NCBI RefSeq assembly: GCF_004010195.1
Contig: NC_057718.1
Span: forward strand, 101,821,908-101,882,514
Direction of reading: 5' to 3'
Source: Chiloscyllium plagiosum
Taxonomy: Eukaryota
DNA: 60,607 bases
In this document: positions 1-60,607 of the stretch, piece after piece
How the letters are laid out: the number at the start of each line of letters is the position of its first letter
Position numbering within the stretch: position 1 is the first letter of the stretch
The notes under the pieces: generated by a model
Databases searched by the model: none
Seen by the model: the letters and a program-made list of their open reading frames with translations, nothing else
Told to the model about the DNA's origin: nothing
Made by a program: the position numbers and the translations under genes

Positions 1-290
1 AACGTCGAATCTCCTGTTCCCTGGATGCTGCCTGACCTGCTGTGCTGTTCCAGCAATAAAGTTTCAACATCTATCCACTCCACCCTCCTCTCTGACCTAT
101 CACCTCCATCCCCACCCCCATTCACCTATTGTACTCTATGCTACTTTCTCCCCACCCCCATCCCTCTCTCATTTATCTCTCCACCCTGTCTCTATTCCTG
201 ATGGAGGGCTTTTGCCTGAAAAATGTCGATTTTCCTGCTCCTTGGATGCTGCCTGACCTGCTGTGCTTTTCCAGCACCACTCTAGTCTAG
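1..290 (+). mobile_element. Two adjacent Penelope-like terminal repeat pieces (window starts inside one)
   Basis: ggatgctgcctgacctgctgtgct motif occurs twice (near 23 and 244); degenerate CTGATGG...GAAA core at ~197-222. Confidence 0.75.
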
Positions 291-793
291 GCTCTTCAAC
301 AAGTCTGCCCATTCTACATACGAGGTTGACTCTTCTCCGAATGGGAACACTGGCCTTGTGATAGCCACATTCCATAAAGGAATAAATTTTAAAACAAGTT
401 ATCCCAGCTGAAGTTCTCTCAATTAAAGCATATATTTAAAAATACATCATCACTGCTTACAATAGGCATCATATTGAATTCTAACCTCATTAATTAACAT
501 GTCCTGAGCATGCTTGTCAAAGCAACATCTAGCATTCCCAACCAAAACATTACCTTTCCTATATACCTCCTGATGGCTCAGTTAAGATCATCTGTCATAA
601 TAAAACTTAACAAATATGACTTAAGCTTAAACTTCTATTACCTACCAAAGAATAAGATTTAGACAGTATAACTGCATAGTGACTTAGACGACAAAGTCAA
701 ATTAAAAATAAAAATAGGACCGTGTCATTGACTCACTGAACTTGTATTTTTTCAATTTATGTAAAAGTTTAAGGTCCAAACCACACAACATAC

Positions 794-876
794 CTTCCTT
801 TTTTCCCTGAGTTTAGCAGCTTCCTTAGGATGATTAAACCTGAACATGTTGGTTCTCCCCAGGAGTATGACAGCTC
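794..876 (-). CDS. KIF16B: KIF16B exon 16 (83 nt), FHA end
   Basis: tttaaag|(G)AVILLGRTNMFRFNHPKEAAKLREKRK|gtatgt. Confidence 0.95.
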
Positions 877-2290
877 CTTTAAAAGAGGGGAGACAGAAGT
901 TCAATTCTTTTGTTTCCCAGCATTTACCAAATACTTTGAACAGAAATTCTGTTGGTGAACATAGCTGAGTTAAGTGTAGTTTTACTAACTGACCATGGAC
1001 ATCACAAAATTAACAAAACCAAATGTGTTTTATTTTTAAACACAAAATAATAGCATCTGTCCTCTTCCTCAAGTTGTGTAAAGGGTAACCAACAGTTTTC
1101 AGATGAAGTAAGTATCCCAAACACAAAAAAGATTTATTTGCTGGCAAATGTCAACAATTCAAAATCAACATTATTTGGTGGCTGGAATATTGATACTTAA
1201 AATGATGGACAGCCTGCAATATAATGCCAACTGTGCATTCTTGCTTGAAGGAGGAACAGATTTGAGAGGAAAGAATACTGAAAGCGGGATTTGGAACACA
1301 AGTACATGGTACTCAATCGCATGCAGTTCATGTTTTACATAACCAAAAGATATCAAAATATGCTCAAATGGATGGAGATGAACCTGTAATTGCAAAATAC
1401 AGTTTTTTTTAAAAAAGAGCTAGGAAGTAATCCTAAATCCTTCTGTCAGCAATAGGATTAGAGACAGCAAAACTGTTGAAAAATATTTTGATAAGTTATT
1501 TTCCGATCTTTTGTCAAAACAGTCCTATTAATTACACAGGCACTTTCAAAACATTGATTGAGTTGAAAGTGTTTCATAACACTGTTAAAAGCAGCTTCCC
1601 TTCTCAGTATTTAAAGCTGCTGTATACTATAGCACCCTTTCTAAAAGTAATTGTAGCTTTCCATTTTCATCACAACTTTGCCAATTAAGTTGCCAAATAT
1701 TAGGATTGTGTCAATGCAATTGGGCCATGCAAATGTTGTACAGAAATCCTGTAAACTCTATTAAGTGTACTATTTAAGGAGACAATCTGTTCTCGAGATA
1801 TCGCAATGCATATTGTCAATCCTCTGGATTAGACCAGCCTTATGAGATCACCAAGGAATCTAAAGATTCTTGGAGAAGAAGCAAAACATTCAAATTTTCT
1901 GGGTTAACTTTCACTCCACTCAATATGACACTAAAATTCAACAAAGATCCACTGACTTTGTCAAAAGAATTCATTTCATGTGGTTGAAATGTATTCAATC
2001 TATGTCAGCATGTTCAGAACTATTCACAGCATGAATTTAAATAAGGTTAACATGTATCCTGCAGAGCCAACTTAAAAAGAACACGAAGGATAACCTTCGC
2101 CATACTGACAAATAGTCCAGTCAATTAAAACTATTTTTAAAAAGATGGTTACTGTGCTTTGCTGTAACATTATTCATTTGAAATACTGGTGTTTGACTGG
2201 TTTGCTCTTTGATTGAATTTCGAGATGATGATAAAACTTTAGGACCAAAAGTGAAACATTCATTTTAATTTCAAACTAACAATAGAAAGA

Positions 2291-2422
2291 CTCTCCAGGA
2301 TTTGATACATTGCTAATGCAACCAAACAGGATATGGGTGATAAGAGCAGGAGAAATTCCTGGTCAGCCATGTGATGGAAAGAAAGTTGCTGCCTCTACCA
2401 TCAGTAACTGGCTCTGGATTAC
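2291..2422 (+). repeat. Unclassified ~133-bp dispersed repeat, copy 1
   Basis: About 6 substitutions and one 2-nt indel versus the reverse complement of 50075-50208. Confidence 0.9.
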
Positions 2423-3109
2423 ATATACTTTCACAGGTTGGCACTGCCTCTAACAACATCTGGCCAATCAGATGGTGAGTGGTGGCTATCATAGGCACTG
2501 GAGACAGGATACTACAAGGAGCAATATGGAGACTGGATTCAAAGCTGAATCAGGGCAGCTTTGGTTAGACTCTGCTGAAGGATTTGTACAGCATTATTAT
2601 GAGGCACACATGTTGGTGAGTTGTGGGTATAAATTATGATTATTGGCTCTGGGGCCCTCTGTTGCCCTTCAGCGGCCAGTAACTTGATTGTCCGAGGATG
2701 GGCAAGCCTCCTGATACCTACCCCACTACTGGTAAAATACCAGAAACATCAAGGCCATCCTATTCAATGCTCCTGTTCCCCACAATTTTTACTTTATATC
2801 TTCAGTTTTTGGAAGTGATTCCAATTTTGTTTCAATCAATTTGACTGCTGACAGCACCAATTGCGAAACACCTTCACTGATTTTACTACTCACCGTTAGC
2901 ACCGAGGTACTCCTATCTCAAAATGTTCAAGTTGCCCCTCACAGCCCAAGAGTGTGATCCCATCCACTCCCTCCTCTGAAAGCCATCAACGACACACCCT
3001 TTTTGCATTAGCTCTGGCTGAATGGACTTTAATTTTTGATGTTAGTCAGTTGCATAACATGTTCCATGTTAAAATGTAGCAAGAGACTAGGAATTATGCA
3101 GTGAGTAAT

Positions 3110-3665
3110 TCATTTTCTTATCTCTCCAATGCCTGTCCACCACCTATAGGCACAAGAGAAATGCATGATGAAATGCTGTCCACTCGTCTAATAGATTCAC
3201 CTACAATAACAGTTGAAATTTGGCTACATCCAGGTCAAAGCATCCCATTTTATTGGCACCCCTTTGAACCATCTTCAACATTCATTCCCTTCATCACCAA
3301 AGCAATGTGGCTGCAGAGTCCACCATCTACTCACGCAGCAATTCATCAAAGCTCCTTCGAAAAACTTTCAAACTCGCAACCTCTACCACTAGAAAGACAA
3401 GATGGTAGACATTATGGAACTCCACCATGTACAAATTTGCTCCGAAGTCTCACACCATCCTGATCTGGAAAGATGTTTCCATCCCTTCACTGTCAGAGGG
3501 TGGGCCAAAATCCTGTTAAGTCCCTTCCTAACAGTCTGCTGAGTATCCTTACACCCCAAGCATTGCAGAAATTCAATGCAGCAACTCATCACCATCTTCT
3601 CCAGAGCCATCAGGGACGGGCAGTATGTGGCCTGACCAGTGACACTCTCATTCCAAGATTGAATA
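3110..3665 (+). mobile_element. LINE 3' fragment (probable partner of the second SINE family)
   Basis: Inverse homologue at ~23440-24305; 3' end shared with the SINE at 7437. Confidence 0.55.
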
Positions 3666-4644
3666 ATAGTGTGCAACCACACAAGCTGCAATGGTATCAC
3701 TCAGCATACAAAGGATGCCCTAGTCAGAAAAGGTAATAGCAGCACACAGGGTAAAGGATCTCCGTACTTCCATCTGCTATCAACTTCACTGTTCAACATC
3801 TCTCCAAGAATAGGAGATCGGAGCATTATATGAAAACTTGAGCATTACAGCTGGCAAAGCGAAACTACAGGAACTTTCAGAGAGGCCATGCAGATGGTAA
3901 TCAGACGCAGACCTGCAACAGTCATGGTCAGCAAAAGGGTCACAGGCCGCCATACAAACTGATTAGAAAGTTGATTTTATCCGGTTCCCTAAAGAATACC
4001 ACAGTGGAAGCTCTGAATGGACTGCAAGAGTGTGGCACTGATATGCATCACTGCCGCCATAGTGGCTAATGTCACAGACAAGAGTTCTTTTGCATGGGAT
4101 CTGAAGGGTAGAGAAAAGTAAAATTCACAATCGCCTCCACAATTATGAAACAGTGCACTTATCCAGCAAAAAGATCTGGGTATAATGTCAACTCCTTGGA
4201 AGAAATAATAGAAAACTTTAACATTGCTCAATAGGAGCAAGACATAAATGCAAGACAGAAAGCTTTGATCAGGACTAGAACTCCAGAAACCAACTTAGAA
4301 CACAAGCATAATTTTGGACAGCATGATTGAATGGACCAAAGGCATGCTGCAGCAGGAACTGTTAACTGCCTATCTTAGTTAGCTGAATAAACAGAGACTA
4401 TGCAGCCGGACTGATTGGTCTGGGAACCTGAAAGGGAACCTTGGGAACGCAGGAATGTGCAAGGTCCAGATGAGTTTTCTTCAGGATTACAGTAGAAAGA
4501 ACCAAATTGGAGCACTTCACGATTGTGTAAGAGATAGATAGATCAGTGTTCACAGAAACCAATGTATATTTGGTATAGAAAAGCAGAATATTGCAGATGC
4601 TGGAAATCTGAAAGTGCCAGAGAAAGAAAATCTCCCAAGTTATC

Positions 4645-5243
4645 ACAGAATCCCCACAGTGTGGAAACTGGCCATACCCAGACCCACCCTATCCCTGTAA
4701 CCTGAATTTCCCATGGCTAATCCACTTAGTCTGCACATCCCTGGATACTATGGGTAACTTAACTTGGTCAATCCACTTAACCTGCACATCTTTGGACTGT
4801 AGGAGGAAACCAGAGCACCTGGAGGAAACCCATGTAGACATGGGGAGGACATGCAAACTCCACACAGGCAGTTGCCCAAGGGTGGTATCAAACCTGGGTG
4901 TTTGGCACTGTGAGATAGCAGAGTCTAGATTAGAGAGATGCTAGAAAAGCACAGCAGTTCAGGCAGCATCCGAGGAGCGGTAAAATCGACGTTTCGGGCA
5001 AAAGCCCTTCATCGGGAATACAGGCAGAGAGTCTGAATGGCTGAAGCCTGACCCTTGAGGCTCTCTACCTGTATTCCTGATGAAGGGCTTTTGCCCGAAA
5101 CGTCGATTTTACTGCGCCTCGGATGCTGCCTGAACTGCTGTGCTTTTCCAGCACCACTCTAATCTAGACTCTGGTTTCCAGCATCTGCAGTCACTGTTTT
5201 TACCACTGTGAGATAGCAGTGCTAACCATTGAGCCATCGTGGC
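4645..5243 (-). mobile_element. HE1-type V-SINE, interrupted by a Penelope hairpin
   Basis: V-domain ...ggaggaaaccagagcacctggaggaaacccatg...; tRNA-like head resumes after the TSD. Confidence 0.88.
4922..5203 (+). mobile_element. Penelope-derived hairpin element (family A, subfamily matching the 3' end of the 19741-21800 element)
   Basis: ~110-bp inverted arms; tail ...ccagcatctgcagtcactgtttttac; 16-bp TSD CACTGTGAGATAGCAG at 4906-4921 and 5204-5219. Confidence 0.9.
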
Positions 5244-5353
5244 ACAGTTAACTTGAGCAACATCTGGCTAGACAAAGAACCAAGAGTTAATGCTCAAGCC
5301 AAGAATTCAGACATAAAATAGATTCTGAACCAGGGAGAGATGAGGATAGGAGA

Positions 5354-5651
5354 ACTGCTGCCTCACAGCGCCAGAGATCCAGGTTCAATTCCCGCCTCAG
5401 GCGACCGTGTGTGTGGAGTTTGCACATTCTCCCCGTGTCTGCGTGGGTTTCCTCCGGGTGTTCTGGTTTCCTCCCACAATCCAAACAATATGCAGGTTAG
5501 GTGAACTGGCCATGCTAAATTGTCCATAGTGTCAGGTGAAGGGGTAAATGTAGGGGTATGGGTCTGGGTGGGTTGCGCTTCAGCGGGTCGGTGTGGACTT
5601 GTTGGGCCGAAAAGCTGGTTTCCACACTGTAAGTAATCTAATCTAATCTAA
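5354..5651 (+). mobile_element. HE1-type V-SINE, slightly 5'-truncated
   Basis: B-box ggttcaattccc, V-domain, (TAATC)n tail. Confidence 0.92.
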
Positions 5652-6199
5652 AAGGAAGGTCTGTGGCAGGTTTGAAGACAGGAGACAGTTCATCCTCCAG
5701 GCTAAATGAATGCAGATGGGGCAAAATAAGAATCAAACAAACAAAAAGATGTGCCAAGAGCTACCACTGACTGATAGTGGAAAACACCACTTGCAACAAA
5801 AAGAAAGCAAACTGAGGATAGAGCTTACATATGAAATTGCGGAATTCAATGCTGATTAAGTCCAAAATGCTGTAAAAGGTTCCTACCATGTAAATTTGAC
5901 CAGATGCAGCAGCGCATCCTTCATAGAGAAAAGATGGTAATGCCTTCAACAGAGAAAAAGATTTTTAATCATAATTCTGCTCTAATATTGACATAATGTA
6001 ATTGCAAGGGCCCCGACTACAATGCTACATAAAGCTGGTACAATGCATGTACAAAATAAACACTACATGTAGTGTTCTGATGAAGTCATTAGTATTGAAA
6101 CATTAGCTTGCTCTCTCTCCATGGATGCTGCCTGATTGCTGGGATTTACAGCATTGTTTGTTTTCAGTACAGATTCCAGCATCTGCAGTAATTTGCTTG

Positions 6200-6712
6200 T
6201 AGGTTACGTTGGAGCTGTTCAGAACTTTGGTTGCACCACAGCTAGTACTGTGTACAGTTTTGGTCACCACACTGTGAGAAGGATGTGACTGCACTGGAGG
6301 GGATGCAAAGCAGATTCACCAGGATGTTGCTGGGATATTTCAGCTATGATAAAAAGCTGGATAAGCTTGGGTTGTTTTCTTTAGAGAAGAGAAGGCTGCG
6401 GCGGGGGGACACCAAATGTAAGTGCATAAAGATTATGAGGGTCAGACAGGGTGGATAGAAAGCAGCTGTACTCCTTAGTCAAAAAGATAAACAATGAGGG
6501 GATAACATTTTGAAGTGAAAGGAGGTTTTGAGGAAAAACATTTTCACCCAGAGGGTGATTGTTACCCGGAATGCAATGACTGAGAGGATAGATGAGGCAG
6601 GAAACCTCATAACCTTCAAAAAGTACTTGGATGAACTGTCAACTACCGTAACACAGTACTTTTGGCAGAACAGACTCAATGAGCGAAAGGATCTCTTCTG
6701 TACAGTATGATT
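6200..6712 (+). mobile_element. CR1 LINE 3' fragment
   Basis: agattcaccaggatgttg, ttttcacccagagggtg and other CR1 ORF2 C-terminal motifs shared with the 37741 copy. Confidence 0.8.
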
Positions 6713-7143
6713 CATTCGGGCTTGTTGTTTCCATAACTATTGCATCAAATACAGGAAAAGAAAAAATGTATGATGTAATAACTTTGAACTAGAGTATGCC
6801 ACAAGACAATTAATAAGAAGAAAGGTCATTAACTTTGCTCTCCCCCTTATTATGGCCCAACATCATCCTTAAGTGATTCTGGCAATTTTCCTCAACAATC
6901 CTGAATTCAACTGACCTTTCTGTATGTAGGAGAACTTTGCATTGTCATCTTAAAATTTAAACTTTTACGATCTCATTTTAATCCATTTCTCATAATTTAG
7001 TTGATGCAATGCTGAAGGAATCTTCTTTTCCATGTCGTTTGCTGCTGTTCTCATTTAATAAGCTTCCATTTTTCTATCCTTTGCTCAAATTCAGCCCAGT
7101 GACATTAGACAATAGCCACAGTGACTCGTCCCAAAAGTACTTT

Positions 7144-7320
7144 CATAGAATCCTTACAATGCAGCTCAAGGCCATTCAGCCCATTGAGTTCTGCACCAAC
7201 CCTCTGAAGAGCATCCCACCTAGACCAACTCCACCACCCTGCCTTTACCATGGCTAATCCACCGGCCTGCACATCCCTCGTCACTACAGGGCAAGTTACC
7301 ATGGCAAATCCACCTAACTT
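7144..7320 (-). mobile_element. 3' part of an older HE1-like SINE
   Basis: catagaatcc... tail; ggcaagttaccatggcaaatccacctaac resembles the other copies. Confidence 0.65.
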
Positions 7321-7436
7321 TCAGCTCTTGACTTAGAACCCTTACCCTTAAGATGTATAACTGAAGGCGTGTTTGGGCCAGAGCATTAAACCATGTTTTC
7401 ATGATTTTCTCTGGCTTGCAGGTTGCTGCCTAGATC

Positions 7437-7820
7437 AGGAAGAGATGGTGGTGTTGTAGTAATCCACAAAATACAATCAAGTAATCAAGCCCAAGAAAAT
7501 GCTCTGAGCAAAAGAGTTCAAACTGCGCTGCAGCAGCTGGTGGAATTTAAATTCAATTGATGAATCTCAAATATAATAGCTATACATCGGTGATCGTGAT
7601 CATTACAATCATTGATCGTTGTAAAAACCATCTAATTCAGAGAATGAAATTTGCTGTTCTTACCCAGTCTGGCCTACATACTGCCCAGGCACACAGTAAT
7701 GTGGTTAATCCCTAAATGCACTCTCAAATAGGCCTAGCAAGCCAGACAGTTCAAGGGTAATTAGGCAACAAACAGATGTGGACAACAAATGTTGGCCTTG
7801 CCAGTGACGCCCTCATCATT
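7437..7820 (+). mobile_element. Second tRNA-head SINE family (name uncertain)
   Basis: Homologous to inverse copies at ~9495-9750, ~26690-26900 and 29148-29812; 3' end tggccttgccagtgacgccc shared with the LINE end at ~3630. Confidence 0.65.
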
Positions 7821-7872
7821 GATTAATGTCTTGTGTGAAGTAATTATTAAGAAACCATACTTCTTCAAATCA

Positions 7873-8032
7873 TGATTTGGAGATGCCGGTGTTGGACTGG
7901 GGTGTACAACGTTAAAAAATCACACAATACCAGGTTATAGTCCAACCAACTAATAAAGGAGCAGCACTCCGAAAGCTAGTGCTTCCAATTAAACCTGTTG
8001 GACTATAACCTGATGTTGTGTGATTTTTAACT
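7873..8032 (-). mobile_element. Penelope-derived hairpin element, family B
   Basis: Inverted arms ttaaaaaatcacacaataccaggttatagtccaac / gttggactataacctgatgttgtgtgatttttaa; ~35-nt tail; 12-bp TSD TTCTTCAAATCA at 7861-7872 and 8033-8044. Confidence 0.85.
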
Positions 8033-8050
8033 TTCTTCAAATCAGATTAC

Positions 8051-8188
8051 CTTGGTTTAGCTGAGTAGCTTCTTCAATGTGATTTCCATTGACTGAGCAC
8101 TGTGCGCCATTCAGTGGTATTACAGTTACTTTGTTATTGAGGTTTTCAAAGATACAGTGTTCACTTTCGAGGTCAAGACCATGGAGAA
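8051..8188 (-). CDS. KIF16B: KIF16B exon 15 (138 nt), FHA
   Basis: cttgcag|(V)LHGLDLESEHCIFENLNNKVTVIPLNGAQCSVNGNHIEEATQLNQ|gtaatc. Confidence 0.95.
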
Positions 8189-8859
8189 CTGCAAGACAAA
8201 ATGGTAAATACAAAGACTATGTCTCACTAACTTTTGCTTCAACAGATAGTTCTCATCATTTTCAGAGTAAATACTCCAGTGGTCCAAGACACTCGGTTTA
8301 CTCTGAATAGTACATTAATTTTATGCAAGGACAAGTCGTAGGATCAACAATGAAATGGCCATAAATCAATCAAACTTAGACAGAATTAGTCCCAAGTTTA
8401 CAATATAAATTTGGAAAAACAAATCTATTGATATCGTAGTGTGTTGTAACAAGGATAAACAGTGAAGGAATAAGTCTTTCAAAACATCCCAGGAGAAAAA
8501 CATCTAACATGCATGAGAGATTCAAAACAAACAAAATGTAAATGAAATATTCCTACCAACGATTGGTATTCATACTGCACTTTTAATGAAGTAAAATGTC
8601 CCACTGGAAAACGTGAATAGCAAACCAAAAGAGTAAGGTTAGGAATTACTAAAGGTTAGTTCAATAGATTGGTTGTAAAAAAGGGTCTTGGAGCAAAAGA
8701 AATAGGTAAAAATAAACTGTAATTTATGCCGAGACATCCAGAGTATGGACTGGTAAAAAGTAGCTAAAGACACAATTGCCAATGGTGAAGTTATGGCAGA
8801 ATCACAAGAACCAAGTTAGAGAAATACAGAATTTCAATAGCTCAGGGATGGAGGTGCTC

Positions 8860-9485
8860 TTGTCTAGGAGTCACAAAATAGGTAGTGTTCAGGTATAGCA
8901 AGTAATTAAGAAAGCTATTGGAATAGTATACTTTATTACAAAAGAACTGAACATAAAAGTAAGGATTTTATGCTAATTATACAGGACAGTGGTGAGACCA
9001 CACCTCAAATACTGTATGCAGCTTTGGTCTTCTGTCTGAAGGACTAATTGAAATATGTTAGAGGTGATTAGCTAGATTGATACCTGAATGAGGAAAAGGT
9101 TGAACAGATAGGACTTGCTTTCACTGGAAGTTAGAACAGTGAGGGGTGACTTGATTGAATTACAAAAGATCCTGGACTATGTGGGATGTGGAAATTACGT
9201 TGCCTTGTTGACAATGCAGAGCGAGATTTCAAATTAGGATTAATCTTTTAGGAGCGAGATCATAGGATATTTTTCCTGTCTCAAAAGGTTGACAGACTTT
9301 GGAACACTCTCCCTCAGGTTGGTGGAGGCAGGGTCATTGAATATTAAAGCACAGGCAGTTAGATTTTTGATGGGCAGGGAAATCAAAGGCTATCTGAATA
9401 GATTAGAATAAGAAATGCAAAACACACATATCTGCCAGAATCGTACTGAATGGAGGAGCAGACTTGAGGTGCCAAATGGCCTTTT
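8860..9485 (+). mobile_element. Old CR1 LINE 3' fragment
   Basis: ggtgagaccacacctcaaatactgtatgcagctttggtc; gaggggtgacttgattgaa. Confidence 0.75.
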
Positions 9486-10218
9486 TAAAAAATTCACTTA
9501 TGGGAGGTGGGCATCACTGGCCAGTACTTATCACCTATCCCTGATTTTCTACGAGGACAGTTGCAAGTCAACCATGTTGCTGTGGCACTGTAGTCACACA
9601 AGACCAAGTAAAGATGCCAGGACATTAGCAAACAATATCCTAAATCTTTTCCATCGAATTGGAATTCCACTGACTGCCATGTTGGGATTCGAACCGCCAA
9701 CCCCAAACCCCCCCCACCCCCGCGCCGAGCATTAGCCTGGGATTCTGGAGAGATTAATGGAGATGAAAAGTGTTTTACAAATTGCATTGCATTCAAGAGT
9801 GATGATCCAGACAATCAAAGGCATGGCTAACAACACTGAAGCTATTAAAATAGGAGATGTACAAAAAAGCAAAATTGGAGCGAAAGCAAGAGATCTTAGG
9901 TGGCAGAGTTGGAGGATGTTACAAAGGTAGGGAGTGTTGAGGTAAGAATAAGGACAAATGTTACAGAGAAATTTGCAAACAAGAATAATTTTAATATTGA
10001 GCTTCTGCTAGACCGTAGGTTGGTGATCTCAGGTGATAGTTGCATCTATATGGCACAAGTTAGGACTTGGGCAGTAGTGCTTCTGATTCACTCATCTGAT
10101 GTAAATTGGAAGAATTGAGGCTGGTCTGAAGAGCACTGGAAAAGCTAAAAGTGCAAAGGTAACAAAAATTTCCTGAGATGTTGGAATGCTAGGCGTTAAG
10201 GGAAATAGATGAACTAAC

Positions 10219-10270
10219 CAATGTCTTGCTCTGTAGTGGCATCTTCTCGTCCAACGTAGGTCTTGCCCTC
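10219..10270 (-). CDS. KIF16B: KIF16B exon 14 (52 nt), FHA
   Basis: ttaatag|EGKTYVGREDATTEQDI|gttagt; has the FHA GR motif. Confidence 0.93.
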
Positions 10271-10780
10271 CTATTAAAAGAAAGGTCAGTTACAGCTAAA
10301 AGAAAAAATAAATCAACAGAATGATCAAGTTCATAAACCTTAGTAAAACATCTGATCATTCTATGTTTTAGAACCTATATAATCAAAACCTTCAAGTATG
10401 GAATACAGAACTAATAATGATACATTACGGAGTTACAATAAATGTAGTTACTTAGATTCACAGTTAAAACAGGTCAAACTGATCTAACCCGAAACTCATT
10501 TTGTTGAGGTTTTTATTGTCTCTATTTGTTTCTCAAACAAACACTCATGAAACAAAACTAAAACATTGCTAAAAGGGGACACAAAAGTTGAAGTCTTTAT
10601 CTTACACTCGTCTAGACTAGAGCACAAGAAACCAAACTTAGAAAAGAAACAATTTGTCTGGTACGAGTAAAGGAGGTTGACTGAATGGACTACAGTTGAC
10701 ACATAGATGGGGTAGGAACTGTTAATTATCCATCTTAGTTAGCTGTTTAAACTCAGGCCATGCAGGAAGGCTCTGACTGA

Positions 10781-11345
10781 ACATAGAACAATACAGCACA
10801 GTACAGGCCCTTCAGCCCTCGATGATGCGCCGGCCTTTTATCCTACTCTAAGATCAAGAGAAAGTGAGGACTGTCGATGCTGGAGATCAGAATCGAAAAG
10901 CACTGGAAAAGCACAGCAGGTCAGGTATAATCCGAGGAGCAGGACAGTTGATATTTCAGGCATAAGCCCTTCAGGAAGCTGAGACGTCGACTCTTCTGCT
11001 CCTTGGATGCTGCCTGACCTACTGTGCTTTTCCAGCGCCTCACTTTTTGACTATACTCTAAGATCAGACTAAACTACATACCCTTCATTATACTGTCTTC
11101 CATGTGCTTATCCAAGAGCCGCTTAAATGTCCCCAGTGTATCTGACTCCACTACCACCGCTGGCAGTGCATTCCACGCATGCTTCACTCTCTCCATAAAG
11201 AACCTATCTTTGACATTTCCCCTAAACCTTCCTCCAATTACCTTAAAATTGTAATTGTGATATGCATTTCCACCATGGGAAAAAGTCTCTGGCTATCCAC
11301 TCGATCTATGCCTCTCAATACCATGTACACCTCTATCAGGTCAGA
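10781..11345 (-). mobile_element. CR1 LINE 3' fragment (interrupted at 10857-11053)
   Basis: acatagaaca terminus; ggcagtgcattccac; tacacctctatcaggtc. Confidence 0.8.
10857..11053 (-). mobile_element. Older Penelope-derived hairpin element, family A
   Basis: Diverged arms with centre deletion; 13-bp TSD TACTCTAAGATCA at 10844-10856 and 11054-11066; inside a CR1 3' end. Confidence 0.85.
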
Positions 11346-11804
11346 GCATTGCCATGGATAATGCATAGTATTTTAAAAATTACATGTACTATACATTGCT
11401 TTTTAAAAACAAATGCACCAAAGATGTCTAGTTCTTCACTGGCACATTCAGAATGTTAGCAGAAAAAACCCTATTTCATCATTGAGTGTTATTACATAAA
11501 ACTGTTTTGGTATTTGTATTTCCAATCAATAAAACTCATGTTTATTTATTTCGCCGCAAGGAGTTTCTGATACTTTCCTGTACTTAATGTTTTTTGAGCA
11601 AATCCTCATTCTGGTTAAAAAATACATTTGCTCTTGGACTTTGAACACAAGATCATCTGTCATACCTAGCTAATCCGAGAAGTTATGCTTCCTGCTACAT
11701 TTTAACTTACAGCGCAGCAAAATAGTTTGTACTTTTAAAAGGTCAGGTTTGACCTTTCAATTTGATCAAAATAACACTGCCTAGATGACACAAAACATTC
11801 TTAC

Positions 11805-11924
11805 CTTAAGATGATACAAAATAATTCCAGTACTAAGTAAGTCATCATCAATACCAATCAAATGAGGTAACTCTGAATCCAAAACCACACCAACTCCTTC
11901 TTTTCGAAGGGCTAAGGTTTCTTC
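11805..11924 (-). CDS. KIF16B: KIF16B exon 13 (120 nt)
   Basis: attttag|EETLALRKEGVGVVLDSELPHLIGIDDDLLSTGIILYHLK|gtaaga. Confidence 0.96.
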
Positions 11925-12559
11925 CTAAAATAAAAAAGAAGACTAAATGCTAGAACCTAGAAAAGTTGTAAAACAAAGAGTGCATATATGTTAATAAGAG
12001 GACAAATCAAAAAATACTTCATTAATAACAAGACCTGTTACGTATACACCATGTCACATCCAATTACCAACAAAATGATAAGAGACACTCCTGTGTCAAA
12101 TTTGCAGCTACTCAGTCAAATTTACCTCAGTAAATGCAGCTGGGTTTCAAATTTCATATCCATAAAAAAAATAATACATCAGAACTTAACTGAGATGGAA
12201 CATGACAAGCAAAGCATAGCAAGCAGGAAAATAAACTATCATATCAGCAATTTAAAACATACGACAGTGTTACAAGGCAATAAATGAAACTGAGTTATAC
12301 AATTTAAGTTTTGATGAAGGGAATACTTGTAACAGCACCTGCCTTTGAAGGCTTAAGGCTACATGAGAACTCAGGGTTTCAAGATCATGCCGGCTTCCAG
12401 AGTATCACAAGACGACACTAAAGCGAACATGTCAAAATTAAAAATATTAGGACAAATCTTACTGGGGGAAAAATCTAGGTTAACGACACACTATTAAACT
12501 ATCAATTATTAGCAAAGTTAGGGATCATGGGACACAGTGAATTGGGAATTTCCAGAATA

Positions 12560-13330
12560 GGACTATAAGACCATAAGAAACAAGAACAGGAATAGGCTGT
12601 TCAGCCTGAGCCTGCTCAGTCATTCAATAGGATTATGGCTGAGCTGACATTCCTGATGTCCACTTTCTTGCGTTTTCCCTATAACCCTCTATTTCCCTTA
12701 TGATCAAGAATTTATCTATCACTAGTCATAGACTCTCCCACAAGGGGAAACATCCTCTCAGCATTTACTCTGTCAAGGCCCTTAACAATCCTGTGTGTTT
12801 CAATCAGGTCACCTCTCAATCCAGCAGAGTCCCAACCTGTTTAGTCATTGCTCATAAGACAGCTCCTCTGCACCTCATGAATCTTCTCTGAATGACCTTC
12901 AACAATACCTTTCGTTAAATAAGCAGACCAAAATTATCAAAGTACACCTGATGTGATCTCACCAGTAAGTGGTACAGTTGCAGTTGCAAATCCCCTGAAA
13001 TAAGAACCAACATTCCATTAGTGTTCCTGATTACCTGCTGTCCCTATATGCTTGTTTTCTATGTATGTGCACAAGCATTCAAGTTCTTTTGGGTTGCAGT
13101 CTTTTGCAATTTTTCTCTATTTAAATAATATCCTTTTATTTTGCTCTCTTTTTCAAAATGAGTAATTTTCCCACATTATATTCCATGTGCCAACTTCTTG
13201 TCCTCACTTAAACTATTCATATCTCTCTAAACTGTTTGTATCTCTCTTGCAACTTGCCTTACCACCATTTTTGTCTGCAAATTTGGCTACAATACATTCC
13301 CTTCCTTCCTCCAAGTCATTTATATTGTAA
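12560..13330 (-). mobile_element. Old CR1 LINE 3' fragment
   Basis: ataagaccataaga terminus; AKFAD motif in ORF 13213..13422. Confidence 0.75.
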
Positions 13331-13831
13331 ACAGTTGCTGTTTGATTTACAGTACATTTGCTTTGCACAAAGAGAAAGCTGCAGCCTTTGAGATTTTGCT
13401 GGATTAGTACATTAGTTGCCAAATAAACTCTCCATAAAAAAGTTAGGGCTGGGGAGTAACATTGTCTTATCAGTATGGATGTTTACAATCATTAATGCAG
13501 CGTCAATGAATCTCTCTGCAGTTATCAATTTGCACTTACAGCTAGCTACAGCACAAATTACACATGAGCTGCAGGATGTAGGGTGAAGTCGAAGAGTGCA
13601 CAATGTGAGATGGCCCATTTATGCAAGATTTGGCTCACTAAAATTGGATCATTTAAAAAATTTCCTGTTACGTTTTCATTTTATAACTCAATACAGCATG
13701 TGAGAATCTGAATATTTGGGTTTTTTCCAAAATAAATATTTGAATAACATAAACATTGTCTAAAAATTATAGAAGCATTCAGTAATCCAAGTGTAAATGA
13801 AGACTTGGACAGAATTCCATTAACAGTTTCA

Positions 13832-14400
13832 TATGAACATAGTGGCAGATGTAGGCCTTTCAGCCCCTTAAATATGCTTTTCCATTCTAGATTATTGATG
13901 GTCAATGTCATATTCTCATGCCATCCCTATACCTTGATGTCATTAATAATAGCAATCTCTTGCTGTCTTGGACTGATTCAATAACTGAGGTTGCACAATC
14001 CTCCGGGGTAGAAAATGCCACGGATTCACTACTCTCAGTGATGAGGTTCCTCCTCATCGGAGCCCTAGATGGCTTGCCTTTTATTATCAGACTCTCGCCG
14101 CCAGCTCTAAACTCCACAACCAGGTGAAACACCTTTTCTATATCCACCCTGTCTATCACTAAGAATGTTTAAAGTTTCTATGAGATGATCTTTAATTCTA
14201 GAAAATGAAGACCTAGTCTTCTCATAGGAAGTCTAGCTATCCATTCGAGTGCATTACCACCAATGCACTTTAATTTTATTAGGATAAAATGTGGGATTTT
14301 ATCAAAAAGTCTTCTGAAAATCCAAATACACCATTGGTTCCTCCCAACTGATTCTTCTCATAACAAACTCAGGTTTATTAATTAATCATTTCTCATTGCA
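13832..14400 (-). mobile_element. Old CR1 LINE 3' fragment
   Basis: ORF 13908..14159 DRVDIEKVFHLV..MRRN resembles the CR1 C-terminus. Confidence 0.7.
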
Positions 14401-15137
14401 TAATATTATATCCAAAATAGTCTGTTCCCTGGTTGGTTCCTCAACATATTGTTTAGTAATATCACTTCAGTATTAAAAAGCAGGGAAAAATGTCAATGCA
14501 TGGATTTGACAGACAAGAATACTATCTACAAATTGAATTTTTTCTTTAAAAGCAACTACTTTTATCCTCAAAACAAAATCTTTAACCGAACATTCAAAAT
14601 TGGTTGCAGATATTATGTCTCTGTGTGCAAGACTTAGGATTACTGGATCCATTTCATCTTTGTCACATTTGCTTTTATGCAAAACAGTTCAGAACGAAAT
14701 ACAGAACTCTAAGTAAAAACAGAGATCTGCGATCATCTACCACTTGCAGAAACTTCTTTCAAAAGCAGTTCTCACCCAGAATGAGCCAGTAGGTGACAAG
14801 CTGCAAATCTTGAGGACAAGAAAGCAGAATCACTGGGAACTTGGTCAAAAGCAGAAGGGAGGAGGAGATATAAGCCAGAGTGGACTTCATAATGATGCTG
14901 CTGTCAATGAGCTCCAGCAAATTTATTACAGTACTAAGCAAAGATTTAAACTAAGTGGGACAATATTATGTACATCAACTGGCCTAGTAAGAAGTCTGAA
15001 ACCAAAACACAGTTTCAAAAGAAGGTCCAGACTTGCAATTACTCACCAAACATTACAACTTTAACACATCTCCATGATGTTTACTTGTTTCCCAACTAAC
15101 AGCCGCTTTAGGGCTTATAGGGAGTAATACCTTAAAG

Positions 15138-15470
15138 TCATAAGACATAGGAACAGGTATGGGTCGCTCAGGCCCTCAAGCCTACTCCAAATCAATAGGA
15201 TCACAGCTGATCTGATCCTCATGTCCATTTTCCTGCCCTTTCCCCATAACTCTCTATTCCCTGACTGATCAAGAATCTATCTTATCCTTAAATATACACA
15301 AGGACTTCACTTTTGTGGTTCACTGTAGCAAAGAGTTCCAAAGACACACAATCCAAAGAAAAAATTCTTCCTTAACTGTCTGAACTTGGTACCCCTTATT
15401 TCCAAGATGAAGGTCATGGCATTTTTTTTAAACTGTATTTCAAACATTGAACACCTGCAGTATTCAAGCA
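15138..15470 (-). mobile_element. CR1 LINE 3' fragment
   Basis: cataagacataggaacagg terminus; similar to the 12560 copy. Confidence 0.7.
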
Positions 15471-15899
15471 GCATACCAATCAAACTTTGTCCAGACATTC
15501 ATATATAATCATCTATCAATGTGAATTCAGTAAATAAAATGAGACAGCTGAATGAATGAAAGAGATGAAATTAAAGTATGTCAGATGCTGGTATACACAG
15601 GGTCTTCTCATCTTGGCAAATGTCAAAACAAATAGGAGTTCTACTTCATCATGAAAACAGTGGTAGGCAGGTAATCTGCATCAAACAAAAAGCAATAATT
15701 GTTTCATTGGAAGTATGAGACCAATCTGTAGTTTGAAAAGTAGGTTTTTGATCACATGCACATTTCAGACCAAGTTTAAACAAAAACAAACTGAAGACTA
15801 AAACCACTGGCTTAGGAAGGACATGTATTACTTGTACTAAAAAAAGCCTGCCTGATTTAAAATATGATCCCACTTTCACAGATGTTACAAAATAAGTGT

Positions 15900-16212
15900 A
15901 GATTAGATTACCTACAGATTAGATTACCTACAGTGTGGAAACAGGCCCTTCGGCCCAACAAGTCCACACCGACCCGCCGAAGTGCAACCCACCCATACCC
16001 CTACACCTAACACTACGGGCAATTTAGCATGGCCAATTCACCTGACCTGCACATCTTTGGACTGTGGGAGGAAATCGGAGCACCCGGAGAAAACCCACGC
16101 AGACACGGGGAGAATGTGCAAACTCCACAGTCAGTCGCCTGAGGCAGGAAATGAACCCGGGTCTCTGGCGCTGTGAGGCAGCAGTGCTAACCACTGTGTC
16201 ACCGCGCCGCCC
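15900..16212 (-). mobile_element. HE1-type V-SINE, full length
   Basis: Head gggcggcgcggtg, V-domain, tail with duplicated agattagattacctac. Confidence 0.93.
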
Positions 16213-19200
16213 ACCAAAGTGGAGTGGACAAAAATCTCAAACTAGTGAACTGCTGATGAACCACCACAATGACTGATGATATTCTCTGCGCCTGTTAATG
16301 GACTGCTATCAGATACGGTTACAGCATCTCAACACTCATTACAAATGGGATTTTTAAAAAAAACATTTCATATTAAGAAAATGAGATCAATGATATAGCA
16401 CCGAAAGCCTAGGAAAACATATTTTCATTACATGCCTTTTACCTTTACCAATGCTTTAGGCTATATCACCCTCATTTATCACAGGAACCCATTAGAGAAT
16501 CTGTTTGAAGTTTAGATGAGAAAAACTCAAACATTTCTGTAAATAGCTCACCGCATAAAAGCAGATGCTGCGATTTTAAAACCACACCAGTATCAATTAT
16601 ACTTTAAAATGTATGTGATTTTAAGAAGCAGCTGTAGCATCTAAAAATCCATCGGCAAATGTAAAAGAAGTTACTGAAGTAACACAGGAAAATTACATAC
16701 TAAAAACCTTAAATCTGGTTAATATATTTTCTGATCTTTTAACTGCAGTAATTTGCAAACAAAATATTCATACAAAATGTTTTTCTAGAAGCTTTTACAC
16801 AAGATTAAATTTTTTCCCAGGGTTAACGATGTTTTATATCCAATAATTCAACACCCAAATTAAAAACATTGTTTAAAAAAAAATCAATGGATGGTGAGAT
16901 TTCTTAACAGATACACTTTTAAACACATCAAATGTGTGGCATTTAGCAATCATTAGGTAGCTTTATGTTTAACCCCACAACAAGCTGAGAATTCCCATGC
17001 TAGCCTTGCATAAGTCAGCCACAAAGATATTTGAAGGGGGTCACATATTTAAAACAAAATTGCCGTAAACACAATAAAAATTTTGCAAGATGTCAGACAT
17101 TTTCCTAATATCAGCATATCTTGTGAAGTATACCACTGGATAATGGAATGCACAAAATTAAATATTTACTTATTTTTAGAAACTAGGTCTCATTTGGTGT
17201 CAGAATTTCTGACAAAAGTTTACCAGCCTGACATGTAAACCAGGTCCTCTCCATGATTGCGGCTAGACCAGATAACTATTTCCAGCAACTGTCTTTAATT
17301 TCAGTTTCCTAGCATTTGCAGTGTTTTACATCCATCTCTTATCTGGTCAAACCTTTCTCTTGAAGTTGAAACAAATTCACAATGCACATCTGTTTCACTA
17401 ATTAACAGCCCTTGGGGTAATATGGGACGAGTGGGTGTTCATAATAAGAAACAAATTGAAGGAATGGAGGTGGTGGTTTTTAACCTACATAATTGACACC
17501 CACTCAGACGTCTACATAAAATGAACTTTACCCTGTTATAAAATAAGATCAGTGGCAAAGAAGCTGCCCCCGCAAGTTATTAGGCAAACCTTTCTTCATT
17601 ATAAGTAGTCTGGAGCAATCTGAATAAATTCATGTTATTATCTTAAATAGGTTATCAGTTGGGAACTGCTGCATTAACATGAAAGCATATACCCTCTCCT
17701 CCCAAAGCTACAAGCAAGAAAATTCAATAAATTTCTGAGTCAACCGGAAGGAAGGGCTCAGTCCAGTACGGTGAAGGAGGAAGCAATGGACCATTTGCTC
17801 TGAATCACAATCTCAATACACAGGCAGTGCGTTACAAATGAACTAAGAAAAGGGCAAGTCAGATGAATTTTCATCACTGTGGGAAAATCAAAAAGTTAAA
17901 GTGAATGGATTATATTGGAAAAAGCCATTTGTAAACAAACAGTGAAACAACTGGTGGAACAGACTTAGAATTTAGTTATTATATACACATTATTCCTGAT
18001 AGGATGTGGTGATGTCAATGAGTAAGAAGCTTTAGAACTGGTTCTGAAAGGTCACTGGACTCTAAACATTAACTCTGCTTTCTCTCCACAGATGCTGCCA
18101 GACTGACTGAGTTGCTCCAGCAATTTCATTTTTGTTACAAATACTTTAGAAATGTATTTTCTATTTGTAAGAGTCAAAATGCAAGCAAAAAAGAACAATG
18201 GAATAATGACTACATAAATGGTTCCAATAATGCTAACTGAGTGATAAATATTGGTTAAGACACCAAAATGAGCTTCCCACTTCTTCAAGCTTAATGATAT
18301 GGAATCTTTTACATCAACCCAAGGTGACTAATGAGGCCTCAATTTAACATCTCATCCAAAAGATTGTAGCTCCAATAGCTGAACTCGAATCAAATGCTTA
18401 TTTTGCATGGAGGGTTGCTCAATAAAACTGACCATCCATCCTGATTCCATCAAGTTACAAAAATTATTTATTAAAAACCATTTCATCTACAACACTGGCT
18501 CCATCAATTTATCTGATGCTCACCAAATCAGCATCAATTGATTATTAAACCTCAGAATGCAGGTTGCTCATCTGATTTGTTTTATAATATATCTGGTGAG
18601 AGGACTTCAAGATCCTTATCTTCACTTTTAGTTCCAAAGCTTATTTCATTCAAGCTTAACTCAGCTATTTGTCCCAACATGCAGCCTCTACCTCTCAGCT
18701 TCCATTGCTCAATGGCCATTAGTCCTTTATACTTTAGAATGTGATCTCTAAATTGCTCTGTTCTGTCATCCTTTGAAAACCTTTGGTTTCACTGTGCCCG
18801 AGATCCATAACCGTTTCAATATCCTTTCAAATTGAGTCGACCTTTAGAAATACAAATAAAATCTCTTGCATTTGCATAAATCCTTGTTATGTATATTCTA
18901 CAATACACAGAGCATTTGGCTCAACTTATCCTTGCCACATTTTACATTTCTCACAGTTCTCCTATCACCCTTCCCCAACTATCAGACACGCCCCCCCCCC
19001 CCCCCCCCACGCTCACCCGCTTGCTTCCCATTTCCAACATCCTTTAATCATCATCCTTTAGATGGTTCTATAATATTCGACTCAATTACTGCCTGTGCTA
19101 TCAATTTGCACACTATCACCATTCTCAAGTAAACTTCTTCTGGTGATTTCTTGACTATGTTCTATTGATCATTTCCAGTTCTGTTCTATTATCTCATTGT

Positions 19201-19740
19201 GCTTTGTATGGTATGATCTGCCTGTACTCACGCAAAACAAAAAACTTTTCACTGTACCTGTGACAATAATGAAATCAAAAAACCTCATGCATGGTCTACT
19301 CCAGCAAAACATTGTGTGCATCTTTAAAAATCACAGTATCTCACAGCCTTCTCTAGAAATAAGCAAACTAGACTGCCCATCCCCACAAACACATTCACAT
19401 CTAAGTTTGGTATCATCAATTTAAATCTTTTTTGCATCCTCGCCACTGTCCCTATATCTATGTTGGTAATATAAGGAACAAAATGGTGCACAGGACTCTG
19501 TGATCTAACCAAGTTTCTATGCAAGTTTTTTTATAATTCATCAAATTGCACTGTTGTGATATAGGAAAAGGAGGTAGCCAATTTGCACACAACTTTCTCC
19601 AATAGAAATATAAAAAAGGCCAGCCAATCAACATCACATAGTAGACTAAGGGATTAACACTGGCCAAAGCGTCAAGGAGAACGTTGCTGGCTGTTCCTTC
19701 TTGGTGCCATGGGATCTTTAACATTCACCCGCAAGGAATA

Positions 19741-21800
19741 ACCACCTCAACCTGTCGACCCCCCTCCCCCACTCCAACCTCTCACCCTCACAACGCGCAG
19801 CCCTCCAATCCCTCTGCTCTAATCCCAACCTCACCATTAAGCCAGCGGATAAAGGGGGCGCAGTGGTAGTCTGGCGTACTGACCTCCACGCCGCTGAAGC
19901 CAAACGCCAACTCGAGGACACCTCCTCCTCCTCCCCCTCGACCATGACCCCACCCCCCTTCACCAAACCATCATCTCCCAGACCATACAGAACCTCATCA
20001 CCTCAGGAGATCTCCCATCCACAGCTTCCAACCTCCTAGTCCGGGAACCCCACACTGCCCGGTTCTACCTCCTTCCCAAGATCCACAAGCCTGACCACCC
20101 TGGCCGACCCATTGTCTCAGCATGCTCCTGCCCCACTGAACTCAACTCTACCTACCTCGACACTGTCCTATCCCCCCTAGTCCAGGAACCCCCCACATAC
20201 GTTNNNNNNNNNNNNNNNNNNNNNNNNNNNNNNNNNNNNNNNNNNNNNNNNNNNNNNNNNNNNNNNNNNNNNNNNNNNNNNNNNNNNNNNNNNNNNNNNN
20301 NNNNNNNNNNNNNNNNNNNNNNNNNNNNNNNNNNNNNNNNNNNNNNNNNNNNNNNNNNNNNNNNNNNNNNNNNNNNNNNNNNNNNNNNNNNNNNNNNNNN
20401 NNNNNNNNNNNNNNNNNNNNNNNNNNNNNNNNNNNNNNNNNNNNNNNNNNNNNNNNNNNNNNNNNNNNNNNNNNNNNNNNNNNNNNNNNNNNNNNNNNNN
20501 NNNNNNNNNNNNNNNNNNNNNNNNNNNNNNNNNNNNNNNNNNNNNNNNNNNNNNNNNNNNNNNNNNNNNNNNNNNNNNNNNNNNNNNNNNNNNNNNNNNN
20601 NNNNNNNNNNNNNNNNNNNNNNNNNNNNNNNNNNNNNNNNNNNNNNNNNNNNNNNNNNNNNNNNNNNNNNNNNNNNNNNNNNNNNNNNNNNNNNNNNNNN
20701 NNNNNNNNNNNNNNNNNNNNNNNNNNNNNNNNNNNNNNNNNNNNNNNNNNNNNNNNNNNNNNNNNNNNNNNNNNNNNNNNNNNNNNNNNNNNNNNNNNNN
20801 NNNNNNNNNNNNNNNNNNNNNNNNNNNNNNNNNNNNNNNNNNNNNNNNNNNNNNNNNNNNNNNNNNNNNNNNNNNNNNNNNNNNNNNNNNNNNNNNNNNN
20901 NNNNNNNNNNNNNNNNNNNNNNNNNNNNNNNNNNNNCAGGAACTGTAAAACCTGCGCCCACACCTCCTCCCTCACCTCTATCCAAGGCCCTAAAGGAGCC
21001 TTCCACATCCATCAAAGTTTTACTTGCACATCCACTAATATCATTTATTGTATCCGATGCGGTCTCCTCTACATTGGGGAGACTGGGCGCCTCCTAGCAG
21101 AGCGCTTTAGGGAACATCTCCGAGACACGTGCACCAATCAACCAAACCCCCCCGTGGCACAACATTTCAACTCCCCCTCCCACTCTGCCGAGGACATGGA
21201 GGTCCTGGGCCTCCTTCCCCGTAGCTCCCTCACCACCAGACGCCTGGAGGAAGAACGCCTCATCTTCCACCTTGGAACACTTCAACCCCAGGGCATCAAT
21301 CGCCGCTCCCTCACCACCAGACGCATGGAAGAAGAAAGCCTCATCTTCCGCCTCAGAACACTTCAACCCCAGGGCATCGATGTGGGCTTCAACAGCTTCC
21401 TCATTTCCCCTTCCCTCACCTCATCCTAGTTTCTAACCTCCAGCACCCCCATCTCATCCTAGTTTCAAACCTCCAGCTCAGCACTGTCCCTTGTCTTGTC
21501 CGGACTTGAACGACCTGCCTAGCTCCTTTTCCACCTATCCACACCACCCTCTCCTCCCTGACCTATCGCCTTCATCTCCTCCCCCACTGGCCTGTTGTGC
21601 TCTGTGCTGCTCTCTCCCCACCCCCACCCTCCTCTAGCTTATCTCTCCAAGCTTCAGGCTCACTGCCTTTATTCCTGATGAAGGGCTTTTGCCCGAAACG
21701 TCCATTTTGAAGCTCCTCGGATGCTGCCTGAACTGCTGTGCTCTTCCAGCACCACTGATCCAGAATCTGGTTTCCAGCATCTGCAGTCATTGTTTTTACC
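19741..21800 (+). mobile_element. Penelope-like retroelement (Neptune-like), 5'-truncated and degenerate: RT N-terminal part, gap, CxxC + GIY-YIG endonuclease, 3' terminal repeat
   Basis: Translates to IKPADKGGAVVVW and FYLLPKIHKPDHPGRPIVS before the gap; CKTC, IIYCIRC, LYIGETGRLLAERFREH after it; 3' repeat with CTGATGAAGGGCTTTTGCCCGAAACGTC at 21675-21702. Confidence 0.9.
20204..20936. other. Assembly gap (733 N)
   Basis: Run of N inside the Penelope-like element. Confidence 1.
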
Positions 21801-22105
21801 TTGTCAGTTTAATATAACAACTGGAAAAATAAAAAAAGCTGGATGGCTTTTATTTGGAAACTTAGAAATTCTGATGAAAGATCATCTCGATCTGAAATAT
21901 TAAACTTTGTTTCTCTCCCAACAGGTGCTGCCAGACCTACTGTCTAGTTTCAGAAACCTTTGTCTTTATTTCAGGTATCCGTATTGCAGTATTTTACTTT
22001 TATATAAAACAAAGCTGATTAACAACTACTGATACAAGATTCTCTAGACATTTTTCTCTAAGCTAATCAAAAATTCATAAATGAAGCAATTTATCAAATT
22101 TATGC

Positions 22106-22326
22106 AAAAACAGAAGTAGTTGCTGGAAGAGCTCAGCAGGTCTGGCAGTATCAGTGAAGAGAAATCAGAGTTAACGTTTTAGGTGCTCAGAACCATTCTG
22201 AGGAAGGGTCACTGGACCAGAAATGTTAACTCTGATTTCTCTTCACCGACGCTGCCAGACCTGCTGAGACTTTCCAGCAACTTCTGTTTTGTTTCCAATT
22301 TACAGCATCTGCAGTTCTTTGGGTTT
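22106..22326 (+). mobile_element. Old Penelope-derived hairpin element
   Basis: Inverted arms (aaaacagaag...ttaacgttt / aaatgttaac...cttctgtttt), degenerate CTGAGGA...GAAA core, cagcatctgcag tail; flanks ttatcaaatttatgc / ttattaaattaaagc resemble a decayed TSD. Confidence 0.75.
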
Positions 22327-22584
22327 TATTAAATTAAAGCTTGAATGAAAATATCAGAAACAAGCAGTGTGCACCCTGAGGTTAAACATTTCACATCCGA
22401 AGCCATAATTTCTATTAATCCATGAAGCACATCTTATATGCAGTCATTGACTCAACAACTAGTTTTAATTTTCTCTTGACAAATAATTACCATTTCAATT
22501 AGCAACACAGTAGATAATGGGGGTACTGTAAATTGCATTGTAATGTTTTCTCACCATCCCTCCCCTCAAAAAATGTTGCATTTG

Positions 22585-22935
22585 TCTTGGCTCAGTGAAA
22601 TCTAACATATGAATGAGAAGGTAGTGAATTCACATCCAGTTCAATAGTCTCACATACATGACCTAAGCTGACAATGCACTATAGTACCAAAGGAATGTTC
22701 AACTGGTGGGAGGTATCAATCTTTTAATGAGACTTTAAACTGAGGCTTCATTTACCCTCTGAGGTGGATGTAAAAGATCCCACACCATAATTCAAAATAA
22801 TTTGCAAGTTCTATTTCATGGCTAATATTTTTCCCTCTAACAACATCACGAAAAATAAATGACCACCTTAATAATCTCATTGCTTTGTGGGAGCAGCCAG
22901 GTTGCCCTGCATTATAACAATGACTATAATGCATA
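22585..22935 (+). mobile_element. Deu-domain SINE (SacSINE1/AmnSINE-like), old
   Basis: atgagactttaaactgaggc...ccctctgaggtggatgtaaaagatccca resembles the recalled Deu domain; inverse copies at ~18235-18410 and ~19700-19730. Confidence 0.6.
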
Positions 22936-25041
22936 GGCACTACATTGACCAGAAAATAAATCTGAAAGGATTTACTTCTGGTGACTTTCAACCACTCCAG
23001 CAATGCACAAAAGTTTGCAGTGGGGGGACAGTTTGGCATGCAGAGAATGGAAAGGCTATTGGGACTCAGTTAGAAACAAAGTTAGGAATGGCCAAAGTAA
23101 TATACTTTGTGCAATTTTTCCAGCAAGAAGGTTCTGATGGAGAGGGTGTATGGACTGTATGGTTGAAGAACCGCACTTGGGAAAGCATTTCAATAGGTCT
23201 TAACTATGCAAGTGTACAATTAAGATGACAGTTTTGGATTCAATAGAGATTAGTGCAGTAACACTTATGCTTGGTAAATAGAGCAGGACAATATTACTTT
23301 CTAAATAGCTGGAGCAAAACTATATTTGCTTGTGTTGCATTGATTGATAGTCGAGATAACTTTTTGGATTCCATCTCTTGCATGCAAAAGTGAATGGCAA
23401 TTATAAATGAATACTTGGAGATTGGATTTATTTTTCTATAGTTTGGTCATGGGAAATGGGTGTTGTTAGCTAAACCAGCTTTTACCGCCCATCCCTACTG
23501 CCTGAAGGTGGCAGTGAGCTGCCTTTCTCACCTGTTGTATTTCCTGCACCCACAGTATAGTTCAGAAGGGAGTTGCAAGGTTGTGACTCAGCAAGTGAGG
23601 GAATGGCTTGGATGCCCTCATTCTTCCAGTTGATAGAGGTCATGAGTTTGGAAGGAGCCCTGGTGACTTCACGCAATGCAACTCATACAGGGTACACACT
23701 GCTGCCACTATGCATTCATGGTGAAGGGAGTATGTTAAAGGGTGAGGTTAAAAAAAAACACAAGTAGGTTGCATCATATTCCTGACTTGTGCCTTAGAGA
23801 TGTTGGGCAGGCACTAGGAAGATAGAAGATAAGTTGTTGCTCCCTACTGGACTTCTAGCTTTACATGAATGACCAAAAACTGAACTGGACCAACAGTAAA
23901 CCCACGACGACAAGAGTCTGGGATTCAGTGATAGTAATAATACCATTGAACATCAGTAGCAAATGGATAGATTCTTCCTTGTTGGAGATAGTGCTTGCTT
24001 AGCACTTGTGTGGTGTGAATGCTACCTTATGAGTGCTGTGAGGCTAATAACAACAAAAAAAAAACAATATCAATATTATGTAACGTGGCTTGGGAAATGG
24101 CTTTCAATGTCAGAGGTAACAGCCTTGGTTTTAAAAATGAAATTATTCATGGAGTGGGGGGGGGTGAGGGCACCATGAGAAGGCAGTGGTGAGCTGCTTT
24201 CTTGAACTACTGCAATCCATATGCTGTAGGGAGATTCACAATGCTCTTAGGGAGAGTATTCCAGCATGTTGATCCAGCGACAGTATAGCTGATTTCCAAG
24301 TCAGGGTGGCATTGTAACAGGCAATGCTGGCAGTTTAGTTCTCTCTGGTGCTCTTCCAAATTATTGAATTAGATAGATTTCAAAAGAAAACCAGCATCTC
24401 AATGCAATGAACTTAGAATAATACTGAAAAAGCATAAAGCTTATGTTTGAATTGAACAGTCCAGAATTGATAAAATAAGCAGATTGTGGATGGAATTTGA
24501 TGCAGACATCCAGAGGCAACTTCTAAGGTAGGGTGGCCGGTTGGACATAGAAGAGTATGGGTTGGGGGTCAACTTGCCTCCTCATCTGTTTATGTTCTGT
24601 GCAGGAAGACTTCTGGGTAACCTTCCAAACCAGATACTAACTGAAGCCCTTAAGTGGAAAGGTAATACCCACTGAAAAGCCTTATGCTACCATTGCTGGC
24701 ATTCAGTCAGTGGGAGGTAAAGTACTCACCGTGTGGGGAGACTGAAAAGCATACCCATCTGTGAGGGACAAAACAGGGCGTAGTCCTTGTTCACACCACA
24801 TCCAATCGAGGGGCCCAGCATTACTAAAGCGAGAAAGCATCATCCTCTGTCCTTTCCACTCAACCCCTCCACCACAACATAGCTGAGAAACAGCATGGAG
24901 GCTTTCTCTAGGGATTCTGCGGTAAACTCTGGTGAATGTGCAAAGTGAATTATCATTGGAAGCAACTAATCTTTGAGTGACCATTCCTTGGCCGTTTGGT
25001 GAGGTTGAGGTGTGGGAAAGAAGAAATTTCCAGCCTATTGG

Positions 25042-25043
<2 letters not shown>

Positions 25044-25076
<33 letters not shown>
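25044..25076. repeat. (GA)n microsatellite
   Basis: About 16 GA units. Confidence 0.95.
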
Positions 25077-25078
<2 letters not shown>

Positions 25079-25397
25079 CCCGATATTAAATGCTCTCCTG
25101 TGGAGCCATGACCCCACCAACAGGGTTCCTGCTACGAACTAAGGCCTCAATGTCCTTGGGGCTCCCGAAGATTGAGCCTCTCAGTCCTCACCAAATTCTG
25201 TCCCAAATATGTCACAAATGGGTTTCTGATAAATACCAAACCAAATGAGATTTAGTTTCACCCATCATTAGGTGCACTTCTCAAAGTTGAGCAAAATATC
25301 AACTTTTTAAAAGTTACTGTTTTCAAATTCAGTGATTTAAGCAGATTTAAAATTTTAAAATCACACTACACATGTTTAATAATGAAACATATATTAT

Positions 25398-25706
25398 GAT
25401 TAGATTAGATTCCCTGCAGTGTGGAAACAGGCCATTCAGCCCAACAAGCCCACACCGACCCTCCGAACAGTGACCCACCCAGATCAATTTCCTTCTGCCT
25501 AACTTATCTATCTCTATAGGCAATTTAGTATGGCCAATTCACATGATCTACACATCTTTGGACAGTGGGGGGAAGCTGCAGCACCCGGAGGAAACCCACG
25601 CAGACATGGGGAGACCATGCAAACTCCACACAGACAGTTGCCAGAGGGTGGAATCGAACCGGGTCCCTGGCGCTGTGAGGCAGCAGTGCTAACCACTGAG
25701 CCATCA
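25398..25706 (-). mobile_element. HE1-type V-SINE
   Basis: tggctcagtggttagcac A-box, ggttcgattcc B-box, V-domain, (TAATC)n tail. Confidence 0.9.
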
Positions 25707-25848
25707 TTGCATTTGTTGTGGTGTTCTGAGTGCTCATCTAAATTCTTCTTCGATGTGTTGAGGGTTCCTGCCTCTCATATCCTTTTAGGCAGTGTACTTA
25801 CTTTAGTAGTTCTACAAGCAATATCCAATAATTTCATGGAAGACCCAC

Positions 25849-25908
25849 CTTGAGGATATTTTGTGTTTCATTCCATTTATTTGTCCACTCTTTGGTCAGT
25901 TCCTCCAC
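25849..25908 (-). CDS. KIF16B: KIF16B exon 12 (60 nt)
   Basis: ctggcag|VEELTKEWTNKWNETQNILK|gtgggt. Confidence 0.95.
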
Positions 25909-27353
25909 CTGCCAGGCACAACAAAAGTAGTATTACAGACCCAAATAAATAAATTTCTCCGCATTTAATCTACTTTCCACAGATGCACAGCAGTTAGATG
26001 GAAAACAGGTTCATCTGGATCACTGGCTATTAAAAGAGATTCCATAGCTGCCTAGTTATTTAAGTTCACATTAGGTGGTTACTCTATCATAACAGGAGAA
26101 GTGGGCCAAGCACCCCTTGAGCACACCCCACCATTTCCTGAGACCATGTCAGATCTCATCATAACCTCAACTCTACTACCCTGTCCACACAGCCATAGCT
26201 CTTGATAAATGTTGATGTACAAGATACTTAATAATCCAGTCTCCCTTCTCTCTGGGGAACACCTCAGAGAGAAAAAAATCCTCATCTCAGTCTTAAACGG
26301 ACAATCACATTTTTGTTTGTTCTGGACTCGTGGATGTCATCTCAGCATCCATGATGACCTTGATTTACATTAAAATTTCATAAAAGCATAAACCATGGGA
26401 TAAGCACCGAAGACTCAGAAGAATGTTTCATGTGTGTCTGGACAGAGGCATAGTTGCTACTGCAAGAGTTAGGAAAATAAAATCCCAGTAACCACTCGAA
26501 TTTAAACGCAGGTTCTGGATATGGTATCATTCTGTTATCATTCTGGTTCTGAACAGGCTGCAGTTAAAAATTGTGAGTTTAAATGGCAATGCAGAAGAAA
26601 TGGAAATACTTTTTGAGATCTCCACAGTGACAAACACTTGGAATTACCACACTTCATCTAAATCGCCACACAACCCATCATTAAAAAAAAGATGCACAAC
26701 TATTAATAGAGGGCAGTTCAGCATCAACCACACTTTGTGGATTTGGAGTTACACAAAGGCTAGACTGGGTAAGGATAACAGATCCATTTCTCTATCGATC
26801 ATTAGAGATTAGCTTTCAATTTCAGATTTTTAAAAAATATACCTCAGTGCTATGGTGGGAATTGAACACAGGCTCCACAGCATTAACCAATGGAATGATT
26901 GGATCACCATGAAGGTAGATAAAATGGTGACTGATGAGTATTCAATTCAAACAGAGTTATGTTATTTATGTTGTGAACGTGCAATTCTGTGAAGTTCTCA
27001 TTGCTATTAGATGTATGCTGGCCAATTTTTTTTTTGCGAATTCATTAACTAAGAATAGTTTCTTCCACTGGCATGCTTTCTCTAACTGTTGAGACTTTTC
27101 TCTGCCAACTTGTGTTTTTTCACCTTGATGAAACAGATCTAAAACACAGCATTCAAAGATTTGCAATGAAACATTCCTAACTGAGAACCAGAGGGCACAA
27201 CCCGAGAGTGAGGGGACCACCCTTTAGAACGGAGGAGGAATTTCTTTAGCCAGAGTGTGGTGAATCTATGGTACTCATTGCCACAGAAGGCTGTGGAGGT
27301 CAAGTCATTGAGTGAATTTAAGATAGAGATAGATTGGTTACTATCAAGAACCT

Positions 27354-27579
27354 GTGAGGAGAAAGTGAGGTCTGCAGATGCTGGAGATCAGAGCTGAAAA
27401 TGTGTTGCTGGAAAAGCGCAGCAGGTCAGGCAGCATCCAGGGAACAGGAGAATCGACGTTTCGGGCATAAGCCCTTCTTCAGCCCTTCCTGAAGAAGGGC
27501 TTATGCCCGAAACGTCGATTCTCCTGTTCCCTGGATGCTGCCTGACCTGCTGCGCTTTTCCAGCAACACATTTTCAGCT
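27354..27579 (-). mobile_element. Penelope-derived hairpin element, family A
   Basis: Perfect 91-bp inverted arms 27392-27482/27489-27579 plus ~36-nt tail; TSD TACTATCAAGAACCT at 27339-27353 and 27579-27593. Confidence 0.9.
27455..27516. ncRNA. Back-to-back hammerhead motifs, one per strand
   Basis: CTGAAGA-A-GGGC-TTAT-GCCC-GAAA-CG-TC at 27489-27516 (+) and its mirror at 27455-27482 (-). Confidence 0.6.
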
Positions 27580-28573
27580 ACTATCAAGAACCTATCAAGG
27601 TTTACAGGGTGAAGGCAGGAGAATGGGATAGAAAAACATATCAGTCATGACTGAATAGTGGATCAGACTCAATGGGCCGAATGGCCTAATTCTGCTCCTA
27701 TACCTTATGACCTTACGTGGAAGTGAACTAATAATATTAAACTGTATGCAGATATTTAGCAAAGTTTATTCCTGAATCAACTGAGACTCAAAATGTGCTT
27801 TGAAAAGCTTCATTTGAGAGGTTTTTCCTCCCTTCATTTAAAGTTTACATTTTCCACATTAAAAACAAACTTATTTGGCCATAACATGCTTTATTCCCCC
27901 ACTGGTCTTTGTATCTTGGAGGTTTTCACATGAAGGATTCAACTTACAAAGGAGAGGACTTGGGTTGATAATAGTGACAAAATGTGACTCTGCATTGGTG
28001 AAAAATAAACCAAGGATGTGCAGTGCACATTTCCCAAGGTGCATCAGCAGAATTTACCTAACCAAACAGAATAACAGTTTCTAATAACTCTCTTTCTGGC
28101 TTTGTTACTACAAGTACTTCGAGAAAGCCATGTTTCAAATTTTAAAATTTAAAACAATGCAAAGGTTCTGCACATGAAATTAGATCATAAAAAGAGAGAG
28201 CCTACTGCAGCTTCTGTTTAGTATTTTAGTAGAAAGGGATACTATACCACATTCATAAATGTTATTTGTGACTTACATTAGGTAAAGACATGAAGGATAT
28301 AAAATCAAAACAGAATATAAAAAAGACAGAATGCATGGTTTTAAAGATGGAAACTAAATTACAATCACACCTGAATAAATTGTCCAAAACTTTCTAATCC
28401 TGCTTCAGATGTAGCTCACGTTTGATCAGATCTCTTTTTTAAATTTCACGAACAGTTTTACATTCACAGTTGGATTGTGCATGTGATGTAAATTCAGTAC
28501 AGTTTATTTCATTAGTGTATTGAAATATTTTTCCAATAACAAAAGGAGTATATACAAGCAAAACAGTACTTAC

Positions 28574-28639
28574 TCTAGCTTCATTTTGTTGAAGCTTCTC
28601 CTCCATACTTAAAGCTGTTGGAGAATCCAACAACGCAAT
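28574..28639 (-). CDS. KIF16B: KIF16B exon 11 (66 nt)
   Basis: ctttcag|IALLDSPTALSMEEKLQQNEAR|gtaagt. Confidence 0.95.
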
Positions 28640-29147
28640 CTGAAAGGAAAACATATTTGGCTGTGAGTAAACACATTTCATTACAAAACTAGACAACATG
28701 GTATTGAAACATTTCAGCTCTGTAGTGGAGAGATCTCATCAGCATCACCTGTACTGTTTTGGAGATGTGTTTTGCACAAGTTTTGTACTATTTTGTTGAA
28801 TTCTTGTTCAAATGAGAATGGCTGGAAGATAAGGTACATAGCATTTTAGCATTTTATAAATCACAAACTAGAAGCACAGTAAAGCACCCGCTACATGGCC
28901 TTTCTCAACTTTCTCTTATTTCAGATATCAGATCATAAACATCTACTGCATTACTGTGGATTTTTCACCCTTCTACATCAGTCAGTAGATAATGCAAATT
29001 GCAGATAAATTACAGCAGTTTAGGGTGCTGTGGATTTACATCCAATTTACAATTAACAAAAAAAAATTCTAAATAACAAGATACAATATCAAGGTCCCAA
29101 AACTAAACAGTATTCTGGTCAATGTTAATTAAATAATTTATTGATTT

Positions 29148-29812
29148 CTTTATTCATTCACGGAATGTGGGCGACGCTGACTAGGTCAGCATTTATTGCC
29201 CATTCCCATTTGATCAGTGGGAAGTTAAGAGTCAACTACAGTACTTAGAGTCTGGAGCCATACATATTGTCTAGCTATCACCTTTGTTAACAGCTAACCT
29301 GAGAATGCAACGTTTTAGAAAAAGGTTTTGTGATTTACACATGAAAGAAGTGAAACTATCATGATATTCTAACAGATGAAAGGCTTAACAGACAATCAAT
29401 TTTTCAATGTGTAATTTCAGTTACATCACACTGTAAAGTTTTGCTATATAGTCTGTGTGTTAGGATTGAGCCCTCCACTACCACCTGATGAAGGAGTGAC
29501 GCTCCGAGAGCTAGTGTGCTTCCAAATAAACCTGTTGGACTATAACCTGGTGTTGTGTGATTTTTAACTTTGTACACCCCAGTCCAACACCGGCATCTCC
29601 AAATCATACCAAAGACAGCAGTTTCCTTCCCTAAAGGGATTAATGATCCAGATGGATTTTCATTGACTATCAACATGTTATTAGAGACATGCTTCCAGAT
29701 TTTTATTGAATTCAAATTCCCCTATCTACCATGGCAGGATTCAAAACTAGGGTCTCCAAACATTACCTAGATCTCCGGATTAATAGTCTAGGTGATAACA
29801 CTATCACTAGTG
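29148..29812 (-). mobile_element. Second SINE family copy, interrupted by a Penelope family B repeat
   Basis: attcattcacggaatgtgggcgacgctg...gcatttattgccca; resumes at gcagtttccttccctaaag after 29606. Confidence 0.7.
29267..29606 (+). mobile_element. Penelope-like 3' terminal repeat, family B, inserted in a SINE
   Basis: Same terminus as the 7873 element; CAC-CTGATGA-AGGAG..CTCC-GAGA-GC-TA-GTG hammerhead-like motif near 29482-29515. Confidence 0.8.
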
Positions 29813-30094
29813 TTTAAATTTTTTAATTAGTTCAAAATGATTCAAAGTTAAAATTAAACATCAGTGGATAAAGTCCCTCTCCATTTCTCAGGACATTGCT
29901 TGGAAGTCTTTAATTAACCCAGGCACACATGTAGCTGCTATATCATGTAAGAAAGAACAGATAAAAATGCAAGTCACAAATCAATTTTGTCAAAGATGTC
30001 TATATTTTCATGACATCAGTTTCTATATGCTGGACCTTGAATAATGAAAAAGCAGAATATGACTAAAAAAGATAACAATTACATAATTCCGAGG

Positions 30095-30800
30095 TACGGG
30101 TGTTCTACTGAGCAGTCACAATAAGTTAGTATTACAGGTGCAGCAAGTGATTAAGGCTGCTAATGGAATAGTATATTTTTCCAGGAGAGCACTTGAACAT
30201 AAAAAAAAGATGTTATGCGTCAGCTTTGGAGGTGATTGGTCAGATCACATCTCAAATACAGTGCGCAGGTTATTTATGGAAAGGAAGCAAATACATTGGA
30301 GGTGGTCCTGAGGAGGTTGACTAGATTGAAACCTGGAACGAGCAGATCGTCTTATGGGGGTTAGGTTGGATGGGCTGGGATTGTTTCCACTGGAGTTTCG
30401 AAGAGTGGGGTGAGATTTGATTGAAGTGCTGATTAAAGTGCACAAAATCCTCAGTGGTCTTGACAACTGGATATCTAAAGGATGTATCATCTTGTGGGTC
30501 TGTCTAGAACTAGAAGAAGCCGTTTTAAAATTAGGGGTCACTGTTTCAGGAAAGAGGAGCAGCAAAACTGTTTTCCTGATGGTTGAGACACTCAGAACAC
30601 ACTACCTCAGAAGGCAGTGAATGAACGGATCATTAAATATTTTTAAGGCAGAAGAGGTCCATTGATTTTTTTTATTGCTTAATAAAAATCTGATGTGAAA
30701 TTCGAACACAAACATACCAGCCATGATCTTATTGGATGGTACAGGAGGCTCAAGGGTTCAAATGATCTATAGCTGCTCTGTTTAAACTATTCATATGTTT
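30095..30800 (+). mobile_element. Old CR1 LINE 3' fragment
   Basis: Colinear with the 8860-9485 copy. Confidence 0.7.
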
Positions 30801-31773
30801 GTATGTTTAACCAATTGTCCAATACAGAAATGTTATCTCAGAAATATTACAGCAGTCAATGCTTTGCAACCAAAAATATTACTTCCTTACTGTTTCAAAT
30901 GCAGTTTCATGAGATTAACAAAGTGCTTTGGATAGTTTGGATTGCATTGACACCAAAATTAAGAGAGAGAATATCATATAATAGGCATTTTATTAAAGAT
31001 TTTAAATTAAAGTCTCTAATAAGAAAGTAATATTTCACATTAAACCAGATAATCAATACAAGCTTCTTTTTTAAAAAAAAGGTCTGGTTAGTTTTAATGC
31101 AGTGAATTCTAGTTCACTGAAGAATCAGATAAACTAACTGAAAACAAAGTCCAGTTCTGAAGAAGTCGCATCAAAGTTGACAGGTTAACTGTCTGTCTCT
31201 CCGTCTTTTTCCACAAAACTGGGCCAGACCAGAGTTTCTCCAGCAGCTTTATTATTTTAGGTGGATTAAGTACACCTTAGCACCACAGACCTGCTGCATA
31301 TTACTGGACTCCTAATGCTAGCAGCTACACAGTTATGTTCCAAACACATTATTTTTAAATCTCACCCATAGGCTCAGCTAAAGCCATAAAAGAAAAACTT
31401 GGCTGCCACCTAGAGTTGAAACAATAAAATTGGAAATGTTTTTAAGAATTATTAATCATGATCAAGAGTGGATTTCATCCAAGAGAAAAGTTTCTTAATT
31501 AGGTTTATAATTCTACAAAGCTAAAATCAGCTCCATTAATTTCTTCCGGAAGGGTCATTACTGCAGCCCCATTATCCCTGCAACAATCCACAAAAAAGAA
31601 GCAACTTCTGTAAGCCAAACTCAATGAGTATAAATGATTTAGCCATTAGTTGTACAACTCAATTAGTCCTGGAGGTTACCACAATGTAATAAAGCAATTA
31701 AAAATGGTAACCAGGAGCCCTTTTCCCTCCAAAAATAAAAATGAATTACCAATTCAAAAGATTTAAAACTAAC

Positions 31774-31949
31774 CTGATTCCCCTGAGCAAGTAAAGCCTT
31801 CAGTCGTGCTATTTCAGCACGTAGCTCACGAATAAGTTTGACATTAGAATCTTCATTAATGGTAGGTTTGTTAATGATGTTTTTAGCTCTGTTTGCATAG
31901 CGAAGGGTACTCAATGTTTCTCCATAATTGACATCCGCAGGTGAAATGG
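31774..31949 (-). CDS. KIF16B: KIF16B exon 10 (176 nt), motor end and neck
   Basis: ttggtag|(T)[58 protein letters not shown]|gttagt. Confidence 0.97.
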
Positions 31950-32163
31950 CTACCAATAAAGGATAACAAAAAATAATAAAGTGTTGAATGAACACTTGTA
32001 TTCACCACATTTTTATATTAGACATACCTGAAAGAAAACAAAATTTGTGGCACAACCCGCATTGGACTGATATACCATTAGGTGTTTGCAAGGTTTGTGA
32101 AGGTTTGTAGCTCAGGTTGAGGTTTAGCATGTAGGTTTGCTCGCTGAGCTGTAGGTTTGTTAT

Positions 32164-32203
32164 CCAGACGTTTCATTACATGGCTAGGTAACATCATCAG
32201 TGG
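32164..32203 (-). ncRNA. Minimal type-I hammerhead ribozyme motif (sense in KIF16B pre-mRNA)
   Basis: CCA-CTGATGA-TGTTACC-TAGCCA-TGTAAT-GAAA-CG-TC-TGG: complete core, 3-bp stem I, near-absent stem III as in Penelope-element hammerheads; activity untested. Confidence 0.65.
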
Positions 32204-32825
32204 CGACCTCCAAGTGAAGCGAAGCTGTTGTCTCCTGCTTTCTATTTATATCTTTCTCCTGGATGGGGTTCCTGGGGTTTGTGGTGATGTCATTTCCTGT
32301 TTGTTTTCCGAGAGGTTGATAGATGGTATCTAGATCTATGTGCTTGTTTATGGCGTTGTGGTTGGAGTGCCAGGCCTCTGGGAATTCTCTGGCATGTCTT
32401 TGCTTAGCCTGTCCCAGGATAGATGTGTTGTCCCAGTCGAAATGGTGGGTTTTTTTCCTCCGTGAGTAGGGCTACGAGGGAGAGAGGGTCGTGTCTTTTT
32501 GTGGCTAACTGGTGTTCGTGTATCCTGGTGGCTAACTTCCTTCCTGTTTGCCCTCGTAGCCCTACACACGGAGGAAAAAAACACCATTTCAATTGGGACA
32601 ACACATCTATCATGGGACAGGCTAAGCAAAGACATGCCAGAGAATTCCTAGAGGCCTGACACTCCAACCACAACGCCATAAACAAACACATAGATCTAGA
32701 AACCATCTATCAACCCCTCAGAAAACGAACAGGAAATGACATCACCACAAACCCCAGGAACCCCATCCCGGACAAACATATAAATAGAAAGCAGGAGACA
32801 ACAGCTTCGCTTCACTTGGAGGTTT

Positions 32826-32865
32826 CCACTGATGATGTTACCTCGCTAGGTAATGAAAAGTCTGG
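32826..32865 (+). ncRNA. Minimal type-I hammerhead ribozyme motif
   Basis: CCA-CTGATGA-TGTTACC-TCGCTA-GGTAAT-GAAA-AG-TC-TGG. Confidence 0.6.
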
Positions 32866-34005
32866 ATATCAAACCTACAGCTCAGCGAGCAAACCTACAC
32901 CCTACAACATTCGGTGTGGACTGACATAACATGAAGGTGAATTTCACAACCAGTGGCAAAACAATGGTGGTTGCCACTGACCTCGATGATATCTAAATGT
33001 CCTCCAGTAGTGTGGATTTGTCCTTTGTTGACCTCAAGGGCTTCATGAATCTCATGTATTGTCACACACTGGCCACTTCCATTACGAAGTTAAACTAACT
33101 GGCAAACTGAATGCAGAGAAAGCCTTAAATTTTTAACAATAAAAAATAGCCCCGGTATGGAACAGGTTACATGCAGGAGAATTCAAAGCAAGTTAGATCT
33201 TGCAATCAGGATGGCATCTATAACTTCAAAATAATGGTCAAGACATGCACTAGTGTCTCTGATCTATGCAAGAGATGTCAACACAAGAACAAACCATTAA
33301 ATTTCCAGACACCAATGAAATGAGCATGGGGGAAATGACTGGTATTGTGTTGTATGGTTTCGATCTATTATACTACAGCAAGACAAAGATGAATTGCAAT
33401 TTAACACTCAAACAAATACAAAATTTTCTAACATCTGTGTATACTTCTATAGCGCCATTAAGGCTCTTTAGAGGAGCCATGTCAAGCACTGTCTGACATT
33501 GAGCTTCTGAGGCAATATTATTAGGTTTGGTAACAAAAGTTTGGTCAGAAAAGCAGATTTTGAGGAATGTTTGGCATGGAGAGTGAGAGAAAAAATAATA
33601 CTGGGATAGATAGGTAGTACAGTTAAACCATATGCAAAGTAAGTCATCCTGAGGTTTTACAATCACTAGTTTGTGCAGATTTGGAGATGAGAAATTCTGG
33701 TTGATACACTCTTGGGCATTAGAGAAAGGGGTACTGGATAGTCATCTAAATTGTTGTACCCAAATACATAGTGGATCAGTCATCAAACATCAGAAAAATT
33801 AAAGTTGTATCTGAAAGGTGTCTTACAGATTCTTTGATTATCCCTTAGCAAAATGTCCCACTGCATTTCACAGTGTAAAAAGCAATATATAAATAGAAGT
33901 CATTATTATTCAACAGTATAAGTAAGATTAACCTGGAAAAAAAATTCAAGGTAGTCAAATTAGTAAGCCTTGGGACCAGGGAAGGGTAATGCTCAAGAAG
34001 TCCTT

Positions 34006-34108
34006 GATGTGGAGGTGACTTCACCTGACGAGGGGGCTATGCTCTGAAAGCTTGTGATTTCAAATAAACCTATAGGACTATAACCTGTTTTCGTGTGACT
34101 TCTGACTT
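34006..34108. mobile_element. ~100-bp family B Penelope remnant with a hammerhead motif
   Basis: 10-bp TSD AGAAGTCCTT at 33996-34005 and 34109-34118; TCAC-CTGACGA...GAAA-GC-TT-GTGA. Confidence 0.75.
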
Positions 34109-34788
34109 AGAAGTCCTTAGCAGGGAAATTTGAATATGTAATATGATAAAAAGTGGAGTGAAAGTTGTTAAGGAAATTGCATTTGCTGTTGAATATTAAG
34201 CTAGGTCGGTTAAAGTTCTAGACACTAGCCTTAACTTGCATTTTTTTGACCCCTTGGTTGCTTAACAATTGATCTCACGTAGAGCACCAGATATTAAGAT
34301 AATGTTCAAAGTTGGCAGAACAACAGTCAAAACTAAAAGAAAAATGTATTTGTTGATTTGGAAATTAAATCACTCCGTACAAGGGACTCCCATTACACTT
34401 CCGTAAAATACAAAATGTTTTCTAGAGTTCCCACTCAATGCTTCCTTATTTATACAATTGTTTTGTTTAACATCCCACCCACCCTGGAGAGATATCATTT
34501 GAGCTAGGCCTGTTCAAGGTTAGACATGCATCAAGAATGAGTTCACAAACATATCAAAAATCAATATCTGGAACCAATCTAAATCCTTCTCTGAAGGTAG
34601 ATATATTGAGTAAAATTGGCATGGACAGACCTCAGCTAACTCGCAACTGGTTGTATTATTCGGTGTCATACAATTAGTAACAACTTTTATTTTTAAAGCA
34701 GGCGATGTTTGGAGTAACTAATAAGCTTAACAATACAATAAATATGTTGACCTTGAAATTGCAAGCATTATAAAAACAAAAATCTTAC

Positions 34789-34920
34789 TGGCAATCATAA
34801 TGGTTTTGGAGTTTCCACCAAGGCTGTCTTTCAATAACCAAGTCAAAACTGAATCTCTGTAAGGCACAAACACTTGTTTCTTCTTTGCTTGAGAATTTGT
34901 CCTATCCTGAGACAAATCAG
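34789..34920 (-). CDS. KIF16B: KIF16B exon 9 (132 nt), loop 12/K-loop
   Basis: tttacag|(A)[43 protein letters not shown]|gtaaga; lies within ORF 34727..34978. Confidence 0.97.
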
Positions 34921-35037
34921 CTGTAAAAACAGAAAGCAATAAAAGTTCAAACCCATGGCAGTCAGTTACTTTTAACAATTTTTAAATTGTTTCAAGATTA
35001 TAAGCAGTTCAAGAAAAACTGGAATAAAAGATCTTAC

Positions 35038-35206
35038 CCAAAGCAGATATAACATTTCCCAATGTGACTAAAGACTTATTAATATTCCCTCCTTCTTTCA
35101 ATCGTACGCCAGTGGCACCTGTAGCATCTGCTCTTTCACTTCCTGCAAGATCGACCAAGTGGATCTTGCTAATTGTTTCACAAGGCATTTCAGCATCAAA
35201 TTTGGC
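35038..35206 (-). CDS. KIF16B: KIF16B exon 8 (169 nt), switch II
   Basis: atcctag|[56 protein letters not shown]|gtaaga. Confidence 0.97.
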
Positions 35207-36849
35207 CTAGGATTTCAATTAAGAAAGTAAATCAGCACCCATCACAATGACTCTCTTTAAGACGCACAGTAAAAGATATGAGTGTAAAGGAAATGTAATG
35301 AAAATTACAACTGTTTTCCCTCACCCATGCATCAGACTGGAAGTGGAGATGTCCAAGACACTGGGTTAAGTCAACTGTTATGGGAAATTATCAAGACATG
35401 TTCAGAGCACTAATTAGCTTATAAACGGTTAAAGTGCTAACAGATGAGAGAGCCGGGTAAAATAAGAAAGCAAGCTTGCTGGCATGCCTTCTTGAAGATT
35501 TAATTACTTCACGTACAAGGTACATAAAATGGACAGATGAGGAAATGGAGTGTACTGGCTCTTAAATTTGCTGTTGGCAGTTTCAGCAAATGCACAAAGA
35601 AAAAAAATTGATAGATATTGTGCAATCTGTCAGGTACTGGGCACTAGAAACGGCCAGATAGACCTCAGTTAGTTTTTCCAGTTTATAGATTCCAATATAC
35701 TAGTGCTTTGTAATTTAAAAATGGGAGCAGACCAATAGATCCCTGTTTATTAGAAATACTCCAGTTATAAATAAGTCTATATACTTATGCCTCCGATCTG
35801 TAGTCTGCTTTAATGACATTCTCTGCCATTACAGCCAGTCAAGACATCATGGCACCCCACACAATTTCAAGTGGCAAGCGTTGTAATGAACGAGTAATTA
35901 TTAAACTAAATCTGCAATATCAAGCAAAGCTTGCAGGAACTACGGTTAATGTGCAAAATAATTTGAATGTGTCAGAGGAAAACCCCACCCTACAACAACA
36001 ACAATTACGCCCTATAATGACTACAGAATTCAAACTAGTTATGAACAGAAACTAAATCTAGCTCACATTCTTTAAGGCAGCCTGCAAGTCTTTCCAGAAA
36101 AGGGATTTAAATGATTGTGATTACACTATTTCTTCATGAGAGATATTTATTAAACAATTTTTTTTAATATAAAGAATCTGAGAAAATGATATGTCTCATT
36201 AAATAGGAATAACTTGTGTACAGTGCTAATACAGAAAACATACTAGGTATCTCAGAAATTTAACTCCTGCACAAGCGAAGGACAGAACACTTTTAAAATG
36301 TCTAAAGCAGGGAGTAATAGGCAGTTGTACAGTAATGCGGTTAATCATATCATTTGGGCCTGATACCCTTTATTTTTGAAACAAAGGGTAAAGGAAGAAA
36401 ATGCAGACTTCATGACAATTTTGAAAATGTTTAACCAAATGAACCTTTTCCATTTTAAACAGCACGGGAAGAGTTAAGATCAAAACAATAGACACAATAA
36501 GCTCTAAAAGATGACACTGACTGAAAACTGTTTGGAAGGTAGCTTCGCAACTTAACAATGCTTATTAGAATTAAATTTGGTTAAGTCACTCTTCAAAATG
36601 TTGAATGAGCAACCAGGTGAGTTCAACTTACAATTTGCCCTTAGGAAATTCCAGCAAATGTCACATGTGCAATACTAATCACCATAAAGCATGATAGAAA
36701 TGCTTTTGTCTTCCAACTTCATTAATGAAACCTACAATACTTAGCTCTCGTTAATGTCTCAAGAGTAACAACTGACACAGTTATTCCTTCAGGCTGACAA
36801 GATATTTGATAAAAGTGAATCCATTAAAGGTTGTTTTCAGATGACTCAC

Positions 36850-36992
36850 TTGAGTGAAGTTGATGGTGAAAATGGCATGGGAACGACTGCTGACATCATT
36901 CATCCCTGTGGCAGCAGTTGTTCGATTGATGTTTCCAGCTTCCATGAGTTCTTCCACATCGCTGTAATTCTGCACCAAATGCTTTGATAAAT
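36850..36992 (-). CDS. KIF16B: KIF16B exon 7 (143 nt), switch I
   Basis: catttag|(D)[47 protein letters not shown]|gtgagt; lies within ORF 36781..37002. Confidence 0.97.
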
Positions 36993-37740
36993 CTAAATGC
37001 ATAAGACAAGGATGCTTATAAAATAAATGCAGTATAAAAAGACATTCATAAGTCCAAGTTTAATAAACTCAGTCTGATCAATTCAAATCCTTGTATAGAA
37101 CAGAACAGGTTATGTGCATTACAGCAAATTGTAAAAGATGACTGTAAAGGCAGCCAGTTGGCCCACGTTTTGAAAAGAAAAACTATTGTTAATACCCAGT
37201 AAATTGTTCTCAATCCAACAAGTCTTTTATTCTAAGCACATATCTAAAAGCGACTATTGAATCCATTCTTGCCACCATACCAAGGTGCGCATTCCAGATC
37301 ACAGGAACGGATTGCCTTCCTCACCTCGCCGAAGGCTTTTTTTGCTAATTACCTCAGAGGTTGGTTCAATGCCAGAGGAAACAACTTCATCTTATTTATT
37401 CTATGATGAATGAATTAAATTAACAACTTAAAACTAATTTATATAAACTACAGTGGTCAATTGATCGGTCTTACGCTGGGGTTGCATTCACCAGCAATAA
37501 TATTCAGTGCCTCTCTATTAAACTATTTCTAAAAATAATACCGGGCTTATTCCCACTGAGTTGCTGAGAGAGAGTCAAGTACAGGCTGACCGACATATCT
37601 ATGGGTCCGATTTCTGCGGTTTACCGGGTTATTACAGGGAATATTCCAGAACCAGGGACTGGGGGCAGCCGTGAAGGTAAGTTTTCCATTTAAATGAATG
37701 GGTTCATGGCATTCTGCGGTTTCGGGCTTCCGCGATAGGT

Positions 37741-39787
37741 CATAGAATCATAGAGATGTGCAGCATGGAAACAGACCCTTCGGTCCAACCCGTCCATGCC
37801 GATCAGATACCCCAGCCCAATCTAGTCCCACCTGCCAGCACCCGGCCCATATCCCTCCACACCCTTCCTATTCATATACCCAGCCAGATGCCTTTTAAAT
37901 GTTGCAATTGTACCAGCCTTCACCACTTCCTCTGGCATTCATTCCATACACGTACCATCCTCTGCGTGAAAAAGCTGCCCCGTAGATCTCTTTTATATCT
38001 TTCCCCTCTCGCCCTAAACTTAGTTCTGGATTTCCCCACCCCAGGGAAAAGACTGTCTATTTATCTATCCATGCCCCTCATGATTTTATAAACCTCTAGA
38101 AGGTGACCCCACATCCTCCGACACTCCAGAGAAAAAAGCCCTAGCCTATTTAACTTCTCCCTATAGCTCAAATCCTCCAACACTGGCAACATCCTTGTAA
38201 ATCTTTTCTGAACCCTTTCAAGTTTAACAACATCTTTCCGATAGGAAGGAGACCAGAATTGCACGCAACATCCCAACAGTAGCCTGACCAATGTCCTGTA
38301 CAGACACAACATGACTTCCTAACTCCTGTACTCAATTTTCTGACCAATAAAGGAAAGCATACCAAACACCACCTTCACTATCCTATCTACCTGCAACTCC
38401 ACTTTCAAGGAGCTATGAATCTGCACTCCAAGGTCTCTTTGTGCAGCAACACTCCCTAAGACCTGACCATTAAGTGTATAAGTCCTGCTGAGATTTGCTT
38501 TAACAAAATACCACACCTCACATTTATCTAAATTAAACTCCATCTGCCACTCCTCAGCCCAAATGATTAAGATCCCGTTGTAATCAGAGGTAACCTTGTT
38601 CACTGTCCAGTACACCTCCAATTTTGGTGTCATCTGCACTTACTAACTATACCTCTTATGCTCACATCCAAATCGTTTATACAAATGATGAAAAGTCGTG
38701 GCACTCCACTGGTCACAGGCCTCCAGTCTGAAAACAACCCTCCACCACTACCTTCTGTCTCCTACCATCGAGCCAGTTCTGTATTCCATGAGAACTAACC
38801 TTGCTAACCAGTCTCCCATGGGGAACCTTGTGGAATGCCTAACAGAAGTCCATATAGATCACATCTATCGCTCTCCCCTCATCAATCCCCTTTGTTACTT
38901 CTTCAAAAAACTCAATCAAGTTCATGAGACATGATTTCCTACATACAAAGCCATATTGGCTATCCCTAATCAGTCCTTGCCTTTCCAAATACATGTCCAT
39001 CCTGTCCCTCAGGATTCCCTCCAACACGGGGTGGCATGGTGGCTCAGTGGTTAGCACTGCTGCCTCACAGCACCAGGGTCCCAGGTTCAATGTCAGCCTC
39101 AGATGACTGTCTGTGTGGAGTTTGCACATTCTCCCAGTGTCTGCTTGGGTTTCCTCCGGGTGCTCCGGTTTCCTCCCACAGTCACAAAGATGTGCAGGTT
39201 AGGTGAATTAGCCATGCTAAATTGCCCATAGTGTTAGGTGCATTAGTCAGAGGGAAATGGGTCTAGATGGGTTACTCTTCGGAGGGCCAGTGTGGACTGA
39301 TTGGGCCGGATGGCTTGTTTCCACACTGTAGGGAATCTAATCTAAAAAACAATTTGCTTATTGGTATGTAGTTCCCTGGCTTGTCCTTACCATCCTTCTT
39401 AAACAGTGGCACCACGTTATCCAACCTCTAGTTCTCCGGCACCTCACCTGTGACTATTGATGATACAAATATCTCAGTAAGAGGCCCAGCAATTGCTTCC
39501 CTAGCTTCCCACAGAGTTCTAGAGTACACCTGATCAGGTCCTGGGGATTTATCCACTTTTTATGTGTTTCAAGACATTCAGCACTTCCTCCTCTGTAATA
39601 TGGACATTTTTCAAGATGTCACCATCCATTTCCCTACATTCTGTATCTTCCTTGTCCTTTTCCACAGTAAAGACTGATGCAAAATACTCATTTAGTCTCT
39701 CCCCCATCTCCTGCGGCTCCACACAAAGGCCACCTTGCTGATCTTTGAGGGACCCTATTCTTTGCCTAGTTACCCTTTTGTCCTTAT
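37741..39787 (-). mobile_element. CR1-clade LINE (HER1-like), 5'-truncated ORF2 RT and 3' end
   Basis: LIRDSQYGF..SCLMNLIEFFEEVT..DVIYMDF, ADDTKIGG, YRTLVR..CVQFWSP; 3' terminal ctatgattctatg repeat; frameshifted. Confidence 0.92.
39028..39346 (+). mobile_element. HE1-type V-SINE inserted in a CR1 LINE
   Basis: Full head and tail; interrupts the CR1 RT coding sequence. Confidence 0.92.
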
Positions 39788-41437
39788 GTCTTGGAACGCA
39801 TCCCTCACGGGTACTGGGAGACTACTGCATTGAGATTGGAACTACGTACATTAAATGTACAATGTGTTTTGTCACAAAACAAAATCCTTATTCAATACTC
39901 AAGACAAATGACCGGCTGTACTTATTTTGACTTTTTAAAACCTGACAGGAAATGTTGCATTTTCCATGTGGTTACTCAAGGCAATGGGTCAGTGCATTCT
40001 TTAACAAGGAGAGGAGTGTTCAATAGAAAGTACACAATCTATTATTCTACTGGTATGGTGAAGCTGCATCCTTTTAAGACCATAAAAGTGAAATCCATGA
40101 ACAATTAGAGCTCACACTGAAGGTAAAATTAGATGAAATGATCTTTGGTCAAAACTCAACTGGACAGTTGAGAGTACTGATCAGTTTCAGGCTGCATACC
40201 AAAATAAAGTTCTCCTTTTTCTAAAAGTTTCACAACAGTTTTTGTGAAGTTTCCATTTTAAAAATTTTATTTTTAACATCCTGGAATGATTCATCTAGTT
40301 TTGAAATCATTTGAAAAAGCAAACTAAATTATTATTTGAAGTCAGATATACAGATTTTTTGACTGCTGTGCTGGTTACCCGAGAGAATTATACAGTTACT
40401 GGGAGATTACCGAAAGTGACACACCTAGTCTGCGCATGCTGGGACCAAATTGTAGTTGTTAACTTCTAACTGAGAATCTAATTGCTTTGTTAAGAATATT
40501 AAATGCAAAGCCAGAGCCTTCAGAGAAGTTCCAAACACTGATTAAAAGCACCGAAAGAAAGATAGAAAAGAAAAAATTCTAGAGATACATTTAATTGCAT
40601 TATTTGTTAACATGATGTACACAATCACTTATGATTTTATGTCATCTTATTAATATCAGTATTTAAAATGAAGACAAAATGGACTGTTAAATTATTTTTG
40701 AATAATTCGATTGTTCAACTTTGTGCTCCTGTGGTGTTGAATTTTATTTGCTGTTCATATTTGTTCATTTGAGATTTCTTAACTATAGCAAGGCAATATT
40801 CAGGCTTGCACAAACAAGTCACAGGGAACATTCACATAATGCCAAGATGTTCAACAACTACAAGTTCCCTCAAGCTTCAACAATATACCCACTGATCAAG
40901 AGTATTTGGGCAAAGTGAACATCACTGACTAGGGAGTTCAGCATAACCAGCCATGTCAACACCATGGCTACAAAAGCATGTCGGATTAGGTACTCTACAA
41001 GAGTTGACTCGATTCATGGTCTCCAAAAGCCCCTCCACAAAATACATGTGTAATCCAGAAATACGGCTAGTTGCTCAGCAGTCACGCAAATGGTTACGGC
41101 CACAACTCATAATTACACTATATTTAGAAACATACCTTCATTAAGCAGTAGGTGGAATAAAAAGAAAAGGGAGACAAAAAATTGGTGTCAAATATTCTTG
41201 CACATGATAAATGCTAGAAACATTACACTATAAGGAAATCTAAATTCGAGCCTTACAAGGAAGCAACTTGTATGGAAAAGGTCATGTATGGGCTTGTCTG
41301 TCTCCAAGACAAGCATCAACAGTTTGCATTGATTTTTTTTTATCCTCTTAATTGCAATCGCAACTACTACTCCTGAGGCAAAACAACTCATGATCCTTAT
41401 TAGCATTGTTCATCATTTGTTATCTCATTGCACTTCA

Positions 41438-41956
41438 GGGGAGACAGAACGCCAACTTGTGGAACGTTTCAGAGAACATCTCCGGGACGCACACTAAACA
41501 ACCCCACCGCCCTGTATCTGACCACTTCAACTCCCCGTCCCACTCCGCCAAGGACATGCGAGTCATGGGCCATGTCCACTGCCAAATCCTAGCCACCTGA
41601 CAACTGGAGGAAGAACACTTCATCTTCCGCCTTGGGACCTTCCAACCACATGGCATCAATGTCAATTTCACCAGTTTCCTCACCTCCCTTCCCCCCACAA
41701 ATCAAACCCTCCAACTTGGCACCGCCCTCTTGAACTGTCCCAACATGTCCATCTTCCTTCCAACCTTAACTCCCAAGCCCCACCGCCCTCTCATTTATCT
41801 CTCGGCGCCCTTGGGCCCTCACCACATTGCTGATGAAGAGCTTATGCTCGAAACGTTGATTCTCCTGCTCCTTGGATGCTGCCTGATGCGCTATGCTTTT
41901 CTAGTGCCACACTTTTGACTCCAATCTCCAGCATGTGCGGTCCTCACTTTCTCCTC
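41438..41956 (+). mobile_element. 5'-truncated Penelope-like element (GIY-YIG C-terminus + terminal repeat)
   Basis: GETERQLVERFREH and HFNSPSHS motifs; ends ...tcctcactttctcctc; 14-bp TSD CTCATTGCACTTCA at 41424-41437 and 41957-41970. Confidence 0.9.
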
Positions 41957-42184
41957 CTCATTGCACTTCATGTTCACCTTGAAGGAGGTGCCAACTGACA
42001 TTTAAATTTTATATGCAGTGAACACATTATACTGTATAATATAACATCAAAACCAAAGCTGATTCTCCTGTAATCAATTTGGATTGGCAACTTCGTAAGC
42101 TGTATCTCCATCCGAGTCAAAACATGAAATGTCTACAGTTAAAATATCTTAAGTTTGAATTTTCTCTTACAGACACATTCTTAC

Positions 42185-42294
42185 CCTCTACATATGGACC
42201 TTCCTTTGGATGTTCCCTCACTCGTAAATTGTACGTTTTGGTTGACTTCCGCCTGAGCAAATCCCTTACTCGCTCATTATAAATCTCCAGGTAG
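42185..42294 (-). CDS. KIF16B: KIF16B exon 6 (110 nt)
   Basis: aaacag|[36 protein letters not shown]|gtaaga. Confidence 0.97.
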
Positions 42295-42815
42295 CTGTTT
42301 TGTGAAAGAAAGAAACCATTTTACAATACTTTACAGGTTACTAATTTAATTTAGAATACCCCAAGTATCTGACACAACCCACTTGAGAAAGCGCACTGAT
42401 ACTTTGGCCCCATTATTTCCAGGATTTTCACAAAAGTTAAAGATTAATCAAATCATTCCAGAATCCCAATTTTCTTGTCAGATGAACTTAGATTCACCTG
42501 GTTTCTGTCATGACAATTTGTTCCATCATATCTAACTCCTGAAATCACCTGTTGAATTCCTCTGAAAACTTCTGTACACACCTGAGAGCAAGTTTTCTGG
42601 GTGAAACCATTTTTCTTTGGTTTAGATTTTTTTCCAGCATTTTTTCCAACTATGGAATTGTTACAGCGTTTTATTTTATTAGGAGGACCACAGACTCAGT
42701 TTCTATTTGGATGCATCAGATAATCAAAGTCTTTGATTTTTTCCCTGAAATTCATAGTTCAGCTTGTTCAGTTTTGACATTGTGTCTGTAAGGAACGTCA
42801 AATCGAGCAACCACA

Positions 42816-43127
42816 CAGCACGGTGGCACAGCAGTTAGCACTTCTGCCTCACAGCGCCAGAGACCTGGGTTCAATTCCCGTCTCAGGCGACTGACTGTGT
42901 GGAGTTTGCACATTCTCCCCGTGTCTGCGTGGGTTTCCTCCGGGTGCTCCAGTTTCCTCCCACAGTCCAAAGATGTGCAGGTCAGGTGAATTGGCCATGC
43001 TAAATTGTACGTAGTGTTAGGTAAAGGGGTAAATGTAGGGGAATGGGTGGGTTGCGCTTCGGCGAGTCGGTGTGGACTTGTTGGGCCGAAGGGCCTGTTT
43101 CCACACTGTAAGTAATCTAATCTAATC
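42816..43127 (+). mobile_element. HE1-type V-SINE
   Basis: Near full length, (TAATC)n tail. Confidence 0.93.
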
Positions 43128-44087
43128 ACGCATTACCCGACAGCTCACTGCACACCTCTTTTAAACAATTTAAACAAAAAGTGTCAATTTCAGGCAATAA
43201 ATCTGAAGATCTTTGTAGGATTGCCCCAAGACATAACCACTTCACATCAACATGGAGGGTTAGCTCGTTGCCCACAGCACTGAGCTATTGAGTAAGGATT
43301 TAAACAAACGGTGCTAAGAGGCTGAAGCTTGAATTGAGTTTACAAGCTCAACAACTTTCGTTACATGAGAAATGCCCACAACTTTACTCACTTTCTTAAA
43401 GATTATAATGGTAGTAATTGACAAAAAAACCCACCAAAAACAGGACAATTGCTGCAAAATGCAATAAAGCCTGCATTTATGCACAGCCATACTTGGCACC
43501 AGTCAGATGGAAACCAATTTCTTGGCTGGAATGTATTCCTTAAGCATGTAACTTTTCAGTTTGTTGTAGATATCTTCACCTAGCTCTCGCTTTAAAAAGA
43601 GGTAAAAACAGGGAGAAGATCCTTTTTTTGTTGTTCGGTTCTAAAAACAATGCATGCAAAATCAATTAGCTGGATTATGCCCATCACGAGGGTAGATTAA
43701 TCAAATTGCAGTGAGACATATTCAGAGTCCTTCAGGTTCTGCTTTGATTGAAAGATGTCATTGAATGCAGATTGCACTTGTCTTCCTACTGTGGACATAC
43801 CAAGTGATTTGCTCTGCATTGCCATGATTGTTGCTTTGTTTTTAAAATCTTTGAAAAGCATCAGCTGCCAAAGTCATAGATTTTTTAAAAATACTTTGCC
43901 ATTTGTGAAAGTGATGCTTCAGTGCAGGCCTTTTGCTGGTTCTGAAGAAAATGACTGTTGAGCTTTCAGAGTAGCCTTCAGTTTATCAACTTTCTTTGTC
44001 TAACACATGCTATTCATGGGAAAGCTAATGCTAAATTTACTGTGCACTATCTTGTTGTTCCAAAGAAAGAAAATTCCAATTTCCTAC

Positions 44088-44185
44088 CTTACTTCTGTGC
44101 GAAATGAAGCTTCATCCCACCTAGACCTCCCTGCAATCCTGTCATACAGCCCTTGACAAATTCGAGGTATGAGGCCTGCATCATC
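44088..44185 (-). CDS. KIF16B: KIF16B exon 5 (98 nt)
   Basis: actttag|DDAGLIPRICQGLYDRIAGRSRWDEASFRTEV(S)|gtagga. Confidence 0.95.
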
Positions 44186-44214
44186 CTAAAGTAGAATGTA
44201 CAATAGATTGTTAA

Positions 44215-44515
44215 TAACAAGGGGATACAGTTTTTAAAATGAAAGGCAGAGAGTTTAAAGGGGATTTAAGGAAAAACATTTTCATCCACAGAGGGGTGTG
44301 ATTGTGGAATGCACTGTCTGAGAGGGTAGTTGAGGCAGGAAACCTCAACCTTTTAAAAAAAAACTTACTGGGATGAGCAGCTGAAGTATCATAATTTATA
44401 AGTCTCAAAAAGCCTAACTCAGAAAACCACGACTAGATTAGGTAGTGGTATATTTTTAGTGGTACAGACTCGATGTGCTTAAGGGCCTCTTTTGTACAGT
44501 ACGATTCTATGATTG
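44215..44515 (+). mobile_element. CR1 LINE 3' fragment next to the exon 5 acceptor
   Basis: Similar to 6490-6712; ends gattctatgatt. Confidence 0.75.
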
Positions 44516-44561
44516 TCTACGACATAGGAGAGATGTGGATGTCAAGTTTACTTTCTGATAG

Positions 44562-45680
44562 AAACACAGAAACAATGAAAATAGCTACAGGAGTAGGCCA
44601 TTCAGCCCCACAAGCCTGCACCACCATTCAAATTGACCATGGCTGATCATACAATTTCTGTCACCCACTCCCTCTTTCTCTCCATATCCCTTGAGCCCTT
44701 CAGCCACGAGGGCCACATCCAGTTCCCTCCTGAATATATCTAATGAACTGGTCCCAAAAGCTTCCTGTGGTAGAGAATTCCACAGGTTCACAACTCTTCC
44801 TCATCTTAGTCCTAAATGGTTTACACCTTATTTTAGACTGTGAACCCTAGGTCTGGACTTCCCCAACATTGGGAACATTCTTCTCACGTCTAGCCTGTCC
44901 AGTCTCACCCATCAGGTATTTATGATTCTATGAGAGGAGAAAGTGAGGGCTGCAGATGCTGGAGATCAGAGCTGAAAATGTGTTGCTGGAAAAGCGCAGC
45001 AGGTCAGGCAGCATCCAAGGAACAGGAGAATCGACGTTTCAGGCATAAGCCCTTCTTCAGGAAAGCCCTTCCTGAAGAAGGGCTTATGCCCGAAACGTCG
45101 ATTCTCCTGTTCCTCGGATGCTGCCTGACCTGCTGCGCTTTTCCAGCAACACATTTTCAGCTATGATTCTATGAGATTCCCCCCTCAGTTCTGCCATCCC
45201 AGGAATCATTCTGATGAGCCTTCGATAGATTCCCTCAGTAGCAAGAATGTCCTTCCACAGACTAGGCGACCAATACTACACACAATATTCAAGATATGGC
45301 CTCACCAAGGCCCTCTTTAACTGTAGCAAAATATCCTTCTTCCTATACTTAAATTACTACAGCATGCCATTAGCTTTCCTCAACACCCGCTGAACCTGCA
45401 TGCCAACCTTCTGCGACCGTTCCACCATGACACCCAAGTCTTGTTGCACTTCAACTTTTCCTAAACTGCCACCATGCAGATAGTCCTGTTTTTACCAAAG
45501 TGTATAATGTCACATTTATCCATATGTTATATTTGCCAAGTATTTGCCCACTCAGCTAGCCTGTCCAAGTCACCCTGCAGTCTGTTAGCATTCTCCTCAC
45601 AGCACACACTGCCACCCAGCTTAGTGTCATCTGCAAATTTAGAGATACTGCATTCAATTCCTTCATCCAAATCATTAATT
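44562..45680 (-). mobile_element. CR1 LINE 3' fragment (interrupted at 44934-45162)
   Basis: [11 protein letters not shown] (gtgtcatctgcaaatt at ~45624); NLWNSLPQEA. Confidence 0.85.
44934..45162 (-). mobile_element. Penelope-derived hairpin element, family A
   Basis: Same arms and tail as the 27354 copy; 13-15 bp TSD TATGATTCTATGA(GA) at 44921 and 45162; sits inside a CR1 fragment. Confidence 0.9.
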
Positions 45681-46799
45681 GAACCCTGCTGTATTCAATG
45701 ACTGTATTGATGTATCCAATTATTTCACTTTCCTGTTGTTATTTATGTAAACCTTAAAACAAAGTCTAGCAAAACAGTAGCTCAATTAGCAAAACATATT
45801 TGGCACATCTATGTGGAATAGAAGATTTCTAGGGCACTGAATGAATCCTAAGGTAGAGGAAGCTCAAAATAGACAGCATCTAAACCAAACTGATACCAAT
45901 GTTCTCACTGAGAGGTAAATAATGCAGTATTGGTAGAGTTGAACTAGCCAAGGCTGATAAAGAAGAAAATCAGAGCTTACAGAGAGTAAAGTCAATTGCA
46001 TAACAAAACAATAGAGTCAAAATAGTCACCCTAGTGAGGGAGTGATAATATATACTTTAGGAAAATTTGACATAGCTCAAGGAGAGCCAACGTAAGGGTA
46101 AGAAAACAAAAAGAAGGGAAAAAGACCACTTGACGTTTGAATGTCAGGGCAAATGAAATATTGAACAAAGAACCAAACTGAATTGGAAAGAGCTGATGCT
46201 GCAGTCTTGATGAAAACTTTCTGGCAGGTTAGGAATAACTAAGGTCATAACTCTGAACAACAAATTTTCAGTAAAGACAAATGTATTATTACTAAAAGTG
46301 GAGTTAAACCACTAGAAAATTTACCATGTCTGTTTCAGCTGAGGTAAGAGATAATAAAAGACCCAATTGCCATATTAGGAGCACAATCAAAACCACCAAA
46401 TAGTGAGAAAACAGGAGGATGAATTGCATATACAATTTTGAAAGGTTTCTGCGACAACTTTTATTTGTACTGTTCTTTGATCAAAAACATCCCAACGCAA
46501 TTCACTGGAACATCATAAAACAAAATACCGCTGAGGTGCAAAGGGATAGCAAACTGGATAATCAAAAACCTGATCAAAAAAGTAGGATTTAAGGAGGAAC
46601 ACAGGGTAAAGAGACGTTACTTTAAAGGTATTCACTTTTATGCATTAAGGAGGTATACACTTGTTTTTTGCGAAGAATATATTAAAACAAGCCTTGAAGC
46701 CCTAGTCAAACTACATCATTTAATATCAAATTGGGGAAGGCTCAATCCACAAGCTTTGTACTGTGCCTATGCCACTAGACTCGGGTATTGGAAAATATA

Positions 46800-47028
46800 G
46801 AGGAGAAAGTTAGGACTGCAGATGCTGGAGATCAGAGCTGAAAATGTGTTGCTGGAAAAGCGCAGCAGGTCAGGCAGCATCCAAGGAACAGGGGAATCGA
46901 CGTTTCGGGCATAAGCCCTTCTTCAGGAAGGGCTTTCCTGAAGAAGGGCTTATGCCTGAAACGTCGATTCTCCTGTTCCTTGGATGCTGCCTGACCTGCT
47001 GCGCTTTTCCAGCAACACATTTTCAGCT
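46800..47028 (-). mobile_element. Penelope-derived hairpin element, family A
   Basis: Same arms and tail; 14-bp TSD TATTGGAAAA(T/G)ATA at 46786-46799 and 47028-47041. Confidence 0.9.
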
Positions 47029-47082
47029 ATTGGAAAAGATAACCAATATACTTATCCCATTTGACTATCACAAAGTTCTTAC

Positions 47083-47199
47083 CGGGTTTCCCATCATTGT
47101 ATAGGATTTGCCAGATCCGGTCTGCCCATAAGCAAATATGCATGCATTATAGCCTTCAAAGGCAGCTTTAAGGACATCAGTCCCAAGATCCTTGAAAAC
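47083..47199 (-). CDS. KIF16B: KIF16B exon 4 (117 nt), P-loop
   Basis: cttatag|[39 protein letters not shown]|gtaaga. Confidence 0.97.
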
Positions 47200-47519
47200 C
47201 TATAAGAAAAGGATTATTATTCTCCATATGACAGGGACAGACTAATGTTTATATTACTTGGCCTCCAGTATAGATGTTAGTATAAGTGGTATAACTCTTT
47301 CAAGAGTACTTAACCCTTTATATTAACAACAAAAGTAACTGAACCATCACACAACAAATCACTTGAATCAAAACAGTCAAACAATTAAAGAGAGACTCAA
47401 GCTAGGGCAACAGCTGAAATAGCAGGACAAAATTAATGGAATACAGGATCATTTTTGGTTTCTGGCTTCCCATCCCAATCTTCAGACGGACATATAAACA
47501 AACTGGCCATAAACAAAAC

Positions 47520-47735
47520 AAAAGGTAAAGTCACAATCGTCCCAGAGGATCCTAGGATTGCTCTCTCAGACAGAAAAATGACTGGTGATAAGTTTAACCC
47601 GATGGTCACCTCATCTAAGGTGATCAGCAATGTTGAGAACAAAGGCACTTCACACTGACATCAGCCAGTACAGGAACTGAATACATGCTGTAGGAATCAC
47701 TCTGTAGCCATCCAGCCAACTGAGCTAATTGATCA
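47520..47735 (-). mobile_element. Third tRNA-derived SINE, old
   Basis: Reverse complement begins ttagctcagttggctggatgg (A-box-like), then a decayed B-box and gtgaccatcgggttaaac. Confidence 0.5.
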
Positions 47736-47845
47736 CAATGTATAGACTGTTATGTGTGTGGTTCACGTGAGTTTAAATATACAAAGCTTATAAATTCTTA
47801 AATAACTACAAAATATCAAACCAAAGAGAGCAATAATTGCATATA

Positions 47846-47985
47846 TAGGGGAACCTCTATTATCTGGCATTCAATTATCTGAATATTGGATTATCCGGCA
47901 AGATCTCAAGGTCCCGATGCCTGACTAAACCAAGTTATCCGGCATTTGATTAACCAAACAAAATACTCCCCTCCCGTGTCCTTCA
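47846..47985 (+). mobile_element. Tigger/pogo-like MITE fragment
   Basis: ta-taggggaacctctattatctgg followed by repeated attatc(c/t)gg subterminal motifs. Confidence 0.5.
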
Positions 47986-50074
47986 TAGAGCTTGTATAAC
48001 AAAAAGGTTAAAAAAAAAGTGTTATTTTTCAATACTAAATATACTTGTGAATTTAATTTCAATGTCTGGAGGTTTGAGGTAGTGGTTCATCTTGAATGCA
48101 TGTCAGTATAACGATTATTACAGGAAGCTCAGAATGGGCGTGCTCTGATGAGTTATAGGCGGGGCTTAGTCCACCTGTTCTGCCAATAATGGCCTGCAAG
48201 CCTACAACATGTATATTAACAGATTACATAAAGGGCAGTCACTTTCACTTCTTCGCTAGAGTTTGGCCCTTTTGTTTGTCAACAATACTCAGACTTTCAA
48301 AATGAAAAATGTACAGCCTAGCTGCCATCAGGTGCACATTAATTATCACAACCAACTTAAATGTGTGTTGATTTTTTTGGGAAAAAAAGATGAAGTTAAA
48401 ATAAACAAAAATTTATCACTTATACTTTAGTCTTCCAGCAGATCACACTATAATGTGCAACACAGAACAGAGTGCAGTATCTGCTGTGGTACAGCTGTAC
48501 TGCAACCTATTATTGGTATGGTAACTGGCAGAAAATTACATATGACCAGCTCACTAGTCATGGACTGATGACAGAAGGTTATACTTCCTCCTTTCCTTTA
48601 TCAGCTCAAAACTAAACCCCTCACTTTTAAAACATTTCTTGTTCATTCATATGCAGCAACTGCTCCTCCTCAATTCTTTCACTTCCTCCAGTTTGATTCC
48701 TCTGAAAGAACCAGTCTCTTTTATCCCACCAGAGGTTCTGCACTGGTGACACAGCCTTCTAATATGAGTTCTAATATTCCTCAGCTAAAATGGGTATATT
48801 GTTTGTTGTCCTTTGCTAATCACACCCAAGATGAATGCCTTTACTCATTCAGATAACAACCCAGTTTTGTGATTGTAATGATGGGGTGAGACTGTCAGCA
48901 CACACATGTGTTAGCCATGGATATCCAAAAGATGCCATCAGTAATTCCCTATTCCTCTTACAATGTCTTAGCAAAGAAAATACACTGCAATTCTATCTTT
49001 CCCGAAAAAAAAACATTTTATTCCCCATTTTTATTCCTAAGCTACAATCATGTAATCATGGTTATTAGTTATTGGTTGCTGTCAGCCTGCAAAATCTATG
49101 ATATCAGCTACAGAAGGGTCAAATGTTTTAAAGGGACACCTGAAAATCTATGTCCAATTTTTCTTTAAGATCACTGGCTTGGATCAAAGTTTCTTTACTT
49201 ATCTGGGTAGAGGAGATACCCACTAACAGCTCATCAAACTCAAAATCTATTCTGAAAAAGCATTCAATAGGTCTTTCCCCCAGTGTCCTAGGGTCAATTA
49301 CCATCCCTTCACCAGGGAATCCTTAGAATTAGTCTCAGTAGTGATGAAAGATGGAGAAATCAAGCAGATTTCTACACTTCAAATCATTCCCAGACCTCAG
49401 ACACCAGCCACTGGCTCCGCAGGGCTGAGCAGAAAAATAAGACAGAGAAAGCCGGCAGAGATACAAAATGTGGCAGTAAGCCATCCTAGACCTCGATCAT
49501 TAATGTCAAGGGCCAGCAGTGCTGAGTAGTCTAGCCCTCAGCCTCGAGTGAACAACCAAACCTTCCATCTCCTGATCAGCTCAGGAAAACTGTTTAACAA
49601 ATAATCTCTGTTTCCAAGTTGTCTTCCAAAGATATTACAGCAGAATTGCAGAATGCCCACTATCCACATGATACTAGCCAGTGGACATGGCAGCACATGC
49701 AATGTCACCTGCATTCCTCCATAAATGATGTAACTGCACTTACAACAATATTTTTAAAACCACAAGGGATCACAAACAAATCTTGTTTAGAATGTGTTTG
49801 CTCTTCAAAAATTCCTACCTCTCTTACCATTCAACGTTTCCCAAGTGCACACTCAATCCTGTAAACAGTTCTCTGCCCCACCACAAGTTTGGCCTACAGT
49901 GCCACGGTTCCCACCCCCAACAAGGAAGCAGGTCCCAAATCCACATTGGCCTGAATACCAATCATCCCCTGCACTGTTGGTAATCAAACCACACCAGGCA
50001 TTCAACCAACTGAACCCCTAACATCTCAAGGAATTTGGAGTTGCTGCAGCAACACAGACTTTTCCATGCACTTC

Positions 50075-50208
50075 GTAATCCAGAGCCACAGATACTGATG
50101 GTAAAGGCAGCAACTTTCTTTCCATCACATGGCTGACCAGGAATCTCTCCTGCTCTTATCACCCATATCCTGTTTGGTTGCATTATCAATGTATCAAGTT
50201 CTGGAGAG
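50075..50208 (-). repeat. Unclassified ~133-bp dispersed repeat, copy 2
   Basis: Inverted relative to 2291-2422. Confidence 0.9.
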
Positions 50209-50347
50209 GGACTCAAACATGGAACTTTGGAAACATGGAGACACAAGGAAAAACCATCTGCTGTGCTACATGATCTCCATCCTACATACACTGCTTATGT
50301 TAAGTATTTCATATTATGACCAATGCCTGTAAATTATTTTCTGGGTT

Positions 50348-50830
50348 ATAGAGTCATAGAGATGTACAACACAGAAACAGACCCTTTGGTCCAACTCGTC
50401 CATGCCGACCAAATATCCTAGATTAATCTCGTCTCATTTGCCAACACTAGGCCCATATCTCTCAAAACCCTTGTTATTCATGTACCCTTCCAGATGGGTT
50501 TTAAATGTTGTAATTGTACCAGCCTCCACCATTTCTTCTGGGAGTTCATTCCATGTGTGCACCACCCTCTGCATGAAAAGGTTGCCTCTTAGGTCCCTTT
50601 TTAGGATGAGAGGGGAAAGATTTAACCTACGTCCTATAGTTCTGGACTCCCCCACACCAGTGAAAAGACCTTGACTATTCACCCTATCCGTGCCCCTCGT
50701 GATTTTATAAACCTCTATAAGGTCATCCTCAACCTCAGATGCTCCAGGGAAAACAGCTCCAGCCTATTCAGCCTCTCCCTGTAGCTCAAAGCCTCCAATC
50801 CTGGCAACATCCTTGTAGATCTTTTCTGAT
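50348..50830 (-). mobile_element. CR1/HER1 LINE 3' fragment
   Basis: atagagtcatagag terminus; colinear with 37741-38210. Confidence 0.88.
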
Positions 50831-50868
50831 GGAGAAATAAAATTCATTTATTCAAAGAAAAAACATAC

Positions 50869-50982
50869 CCTTTCCTGGGAGACAAATCTGGGACTCCTAC
50901 AATCAGCAGAACAGTAAGAATAGTCATAGGTAAACGTTTTTAGCCGTTCTCGTCCAGAATCTCCTGAACCTCCTTCTGGGAT
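50869..50982 (-). CDS. KIF16B: KIF16B exon 3 (114 nt)
   Basis: ccaatag|IPEGGSGDSGRERLKTFTYDYSYCSADCRSPRFVSQER|gtatgt. Confidence 0.95.
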
Positions 50983-52944
50983 CTATTGGGAGGAGAGAAA
51001 AAGAATTCTCTGAAATGATCACATATTAACTTTTAAATTTTAATTGAATTTGAACATTTCAGCAACAACACTGCATTAAAAGGACACACAGTTAATACCA
51101 TCATGAACAGTTTTGAAGTTTACATGCAACATTCACAATGAGCCTACTGTAAGATGCTGCGTAAGTCTACTCAGAATTAAAGGCAAAATAAAGGACATGA
51201 ATTTCAAAGCAAAGCACTTTTGACTGTAGTTCAACATTTGCACTAGGTACACATTTGTGGTAAGCTTGTACTAATCGGAATGCTATTTTCAAGGAGCTGT
51301 TGGTGTTAAATTCATGGTCAAATGTCCAGGAACTAATCTTTTAGGGTCAGGGATTTTGAAGGAAAGAGACAGCTAAGAAAAGAAAGGAGTAGGCAAGATA
51401 AAAGGGAGAATTAGGACTCTGAGATCAAATGGTACTAAGATGGTGCACATGCTGATGAAATCTAGAATCACACCAATCACATGTGGAATCGTGCATATAA
51501 AATTGGGAGCTAACATACAATCCACAGGTTTGTAAATTATTTATTAATAATATTTAAAAGCAGCACAATCTTCCAAGGCCCTTAACTTTGTAAAGCCACA
51601 CCAATATCACTATCTCTCTAGATGGGTTGATGCTTGCACTAGAAATCTCTAAGGTGAGTGAAGCACCTACATCCAGTCACTCTTTAGAGTAGTATGTCCC
51701 TGTTCTGCTTTTCCAACAGCTACCAAGCCTTCAAATTTGAGCAAGAATTATTTCAGGACAAAATTTTCTGATGTAAAGTGTTTGAAAGTTTTATGATACA
51801 CTAGTTCCTCAGTATAGTTTTCCAATTAGGCTAGTTTTAGAACCTTCCTTGTCTAGACTTTATGTAATATTCCACAAATCAAAAAAACTTAAATACAAAT
51901 TGCTACCATGCTGCTTTTGAGAGACTCAAGTGGCTCTTATTAACAGAGCATATAAAACATTTGAACATAGGTGAGGAGCAAGCTGTTTTATAATTTTCCC
52001 ATATTACTGCACGTGACAACTTTCACCATATACATAACTTAGCATCTAATGACTGCATACAATATTTAGAAAATTGCTACTAGTACATTGAGATAGAAGA
52101 GAAGGGTAAAATTTTCCTCTCTTGTTTGAAAAAGCTATTCACATGATCTCGGTTGTTGGCCACATTTTCTTTTAAAAGGAGAAGACAGATGACACTGATT
52201 CCTAAATTAATGTGGTAATCTAAGTTCCAAGGGCAGATTCAACTAGCTTTGGAGCAATCCACTCACTGTTCCAAAGCTCTAGTTTGCTTTAACCAAACCA
52301 GTCACTCTAAAGCTAATACAGCTCATCCACATCAATACATCCAATGCACAACAATGGACATTTGTCATTATCATTTCCACTCCCTACTAAACCCCAGGAA
52401 GGGTTAGCAGATTTGCACAGGAAGCACTCTTGCATTTTTTTTGCCCTTTCCAAATAAAATGTTCTTTTTAAAATAAAAAGTCAATTCTAATAGGTGCAAA
52501 ATACAAAAATGCTAGCTTTAAAAGCTTAAGAGTAGATGATATATAATTAGCTGCTTTAAAAGAGCAATCAAATCAGATCACCACTTGCGATCAGGAAAAT
52601 GGAAGTGCTGGCTCTGAAATGACAGAAAATTGTCTCCAAATGGTAGTTTCATAAAATCAGGTTTCCACAGAAATGCAGGCATGAATATCAAGACACTTCA
52701 TAAGTAACAAGTGCATATCCGTAAACAATGTGTCCAATTTACAAATGCGAGCTGCAACTTCACCAACAGATCTCTGCATTTTCCAGTTATTAGCTCACTG
52801 AGCTACTGAAACAAGATGACAATTTCCAAACAACATTGTCCAATTTATTCCATAAAATTGACTGAGAAATATCAAATGGACAATTCTCAATACAGTAGCA
52901 CACAGAGAGAGAGAGAGAGCTAATACTATTCTGAAATGTTATAC

Positions 52945-53014
52945 CTTTAAGTTTGTGATTGCTGTTTTGTTTCCATCCATGTGTATGATACATTTGGCAT
53001 CCAAATCTTTTTCT
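52945..53014 (-). CDS. KIF16B: KIF16B exon 2 (70 nt)
   Basis: tgtgcag|A GAA AAA GAT... = EKDLDAKCIIHMDGNKTAITNLK |gtataa. Confidence 0.93.
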
Positions 53015-54617
53015 CTGCACAAAAAAAAATTAATAAATACAATTATATTTTTAAAAACTTTCAATCTAATAGGCTGTAGAAAGTCCATTATTAATTTTAT
53101 TTATAAATATTTCAAGAAGCAACTATATAATTAAAATGTTCTTCATTAATTATACAGCAATGTATTTCACAGTTTATGCTGCAATTTTTTGTTAAAAATG
53201 GAGATAGATGAAACATGAACATATCATATAAAGAAAAATCGTTACTTGTCCATAAACAATGACCTTTAAAAAGAAATAATTTCTAGTTACAGAACAAATG
53301 GCTTTACGTTTGGCTATGTTCGCATCTTTCGGAATACAACCATCAATCCTTCTCTATCACTAACCCCAGGTTTCAATTAATCAGGCTCTTTGTTTTACTA
53401 TTCTCACTCATTCTCTATTTTTCCACTATACATTGGCTCCCTTAGTTACAATGCTATTACCCATTACATTTGCATCCTATCCAAGTACAGTTTTGTCCAA
53501 ACTACTTCTCATCATCCATTCCTTTTCGTGCTCATTAACCGATTACTGTGCAACCCTACTTGGGCTCACAACCCACTTTGCAAACTTTGACTCATAAATT
53601 AACACTGATTTCATCCCCTTCCTTATTCCACTTGACTCAATTCTCAAAATACAGTTTTGTTGGAGGTGGGAGATAAACAAACACAAACTGATACAGTTAT
53701 GGCATCACCACAGCTCCCACTAATCCATTCCTCACCATTAAAGTGCACAAAAAGAGATCAAAAACCTCCAAAATGATGCAAAGAATTGAATGTATTTGGT
53801 AGCTGATACAAATATGTGAAAGAGCAGATAGGAAACATTTATTAATAAACTCCTTCGACTACCTTTAAAAACAATGTACCAGCCACAGTACTGATGGTTC
53901 AAGTTTTAAAATAATGCAATTAATTCGTGACAACCAAGGTTTGCTACAAAAAGAAAACCAATGTTTGCTTTCAATCCCAATTCAGAAATTATCCGAGAGT
54001 TTTAGAAACTTATTGCTAGCCATATGATCAAAGTCTGTGGAGATGAAATAATTAAAATGCTGTATATCCAGTGAAATCAAACTGGACTCTCCTCAGTAAC
54101 AATGACATCAGCTGGCACAGAGACCAGTCTATCTATTGAAGGCAGTCAGTGGTAGATCTACAAAAATGTGTCCTATTTCATTTCTTTTTAAAAATGCAGT
54201 ACAAAAAATAATTTTAGGTACAAAAAATTGTGAGAAACAATGAGAGCTGATGAATTGAAGACAGCTAGGATTCTGCTCATCTTCACCTCAATCTACCCGA
54301 CCTATGAAAACTCCCAATGAAAACAAAATCCTGCAGATCCGAGAAATCTGAAACATAAAATGTTGGGGAAACTCAGCACATCCACTTTATATTTATTTCT
54401 CTTTCAGCACAATTAGCTACTGTTTTGTCTTTTGCACTGGACCTCAACAGAATCTGTTCCTCTAGCTCTTCCTTCATCGCTGTCAGAAATATAAAAATCA
54501 TTTTCCAATCCCTTCCAGTTATGAAGGAGAGTCGTACTAGATTTGAAATGTTAGCTTTGTTCCTCTCTTGACAGACGTTGCCAGACCAGGTGAGTTTCTC
54601 CAACATTTTCCGTGCTT

Positions 54618-54959
54618 GATTAGATTAGATTAGATTAGATTAGATTAGATTAGATTACTTACAGTGTGGAAACAGGCCCTTCGGCCCAACAAGTCCACAC
54701 CGACCCGCCGAAGCGCAACCCACCCATTACCCTACATTTACCCCTTTTACCTAACACTACGGGCAATTTAGCATGGCCAATTCACCTGACCTGCACATTT
54801 TTTGGACTGTGGGAGGAAACCGGAGCACCCGGAGGAACCCCACGCAGACACGGGGAGAATGTGCAAACTCCACACAGTCAGTCGCCTAAGTCGGGAATTG
54901 AACCCGGGTCTCCGGCGCTGTGAGGCAGCAGTGCTAACCACTGTGCCACCGTGCCGCCC
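54618..54959 (-). mobile_element. HE1-type V-SINE, full length, with (GATTA)8 tail
   Basis: Head gggcggcacggtggcacagtggttagc; CpG-rich so probably young; tail 54618-54657. Confidence 0.94.
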
Positions 54960-55057
54960 ACTTGGAGTAAACTGGCTTGGTGAATGGAAACTCTGGTGTT
55001 TCACACTCCAGGATGTAACATACTGTAATGATAAATTTAAAAGTAACTGCGAGCATA

Positions 55058-55292
55058 GGTCCAACCCATCCATGCCGACCACATATCCCAAACCAATCTA
55101 GTCCCACCTGCCTGCACCCGGTCCATATCCCTCCAAACCCTTCCCATTCATATACCCATCCAAATGCCTCTTAAATGTTGCAATTGTACCAGCCTCAACC
55201 ACTTCCTCTGGCAGCTCATTCCATACCCGTACCACCCTCTGCGTAAAAAAGTTGCCCCTTAAGTCTCTTTTATATCTTTCCCCTCTCACCCT
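55058..55292 (-). mobile_element. CR1/HER1 LINE 3' fragment
   Basis: ORF 55098..55289 RGNFFTQRVVRVWNELP. Confidence 0.88.
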
Positions 55293-58200
55293 TCTTGGGA
55301 GTTATACAGTCACAGGGTGCCTACAGGCAAGGATTCACAATATTCAATCAATTCCATGACAACTCAGATAGGAAACATGCATTTGAGACTCTCCAGGTCA
55401 TTTGTGAGATATTGAATGAGGCATGGATATGCAAGACCTGCACTCCCTTATCCCAGAAATCAAAGGATTAAATTGCTATCAGCATCCAAATACTGTAGGA
55501 GTAAAAGAAAGAACAGAGTGTAGTGTTAATTTAATACTTTGGAGTTTCTGCTGAATTATTTTCCACTACCACCCTAAATAATTACCTTTACTGATTCACC
55601 AGCAAAAGCAAATGCAAATAACATTAAGCTTGACAAAAATTGCTGCAAGAATCCAAAATATCAATTTTTCCACATTCATAACAACACAAATATATTGAAG
55701 TATATTTTGGGCAAAATAAAAAAACAAAAATATCTCTGTCACCCCTGTGCTTATCTTCTGCTCTCTGTTAGAACCATTTTTGGATATAAGTCCTGGGTTG
55801 CTTGTTTCTTCATTGGTTGAGTTCACATTTCCGTCACCCATATTATCACTTTCAAAATTGTAGAGAAATAATTACAAAATAAGAAAACAATTAGGGTAAC
55901 AGTATTAAAATCAGCTATTTTTTAAAAAATTGCTAAACTGCTGTGCTCTGTGCTTGAATCACACTTTAAAGATATATGTTAAGGAGTTAATTTGGCACTT
56001 TGCCTCAACAAACTTTAGTGTTACTGCTGGCAGAGTCTGGCAATCTAAAAATACATTAACAATACAAGCTTTGGTTCTACATCATTAAACTCATGTAGTA
56101 TAAAATGGGTGTCAATATTCTCTCTTCTGCTTCACTTCAATGTCAGATTGAGCTGCAGCTCAGGATTCAGACTGCACTTGCATTTTAAGCAGCTTTATGA
56201 AGCATACAGTTTATAACATACACTACCATTCAAACTTAGTGTTAAACAAACAGTTGCAGGAGGAAACCAGGAAACAGTGTCCACTCTGCCATTCTAGATC
56301 AGAGCCTATCATCTGAATTTAAAAGCAGGTTAAAAAGTTGTATTATACGACATCACTGTTTCAGCGACTGAAAAGGTCAAATTCAATTCTCACACAAGAT
56401 TTTCATTAATATTCTGGAATCATTCATTATTTTGAAACTGATTAATAGGTTTAACCATCGGACAAGAGATAGTTAACACTCAATGTCCAATACAGTATGG
56501 ACACAGTTCTAATAACACAGCAATCAATTTTGTACCTTACTGCTGACAGAACACCTCCTGCTGTACAGACTGAAGGCTGGGTTGTTATATAGATTCCTGG
56601 TTGAGATAGACAGATTTTTAATTATTAAGGGAATCAAGGATTACAGAGAAAAAGCAGTAAAGTGGAGTTAAAGATTACCAGATCAGCCACAATCCCATGG
56701 AATTGCAGAGTAGATTCGATAGACCAAATGGTGTACTTCTGATCGATGTCCAGTTTAGAGATTTAAAGGTTCAAGAACATATTTCAGTGAAGTATAAAAA
56801 TGAGTAAATGAAATATAGAAGGTAAACTTAGATACTACTTCAAAGTAAGCTAGGAATGTAGAATGAGAAGATAATAAATTTACTTCTCTGTAAATTTATA
56901 AGCACAAGTCTGGATGAATCACTTTTACTTTGATAAAGCATAAATCCATGAAGAGGCAACTGGGGAAATGCTCAAATCTCATGGATTCCAAGCTGAGAAA
57001 GTTAGGAATAAGCTTCAATAAACTGCTATCATCCTTGATTTTTTTTTTTAAGTTCGTGTGAACAGAAATTGGTGAATTAGAATAATCAAGTTTGGAAATA
57101 AAGCGAAGGATGGAAGTTTCAGTACCAGTTGACTCAGGTGGGCAGAATCAAATGATGTTACTGAGGTGGAAATGGTTGGTCATAGTGACGACATGGATGC
57201 GTTGGCAAAAGCTCACCTCACATTTAAAGATAATACAAGGGTCACAAAGCATTTGGCTCTGCCTCAGACAGTTGCCAAAGACAGAGGGACATAGTCTCTG
57301 GTGGAAGTGATGCCAGTGTCTTCAGTCTTCCCAATATTTAGCTGGAGGACCATCCTGCTCATCTAGAAATTGATGCTGGATAAGTGGTCCTATCACCATC
57401 ACTGCAGTATTCCCATTCACAGTATCCTATACATTCAGTCTGCAAACCATTTATTACAAATCCATGAAAAATCCACGTTAGTTTGCACTTGCTTTGACGA
57501 TCCAAAAAGTTGGCGAAGACAGAATGAAAATATACAATAATGTAAGTAAATACATTTTAAGTAGTGTCATGACCTTTGTCTTGTTAAAGTGTAACTTGAT
57601 TCCTCATTCAGACGACTACTACTAGATCACATGTTCAGATATTTATGGCCTCAATAAACTACCTACCTTCCAACATCAAGAGCACATGCTATTCCCTTGC
57701 AACAGCATGTGAAATAAACATGTGATAACATGGAATACAGAACTATTTTGACAACACATCAACAAGGGACTGAAATGCTCTCTGAAATACACACAACCTA
57801 TTTTCAACATTACTATAGGACGAATGTTTAAATTCTGAACAACAGATTTCTAATTTATCAATTAATTTTGAACTTTTACTCAGGTTATGGGGGATCTGGT
57901 TAAGTTTTTAGGATTAACTGCACTTTGAACCAGTTCACAGGTGCAACACAACAGAAAAGGCAACTTAAATTTTATAACCATTTTGGTTACTGTCAAGTGC
58001 GACCCAACAAATGCTAAATTTACAGTAATAACAGAAAGGCTGAGCATACTCAAATACTCAGAGGACCTGACCTGCTGCCAGTATTTCCCGCATTTTCTTT
58101 TATTTCATATTTCCAGCATCCATATTTCTGCATTATTGAATTTACAGATTCACAATGAAGCACTAGTAAAATCTGTAATATAACTTAGTTAATGAGCTCC

Positions 58201-59340
58201 ATGTTTTGCCTGTAAATCTTCACACAACCAGTTTCTCTTACACAGAGTACCAAACGCGATGCTGTAAGCTGGCTCTTGATCACTGATTTCGGTCAAATAG
58301 ACTTCATGCCCAACATTGAATGATGTCATATTATCCACAGATCAAAATTTCTTATTATTGGAATTAGTTTGTTGAATTGGCAAGAAGTATCTTTAGTAGT
58401 TTTTGGATAACAGAACAATAACACCAATAAACTACATAAACTGTAAAGAAGAAAAAAAATTACATTCACTCCCTTGCAGTTGTTATGCTATTCAATTAGA
58501 CCCTGACTGTTCTATCTGACAGGCCACCCCAAATACCCTTAGCCAAAGAAAATTTATGCAACTCAAATTTTATGCTTCCAATTGCCTCCCCAACACCTGC
58601 CCGAACCTCAAACGATAGAAGGAGTGAAGACCATGTTCTAGATTTGCACACCTCTGTTTAAAAGAAATGTTGCCTAACTTCATCCATGAGTCATCTCGCT
58701 CTACTTTTAAGGTGCTATTCTCTTGTTTAATCAAATTCTTCTGCATAGGCTTTAGGCATTTGTACTACTCCACTTTGTGGTCTCTACAGAAATCGATGGA
58801 ATGCGCAGATGTTGATACAATCCCAATATCTAATAATGTCTGCTTGCATCTTGATTTCTTAACTATTATTTCAGAGCTGTTCTGTGTAACAGAACCATAA
58901 GTAATCTGACTGGAACGGATGACTGGAACAATGATAAAATTTTGTTAAAGTACATATTATTCCCCTTAAAAAAATCAGAACTGGACTGAGTGTAAACCTT
59001 GTGCTTTTGTATGGAAAAGCTTCTGGGATCTGAGCCATTTTCTTAACTGACAAGCAGTATCAAGTAACATTCCAACAACCTGTTGGATCTACAGCAATCT
59101 AGACTGATAAAAGTGTCAAATGCTTATCGACAATATGATTAAACCCAGTGGTCAGTCATACGTGATCTTTACTTCAGAGATCAAAAGGCCTGGAAAGATG
59201 TTTTTAAAAATTTATCTGCTGTGAGGATAATACGTACTACATGAAAACGGAAGTCTGTTCTTAGCCATATGCTCTATAAAAGGATGTGAAACTTAGCATC
59301 AGGGCACATCATTTGAACACAGGAACAAAGGAATAGATGC

Positions 59341-59478
59341 GCATAGAATCAGAGTTGTAAAGCATGGAAACAGATCATTCGGTCCAACTCATCTGCACCA
59401 ACCAAACATCCTAATCTGACTTAGTCCCATTTGCCAGCATTTGGCCCATATCCCTCTAAACCCTTACAGTTCACATAC
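59341..59478 (-). mobile_element. CR1/HER1 3' terminus
   Basis: catagaatcagag...catggaaacaga...ggtccaactc, matching other copies. Confidence 0.8.
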
Positions 59479-60254
59479 AACATTTTAAAAAGGCTTATGG
59501 ATGGGTAACTGTACCCAATACTTGTATACAAAATACAGAAAGCTAGCACACATTTGCCCTGATGTAATGCAGAGCCAGCACAATTTAGAGTTTAATAAGG
59601 CTCAAGTTTAATTTTTGATGATGTGCAGCGTTTGAAAGATAATTGCAACTAAAGTATTGGGGTTATTTTGCTTAAAAGAAAAAAAATACAAAAGTCACAC
59701 TGCAAAGCCTCAGTATAGTATCCTGGACATCAAACAGACTCATTCCACTTTGCTTCACAGCCCAGTCACCTGATTTACACGTCATGCTTGCCACAGCATT
59801 GAAGTGCTGTACACTTCTGATGTGTCAATACAGCCATGGGAGGTGTTTCCCTGCAACTGACTTTGCACCTTTCAGATCAGCTGATGTACAAAACAAAAAC
59901 TCATAGAAATTCAGTAGTAGCTTACAAACCCTTCTGTTTTGTTCAGCAACTTCCCAAGGTAGAAGACACCAGTATATATATTCATGTAGCACCTTTAAAA
60001 GTCACAATACATGCCACAGCACCATATAGCAGCGATGTTTGCCACTTAGCCAGATTTGGGTATGAGGGTAGGCAATGAAAGCTGGATTATAAAAAACATC
60101 CCAAAACGAAGGAAGAGAGGGGAATGAGTTAACCCCAAACTAATGTGCAGACGACCAACTAATAGAACGAATAAGATTTTTCAGACATTGTCATCCTTTG
60201 CTATTCATGTGATGGCATCGATTTGCTTTTGTTTCTGCCTTGCTCTGAATAAAC

Positions 60255-60607
60255 TAGCCCTCCCCAAATAATCTGCATCATCCTTTCCCACCGCTTCTCC
60301 CTCAGCATTCCGCTCTCGCCCTTATCTCATCTCCTCCTTACCCCCATTTCTCAGCTTTTCACCATCGCCTTATTCCCACTCTTCACCCCACCCCACAGTG
60401 TCTGCCCTATCACCTTCCCCACTTGCTGATCTCTCCTCCACAAGCCCTTCCTCATTCACTAACCCAAACCCCTCTGCGTCTCTAAATCCCCTCAGTACTG
60501 ATTCATACCCCCTATCATCTCTCAACCTGCCACTCCACCATCTCTTAAAACATACTGCCTCATAATCCCCTGCCTCAGTCTCTCATCTCCCTCAATCACT
60601 AACTCAG
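60255..60607. repeat. Pyrimidine-rich (C/T) low-complexity tract in intron 1
   Basis: Strong C/T skew with no ORF or perfect repeat unit. Confidence 0.7.

Follow-up and report, generated by a model that had tools for sequence, protein, structure and literature searches.

Head-to-head Penelope-like 3′ ends in a shark genome are probably remade at insertion rather than copied as a preformed hairpin

Introduction

Do nearly identical hairpins scattered along a chromosome travel as a ready-made unit, or is each of them put together anew when a longer element integrates? A 60,607-nt stretch of Chiloscyllium plagiosum DNA (contig NC_057718.1, positions 101,821,908 to 101,882,514; hereafter the window, in which all coordinates below are given) raises this question through three fold-backs, A, B and C, built from the 3′ ends of a Penelope-like element (PLE) and bearing a hammerhead motif on each arm. 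An earlier note on the sequence had proposed that they are copies of a preformed hairpin parasite mobilised in trans. Here we examine their ends, their kin, their hammerheads and their centres, and weigh that proposal against the alternatives.

Results

Copy A (27356–27579, minus strand, 224 bp) consists of two PLE 3′ ends joined head to head, with a 36-nt tail (27356–27391) and two arms (27392–27482 and 27489–27579) whose complementarity is 100%. Its tail arm reads in PLE sense on the minus strand, its centre is CTTCAG-CCC-TTCCTG, and it is flanked by an exact, unstranded target-site duplication (TSD) of 14–15 bp (left 27339–27353, right 27579–27593); the 226 bp between the TSD copies equal the earlier count from 27354. 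Copy B (44934–45162, minus strand, 229 bp) has its tail at 44934–44969, arms at 44970–45063 and 45069–45162, the loop AGCCC and a GCCT variant on the tail arm; its TSD (left 44921–44935, right 45162–45176, unstranded) measures 12 bp outside the unit and 15 bp with the junction overlap. Copy C (46800–47028, minus strand, 229 bp) has its tail at 46800–46835, arms at 46836–46929 and 46935–47028, the GCCT variant on the short arm and the loop GGGCT, which is the reverse complement of the copy B loop; its TSD (left 46786–46799, right 47028–47041, unstranded) is 14 bp long with one mismatch (10 bp exact).

Copies A and B are 94% and 96% identical to copy C, respectively, and all three have arms of 91–94 nt, a one-sided 36-nt tail and a short arm that terminates in the same ...TTTTCAGCT. 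TSD length varies between 12 and 15 bp across the three copies, and a match of at least 8 bp arose by chance in only 1 of ~20,000 random flank pairs. The earlier note's description of three fold-backs with a 36-nt tail, a common arm end and TSDs of their own is confirmed on these figures. Its statement that the tail is the same in all three holds for length and near-identity but not for identity, as one site has three different bases and a second carries a change private to C. Segmental duplication was considered as the source of the copies and rejected, the flanks being unrelated and the TSDs different.

Over 130 nt, tail and arm together share 81% identity with the 3′ end of a PLE piece at 41438–41956 (plus strand), and likewise with 21672–21788. 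The tail had been described as the reverse complement of the 3′ end of the former; the homology stands, but this piece is not the direct parent, because it is a 5′-truncated member of a related older subfamily with a hammerhead motif at 41830, a tail, a 14-bp TSD of its own, a broken frame in the endonuclease C-terminus and a different upstream sequence. A second relative, the 3′ part of a PLE at 20938–21800 (plus strand), has an open endonuclease frame, with CxxC followed by YCIRC-YIG, and a pLTR end, and because of this endonuclease part we place the kin group as Neptune/Nematis-type. The frame at 20938 is 88% identical to a named shark RT-EN protein with a CX4CxxC linker, and matches the GIY-YIG profile at E 0.0027, under the curated cut-off; proteins P0001 and P0004 have the CX4CxxC linker and the window frame has CxxC. 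A CX2-5CxxC linker before GIY-YIG, a feature common with Nematis, probably points to Neptune, an assignment that comes from a related subfamily rather than the direct parent and from the linker rather than an RT tree, the window containing no RT of the fold-back family. The proposed origin from the 3′ end of a Neptune/Nematis-type PLE is borne out.

The window holds three further related fold-backs. Fold-back D (10858–11053, minus strand) is older, keeps the tail and arm-end geometry of A–C around another centre and has a 13-bp TSD. Fold-back E (4919–5203, plus strand), also older and from another subfamily, has its tail on the right, a 16-bp TSD, longer arms and a centre different from those of A–C, with the homologous arm end kept. 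Fold-back G (22107–22324, plus strand) is old and from a more distant family; its TSD is 11 bp with one mismatch, and a short inverted copy precedes its right arm, which starts at the hammerhead core.

The short-arm end falls at the identical homologous base in five of these six fold-backs (A–E; G could be placed only imprecisely) and is conserved across subfamilies ~20% apart. In reads and contigs, loose ends cluster at 46801/2 and 46836/46841, with flanks that are unrelated (agreement 0.34–0.42 in contigs). For an anole PLE in vitro, the accessible text of one study describes two RT start sites with the tail between them and both strands nicked and extended, the steps after priming being 'yet to be validated' (PMC11167929), and the accessible parts of two others describe PLE insertions with an inverted 5′-truncated copy and a one-sided 30–40-bp tail (PMC8557442; PMC3846280). 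The common arm end and tail are the mark that two start sites of reverse transcription are known to leave in PLE insertions. Because such ends recur in older subfamilies and family-wide in reads, they do not show a preformed unit, and the argument from shared end points to such a unit fails: D and E use the same break point with other centres. Copy A, moreover, has 46884G in each of its arms and 46815T in its tail, alleles that B and C both lack, which excludes end-to-end copying of a single unit as the source of all three. The share of depth with these alleles is 21% in the runs of organism A but 0.4% and 2.3% in organism B; that they mark one subfamily rests on their matching frequencies and on copy A.

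All six arms of A, B and C contain the core CTGAAGA-A-GGGC-TTAT-GCCY-GAAAC-GTC and the features of a minimal PLE hammerhead (core CUGANGA/GAAA, an extra nucleotide at 9/10.1 and a palindromic 15.2–16.2), and the presence of the motif on both strands follows from the inversion. The claim of a hammerhead on each strand therefore stands for the core, but none of the three units is fully canonical on both strands: the two GCCT arms of the six (the tail arm of B and the short arm of C) have G-U at 10.1–11.1 in place of the G10.1-C11.1 pair, and the tail arm of copy A lacks the 2.1–1.1 pair. An Rfam scan of the window at gathering score returned 0 matches, and a pattern scan for hammerhead arms in metagenome, viral and prokaryote genome contigs found 0 loci, as expected for shark DNA. 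RNA folding gave helix II a probability of 0.000 in all three units, with an MFE of −187 to −197 kcal/mol. The hammerhead is the ordinary minimal motif of the family, carried along as a passenger, and is predicted to stay unfolded inside the hairpin RNA. A hammerhead formed across both arms was rejected, as stem I is poor by eye and the full stem dominates, as was truncation through hammerhead cleavage, the predicted site (46898/46899) lying ~30 nt from the centre without a depth step. TRF found 0 tandem arrays over 26000–48500; with no tandem repeats and the motif buried in a stem, the idea of a retrozyme finds no footing here.

The hairpin RNA is likely to be a target of A-to-I editing. Strand-biased T>C changes (A>G on PLE-sense RNA) appear at 7 of the 7 T>C sites listed in RNA reads, and the six A>G rows listed are all without strand bias (p 0.1–1.0), so these rows give no sign of editing on the antisense strand. 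Core adenosines 46903 and 46904 are changed in 13% and 10% of RNA reads versus 0.14% and 0.03% in DNA, a comparison that counts only rows above the cut-off and in which RNA and DNA come from unmatched individuals. No positions where many molecules begin or end were listed in the one polyA single-cell run, which is a poor test. No RNA data set on record was listed as containing the unit, a blank that carries no information about expression.

The centres are less uniform than the ends, with five distinct ones among the six fold-backs. Reads and contigs contain 74 other joints, and many of the 15 listed are fold-backs truncated differently. The loose-end consensus at 46929 reads TGAGG..., so the 5-nt loop is not parental. 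At the copy C centre, the 9-nt GAAGGGCTT (46927–46935, plus strand) is an inverted copy of AAGCCCTTC at 46913–46921, and the same 9-mer lies in copy B at 45063–45071 on the other strand; only 2 of the 1,024 possible 5-nt inserts produce such a 9-nt inverted match to the arm. From this match we infer that the copy C centre may be a snap-back templated insertion, and inverted snap-back insertions of 3–10 nt are a known end-joining footprint in the accessible text of PMC9962433. By eye, 5/6 fold-backs (A–D and G, not E) have at least one arm that begins within ~4 nt of the hammerhead core.

Over 193 bases, B and C differ at 2 positions in inverted register versus 7 in direct register, because the GCCT variant follows the orientation of the loop. 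As this variant makes up ~4.6% of family depth, an independent origin of B and C would be a coincidence of about 1 in 20. The central junctions had been called related; those of B and C are identical but flipped relative to the tail, whereas A has another junction. Multiple copies of the GGGCT/AGCCC centre occur in organism A and also in the related organism B, where the copy C site nevertheless appears empty, so the centre pre-dates copy C; the empty site also bears out the supposed youth of the copies. Depth through the GGGCT loop into the second arm reaches 10,040 in X1 and 4,952 in X13 (single-copy flank 6.7 and 11.8), and among the joints listed no other exceeds 214, an excess of ~50-fold; depth in contigs does not measure copy number and short-read data lose hairpins, which leaves the share of insertions with this centre uncertain. 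Joints were listed from a 2% threshold, beneath which near-variants of the centre amounting to some tens of percent could hide. As a fraction of arm depth, loop-crossing depth is 0.14% in X1, 0.023% in X5 and 0.085% in X13, and ~1% in RNA reads, and it does not jump with the frequency of the 46884G/46815T alleles. The read comparison extended to 2 bases before the diagnostic site on the second arm, and sharing of the linked SNP is seen for B and C.

Discussion

We favour, at a probability of roughly 0.6, the reading that A, B and C are 5′-truncated, head-to-head insertions of PLE 3′ ends, likely of Neptune type. In this reading each insertion likely rebuilds the two ends, and the centre is likely to be a junction of the repair type that arises again and again, not a segment of a unit that copies itself. 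In the two-cDNA joining model that we infer, the RT-endonuclease would nick both target strands 12–15 bp apart; priming of one cDNA would occur at the tail end and that of the other 36 nt inward, and synthesis of both would tend to break off immediately 5′ of the hammerhead core (...CAGGAA). The 3′ end of one cDNA would then snap back on itself (GAA on TTC), adding GGGCT(T), and join the second through 1–2 nt of microhomology. Copy A would have formed by this route independently of B and C, which probably owe their common centre to descent, to conversion between neighbours lying 1.7 kb apart or to reuse of a template. Such junctions likely recur, given the five distinct centres among six fold-backs and the different subfamily alleles of copy A, while a centre as dominant as GGGCT is better explained by amplification from a template than by recurrence alone.

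Its dominance lends some weight to a possible but clearly less probable alternative, in which only the ends are rebuilt and the centre is inherited: a GGGCT fold-back would be transcribed and reused as template, giving a subfamily of non-autonomous hairpins that obey an unusual flip rule. With one cDNA started at the tail end and the other at the arm end, both would read through the loop, and because whichever supplies the centre sets its orientation, the same centre could lie either way round relative to the tail. The joint flip of loop and linked SNP between B and C is what this predicts, the multi-copy state of the centre in both organisms despite the apparently empty copy C site agrees with it, as does the ~50-fold excess over any other listed joint, and even the junction of A can be drawn (one cDNA stopping after the loop and the other before it, with an AG/CT join). 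Yet copy A carries other subfamily alleles, the loop is crossed at only 0.02–0.14% of arm depth in contigs and ~1% in RNA reads, an RT would need to unwind a 94-bp stem, near-variants of the centre could lie hidden under the listing threshold, and snap-back accounts for the loop without descent.

The near-identical lengths and ends of the three copies, and the centre common to B and C, are what had suggested a preformed 229-bp SINE- or retrozyme-like hairpin, copied end to end and either processed or circularised through its hammerheads. We consider this very improbable: end-to-end copying cannot flip a centre relative to its tail, as B and C require, the same ends occur with other centres, the hammerhead is predicted to be unfolded, and neither tandem repeats nor, in the single polyA run (a poor test), a pile-up of molecule ends were found. 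Least credible is a DNA MITE or palindromic DNA transposon, which the long inverted arms might recall but which is refuted by the one-sided tail, the variable TSDs of 12–15 bp and arms homologous to PLE 3′ ends; with MITE-type ends absent, the earlier preference for retrotransposition stands.

As a class, such fold-backs are known PLE by-products. In the accessible parts of three studies (Arkhipova et al. 2013, PMC3846280; Craig et al. 2021, PMC8557442; Frangieh et al. 2024, PMC11167929), insertions of EN+ PLEs resemble A, B and C in their head-to-head pLTR ends, one-sided tail and variable TSD, and have palindromes or microhomology at the inverted junction, as here; the kin described here also carry the CX4CxxC linker before GIY-YIG, of Neptune/Nematis type. 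Unlike those insertions, A, B and C have both arms cut to ~94 nt with no ORF between them, they tend to be truncated right at the 5′ edge of that core motif, the hammerhead, and one templated centre is multi-copy and lies either way round relative to the tail, a feature not met in those parts of the three papers. They depart from the minimal PLE hammerhead in that truncation leaves helix I with no more than 2 bp and a long duplex encloses the motif. Metazoan non-LTR retrozymes are likewise short (150–450 bp), non-coding and hammerhead-bearing, but in the accessible text (Cervera and de la Pena 2020, PMC7229834) they consist of tandem repeats arranged head to tail, bear canonical type I motifs and give rise to circular RNAs, whereas A, B and C are single head-to-head fold-backs with minimal motifs. 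Polymerase theta-type end joining, as far as set out in the accessible text of PMC9962433, also copies an inverted 3–10-nt insert from the flank and uses 1–2-nt microhomology; unlike there, the insert here joins two retroelement cDNA ends, with a host polymerase or the PLE RT as candidate makers. A literature search, with subscription papers mostly beyond reach, returned nothing relevant on a palindromic non-autonomous Neptune/Penelope family or on PLE twin priming.

The remaining value of these fold-backs is mechanistic, as the formation of head-to-head inverted PLE ends is still unresolved in the accessible text of PMC11167929. Because the non-parental centre of B and C is flipped along with a linked SNP, an assembly would allow a direct test of the two-cDNA model. 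If true, an inherited centre would be a natural tracer, indicating that a single RNA yields two cDNAs during PLE integration, one per nicked strand. Finally, the editing signal suggests that the very abundant inverted ends are a source of double-stranded RNA in the shark, the adenosines of the hammerhead core included.

Three young insertions of a Penelope-like element

Three fold-backs in the window, A (27356-27579), B (44934-45162) and C (46800-47028), share a layout in which a one-sided 36-nt tail precedes two inverted arms, each 91-94 nt long, that end ...TTTTCAGCT. Identity to C is 94% for A and 96% for B, and each has its own TSD (exact over 14-15 nt in A, 12-15 nt in B, 14 nt with a single mismatch in C); in a chance control, a match of at least 8 arose in 1 of ~20,000 random flank pairs. 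The hairpin units described in an earlier note are borne out here, and A, B and C are real, young insertions of a known Penelope-like element (PLE) type.

Read in reverse complement, tail plus arm corresponds to a PLE 3' end, with 81% identity to 41438-41956 and likewise to 21672-21788, in line with the origin proposed for the tail. In the related PLE piece at 20938 the endonuclease frame is open, and its product shares 88% identity with a named shark RT-EN protein; that protein carries a CX4CxxC linker, which Craig et al. 2021 (PMC8557442) describe as a mark of Neptune and Nematis. Given this linker in a related protein, 'Neptune-type' appears a reasonable label for the parent, judged from kin elements. 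The frame (20938-21417, 160 codons) lies directly 3' of an assembly gap (N, 20204-20936) and includes an internal 81-nt segment duplicated in tandem (21228-21338 and 21309-21419). Two more sense-strand PLE 3' stubs, of differing subfamilies, lie near each other at the window start (1-66 and 177-292).

Shared ends follow from the insertion mechanism

Self-BLAST found eight fold-backs in the window, six of them related: A-C, the older D (10858-11053, - strand) and E (4919-5203, + strand), and the older, more distant G (22107-22324, + strand). The short arm, without the tail, ends at one homologous base in five of the six (A-E; G not placed). When 4 of 24 listed sequencing runs were compared over 46560-46955, loose ends with unrelated flanks accumulated at the tail end (46801/2) and the arm end (46836/46841), alike in organisms A and B, two related sources. 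An inverted 5'-truncated copy with a one-sided 30-40-bp tail is described as typical of PLE insertions (Craig et al. 2021, PMC8557442; Arkhipova et al. 2013, PMC3846280), and PLE protein is reported to nick and extend both strands, starting from two sites in the RNA, one at either edge of the tail (Frangieh et al. 2024, PMC11167929). Taken together, the common arm end, the loose-end pile-ups and this two-site priming show that the shared ends follow from mechanism; they are ordinary and uninformative on a preformed unit, so the main argument of the earlier note fails.

Of the other two fold-backs, the larger (32125-32904), of a different family, has 330-nt arms, 93% complementary, and a 120-nt spacer, and its - strand carries the motif CTGATGA...GAAAC at 32200; the smaller (7915-8028) is old, belongs to a third repeat family with kin pieces at 29516 and 34054, and has a truncated hammerhead-like stem. 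A TSD was found at neither.

Hammerhead motifs and RNA

The minimal PLE hammerhead motif, following the definition in Cervera and de la Pena (2014), who describe it as nearly inactive as a monomer, is present on all six arms of A, B and C. A hammerhead on each strand, as first noticed, thus holds for the minimal motif, and the inversion is what places it on both strands; none of the three units is canonical on both strands, and computed folding gave helix II a probability of 0.000 in all three unit RNAs. Retrozymes are described as tandem repeats with canonical motifs (PMC7229834), whereas A, B and C are non-tandem with the minimal motif. No tandem repeats were found around them (26000-48500), which, with the lack of a unit canonical on both strands, speaks strongly against retrozyme identity; as the ends also follow from mechanism, a SINE/retrozyme-like preformed unit was not borne out.

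In one single-cell polyA RNA run (X21), T>C was higher in mates implying PLE-sense RNA at all seven sites listed (Fisher p 5e-3 to 7e-17), and A>G strand bias was absent at all six sites listed. At hammerhead core adenosines 46903/46904, T>C reached 13% and 10% in RNA vs 0.14% and 0.03% in DNA. Strand-biased T>C above the DNA share fits A-to-I (ADAR) editing, which likely acts on family transcripts in double-stranded RNA, in a signal that pools all copies and with DNA that is not matched. Across 46832-46919 this strand-biased T>C signal, equivalent to A>G in the PLE-sense RNA, lies far above the DNA share, and it takes in the extra A at 46919.

Origin of the central junction

The loose-end consensus at 46929 is TGAGG... 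in four of four runs (agreement low, 0.35-0.55). Beyond this base the parent therefore reads differently, and the loop of B (AGCCC) and C (GGGCT) is not parental. Many family copies seem to break off near 46929. The loop completes a 9-nt inverted copy of arm sequence 6-14 bases off; among the 1,024 five-base inserts, only 2 would do this. By snapping back on its own TTC, a cDNA with a GAA end could give this loop, and would then join a second cDNA through 1-2 nt; the same path would fit A, with another join. Such snap-back is described for polymerase theta end joining (review PMC9962433), whose insertions (inverted copy of flank, 1-2-nt join) the B/C centre resembles. In E, a short inverted copy of the adjacent arm seems present at the centre (5041-5051), like the templated centre of A-C.

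Among the six related fold-backs there are five distinct centres, and in five at least one arm starts, by eye, at the 5' edge of the hammerhead core. The run data hold 74 further joints, 15 of them seen in detail. Unit A carries two alleles, each at 21% of depth in organism A; in organism B they stand at 0.4% and 2.3%, and units B and C have neither. Because centres differ, other joints exist and these alleles are missing from units B and C, we take the three units to have arisen independently at least twice. The central junctions, earlier called related, are so in B and C; A has a different join and other alleles.

B and C share one and the same junction, but in opposite orientations to the tail; they differ at 2 of 193 bases in the inverted register and at 7 in the direct. 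Their GCCT variant is at ~4.6% of family depth, so independent centres would be a ~1-in-20 coincidence, and a window with matching centres is plausibly a selection effect among the 241 windows of this genome scanned. Alternatively, with about one chance in three, the centre was inherited and the ends rebuilt, hairpin RNA being reused as template: two-site priming predicts both orientations, GCCT flips together with the junction, and depth through the loop into the second arm (DNA contigs: X1, 10,040; X5, 1,082; X13, 4,952; RNA: X21, 6.4 reads) far exceeds the maximum of 214 among the 15 joints. Relative to the arm, that depth nevertheless amounts to no more than 0.02-0.14% in contigs and ~1% in reads, figures that hairpin dropout may depress, and the alleles of A and the possible selection of this window also weigh against inheritance. 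Conversion between B and C, 1.7 kb apart, is a further possible route to a shared centre, gene conversion between neighbouring copies being a general process; the run stretch compared stops two bases ahead of the second arm's diagnostic site and does not tell the two apart. No description of a shared, orientation-flipping PLE fold-back centre was found in the literature searched (Repbase and Dfam entries outside scope). From the loop-crossing depth in runs of both organisms, the B/C centre is multi-copy in each and older than C.

Age and abundance of the family

A 1,973-letter organism B contig matches the left flank of C up to 46799 (9 substitutions and 1 gap in 240) and runs on for 840 letters without aligning to the element. 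From this alignment, in which the continuing letters themselves were not read, we infer that the site is empty in organism B. Contig depths add up to 5-15 million on the arm vs 6.7 on the flank (X1); although these sums do not measure copy number, the family is very large. Several alleles at 46815, 46838, 46841, 46884 and 46914 account for 5-26% of the family's depth in organism A vs 0.2-2.3% in organism B. Another abundant short repeat, presumably SINE-like, has many copies (4748-4921, 5351-5648, 15916-16201, 25402-25703, 39029-39347, 42818-43127 and 54643-54959), into one of which E is inserted. In the A/B/C family, one or more subfamilies were strongly amplified after the lineages of organisms A and B split.

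Follow-up and report, generated by a model that had tools for sequence, protein, structure and literature searches.

Introduction

The closest described relatives of the structures reported here are the insertions of endonuclease-positive Penelope-like elements. As set out in the portions of PMC8557442 and PMC3846280 drawn on here, their unit is composed of a pLTR, an adjacent inverted copy truncated at its 5' end and a tail of 30–40 bp. The element ends lie head-to-head, the tail is one-sided, the target is duplicated, a hammerhead is contained in the terminal repeat and a small palindrome is found at the inverted junction, all of which recur at the locus described below. The tail was found "at either end" of insertions (PMC8557442), and host DNA captured between pLTRs, with duplications, is also on record (PMC3846280). 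Endonuclease resolution is given as the source of the tail in the former, and self-priming on an antisense template is argued for in the latter; both accounts differ from twin priming and count against the explanation favoured below. The completion of an insertion, with its inverted copies and a tail on one side only, is described as "undefined" in PMC8557442 and is unvalidated in PMC11167929. The latter work, in the sections cited here, presents the Poseidon element of Anolis carolinensis in vitro: both target strands are cut and extended, two reverse transcription start sites bound the tail, as would be the case at the present locus, and the same start sites are used on either strand. A dimer is predicted, and the hammerhead is situated near the 5' part of the template, likewise the case here. 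Second-strand synthesis and repair are proposed there to follow by steps that are not validated, and the joining of two first strands is not treated in those sections.

Minimal hammerheads of metazoan Penelope-like elements are characterized, in the excerpted parts of PMC4209133, by CUGANGA, an extra base, a G-C closing pair of helix II, GAAA, a palindromic CG for helix III and UC, and they occur as pairs on opposite strands 100–700 bp apart. Two further systems are relevant to palindromes with invertible centres. In the AAV ITRs the unpaired part of the hairpin exists in reverse-complementary forms, flip and flop, and these terminal hairpins act as primers of DNA replication, their resolution being brought about through nicking by Rep (PMC11575299, as far as cited here). 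Replication template switching can invert a loop completely between stems that stay intact, at times with an accompanying stem change, and the cases treated in the corresponding part of PMC8794818 are later mutations at one locus.

Here we describe a window of 60,607 nucleotides from Chiloscyllium plagiosum (contig NC_057718.1, positions 101,821,908 to 101,882,514), in which a first-pass annotation had pointed out two palindromes with oppositely oriented hairpin loops. The architecture of such insertions is already published and known in Penelope-like elements. Our literature search, which covered few subscription papers, returned no relevant paper on a Penelope flip, twin priming or shark palindromes, and no description of a directional junction patch in Penelope insertions.

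Results

Two palindromic insertions with reverse-complementary centres in the assembly

Two elements of 229 nt, copy A (44934–45162) and copy B (46800–47028), are each composed of a left tail, two inverted arms of 94 nt and a loop of 5 nt (Table 1). The arms differ from one another by 2 mismatches in A and likewise in B. The centre of copy A reads CAGGAA-AGCCC-TTCCTG (45058–45074) and that of copy B CAGGAA-GGGCT-TTCCTG (46924–46940), which is its exact reverse complement, while the tail is on the left in both. The assembly thus bears out what the first-pass annotation had read from the letters. For a randomly drawn 5-mer, the probability of being reverse-complementary to the other loop is 1/1024, and three chance substitutions were rejected as the source of the difference. 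The annotation was also correct that a stem variant changes arms together with the loop: the variant at a CpG position is 45041 A in the left arm of A and 46957 T in the right arm of B. This co-switch rests on that one site, and its chance is, as a rough estimate, about 1 in 10.

Across the 193-nt palindrome, A and B show 7 differences in their assembled orientation versus 2 with B inverted. The longest exact match between them is 135 nt in inverted orientation (A 44970–45104, B 46894–47028), corresponding to the left arm of A, the loop and the inner right arm, versus 77 nt on the same strand. An inversion of the intervening DNA is ruled out by the target-site duplications, which are in place as the annotation had stated. 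A third young copy, C, lies at 27.4 kb. Among the six young arms, 13 of 15 pairs differ at 2 sites, the identical pairs being the two arms of C, and A-left with B-right; the young copies each carry 1 difference per arm from the common letters.

Table 1. Positions of the palindromic insertions and their parts in the window.
Feature	Position	Strand	Remarks
Copy A left target-site duplication	44921..44935	+	15 nt exact; last 2 nt equally assignable to the element
Copy A one-sided tail, ~36 nt, sense-strand 3' end	44934..44969	-	Most loose read ends at 44934–44936; left junction in X1 contig
Copy A tail-bearing arm, 94 nt	44970..45063	-	Minimal hammerhead core (predicted) 45033–45060; CpG variant 45041 A; equals B right arm
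Patch source AAGCCCTTC (stem-II region)	45047..45055	+	Repeated exactly at 45063–45071
Copy A loop AGCCC (tail-less strand: GGGCT)	45064..45068	+	Differs from natural upstream sequence
Copy A tail-less arm, 94 nt	45069..45162	+	Hammerhead core (predicted) 45072–45099; variant 45115 C; right junction in X1 contig
Copy A right target-site duplication	45162..45176	+	15 nt exact versus left
Copy B left target-site duplication	46786..46799	+	14 nt, 1 mismatch versus right
Copy B one-sided tail	46800..46835	-	Variant 46811 T
Copy B tail-bearing arm, 94 nt	46836..46929	-	Hammerhead core (predicted) 46899–46926; variant 46893 G
Copy B loop GGGCT	46930..46934	+	On tail-bearing strand
Copy B tail-less arm, 94 nt	46935..47028	+	Hammerhead core (predicted) 46938–46965; CpG variant 46957 T; equals A left arm
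Copy B right target-site duplication	47028..47041	+	
Copy C (27.4 kb)	27339..27593	-	15-nt exact duplications 27339–27353 and 27579–27593; tail on left
Copy C arms	27392–27482 (tail arm, 91 nt); 27486–27579 (tail-less arm)		Mutually identical over 91 nt
Three older head-to-head insertions	4906–5219; 10844–11066; 22090–22335		One-sided tails; 11–16-nt duplications
Older insertion, different Penelope-like family	32063–32932		Arms ~358 nt; tail on left; 16-nt duplication with 2 mismatches

In A, B, C and the 10.9-kb copy, the duplications all start with TA at the tail-less end (TAT, TAT, TAC and TAC, respectively). A nick preference is a possible reason, although the first T could instead be the last base of the arm. 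Just beyond the right duplication of A, at 45177, an X1 contig lacks 1 base relative to the window.

Affiliation with Penelope-like elements

In copies A and B, the end of a Penelope-like retroelement that carries the hammerhead is inserted in head-to-head arrangement. Four of the five features that define the endonuclease-positive Penelope-like insertion unit are found in these copies, namely an inverted 5'-truncated copy beside the terminal repeat, a one-sided tail in the 30–40-bp range (~36 nt in A, B and C), a target duplication and a minimal hammerhead motif. They depart from the published units, as described in the cited parts of PMC8557442 and PMC3846280, in that both element copies are cut to 94 nt and contain no ORF, and in that a fixed 5-nt junction patch present in both directions is not described there. 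The duplications of 14–15 bp are longer than the 8–10 bp given for Penelope-like elements of Adineta in the same portions of that literature. As regards the fifth feature, a parent element that encodes RT and a GIY-YIG endonuclease, copies A, B and C are all devoid of ORFs, and the window does not contain the ORF of the young subfamily itself. An older relative with ~81% similarity occurs at 21672–21786, downstream of a frame with a weak match to GIY-YIG (E 0.0027; 18.4 bits versus a cut-off of 22.6).

Core boxes of the predicted hammerhead were recognized in all six young arms on comparison by eye with the features of PMC4209133. This prediction gives helix II a length of 4 bp and helix I one of just 2 bp, and the closing pair of helix II is G-U in 2 of the 6 arms. 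A search of Rfam at the gathering threshold gave 0 matches, and the hammerhead shape was not obtained in predicted monomer folds (z 0.56 and -0.16). A non-LTR retrozyme was considered as another hammerhead-bearing candidate and rejected: this class requires hammerheads in head-to-tail tandem repeats (10.64898/2026.07.22.740005, definition as cited), and the copies here are single and head-to-head with no tandem array. Exact-pattern scans of metagenome contigs, prokaryote genomes and viral contigs gave no match.

The reads considered are those of runs X19–X21 (raw reads) together with the X1 contigs, and the low-share runs X12–X14 and X22–X24 were left out. The family is very abundant, as 107,856 of 12,895,792 reads in X19 fit a 341-nt stretch at 90% or better. 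Depth in X19 amounts to ~40,000 over the tail, which is slightly more than half of the summed mid-arm depth of ~73,000; a ratio near one half would be produced by a majority of insertions with two arms and a single tail.

The anatomy bears on the likeness to parvoviral terminal hairpins that the first-pass annotation had drawn, according to which a nickase would open a closed terminal hairpin and copying would move it to the other strand, so that flip and flop alternate. The presence of two reverse-complementary forms of the unpaired part is shared with AAV (PMC11575299, in the part cited), and this end pattern is the only point in favour. The hairpins here are internal and bounded by the 14–15-bp duplications, the arms are ends of a retroelement, and neither the priming of DNA replication nor resolution by Rep nicking known from AAV is seen. 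No Pfam match to a Rep/HUH family was obtained in 16 frames (15 of the 21 listed and the gap-free part of one, with 5 that run through an N gap left out), and no unique sequence resembling a resolution site was identified beside the stem; a nickase may still be encoded elsewhere. We regard a transfer of this kind as having next to no probability.

Origin of the loop

Raw reads that do not fit beyond 45063 or 45069 number 25,129 in X19, 23,584 in X20 and 24,598 in X21, and the majority of them continue into a different sequence that they share. This shared continuation is the natural upstream part of the element, and the loop is therefore not inherited flank. Instead, the loop with its neighbours forms AAGCCCTTC, a 9-nt exact repeat of 45047–45055 in the stem-II region of the hammerhead. 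Only 8 of the 1024 possible loops would give a copy of arm sequence of at least 9 nt. It is likely that the loop was templated from the element's own stem II and was added at the joining of two DNA copies during insertion. A strand-switch step, which the first-pass annotation had listed among its possible explanations, is supported by the loop's exact match to stem II and its difference from the natural upstream sequence.

On the opposite strand, the finished end followed by GGGCT is the product expected if the last GAA pairs with TTC 8 nt upstream and is then extended. The predicted energy of the snapped-back finished end is -3.9 kcal/mol, versus -4.0 kcal/mol for the best fold, and an 8-bp hairpin of -8.6 kcal/mol is predicted once GGGCT has been added. 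A snap-back of the finished first strand would most simply account for the copy in the loop. Why it should stop after 5 nt is unexplained, and this counts against the explanation set out below.

Many types of centre are present in the raw reads. T is found at 45064 in 213 of 649, 184 of 688 and 202 of 671 reads (X19–X21, respectively), and loop-sized insertions and deletions are represented by 6–54 reads per type and run. C>G changes in the mapped reads are reported at 3–4 places per run, as counts without positions. A joint between 44997 and 45076, in which the tail arm is cut short, is supported by 10, 5 and 9 reads, the longest of which include the tail. Asymmetry between the arms occurs both ways, the tail arm being shorter in copy C and in the 44997–45076 reads and longer in three older copies.

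In copy C, the tail-less strand carries the full end and GGGCT and then rejoins 5 nt further on than the form in A. The copy has the letters of another abundant subfamily, whose tail letter T is present in 12,253 of 40,620 reads at 44949 (X19). The annotation had taken this copy to be the AGCCC form minus 5 nt, which is formally correct; given its other subfamily letters, the junction may be a separate one, so that C may either have arisen from the A form by deletion or represent another event of this kind.

A proposed route to both loop orientations

Inside the 14–15-bp duplication, the insert terminates on either side in a 3' end of the element, which bears the tail on one side and lacks it on the other. 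As both ends look like starts of reverse transcription, either strand could carry the patch, and the loop could consequently come to lie as flip or flop with respect to the tail. The published occurrence of the tail at either end of Penelope insertions (PMC8557442) also leads one to expect a centre whose orientation varies with respect to the tail. Our leading explanation, which we hold tentatively and to which we give somewhat less than an even chance, is that the loop was added by a template switch while two first-strand cDNAs were being joined, and that its direction relative to the tail was set by the strand that carried the patch.

In such a scheme, one first-strand cDNA would be primed at each target nick. 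The protein would nick and extend both strands, beginning at one of two start sites between which the tail makes the difference, as the in vitro behaviour of the Anolis element would support, and synthesis of both cDNAs would end at nearly the same place, a short distance upstream of the hammerhead core. A finished end (..CAGGAA) could then snap back on TTC 8 nt upstream, or pair with the same TTC of its partner, whereupon the paired end would copy GGGCT, be released and pair with the end of the partner. The strand undergoing the snap-back would be chosen independently of the tail. In A and C the patch would have been placed on the strand without the tail, in B on the one with it, and the loop itself need not have flipped at all. 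If so, the directional junction patch marks which strand did what during insertion, and its direction relative to the tail across copies bears directly on the equivalence of the two first strands.

The exact inverted match over 135 nt suggests in addition that one centre of the A/B pair may have been copied from its neighbour, in the cell or by the assembler. For this pair we favour the variant in which the later insertion would have closed its centre by copying the neighbour's palindrome, 1.9 kb away, in reverse, a process that would also hand over the CpG variant. It would agree with the 135 nt of inverted versus 77 nt of same-strand identity and with the equality of A-left and B-right where 13 of 15 arm pairs differ. 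Had the two centres arisen independently, one junction form would have to have appeared twice, together with an identical CpG change on the corresponding arm, for which our rough estimate is about 1 in 100; the coincidence is removed by three routes, namely neighbour sealing, a palindromic master resolved through a heteroduplex, and filling by the assembler. On the other side, the neighbour route rests on the loop and one CpG site, and no local source was found within 5 kb for the centre patches of two older copies. Dividing the likelihood of the template-switch explanation roughly, we place slightly more of it on a neighbour-templated centre than on two centres made independently, each of these being improbable when taken singly. 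A neighbour-templated centre would add to the cases in which Penelope junctions draw on a local template.

A further observation counts against the template switch in either form. All three young copies share one class of centre, yet reads that cross the centre are few: letters at 45064 are recorded in 649–688 reads per run, versus ~24,000 that continue into different sequence. This scarcity may reflect drop-out of hairpins in short-read libraries, or collapse.

The palindromic master just mentioned would be transcribed together with its loop; the cDNAs would cross the loop and anneal by their arms, and the heteroduplex, with mismatches in the loop and wherever the arms differ, would be repaired or replicated to flip or flop at about 1:1. 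Put more generally, a palindromic non-coding Penelope derivative would spread as a unit, each insertion passing through a duplex of two cDNAs without second-strand synthesis, with the mismatched loop fixed 1:1. The loop would then be a built-in strand marker and the first in vivo footprint of the finish of Penelope-like integration. We consider both formulations rather unlikely, and to the same degree. The master route predicts that the whole centre and the arm variant are inverted with respect to the tail, in keeping with 2 differences inverted against 7 in the assembled orientation, and the reads that fit over their entire length number 894, 925 and 899 in the three runs; these must cross the short centre and so point to many loci. 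Such whole-fitting reads, however, lump the full loop with forms 5 or 16 nt shorter, and the centres in the raw reads are diverse. Copy C has identical arms with other subfamily letters, so one master cannot cover all three copies. A 94-bp RNA stem would, moreover, probably bury the region that the protein needs in vitro, to judge from PMC11167929.

We think it more improbable still that the loop, together with 23 nt or more of stem, was inverted after insertion, by a replication template switch, by the arm-to-arm recombination that the first-pass annotation had also raised, or by gene conversion from the neighbour. Loop inversion through inter-strand template switching is documented, with 69 loop-only cases in rRNA genes in the section of PMC8794818 used here, and the stems in A and B, at 94 bp with 2 mismatches, also speak in its favour. 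The likeness to those cases, in which the loop is likewise fully inverted between intact stems, is limited by the fact that A and B are two separate insertions and that the loop itself is an insertion patch. With 1 difference per arm from the common letters, the copies are young and have had little time; an inversion within one copy requires that the centre and the variant were already common to A and B; and the source of the patch is left unaccounted for.

Support for the assembled centres

The template-switch explanation presupposes that the centre of B is assembled correctly, and the orientation of its loop rests on the assembly because no listed read or contig row phases the loop to the tail, which we count against it. 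One centre could have been walked the wrong way through the hairpin path, or filled with reads from the neighbour, so that the loop and the nearby variant would flip together. A shared block of 135 nt is the outcome expected from pooling the reads of two neighbours, and for A and B together a k of 136 is needed before no k-mer repeats. A 733-N gap in another Penelope copy of the window suggests short-read scaffolding. Structures of this kind are said to trouble short-read assemblies in the relevant portion of PMC8557442, and palindromes are under-represented in PCR-based libraries according to PMC4057610, which cites unpublished observations.

Each locus taken singly, on the other hand, is resolved at a k of 48 (A) or 58 (B). 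Both copies possess letters of their own near the centre, 45115 C in A and, in B, 46893 G, which lies 94 nt inward of the left junction and is separated from the loop by 36 nt; locus-specific reads thus reach about as deep as the distance of the loop from the right flank (99 nt). Copy C has a different centre, and both junctions of A are present in X1 contigs, although no X1 contig bridging the centre of A was found, with contig counts that are incomplete. No alternative letters at 45065–45067 occur among the 40 rows listed, from which we infer that the GGGCT junction class is probably present in the reads.

On mapping, tail-bearing reads of the flop form would show G, G and T at 45064, 45066 and 45068, respectively. 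With a simulated flop copy, G was recorded at 45064 in 21–36 of ~130–142 informative read starts, and a 1:1 mixture would give 5–9%. The G/G/T combination is absent among the 40 rows listed of 250, where the lowest listed share is ~11% as against the 5–9% expected at 1:1, and this absence speaks neither for nor against the isomers. On balance, we judge the isomerism to be probably real and an assembly artefact to be appreciably less likely, if still the strongest single competitor of the template switch. Should the artefact apply, it would serve as a warning that the centres of short palindromic repeats in this assembly are unreliable.

Older insertions and other features of the window

Four older insertions in the window, at 4.9, 10.9, 22.1 and 32 kb, are also arranged head-to-head with target duplications (Table 1). 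The first three have centres with short patches similar to parts of their own arms, and in the two older copies that were checked no local source of at least 10 nt for the centre patch was found within 5 kb. In the insertion at 32 kb, the tail arm extends ~70 nt further at the centre. All three older asymmetric copies (10.9, 22.1 and 32 kb) have the longer arm on the tail side, and this lean in the same direction hints that the two strands are not equivalent.

A long Penelope-like copy occupies 19900–21800 and is interrupted by the 733-N gap (20204–20936). To the right of the gap it encodes a GIY-YIG-like region in which 81 nt are duplicated in tandem, and beyond this lies its hammerhead end.

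The frame at 31666–32001 on the minus strand matches the end of a kinesin motor domain and a kinesin-associated domain, below the cut-off, and has an apparent exon end. With this kinesin-like exon at ~31.7–32.0 kb, the insertions may lie in introns, possibly of a kinesin-3-type gene.

Copies of a SINE-like repeat that end in GATTA-type units are located at 5351–5648, 15900–16214, 25400–25703, 39029–39347, 42818–43127 and 54618–54961. These may resemble the HE1 SINEs of sharks.
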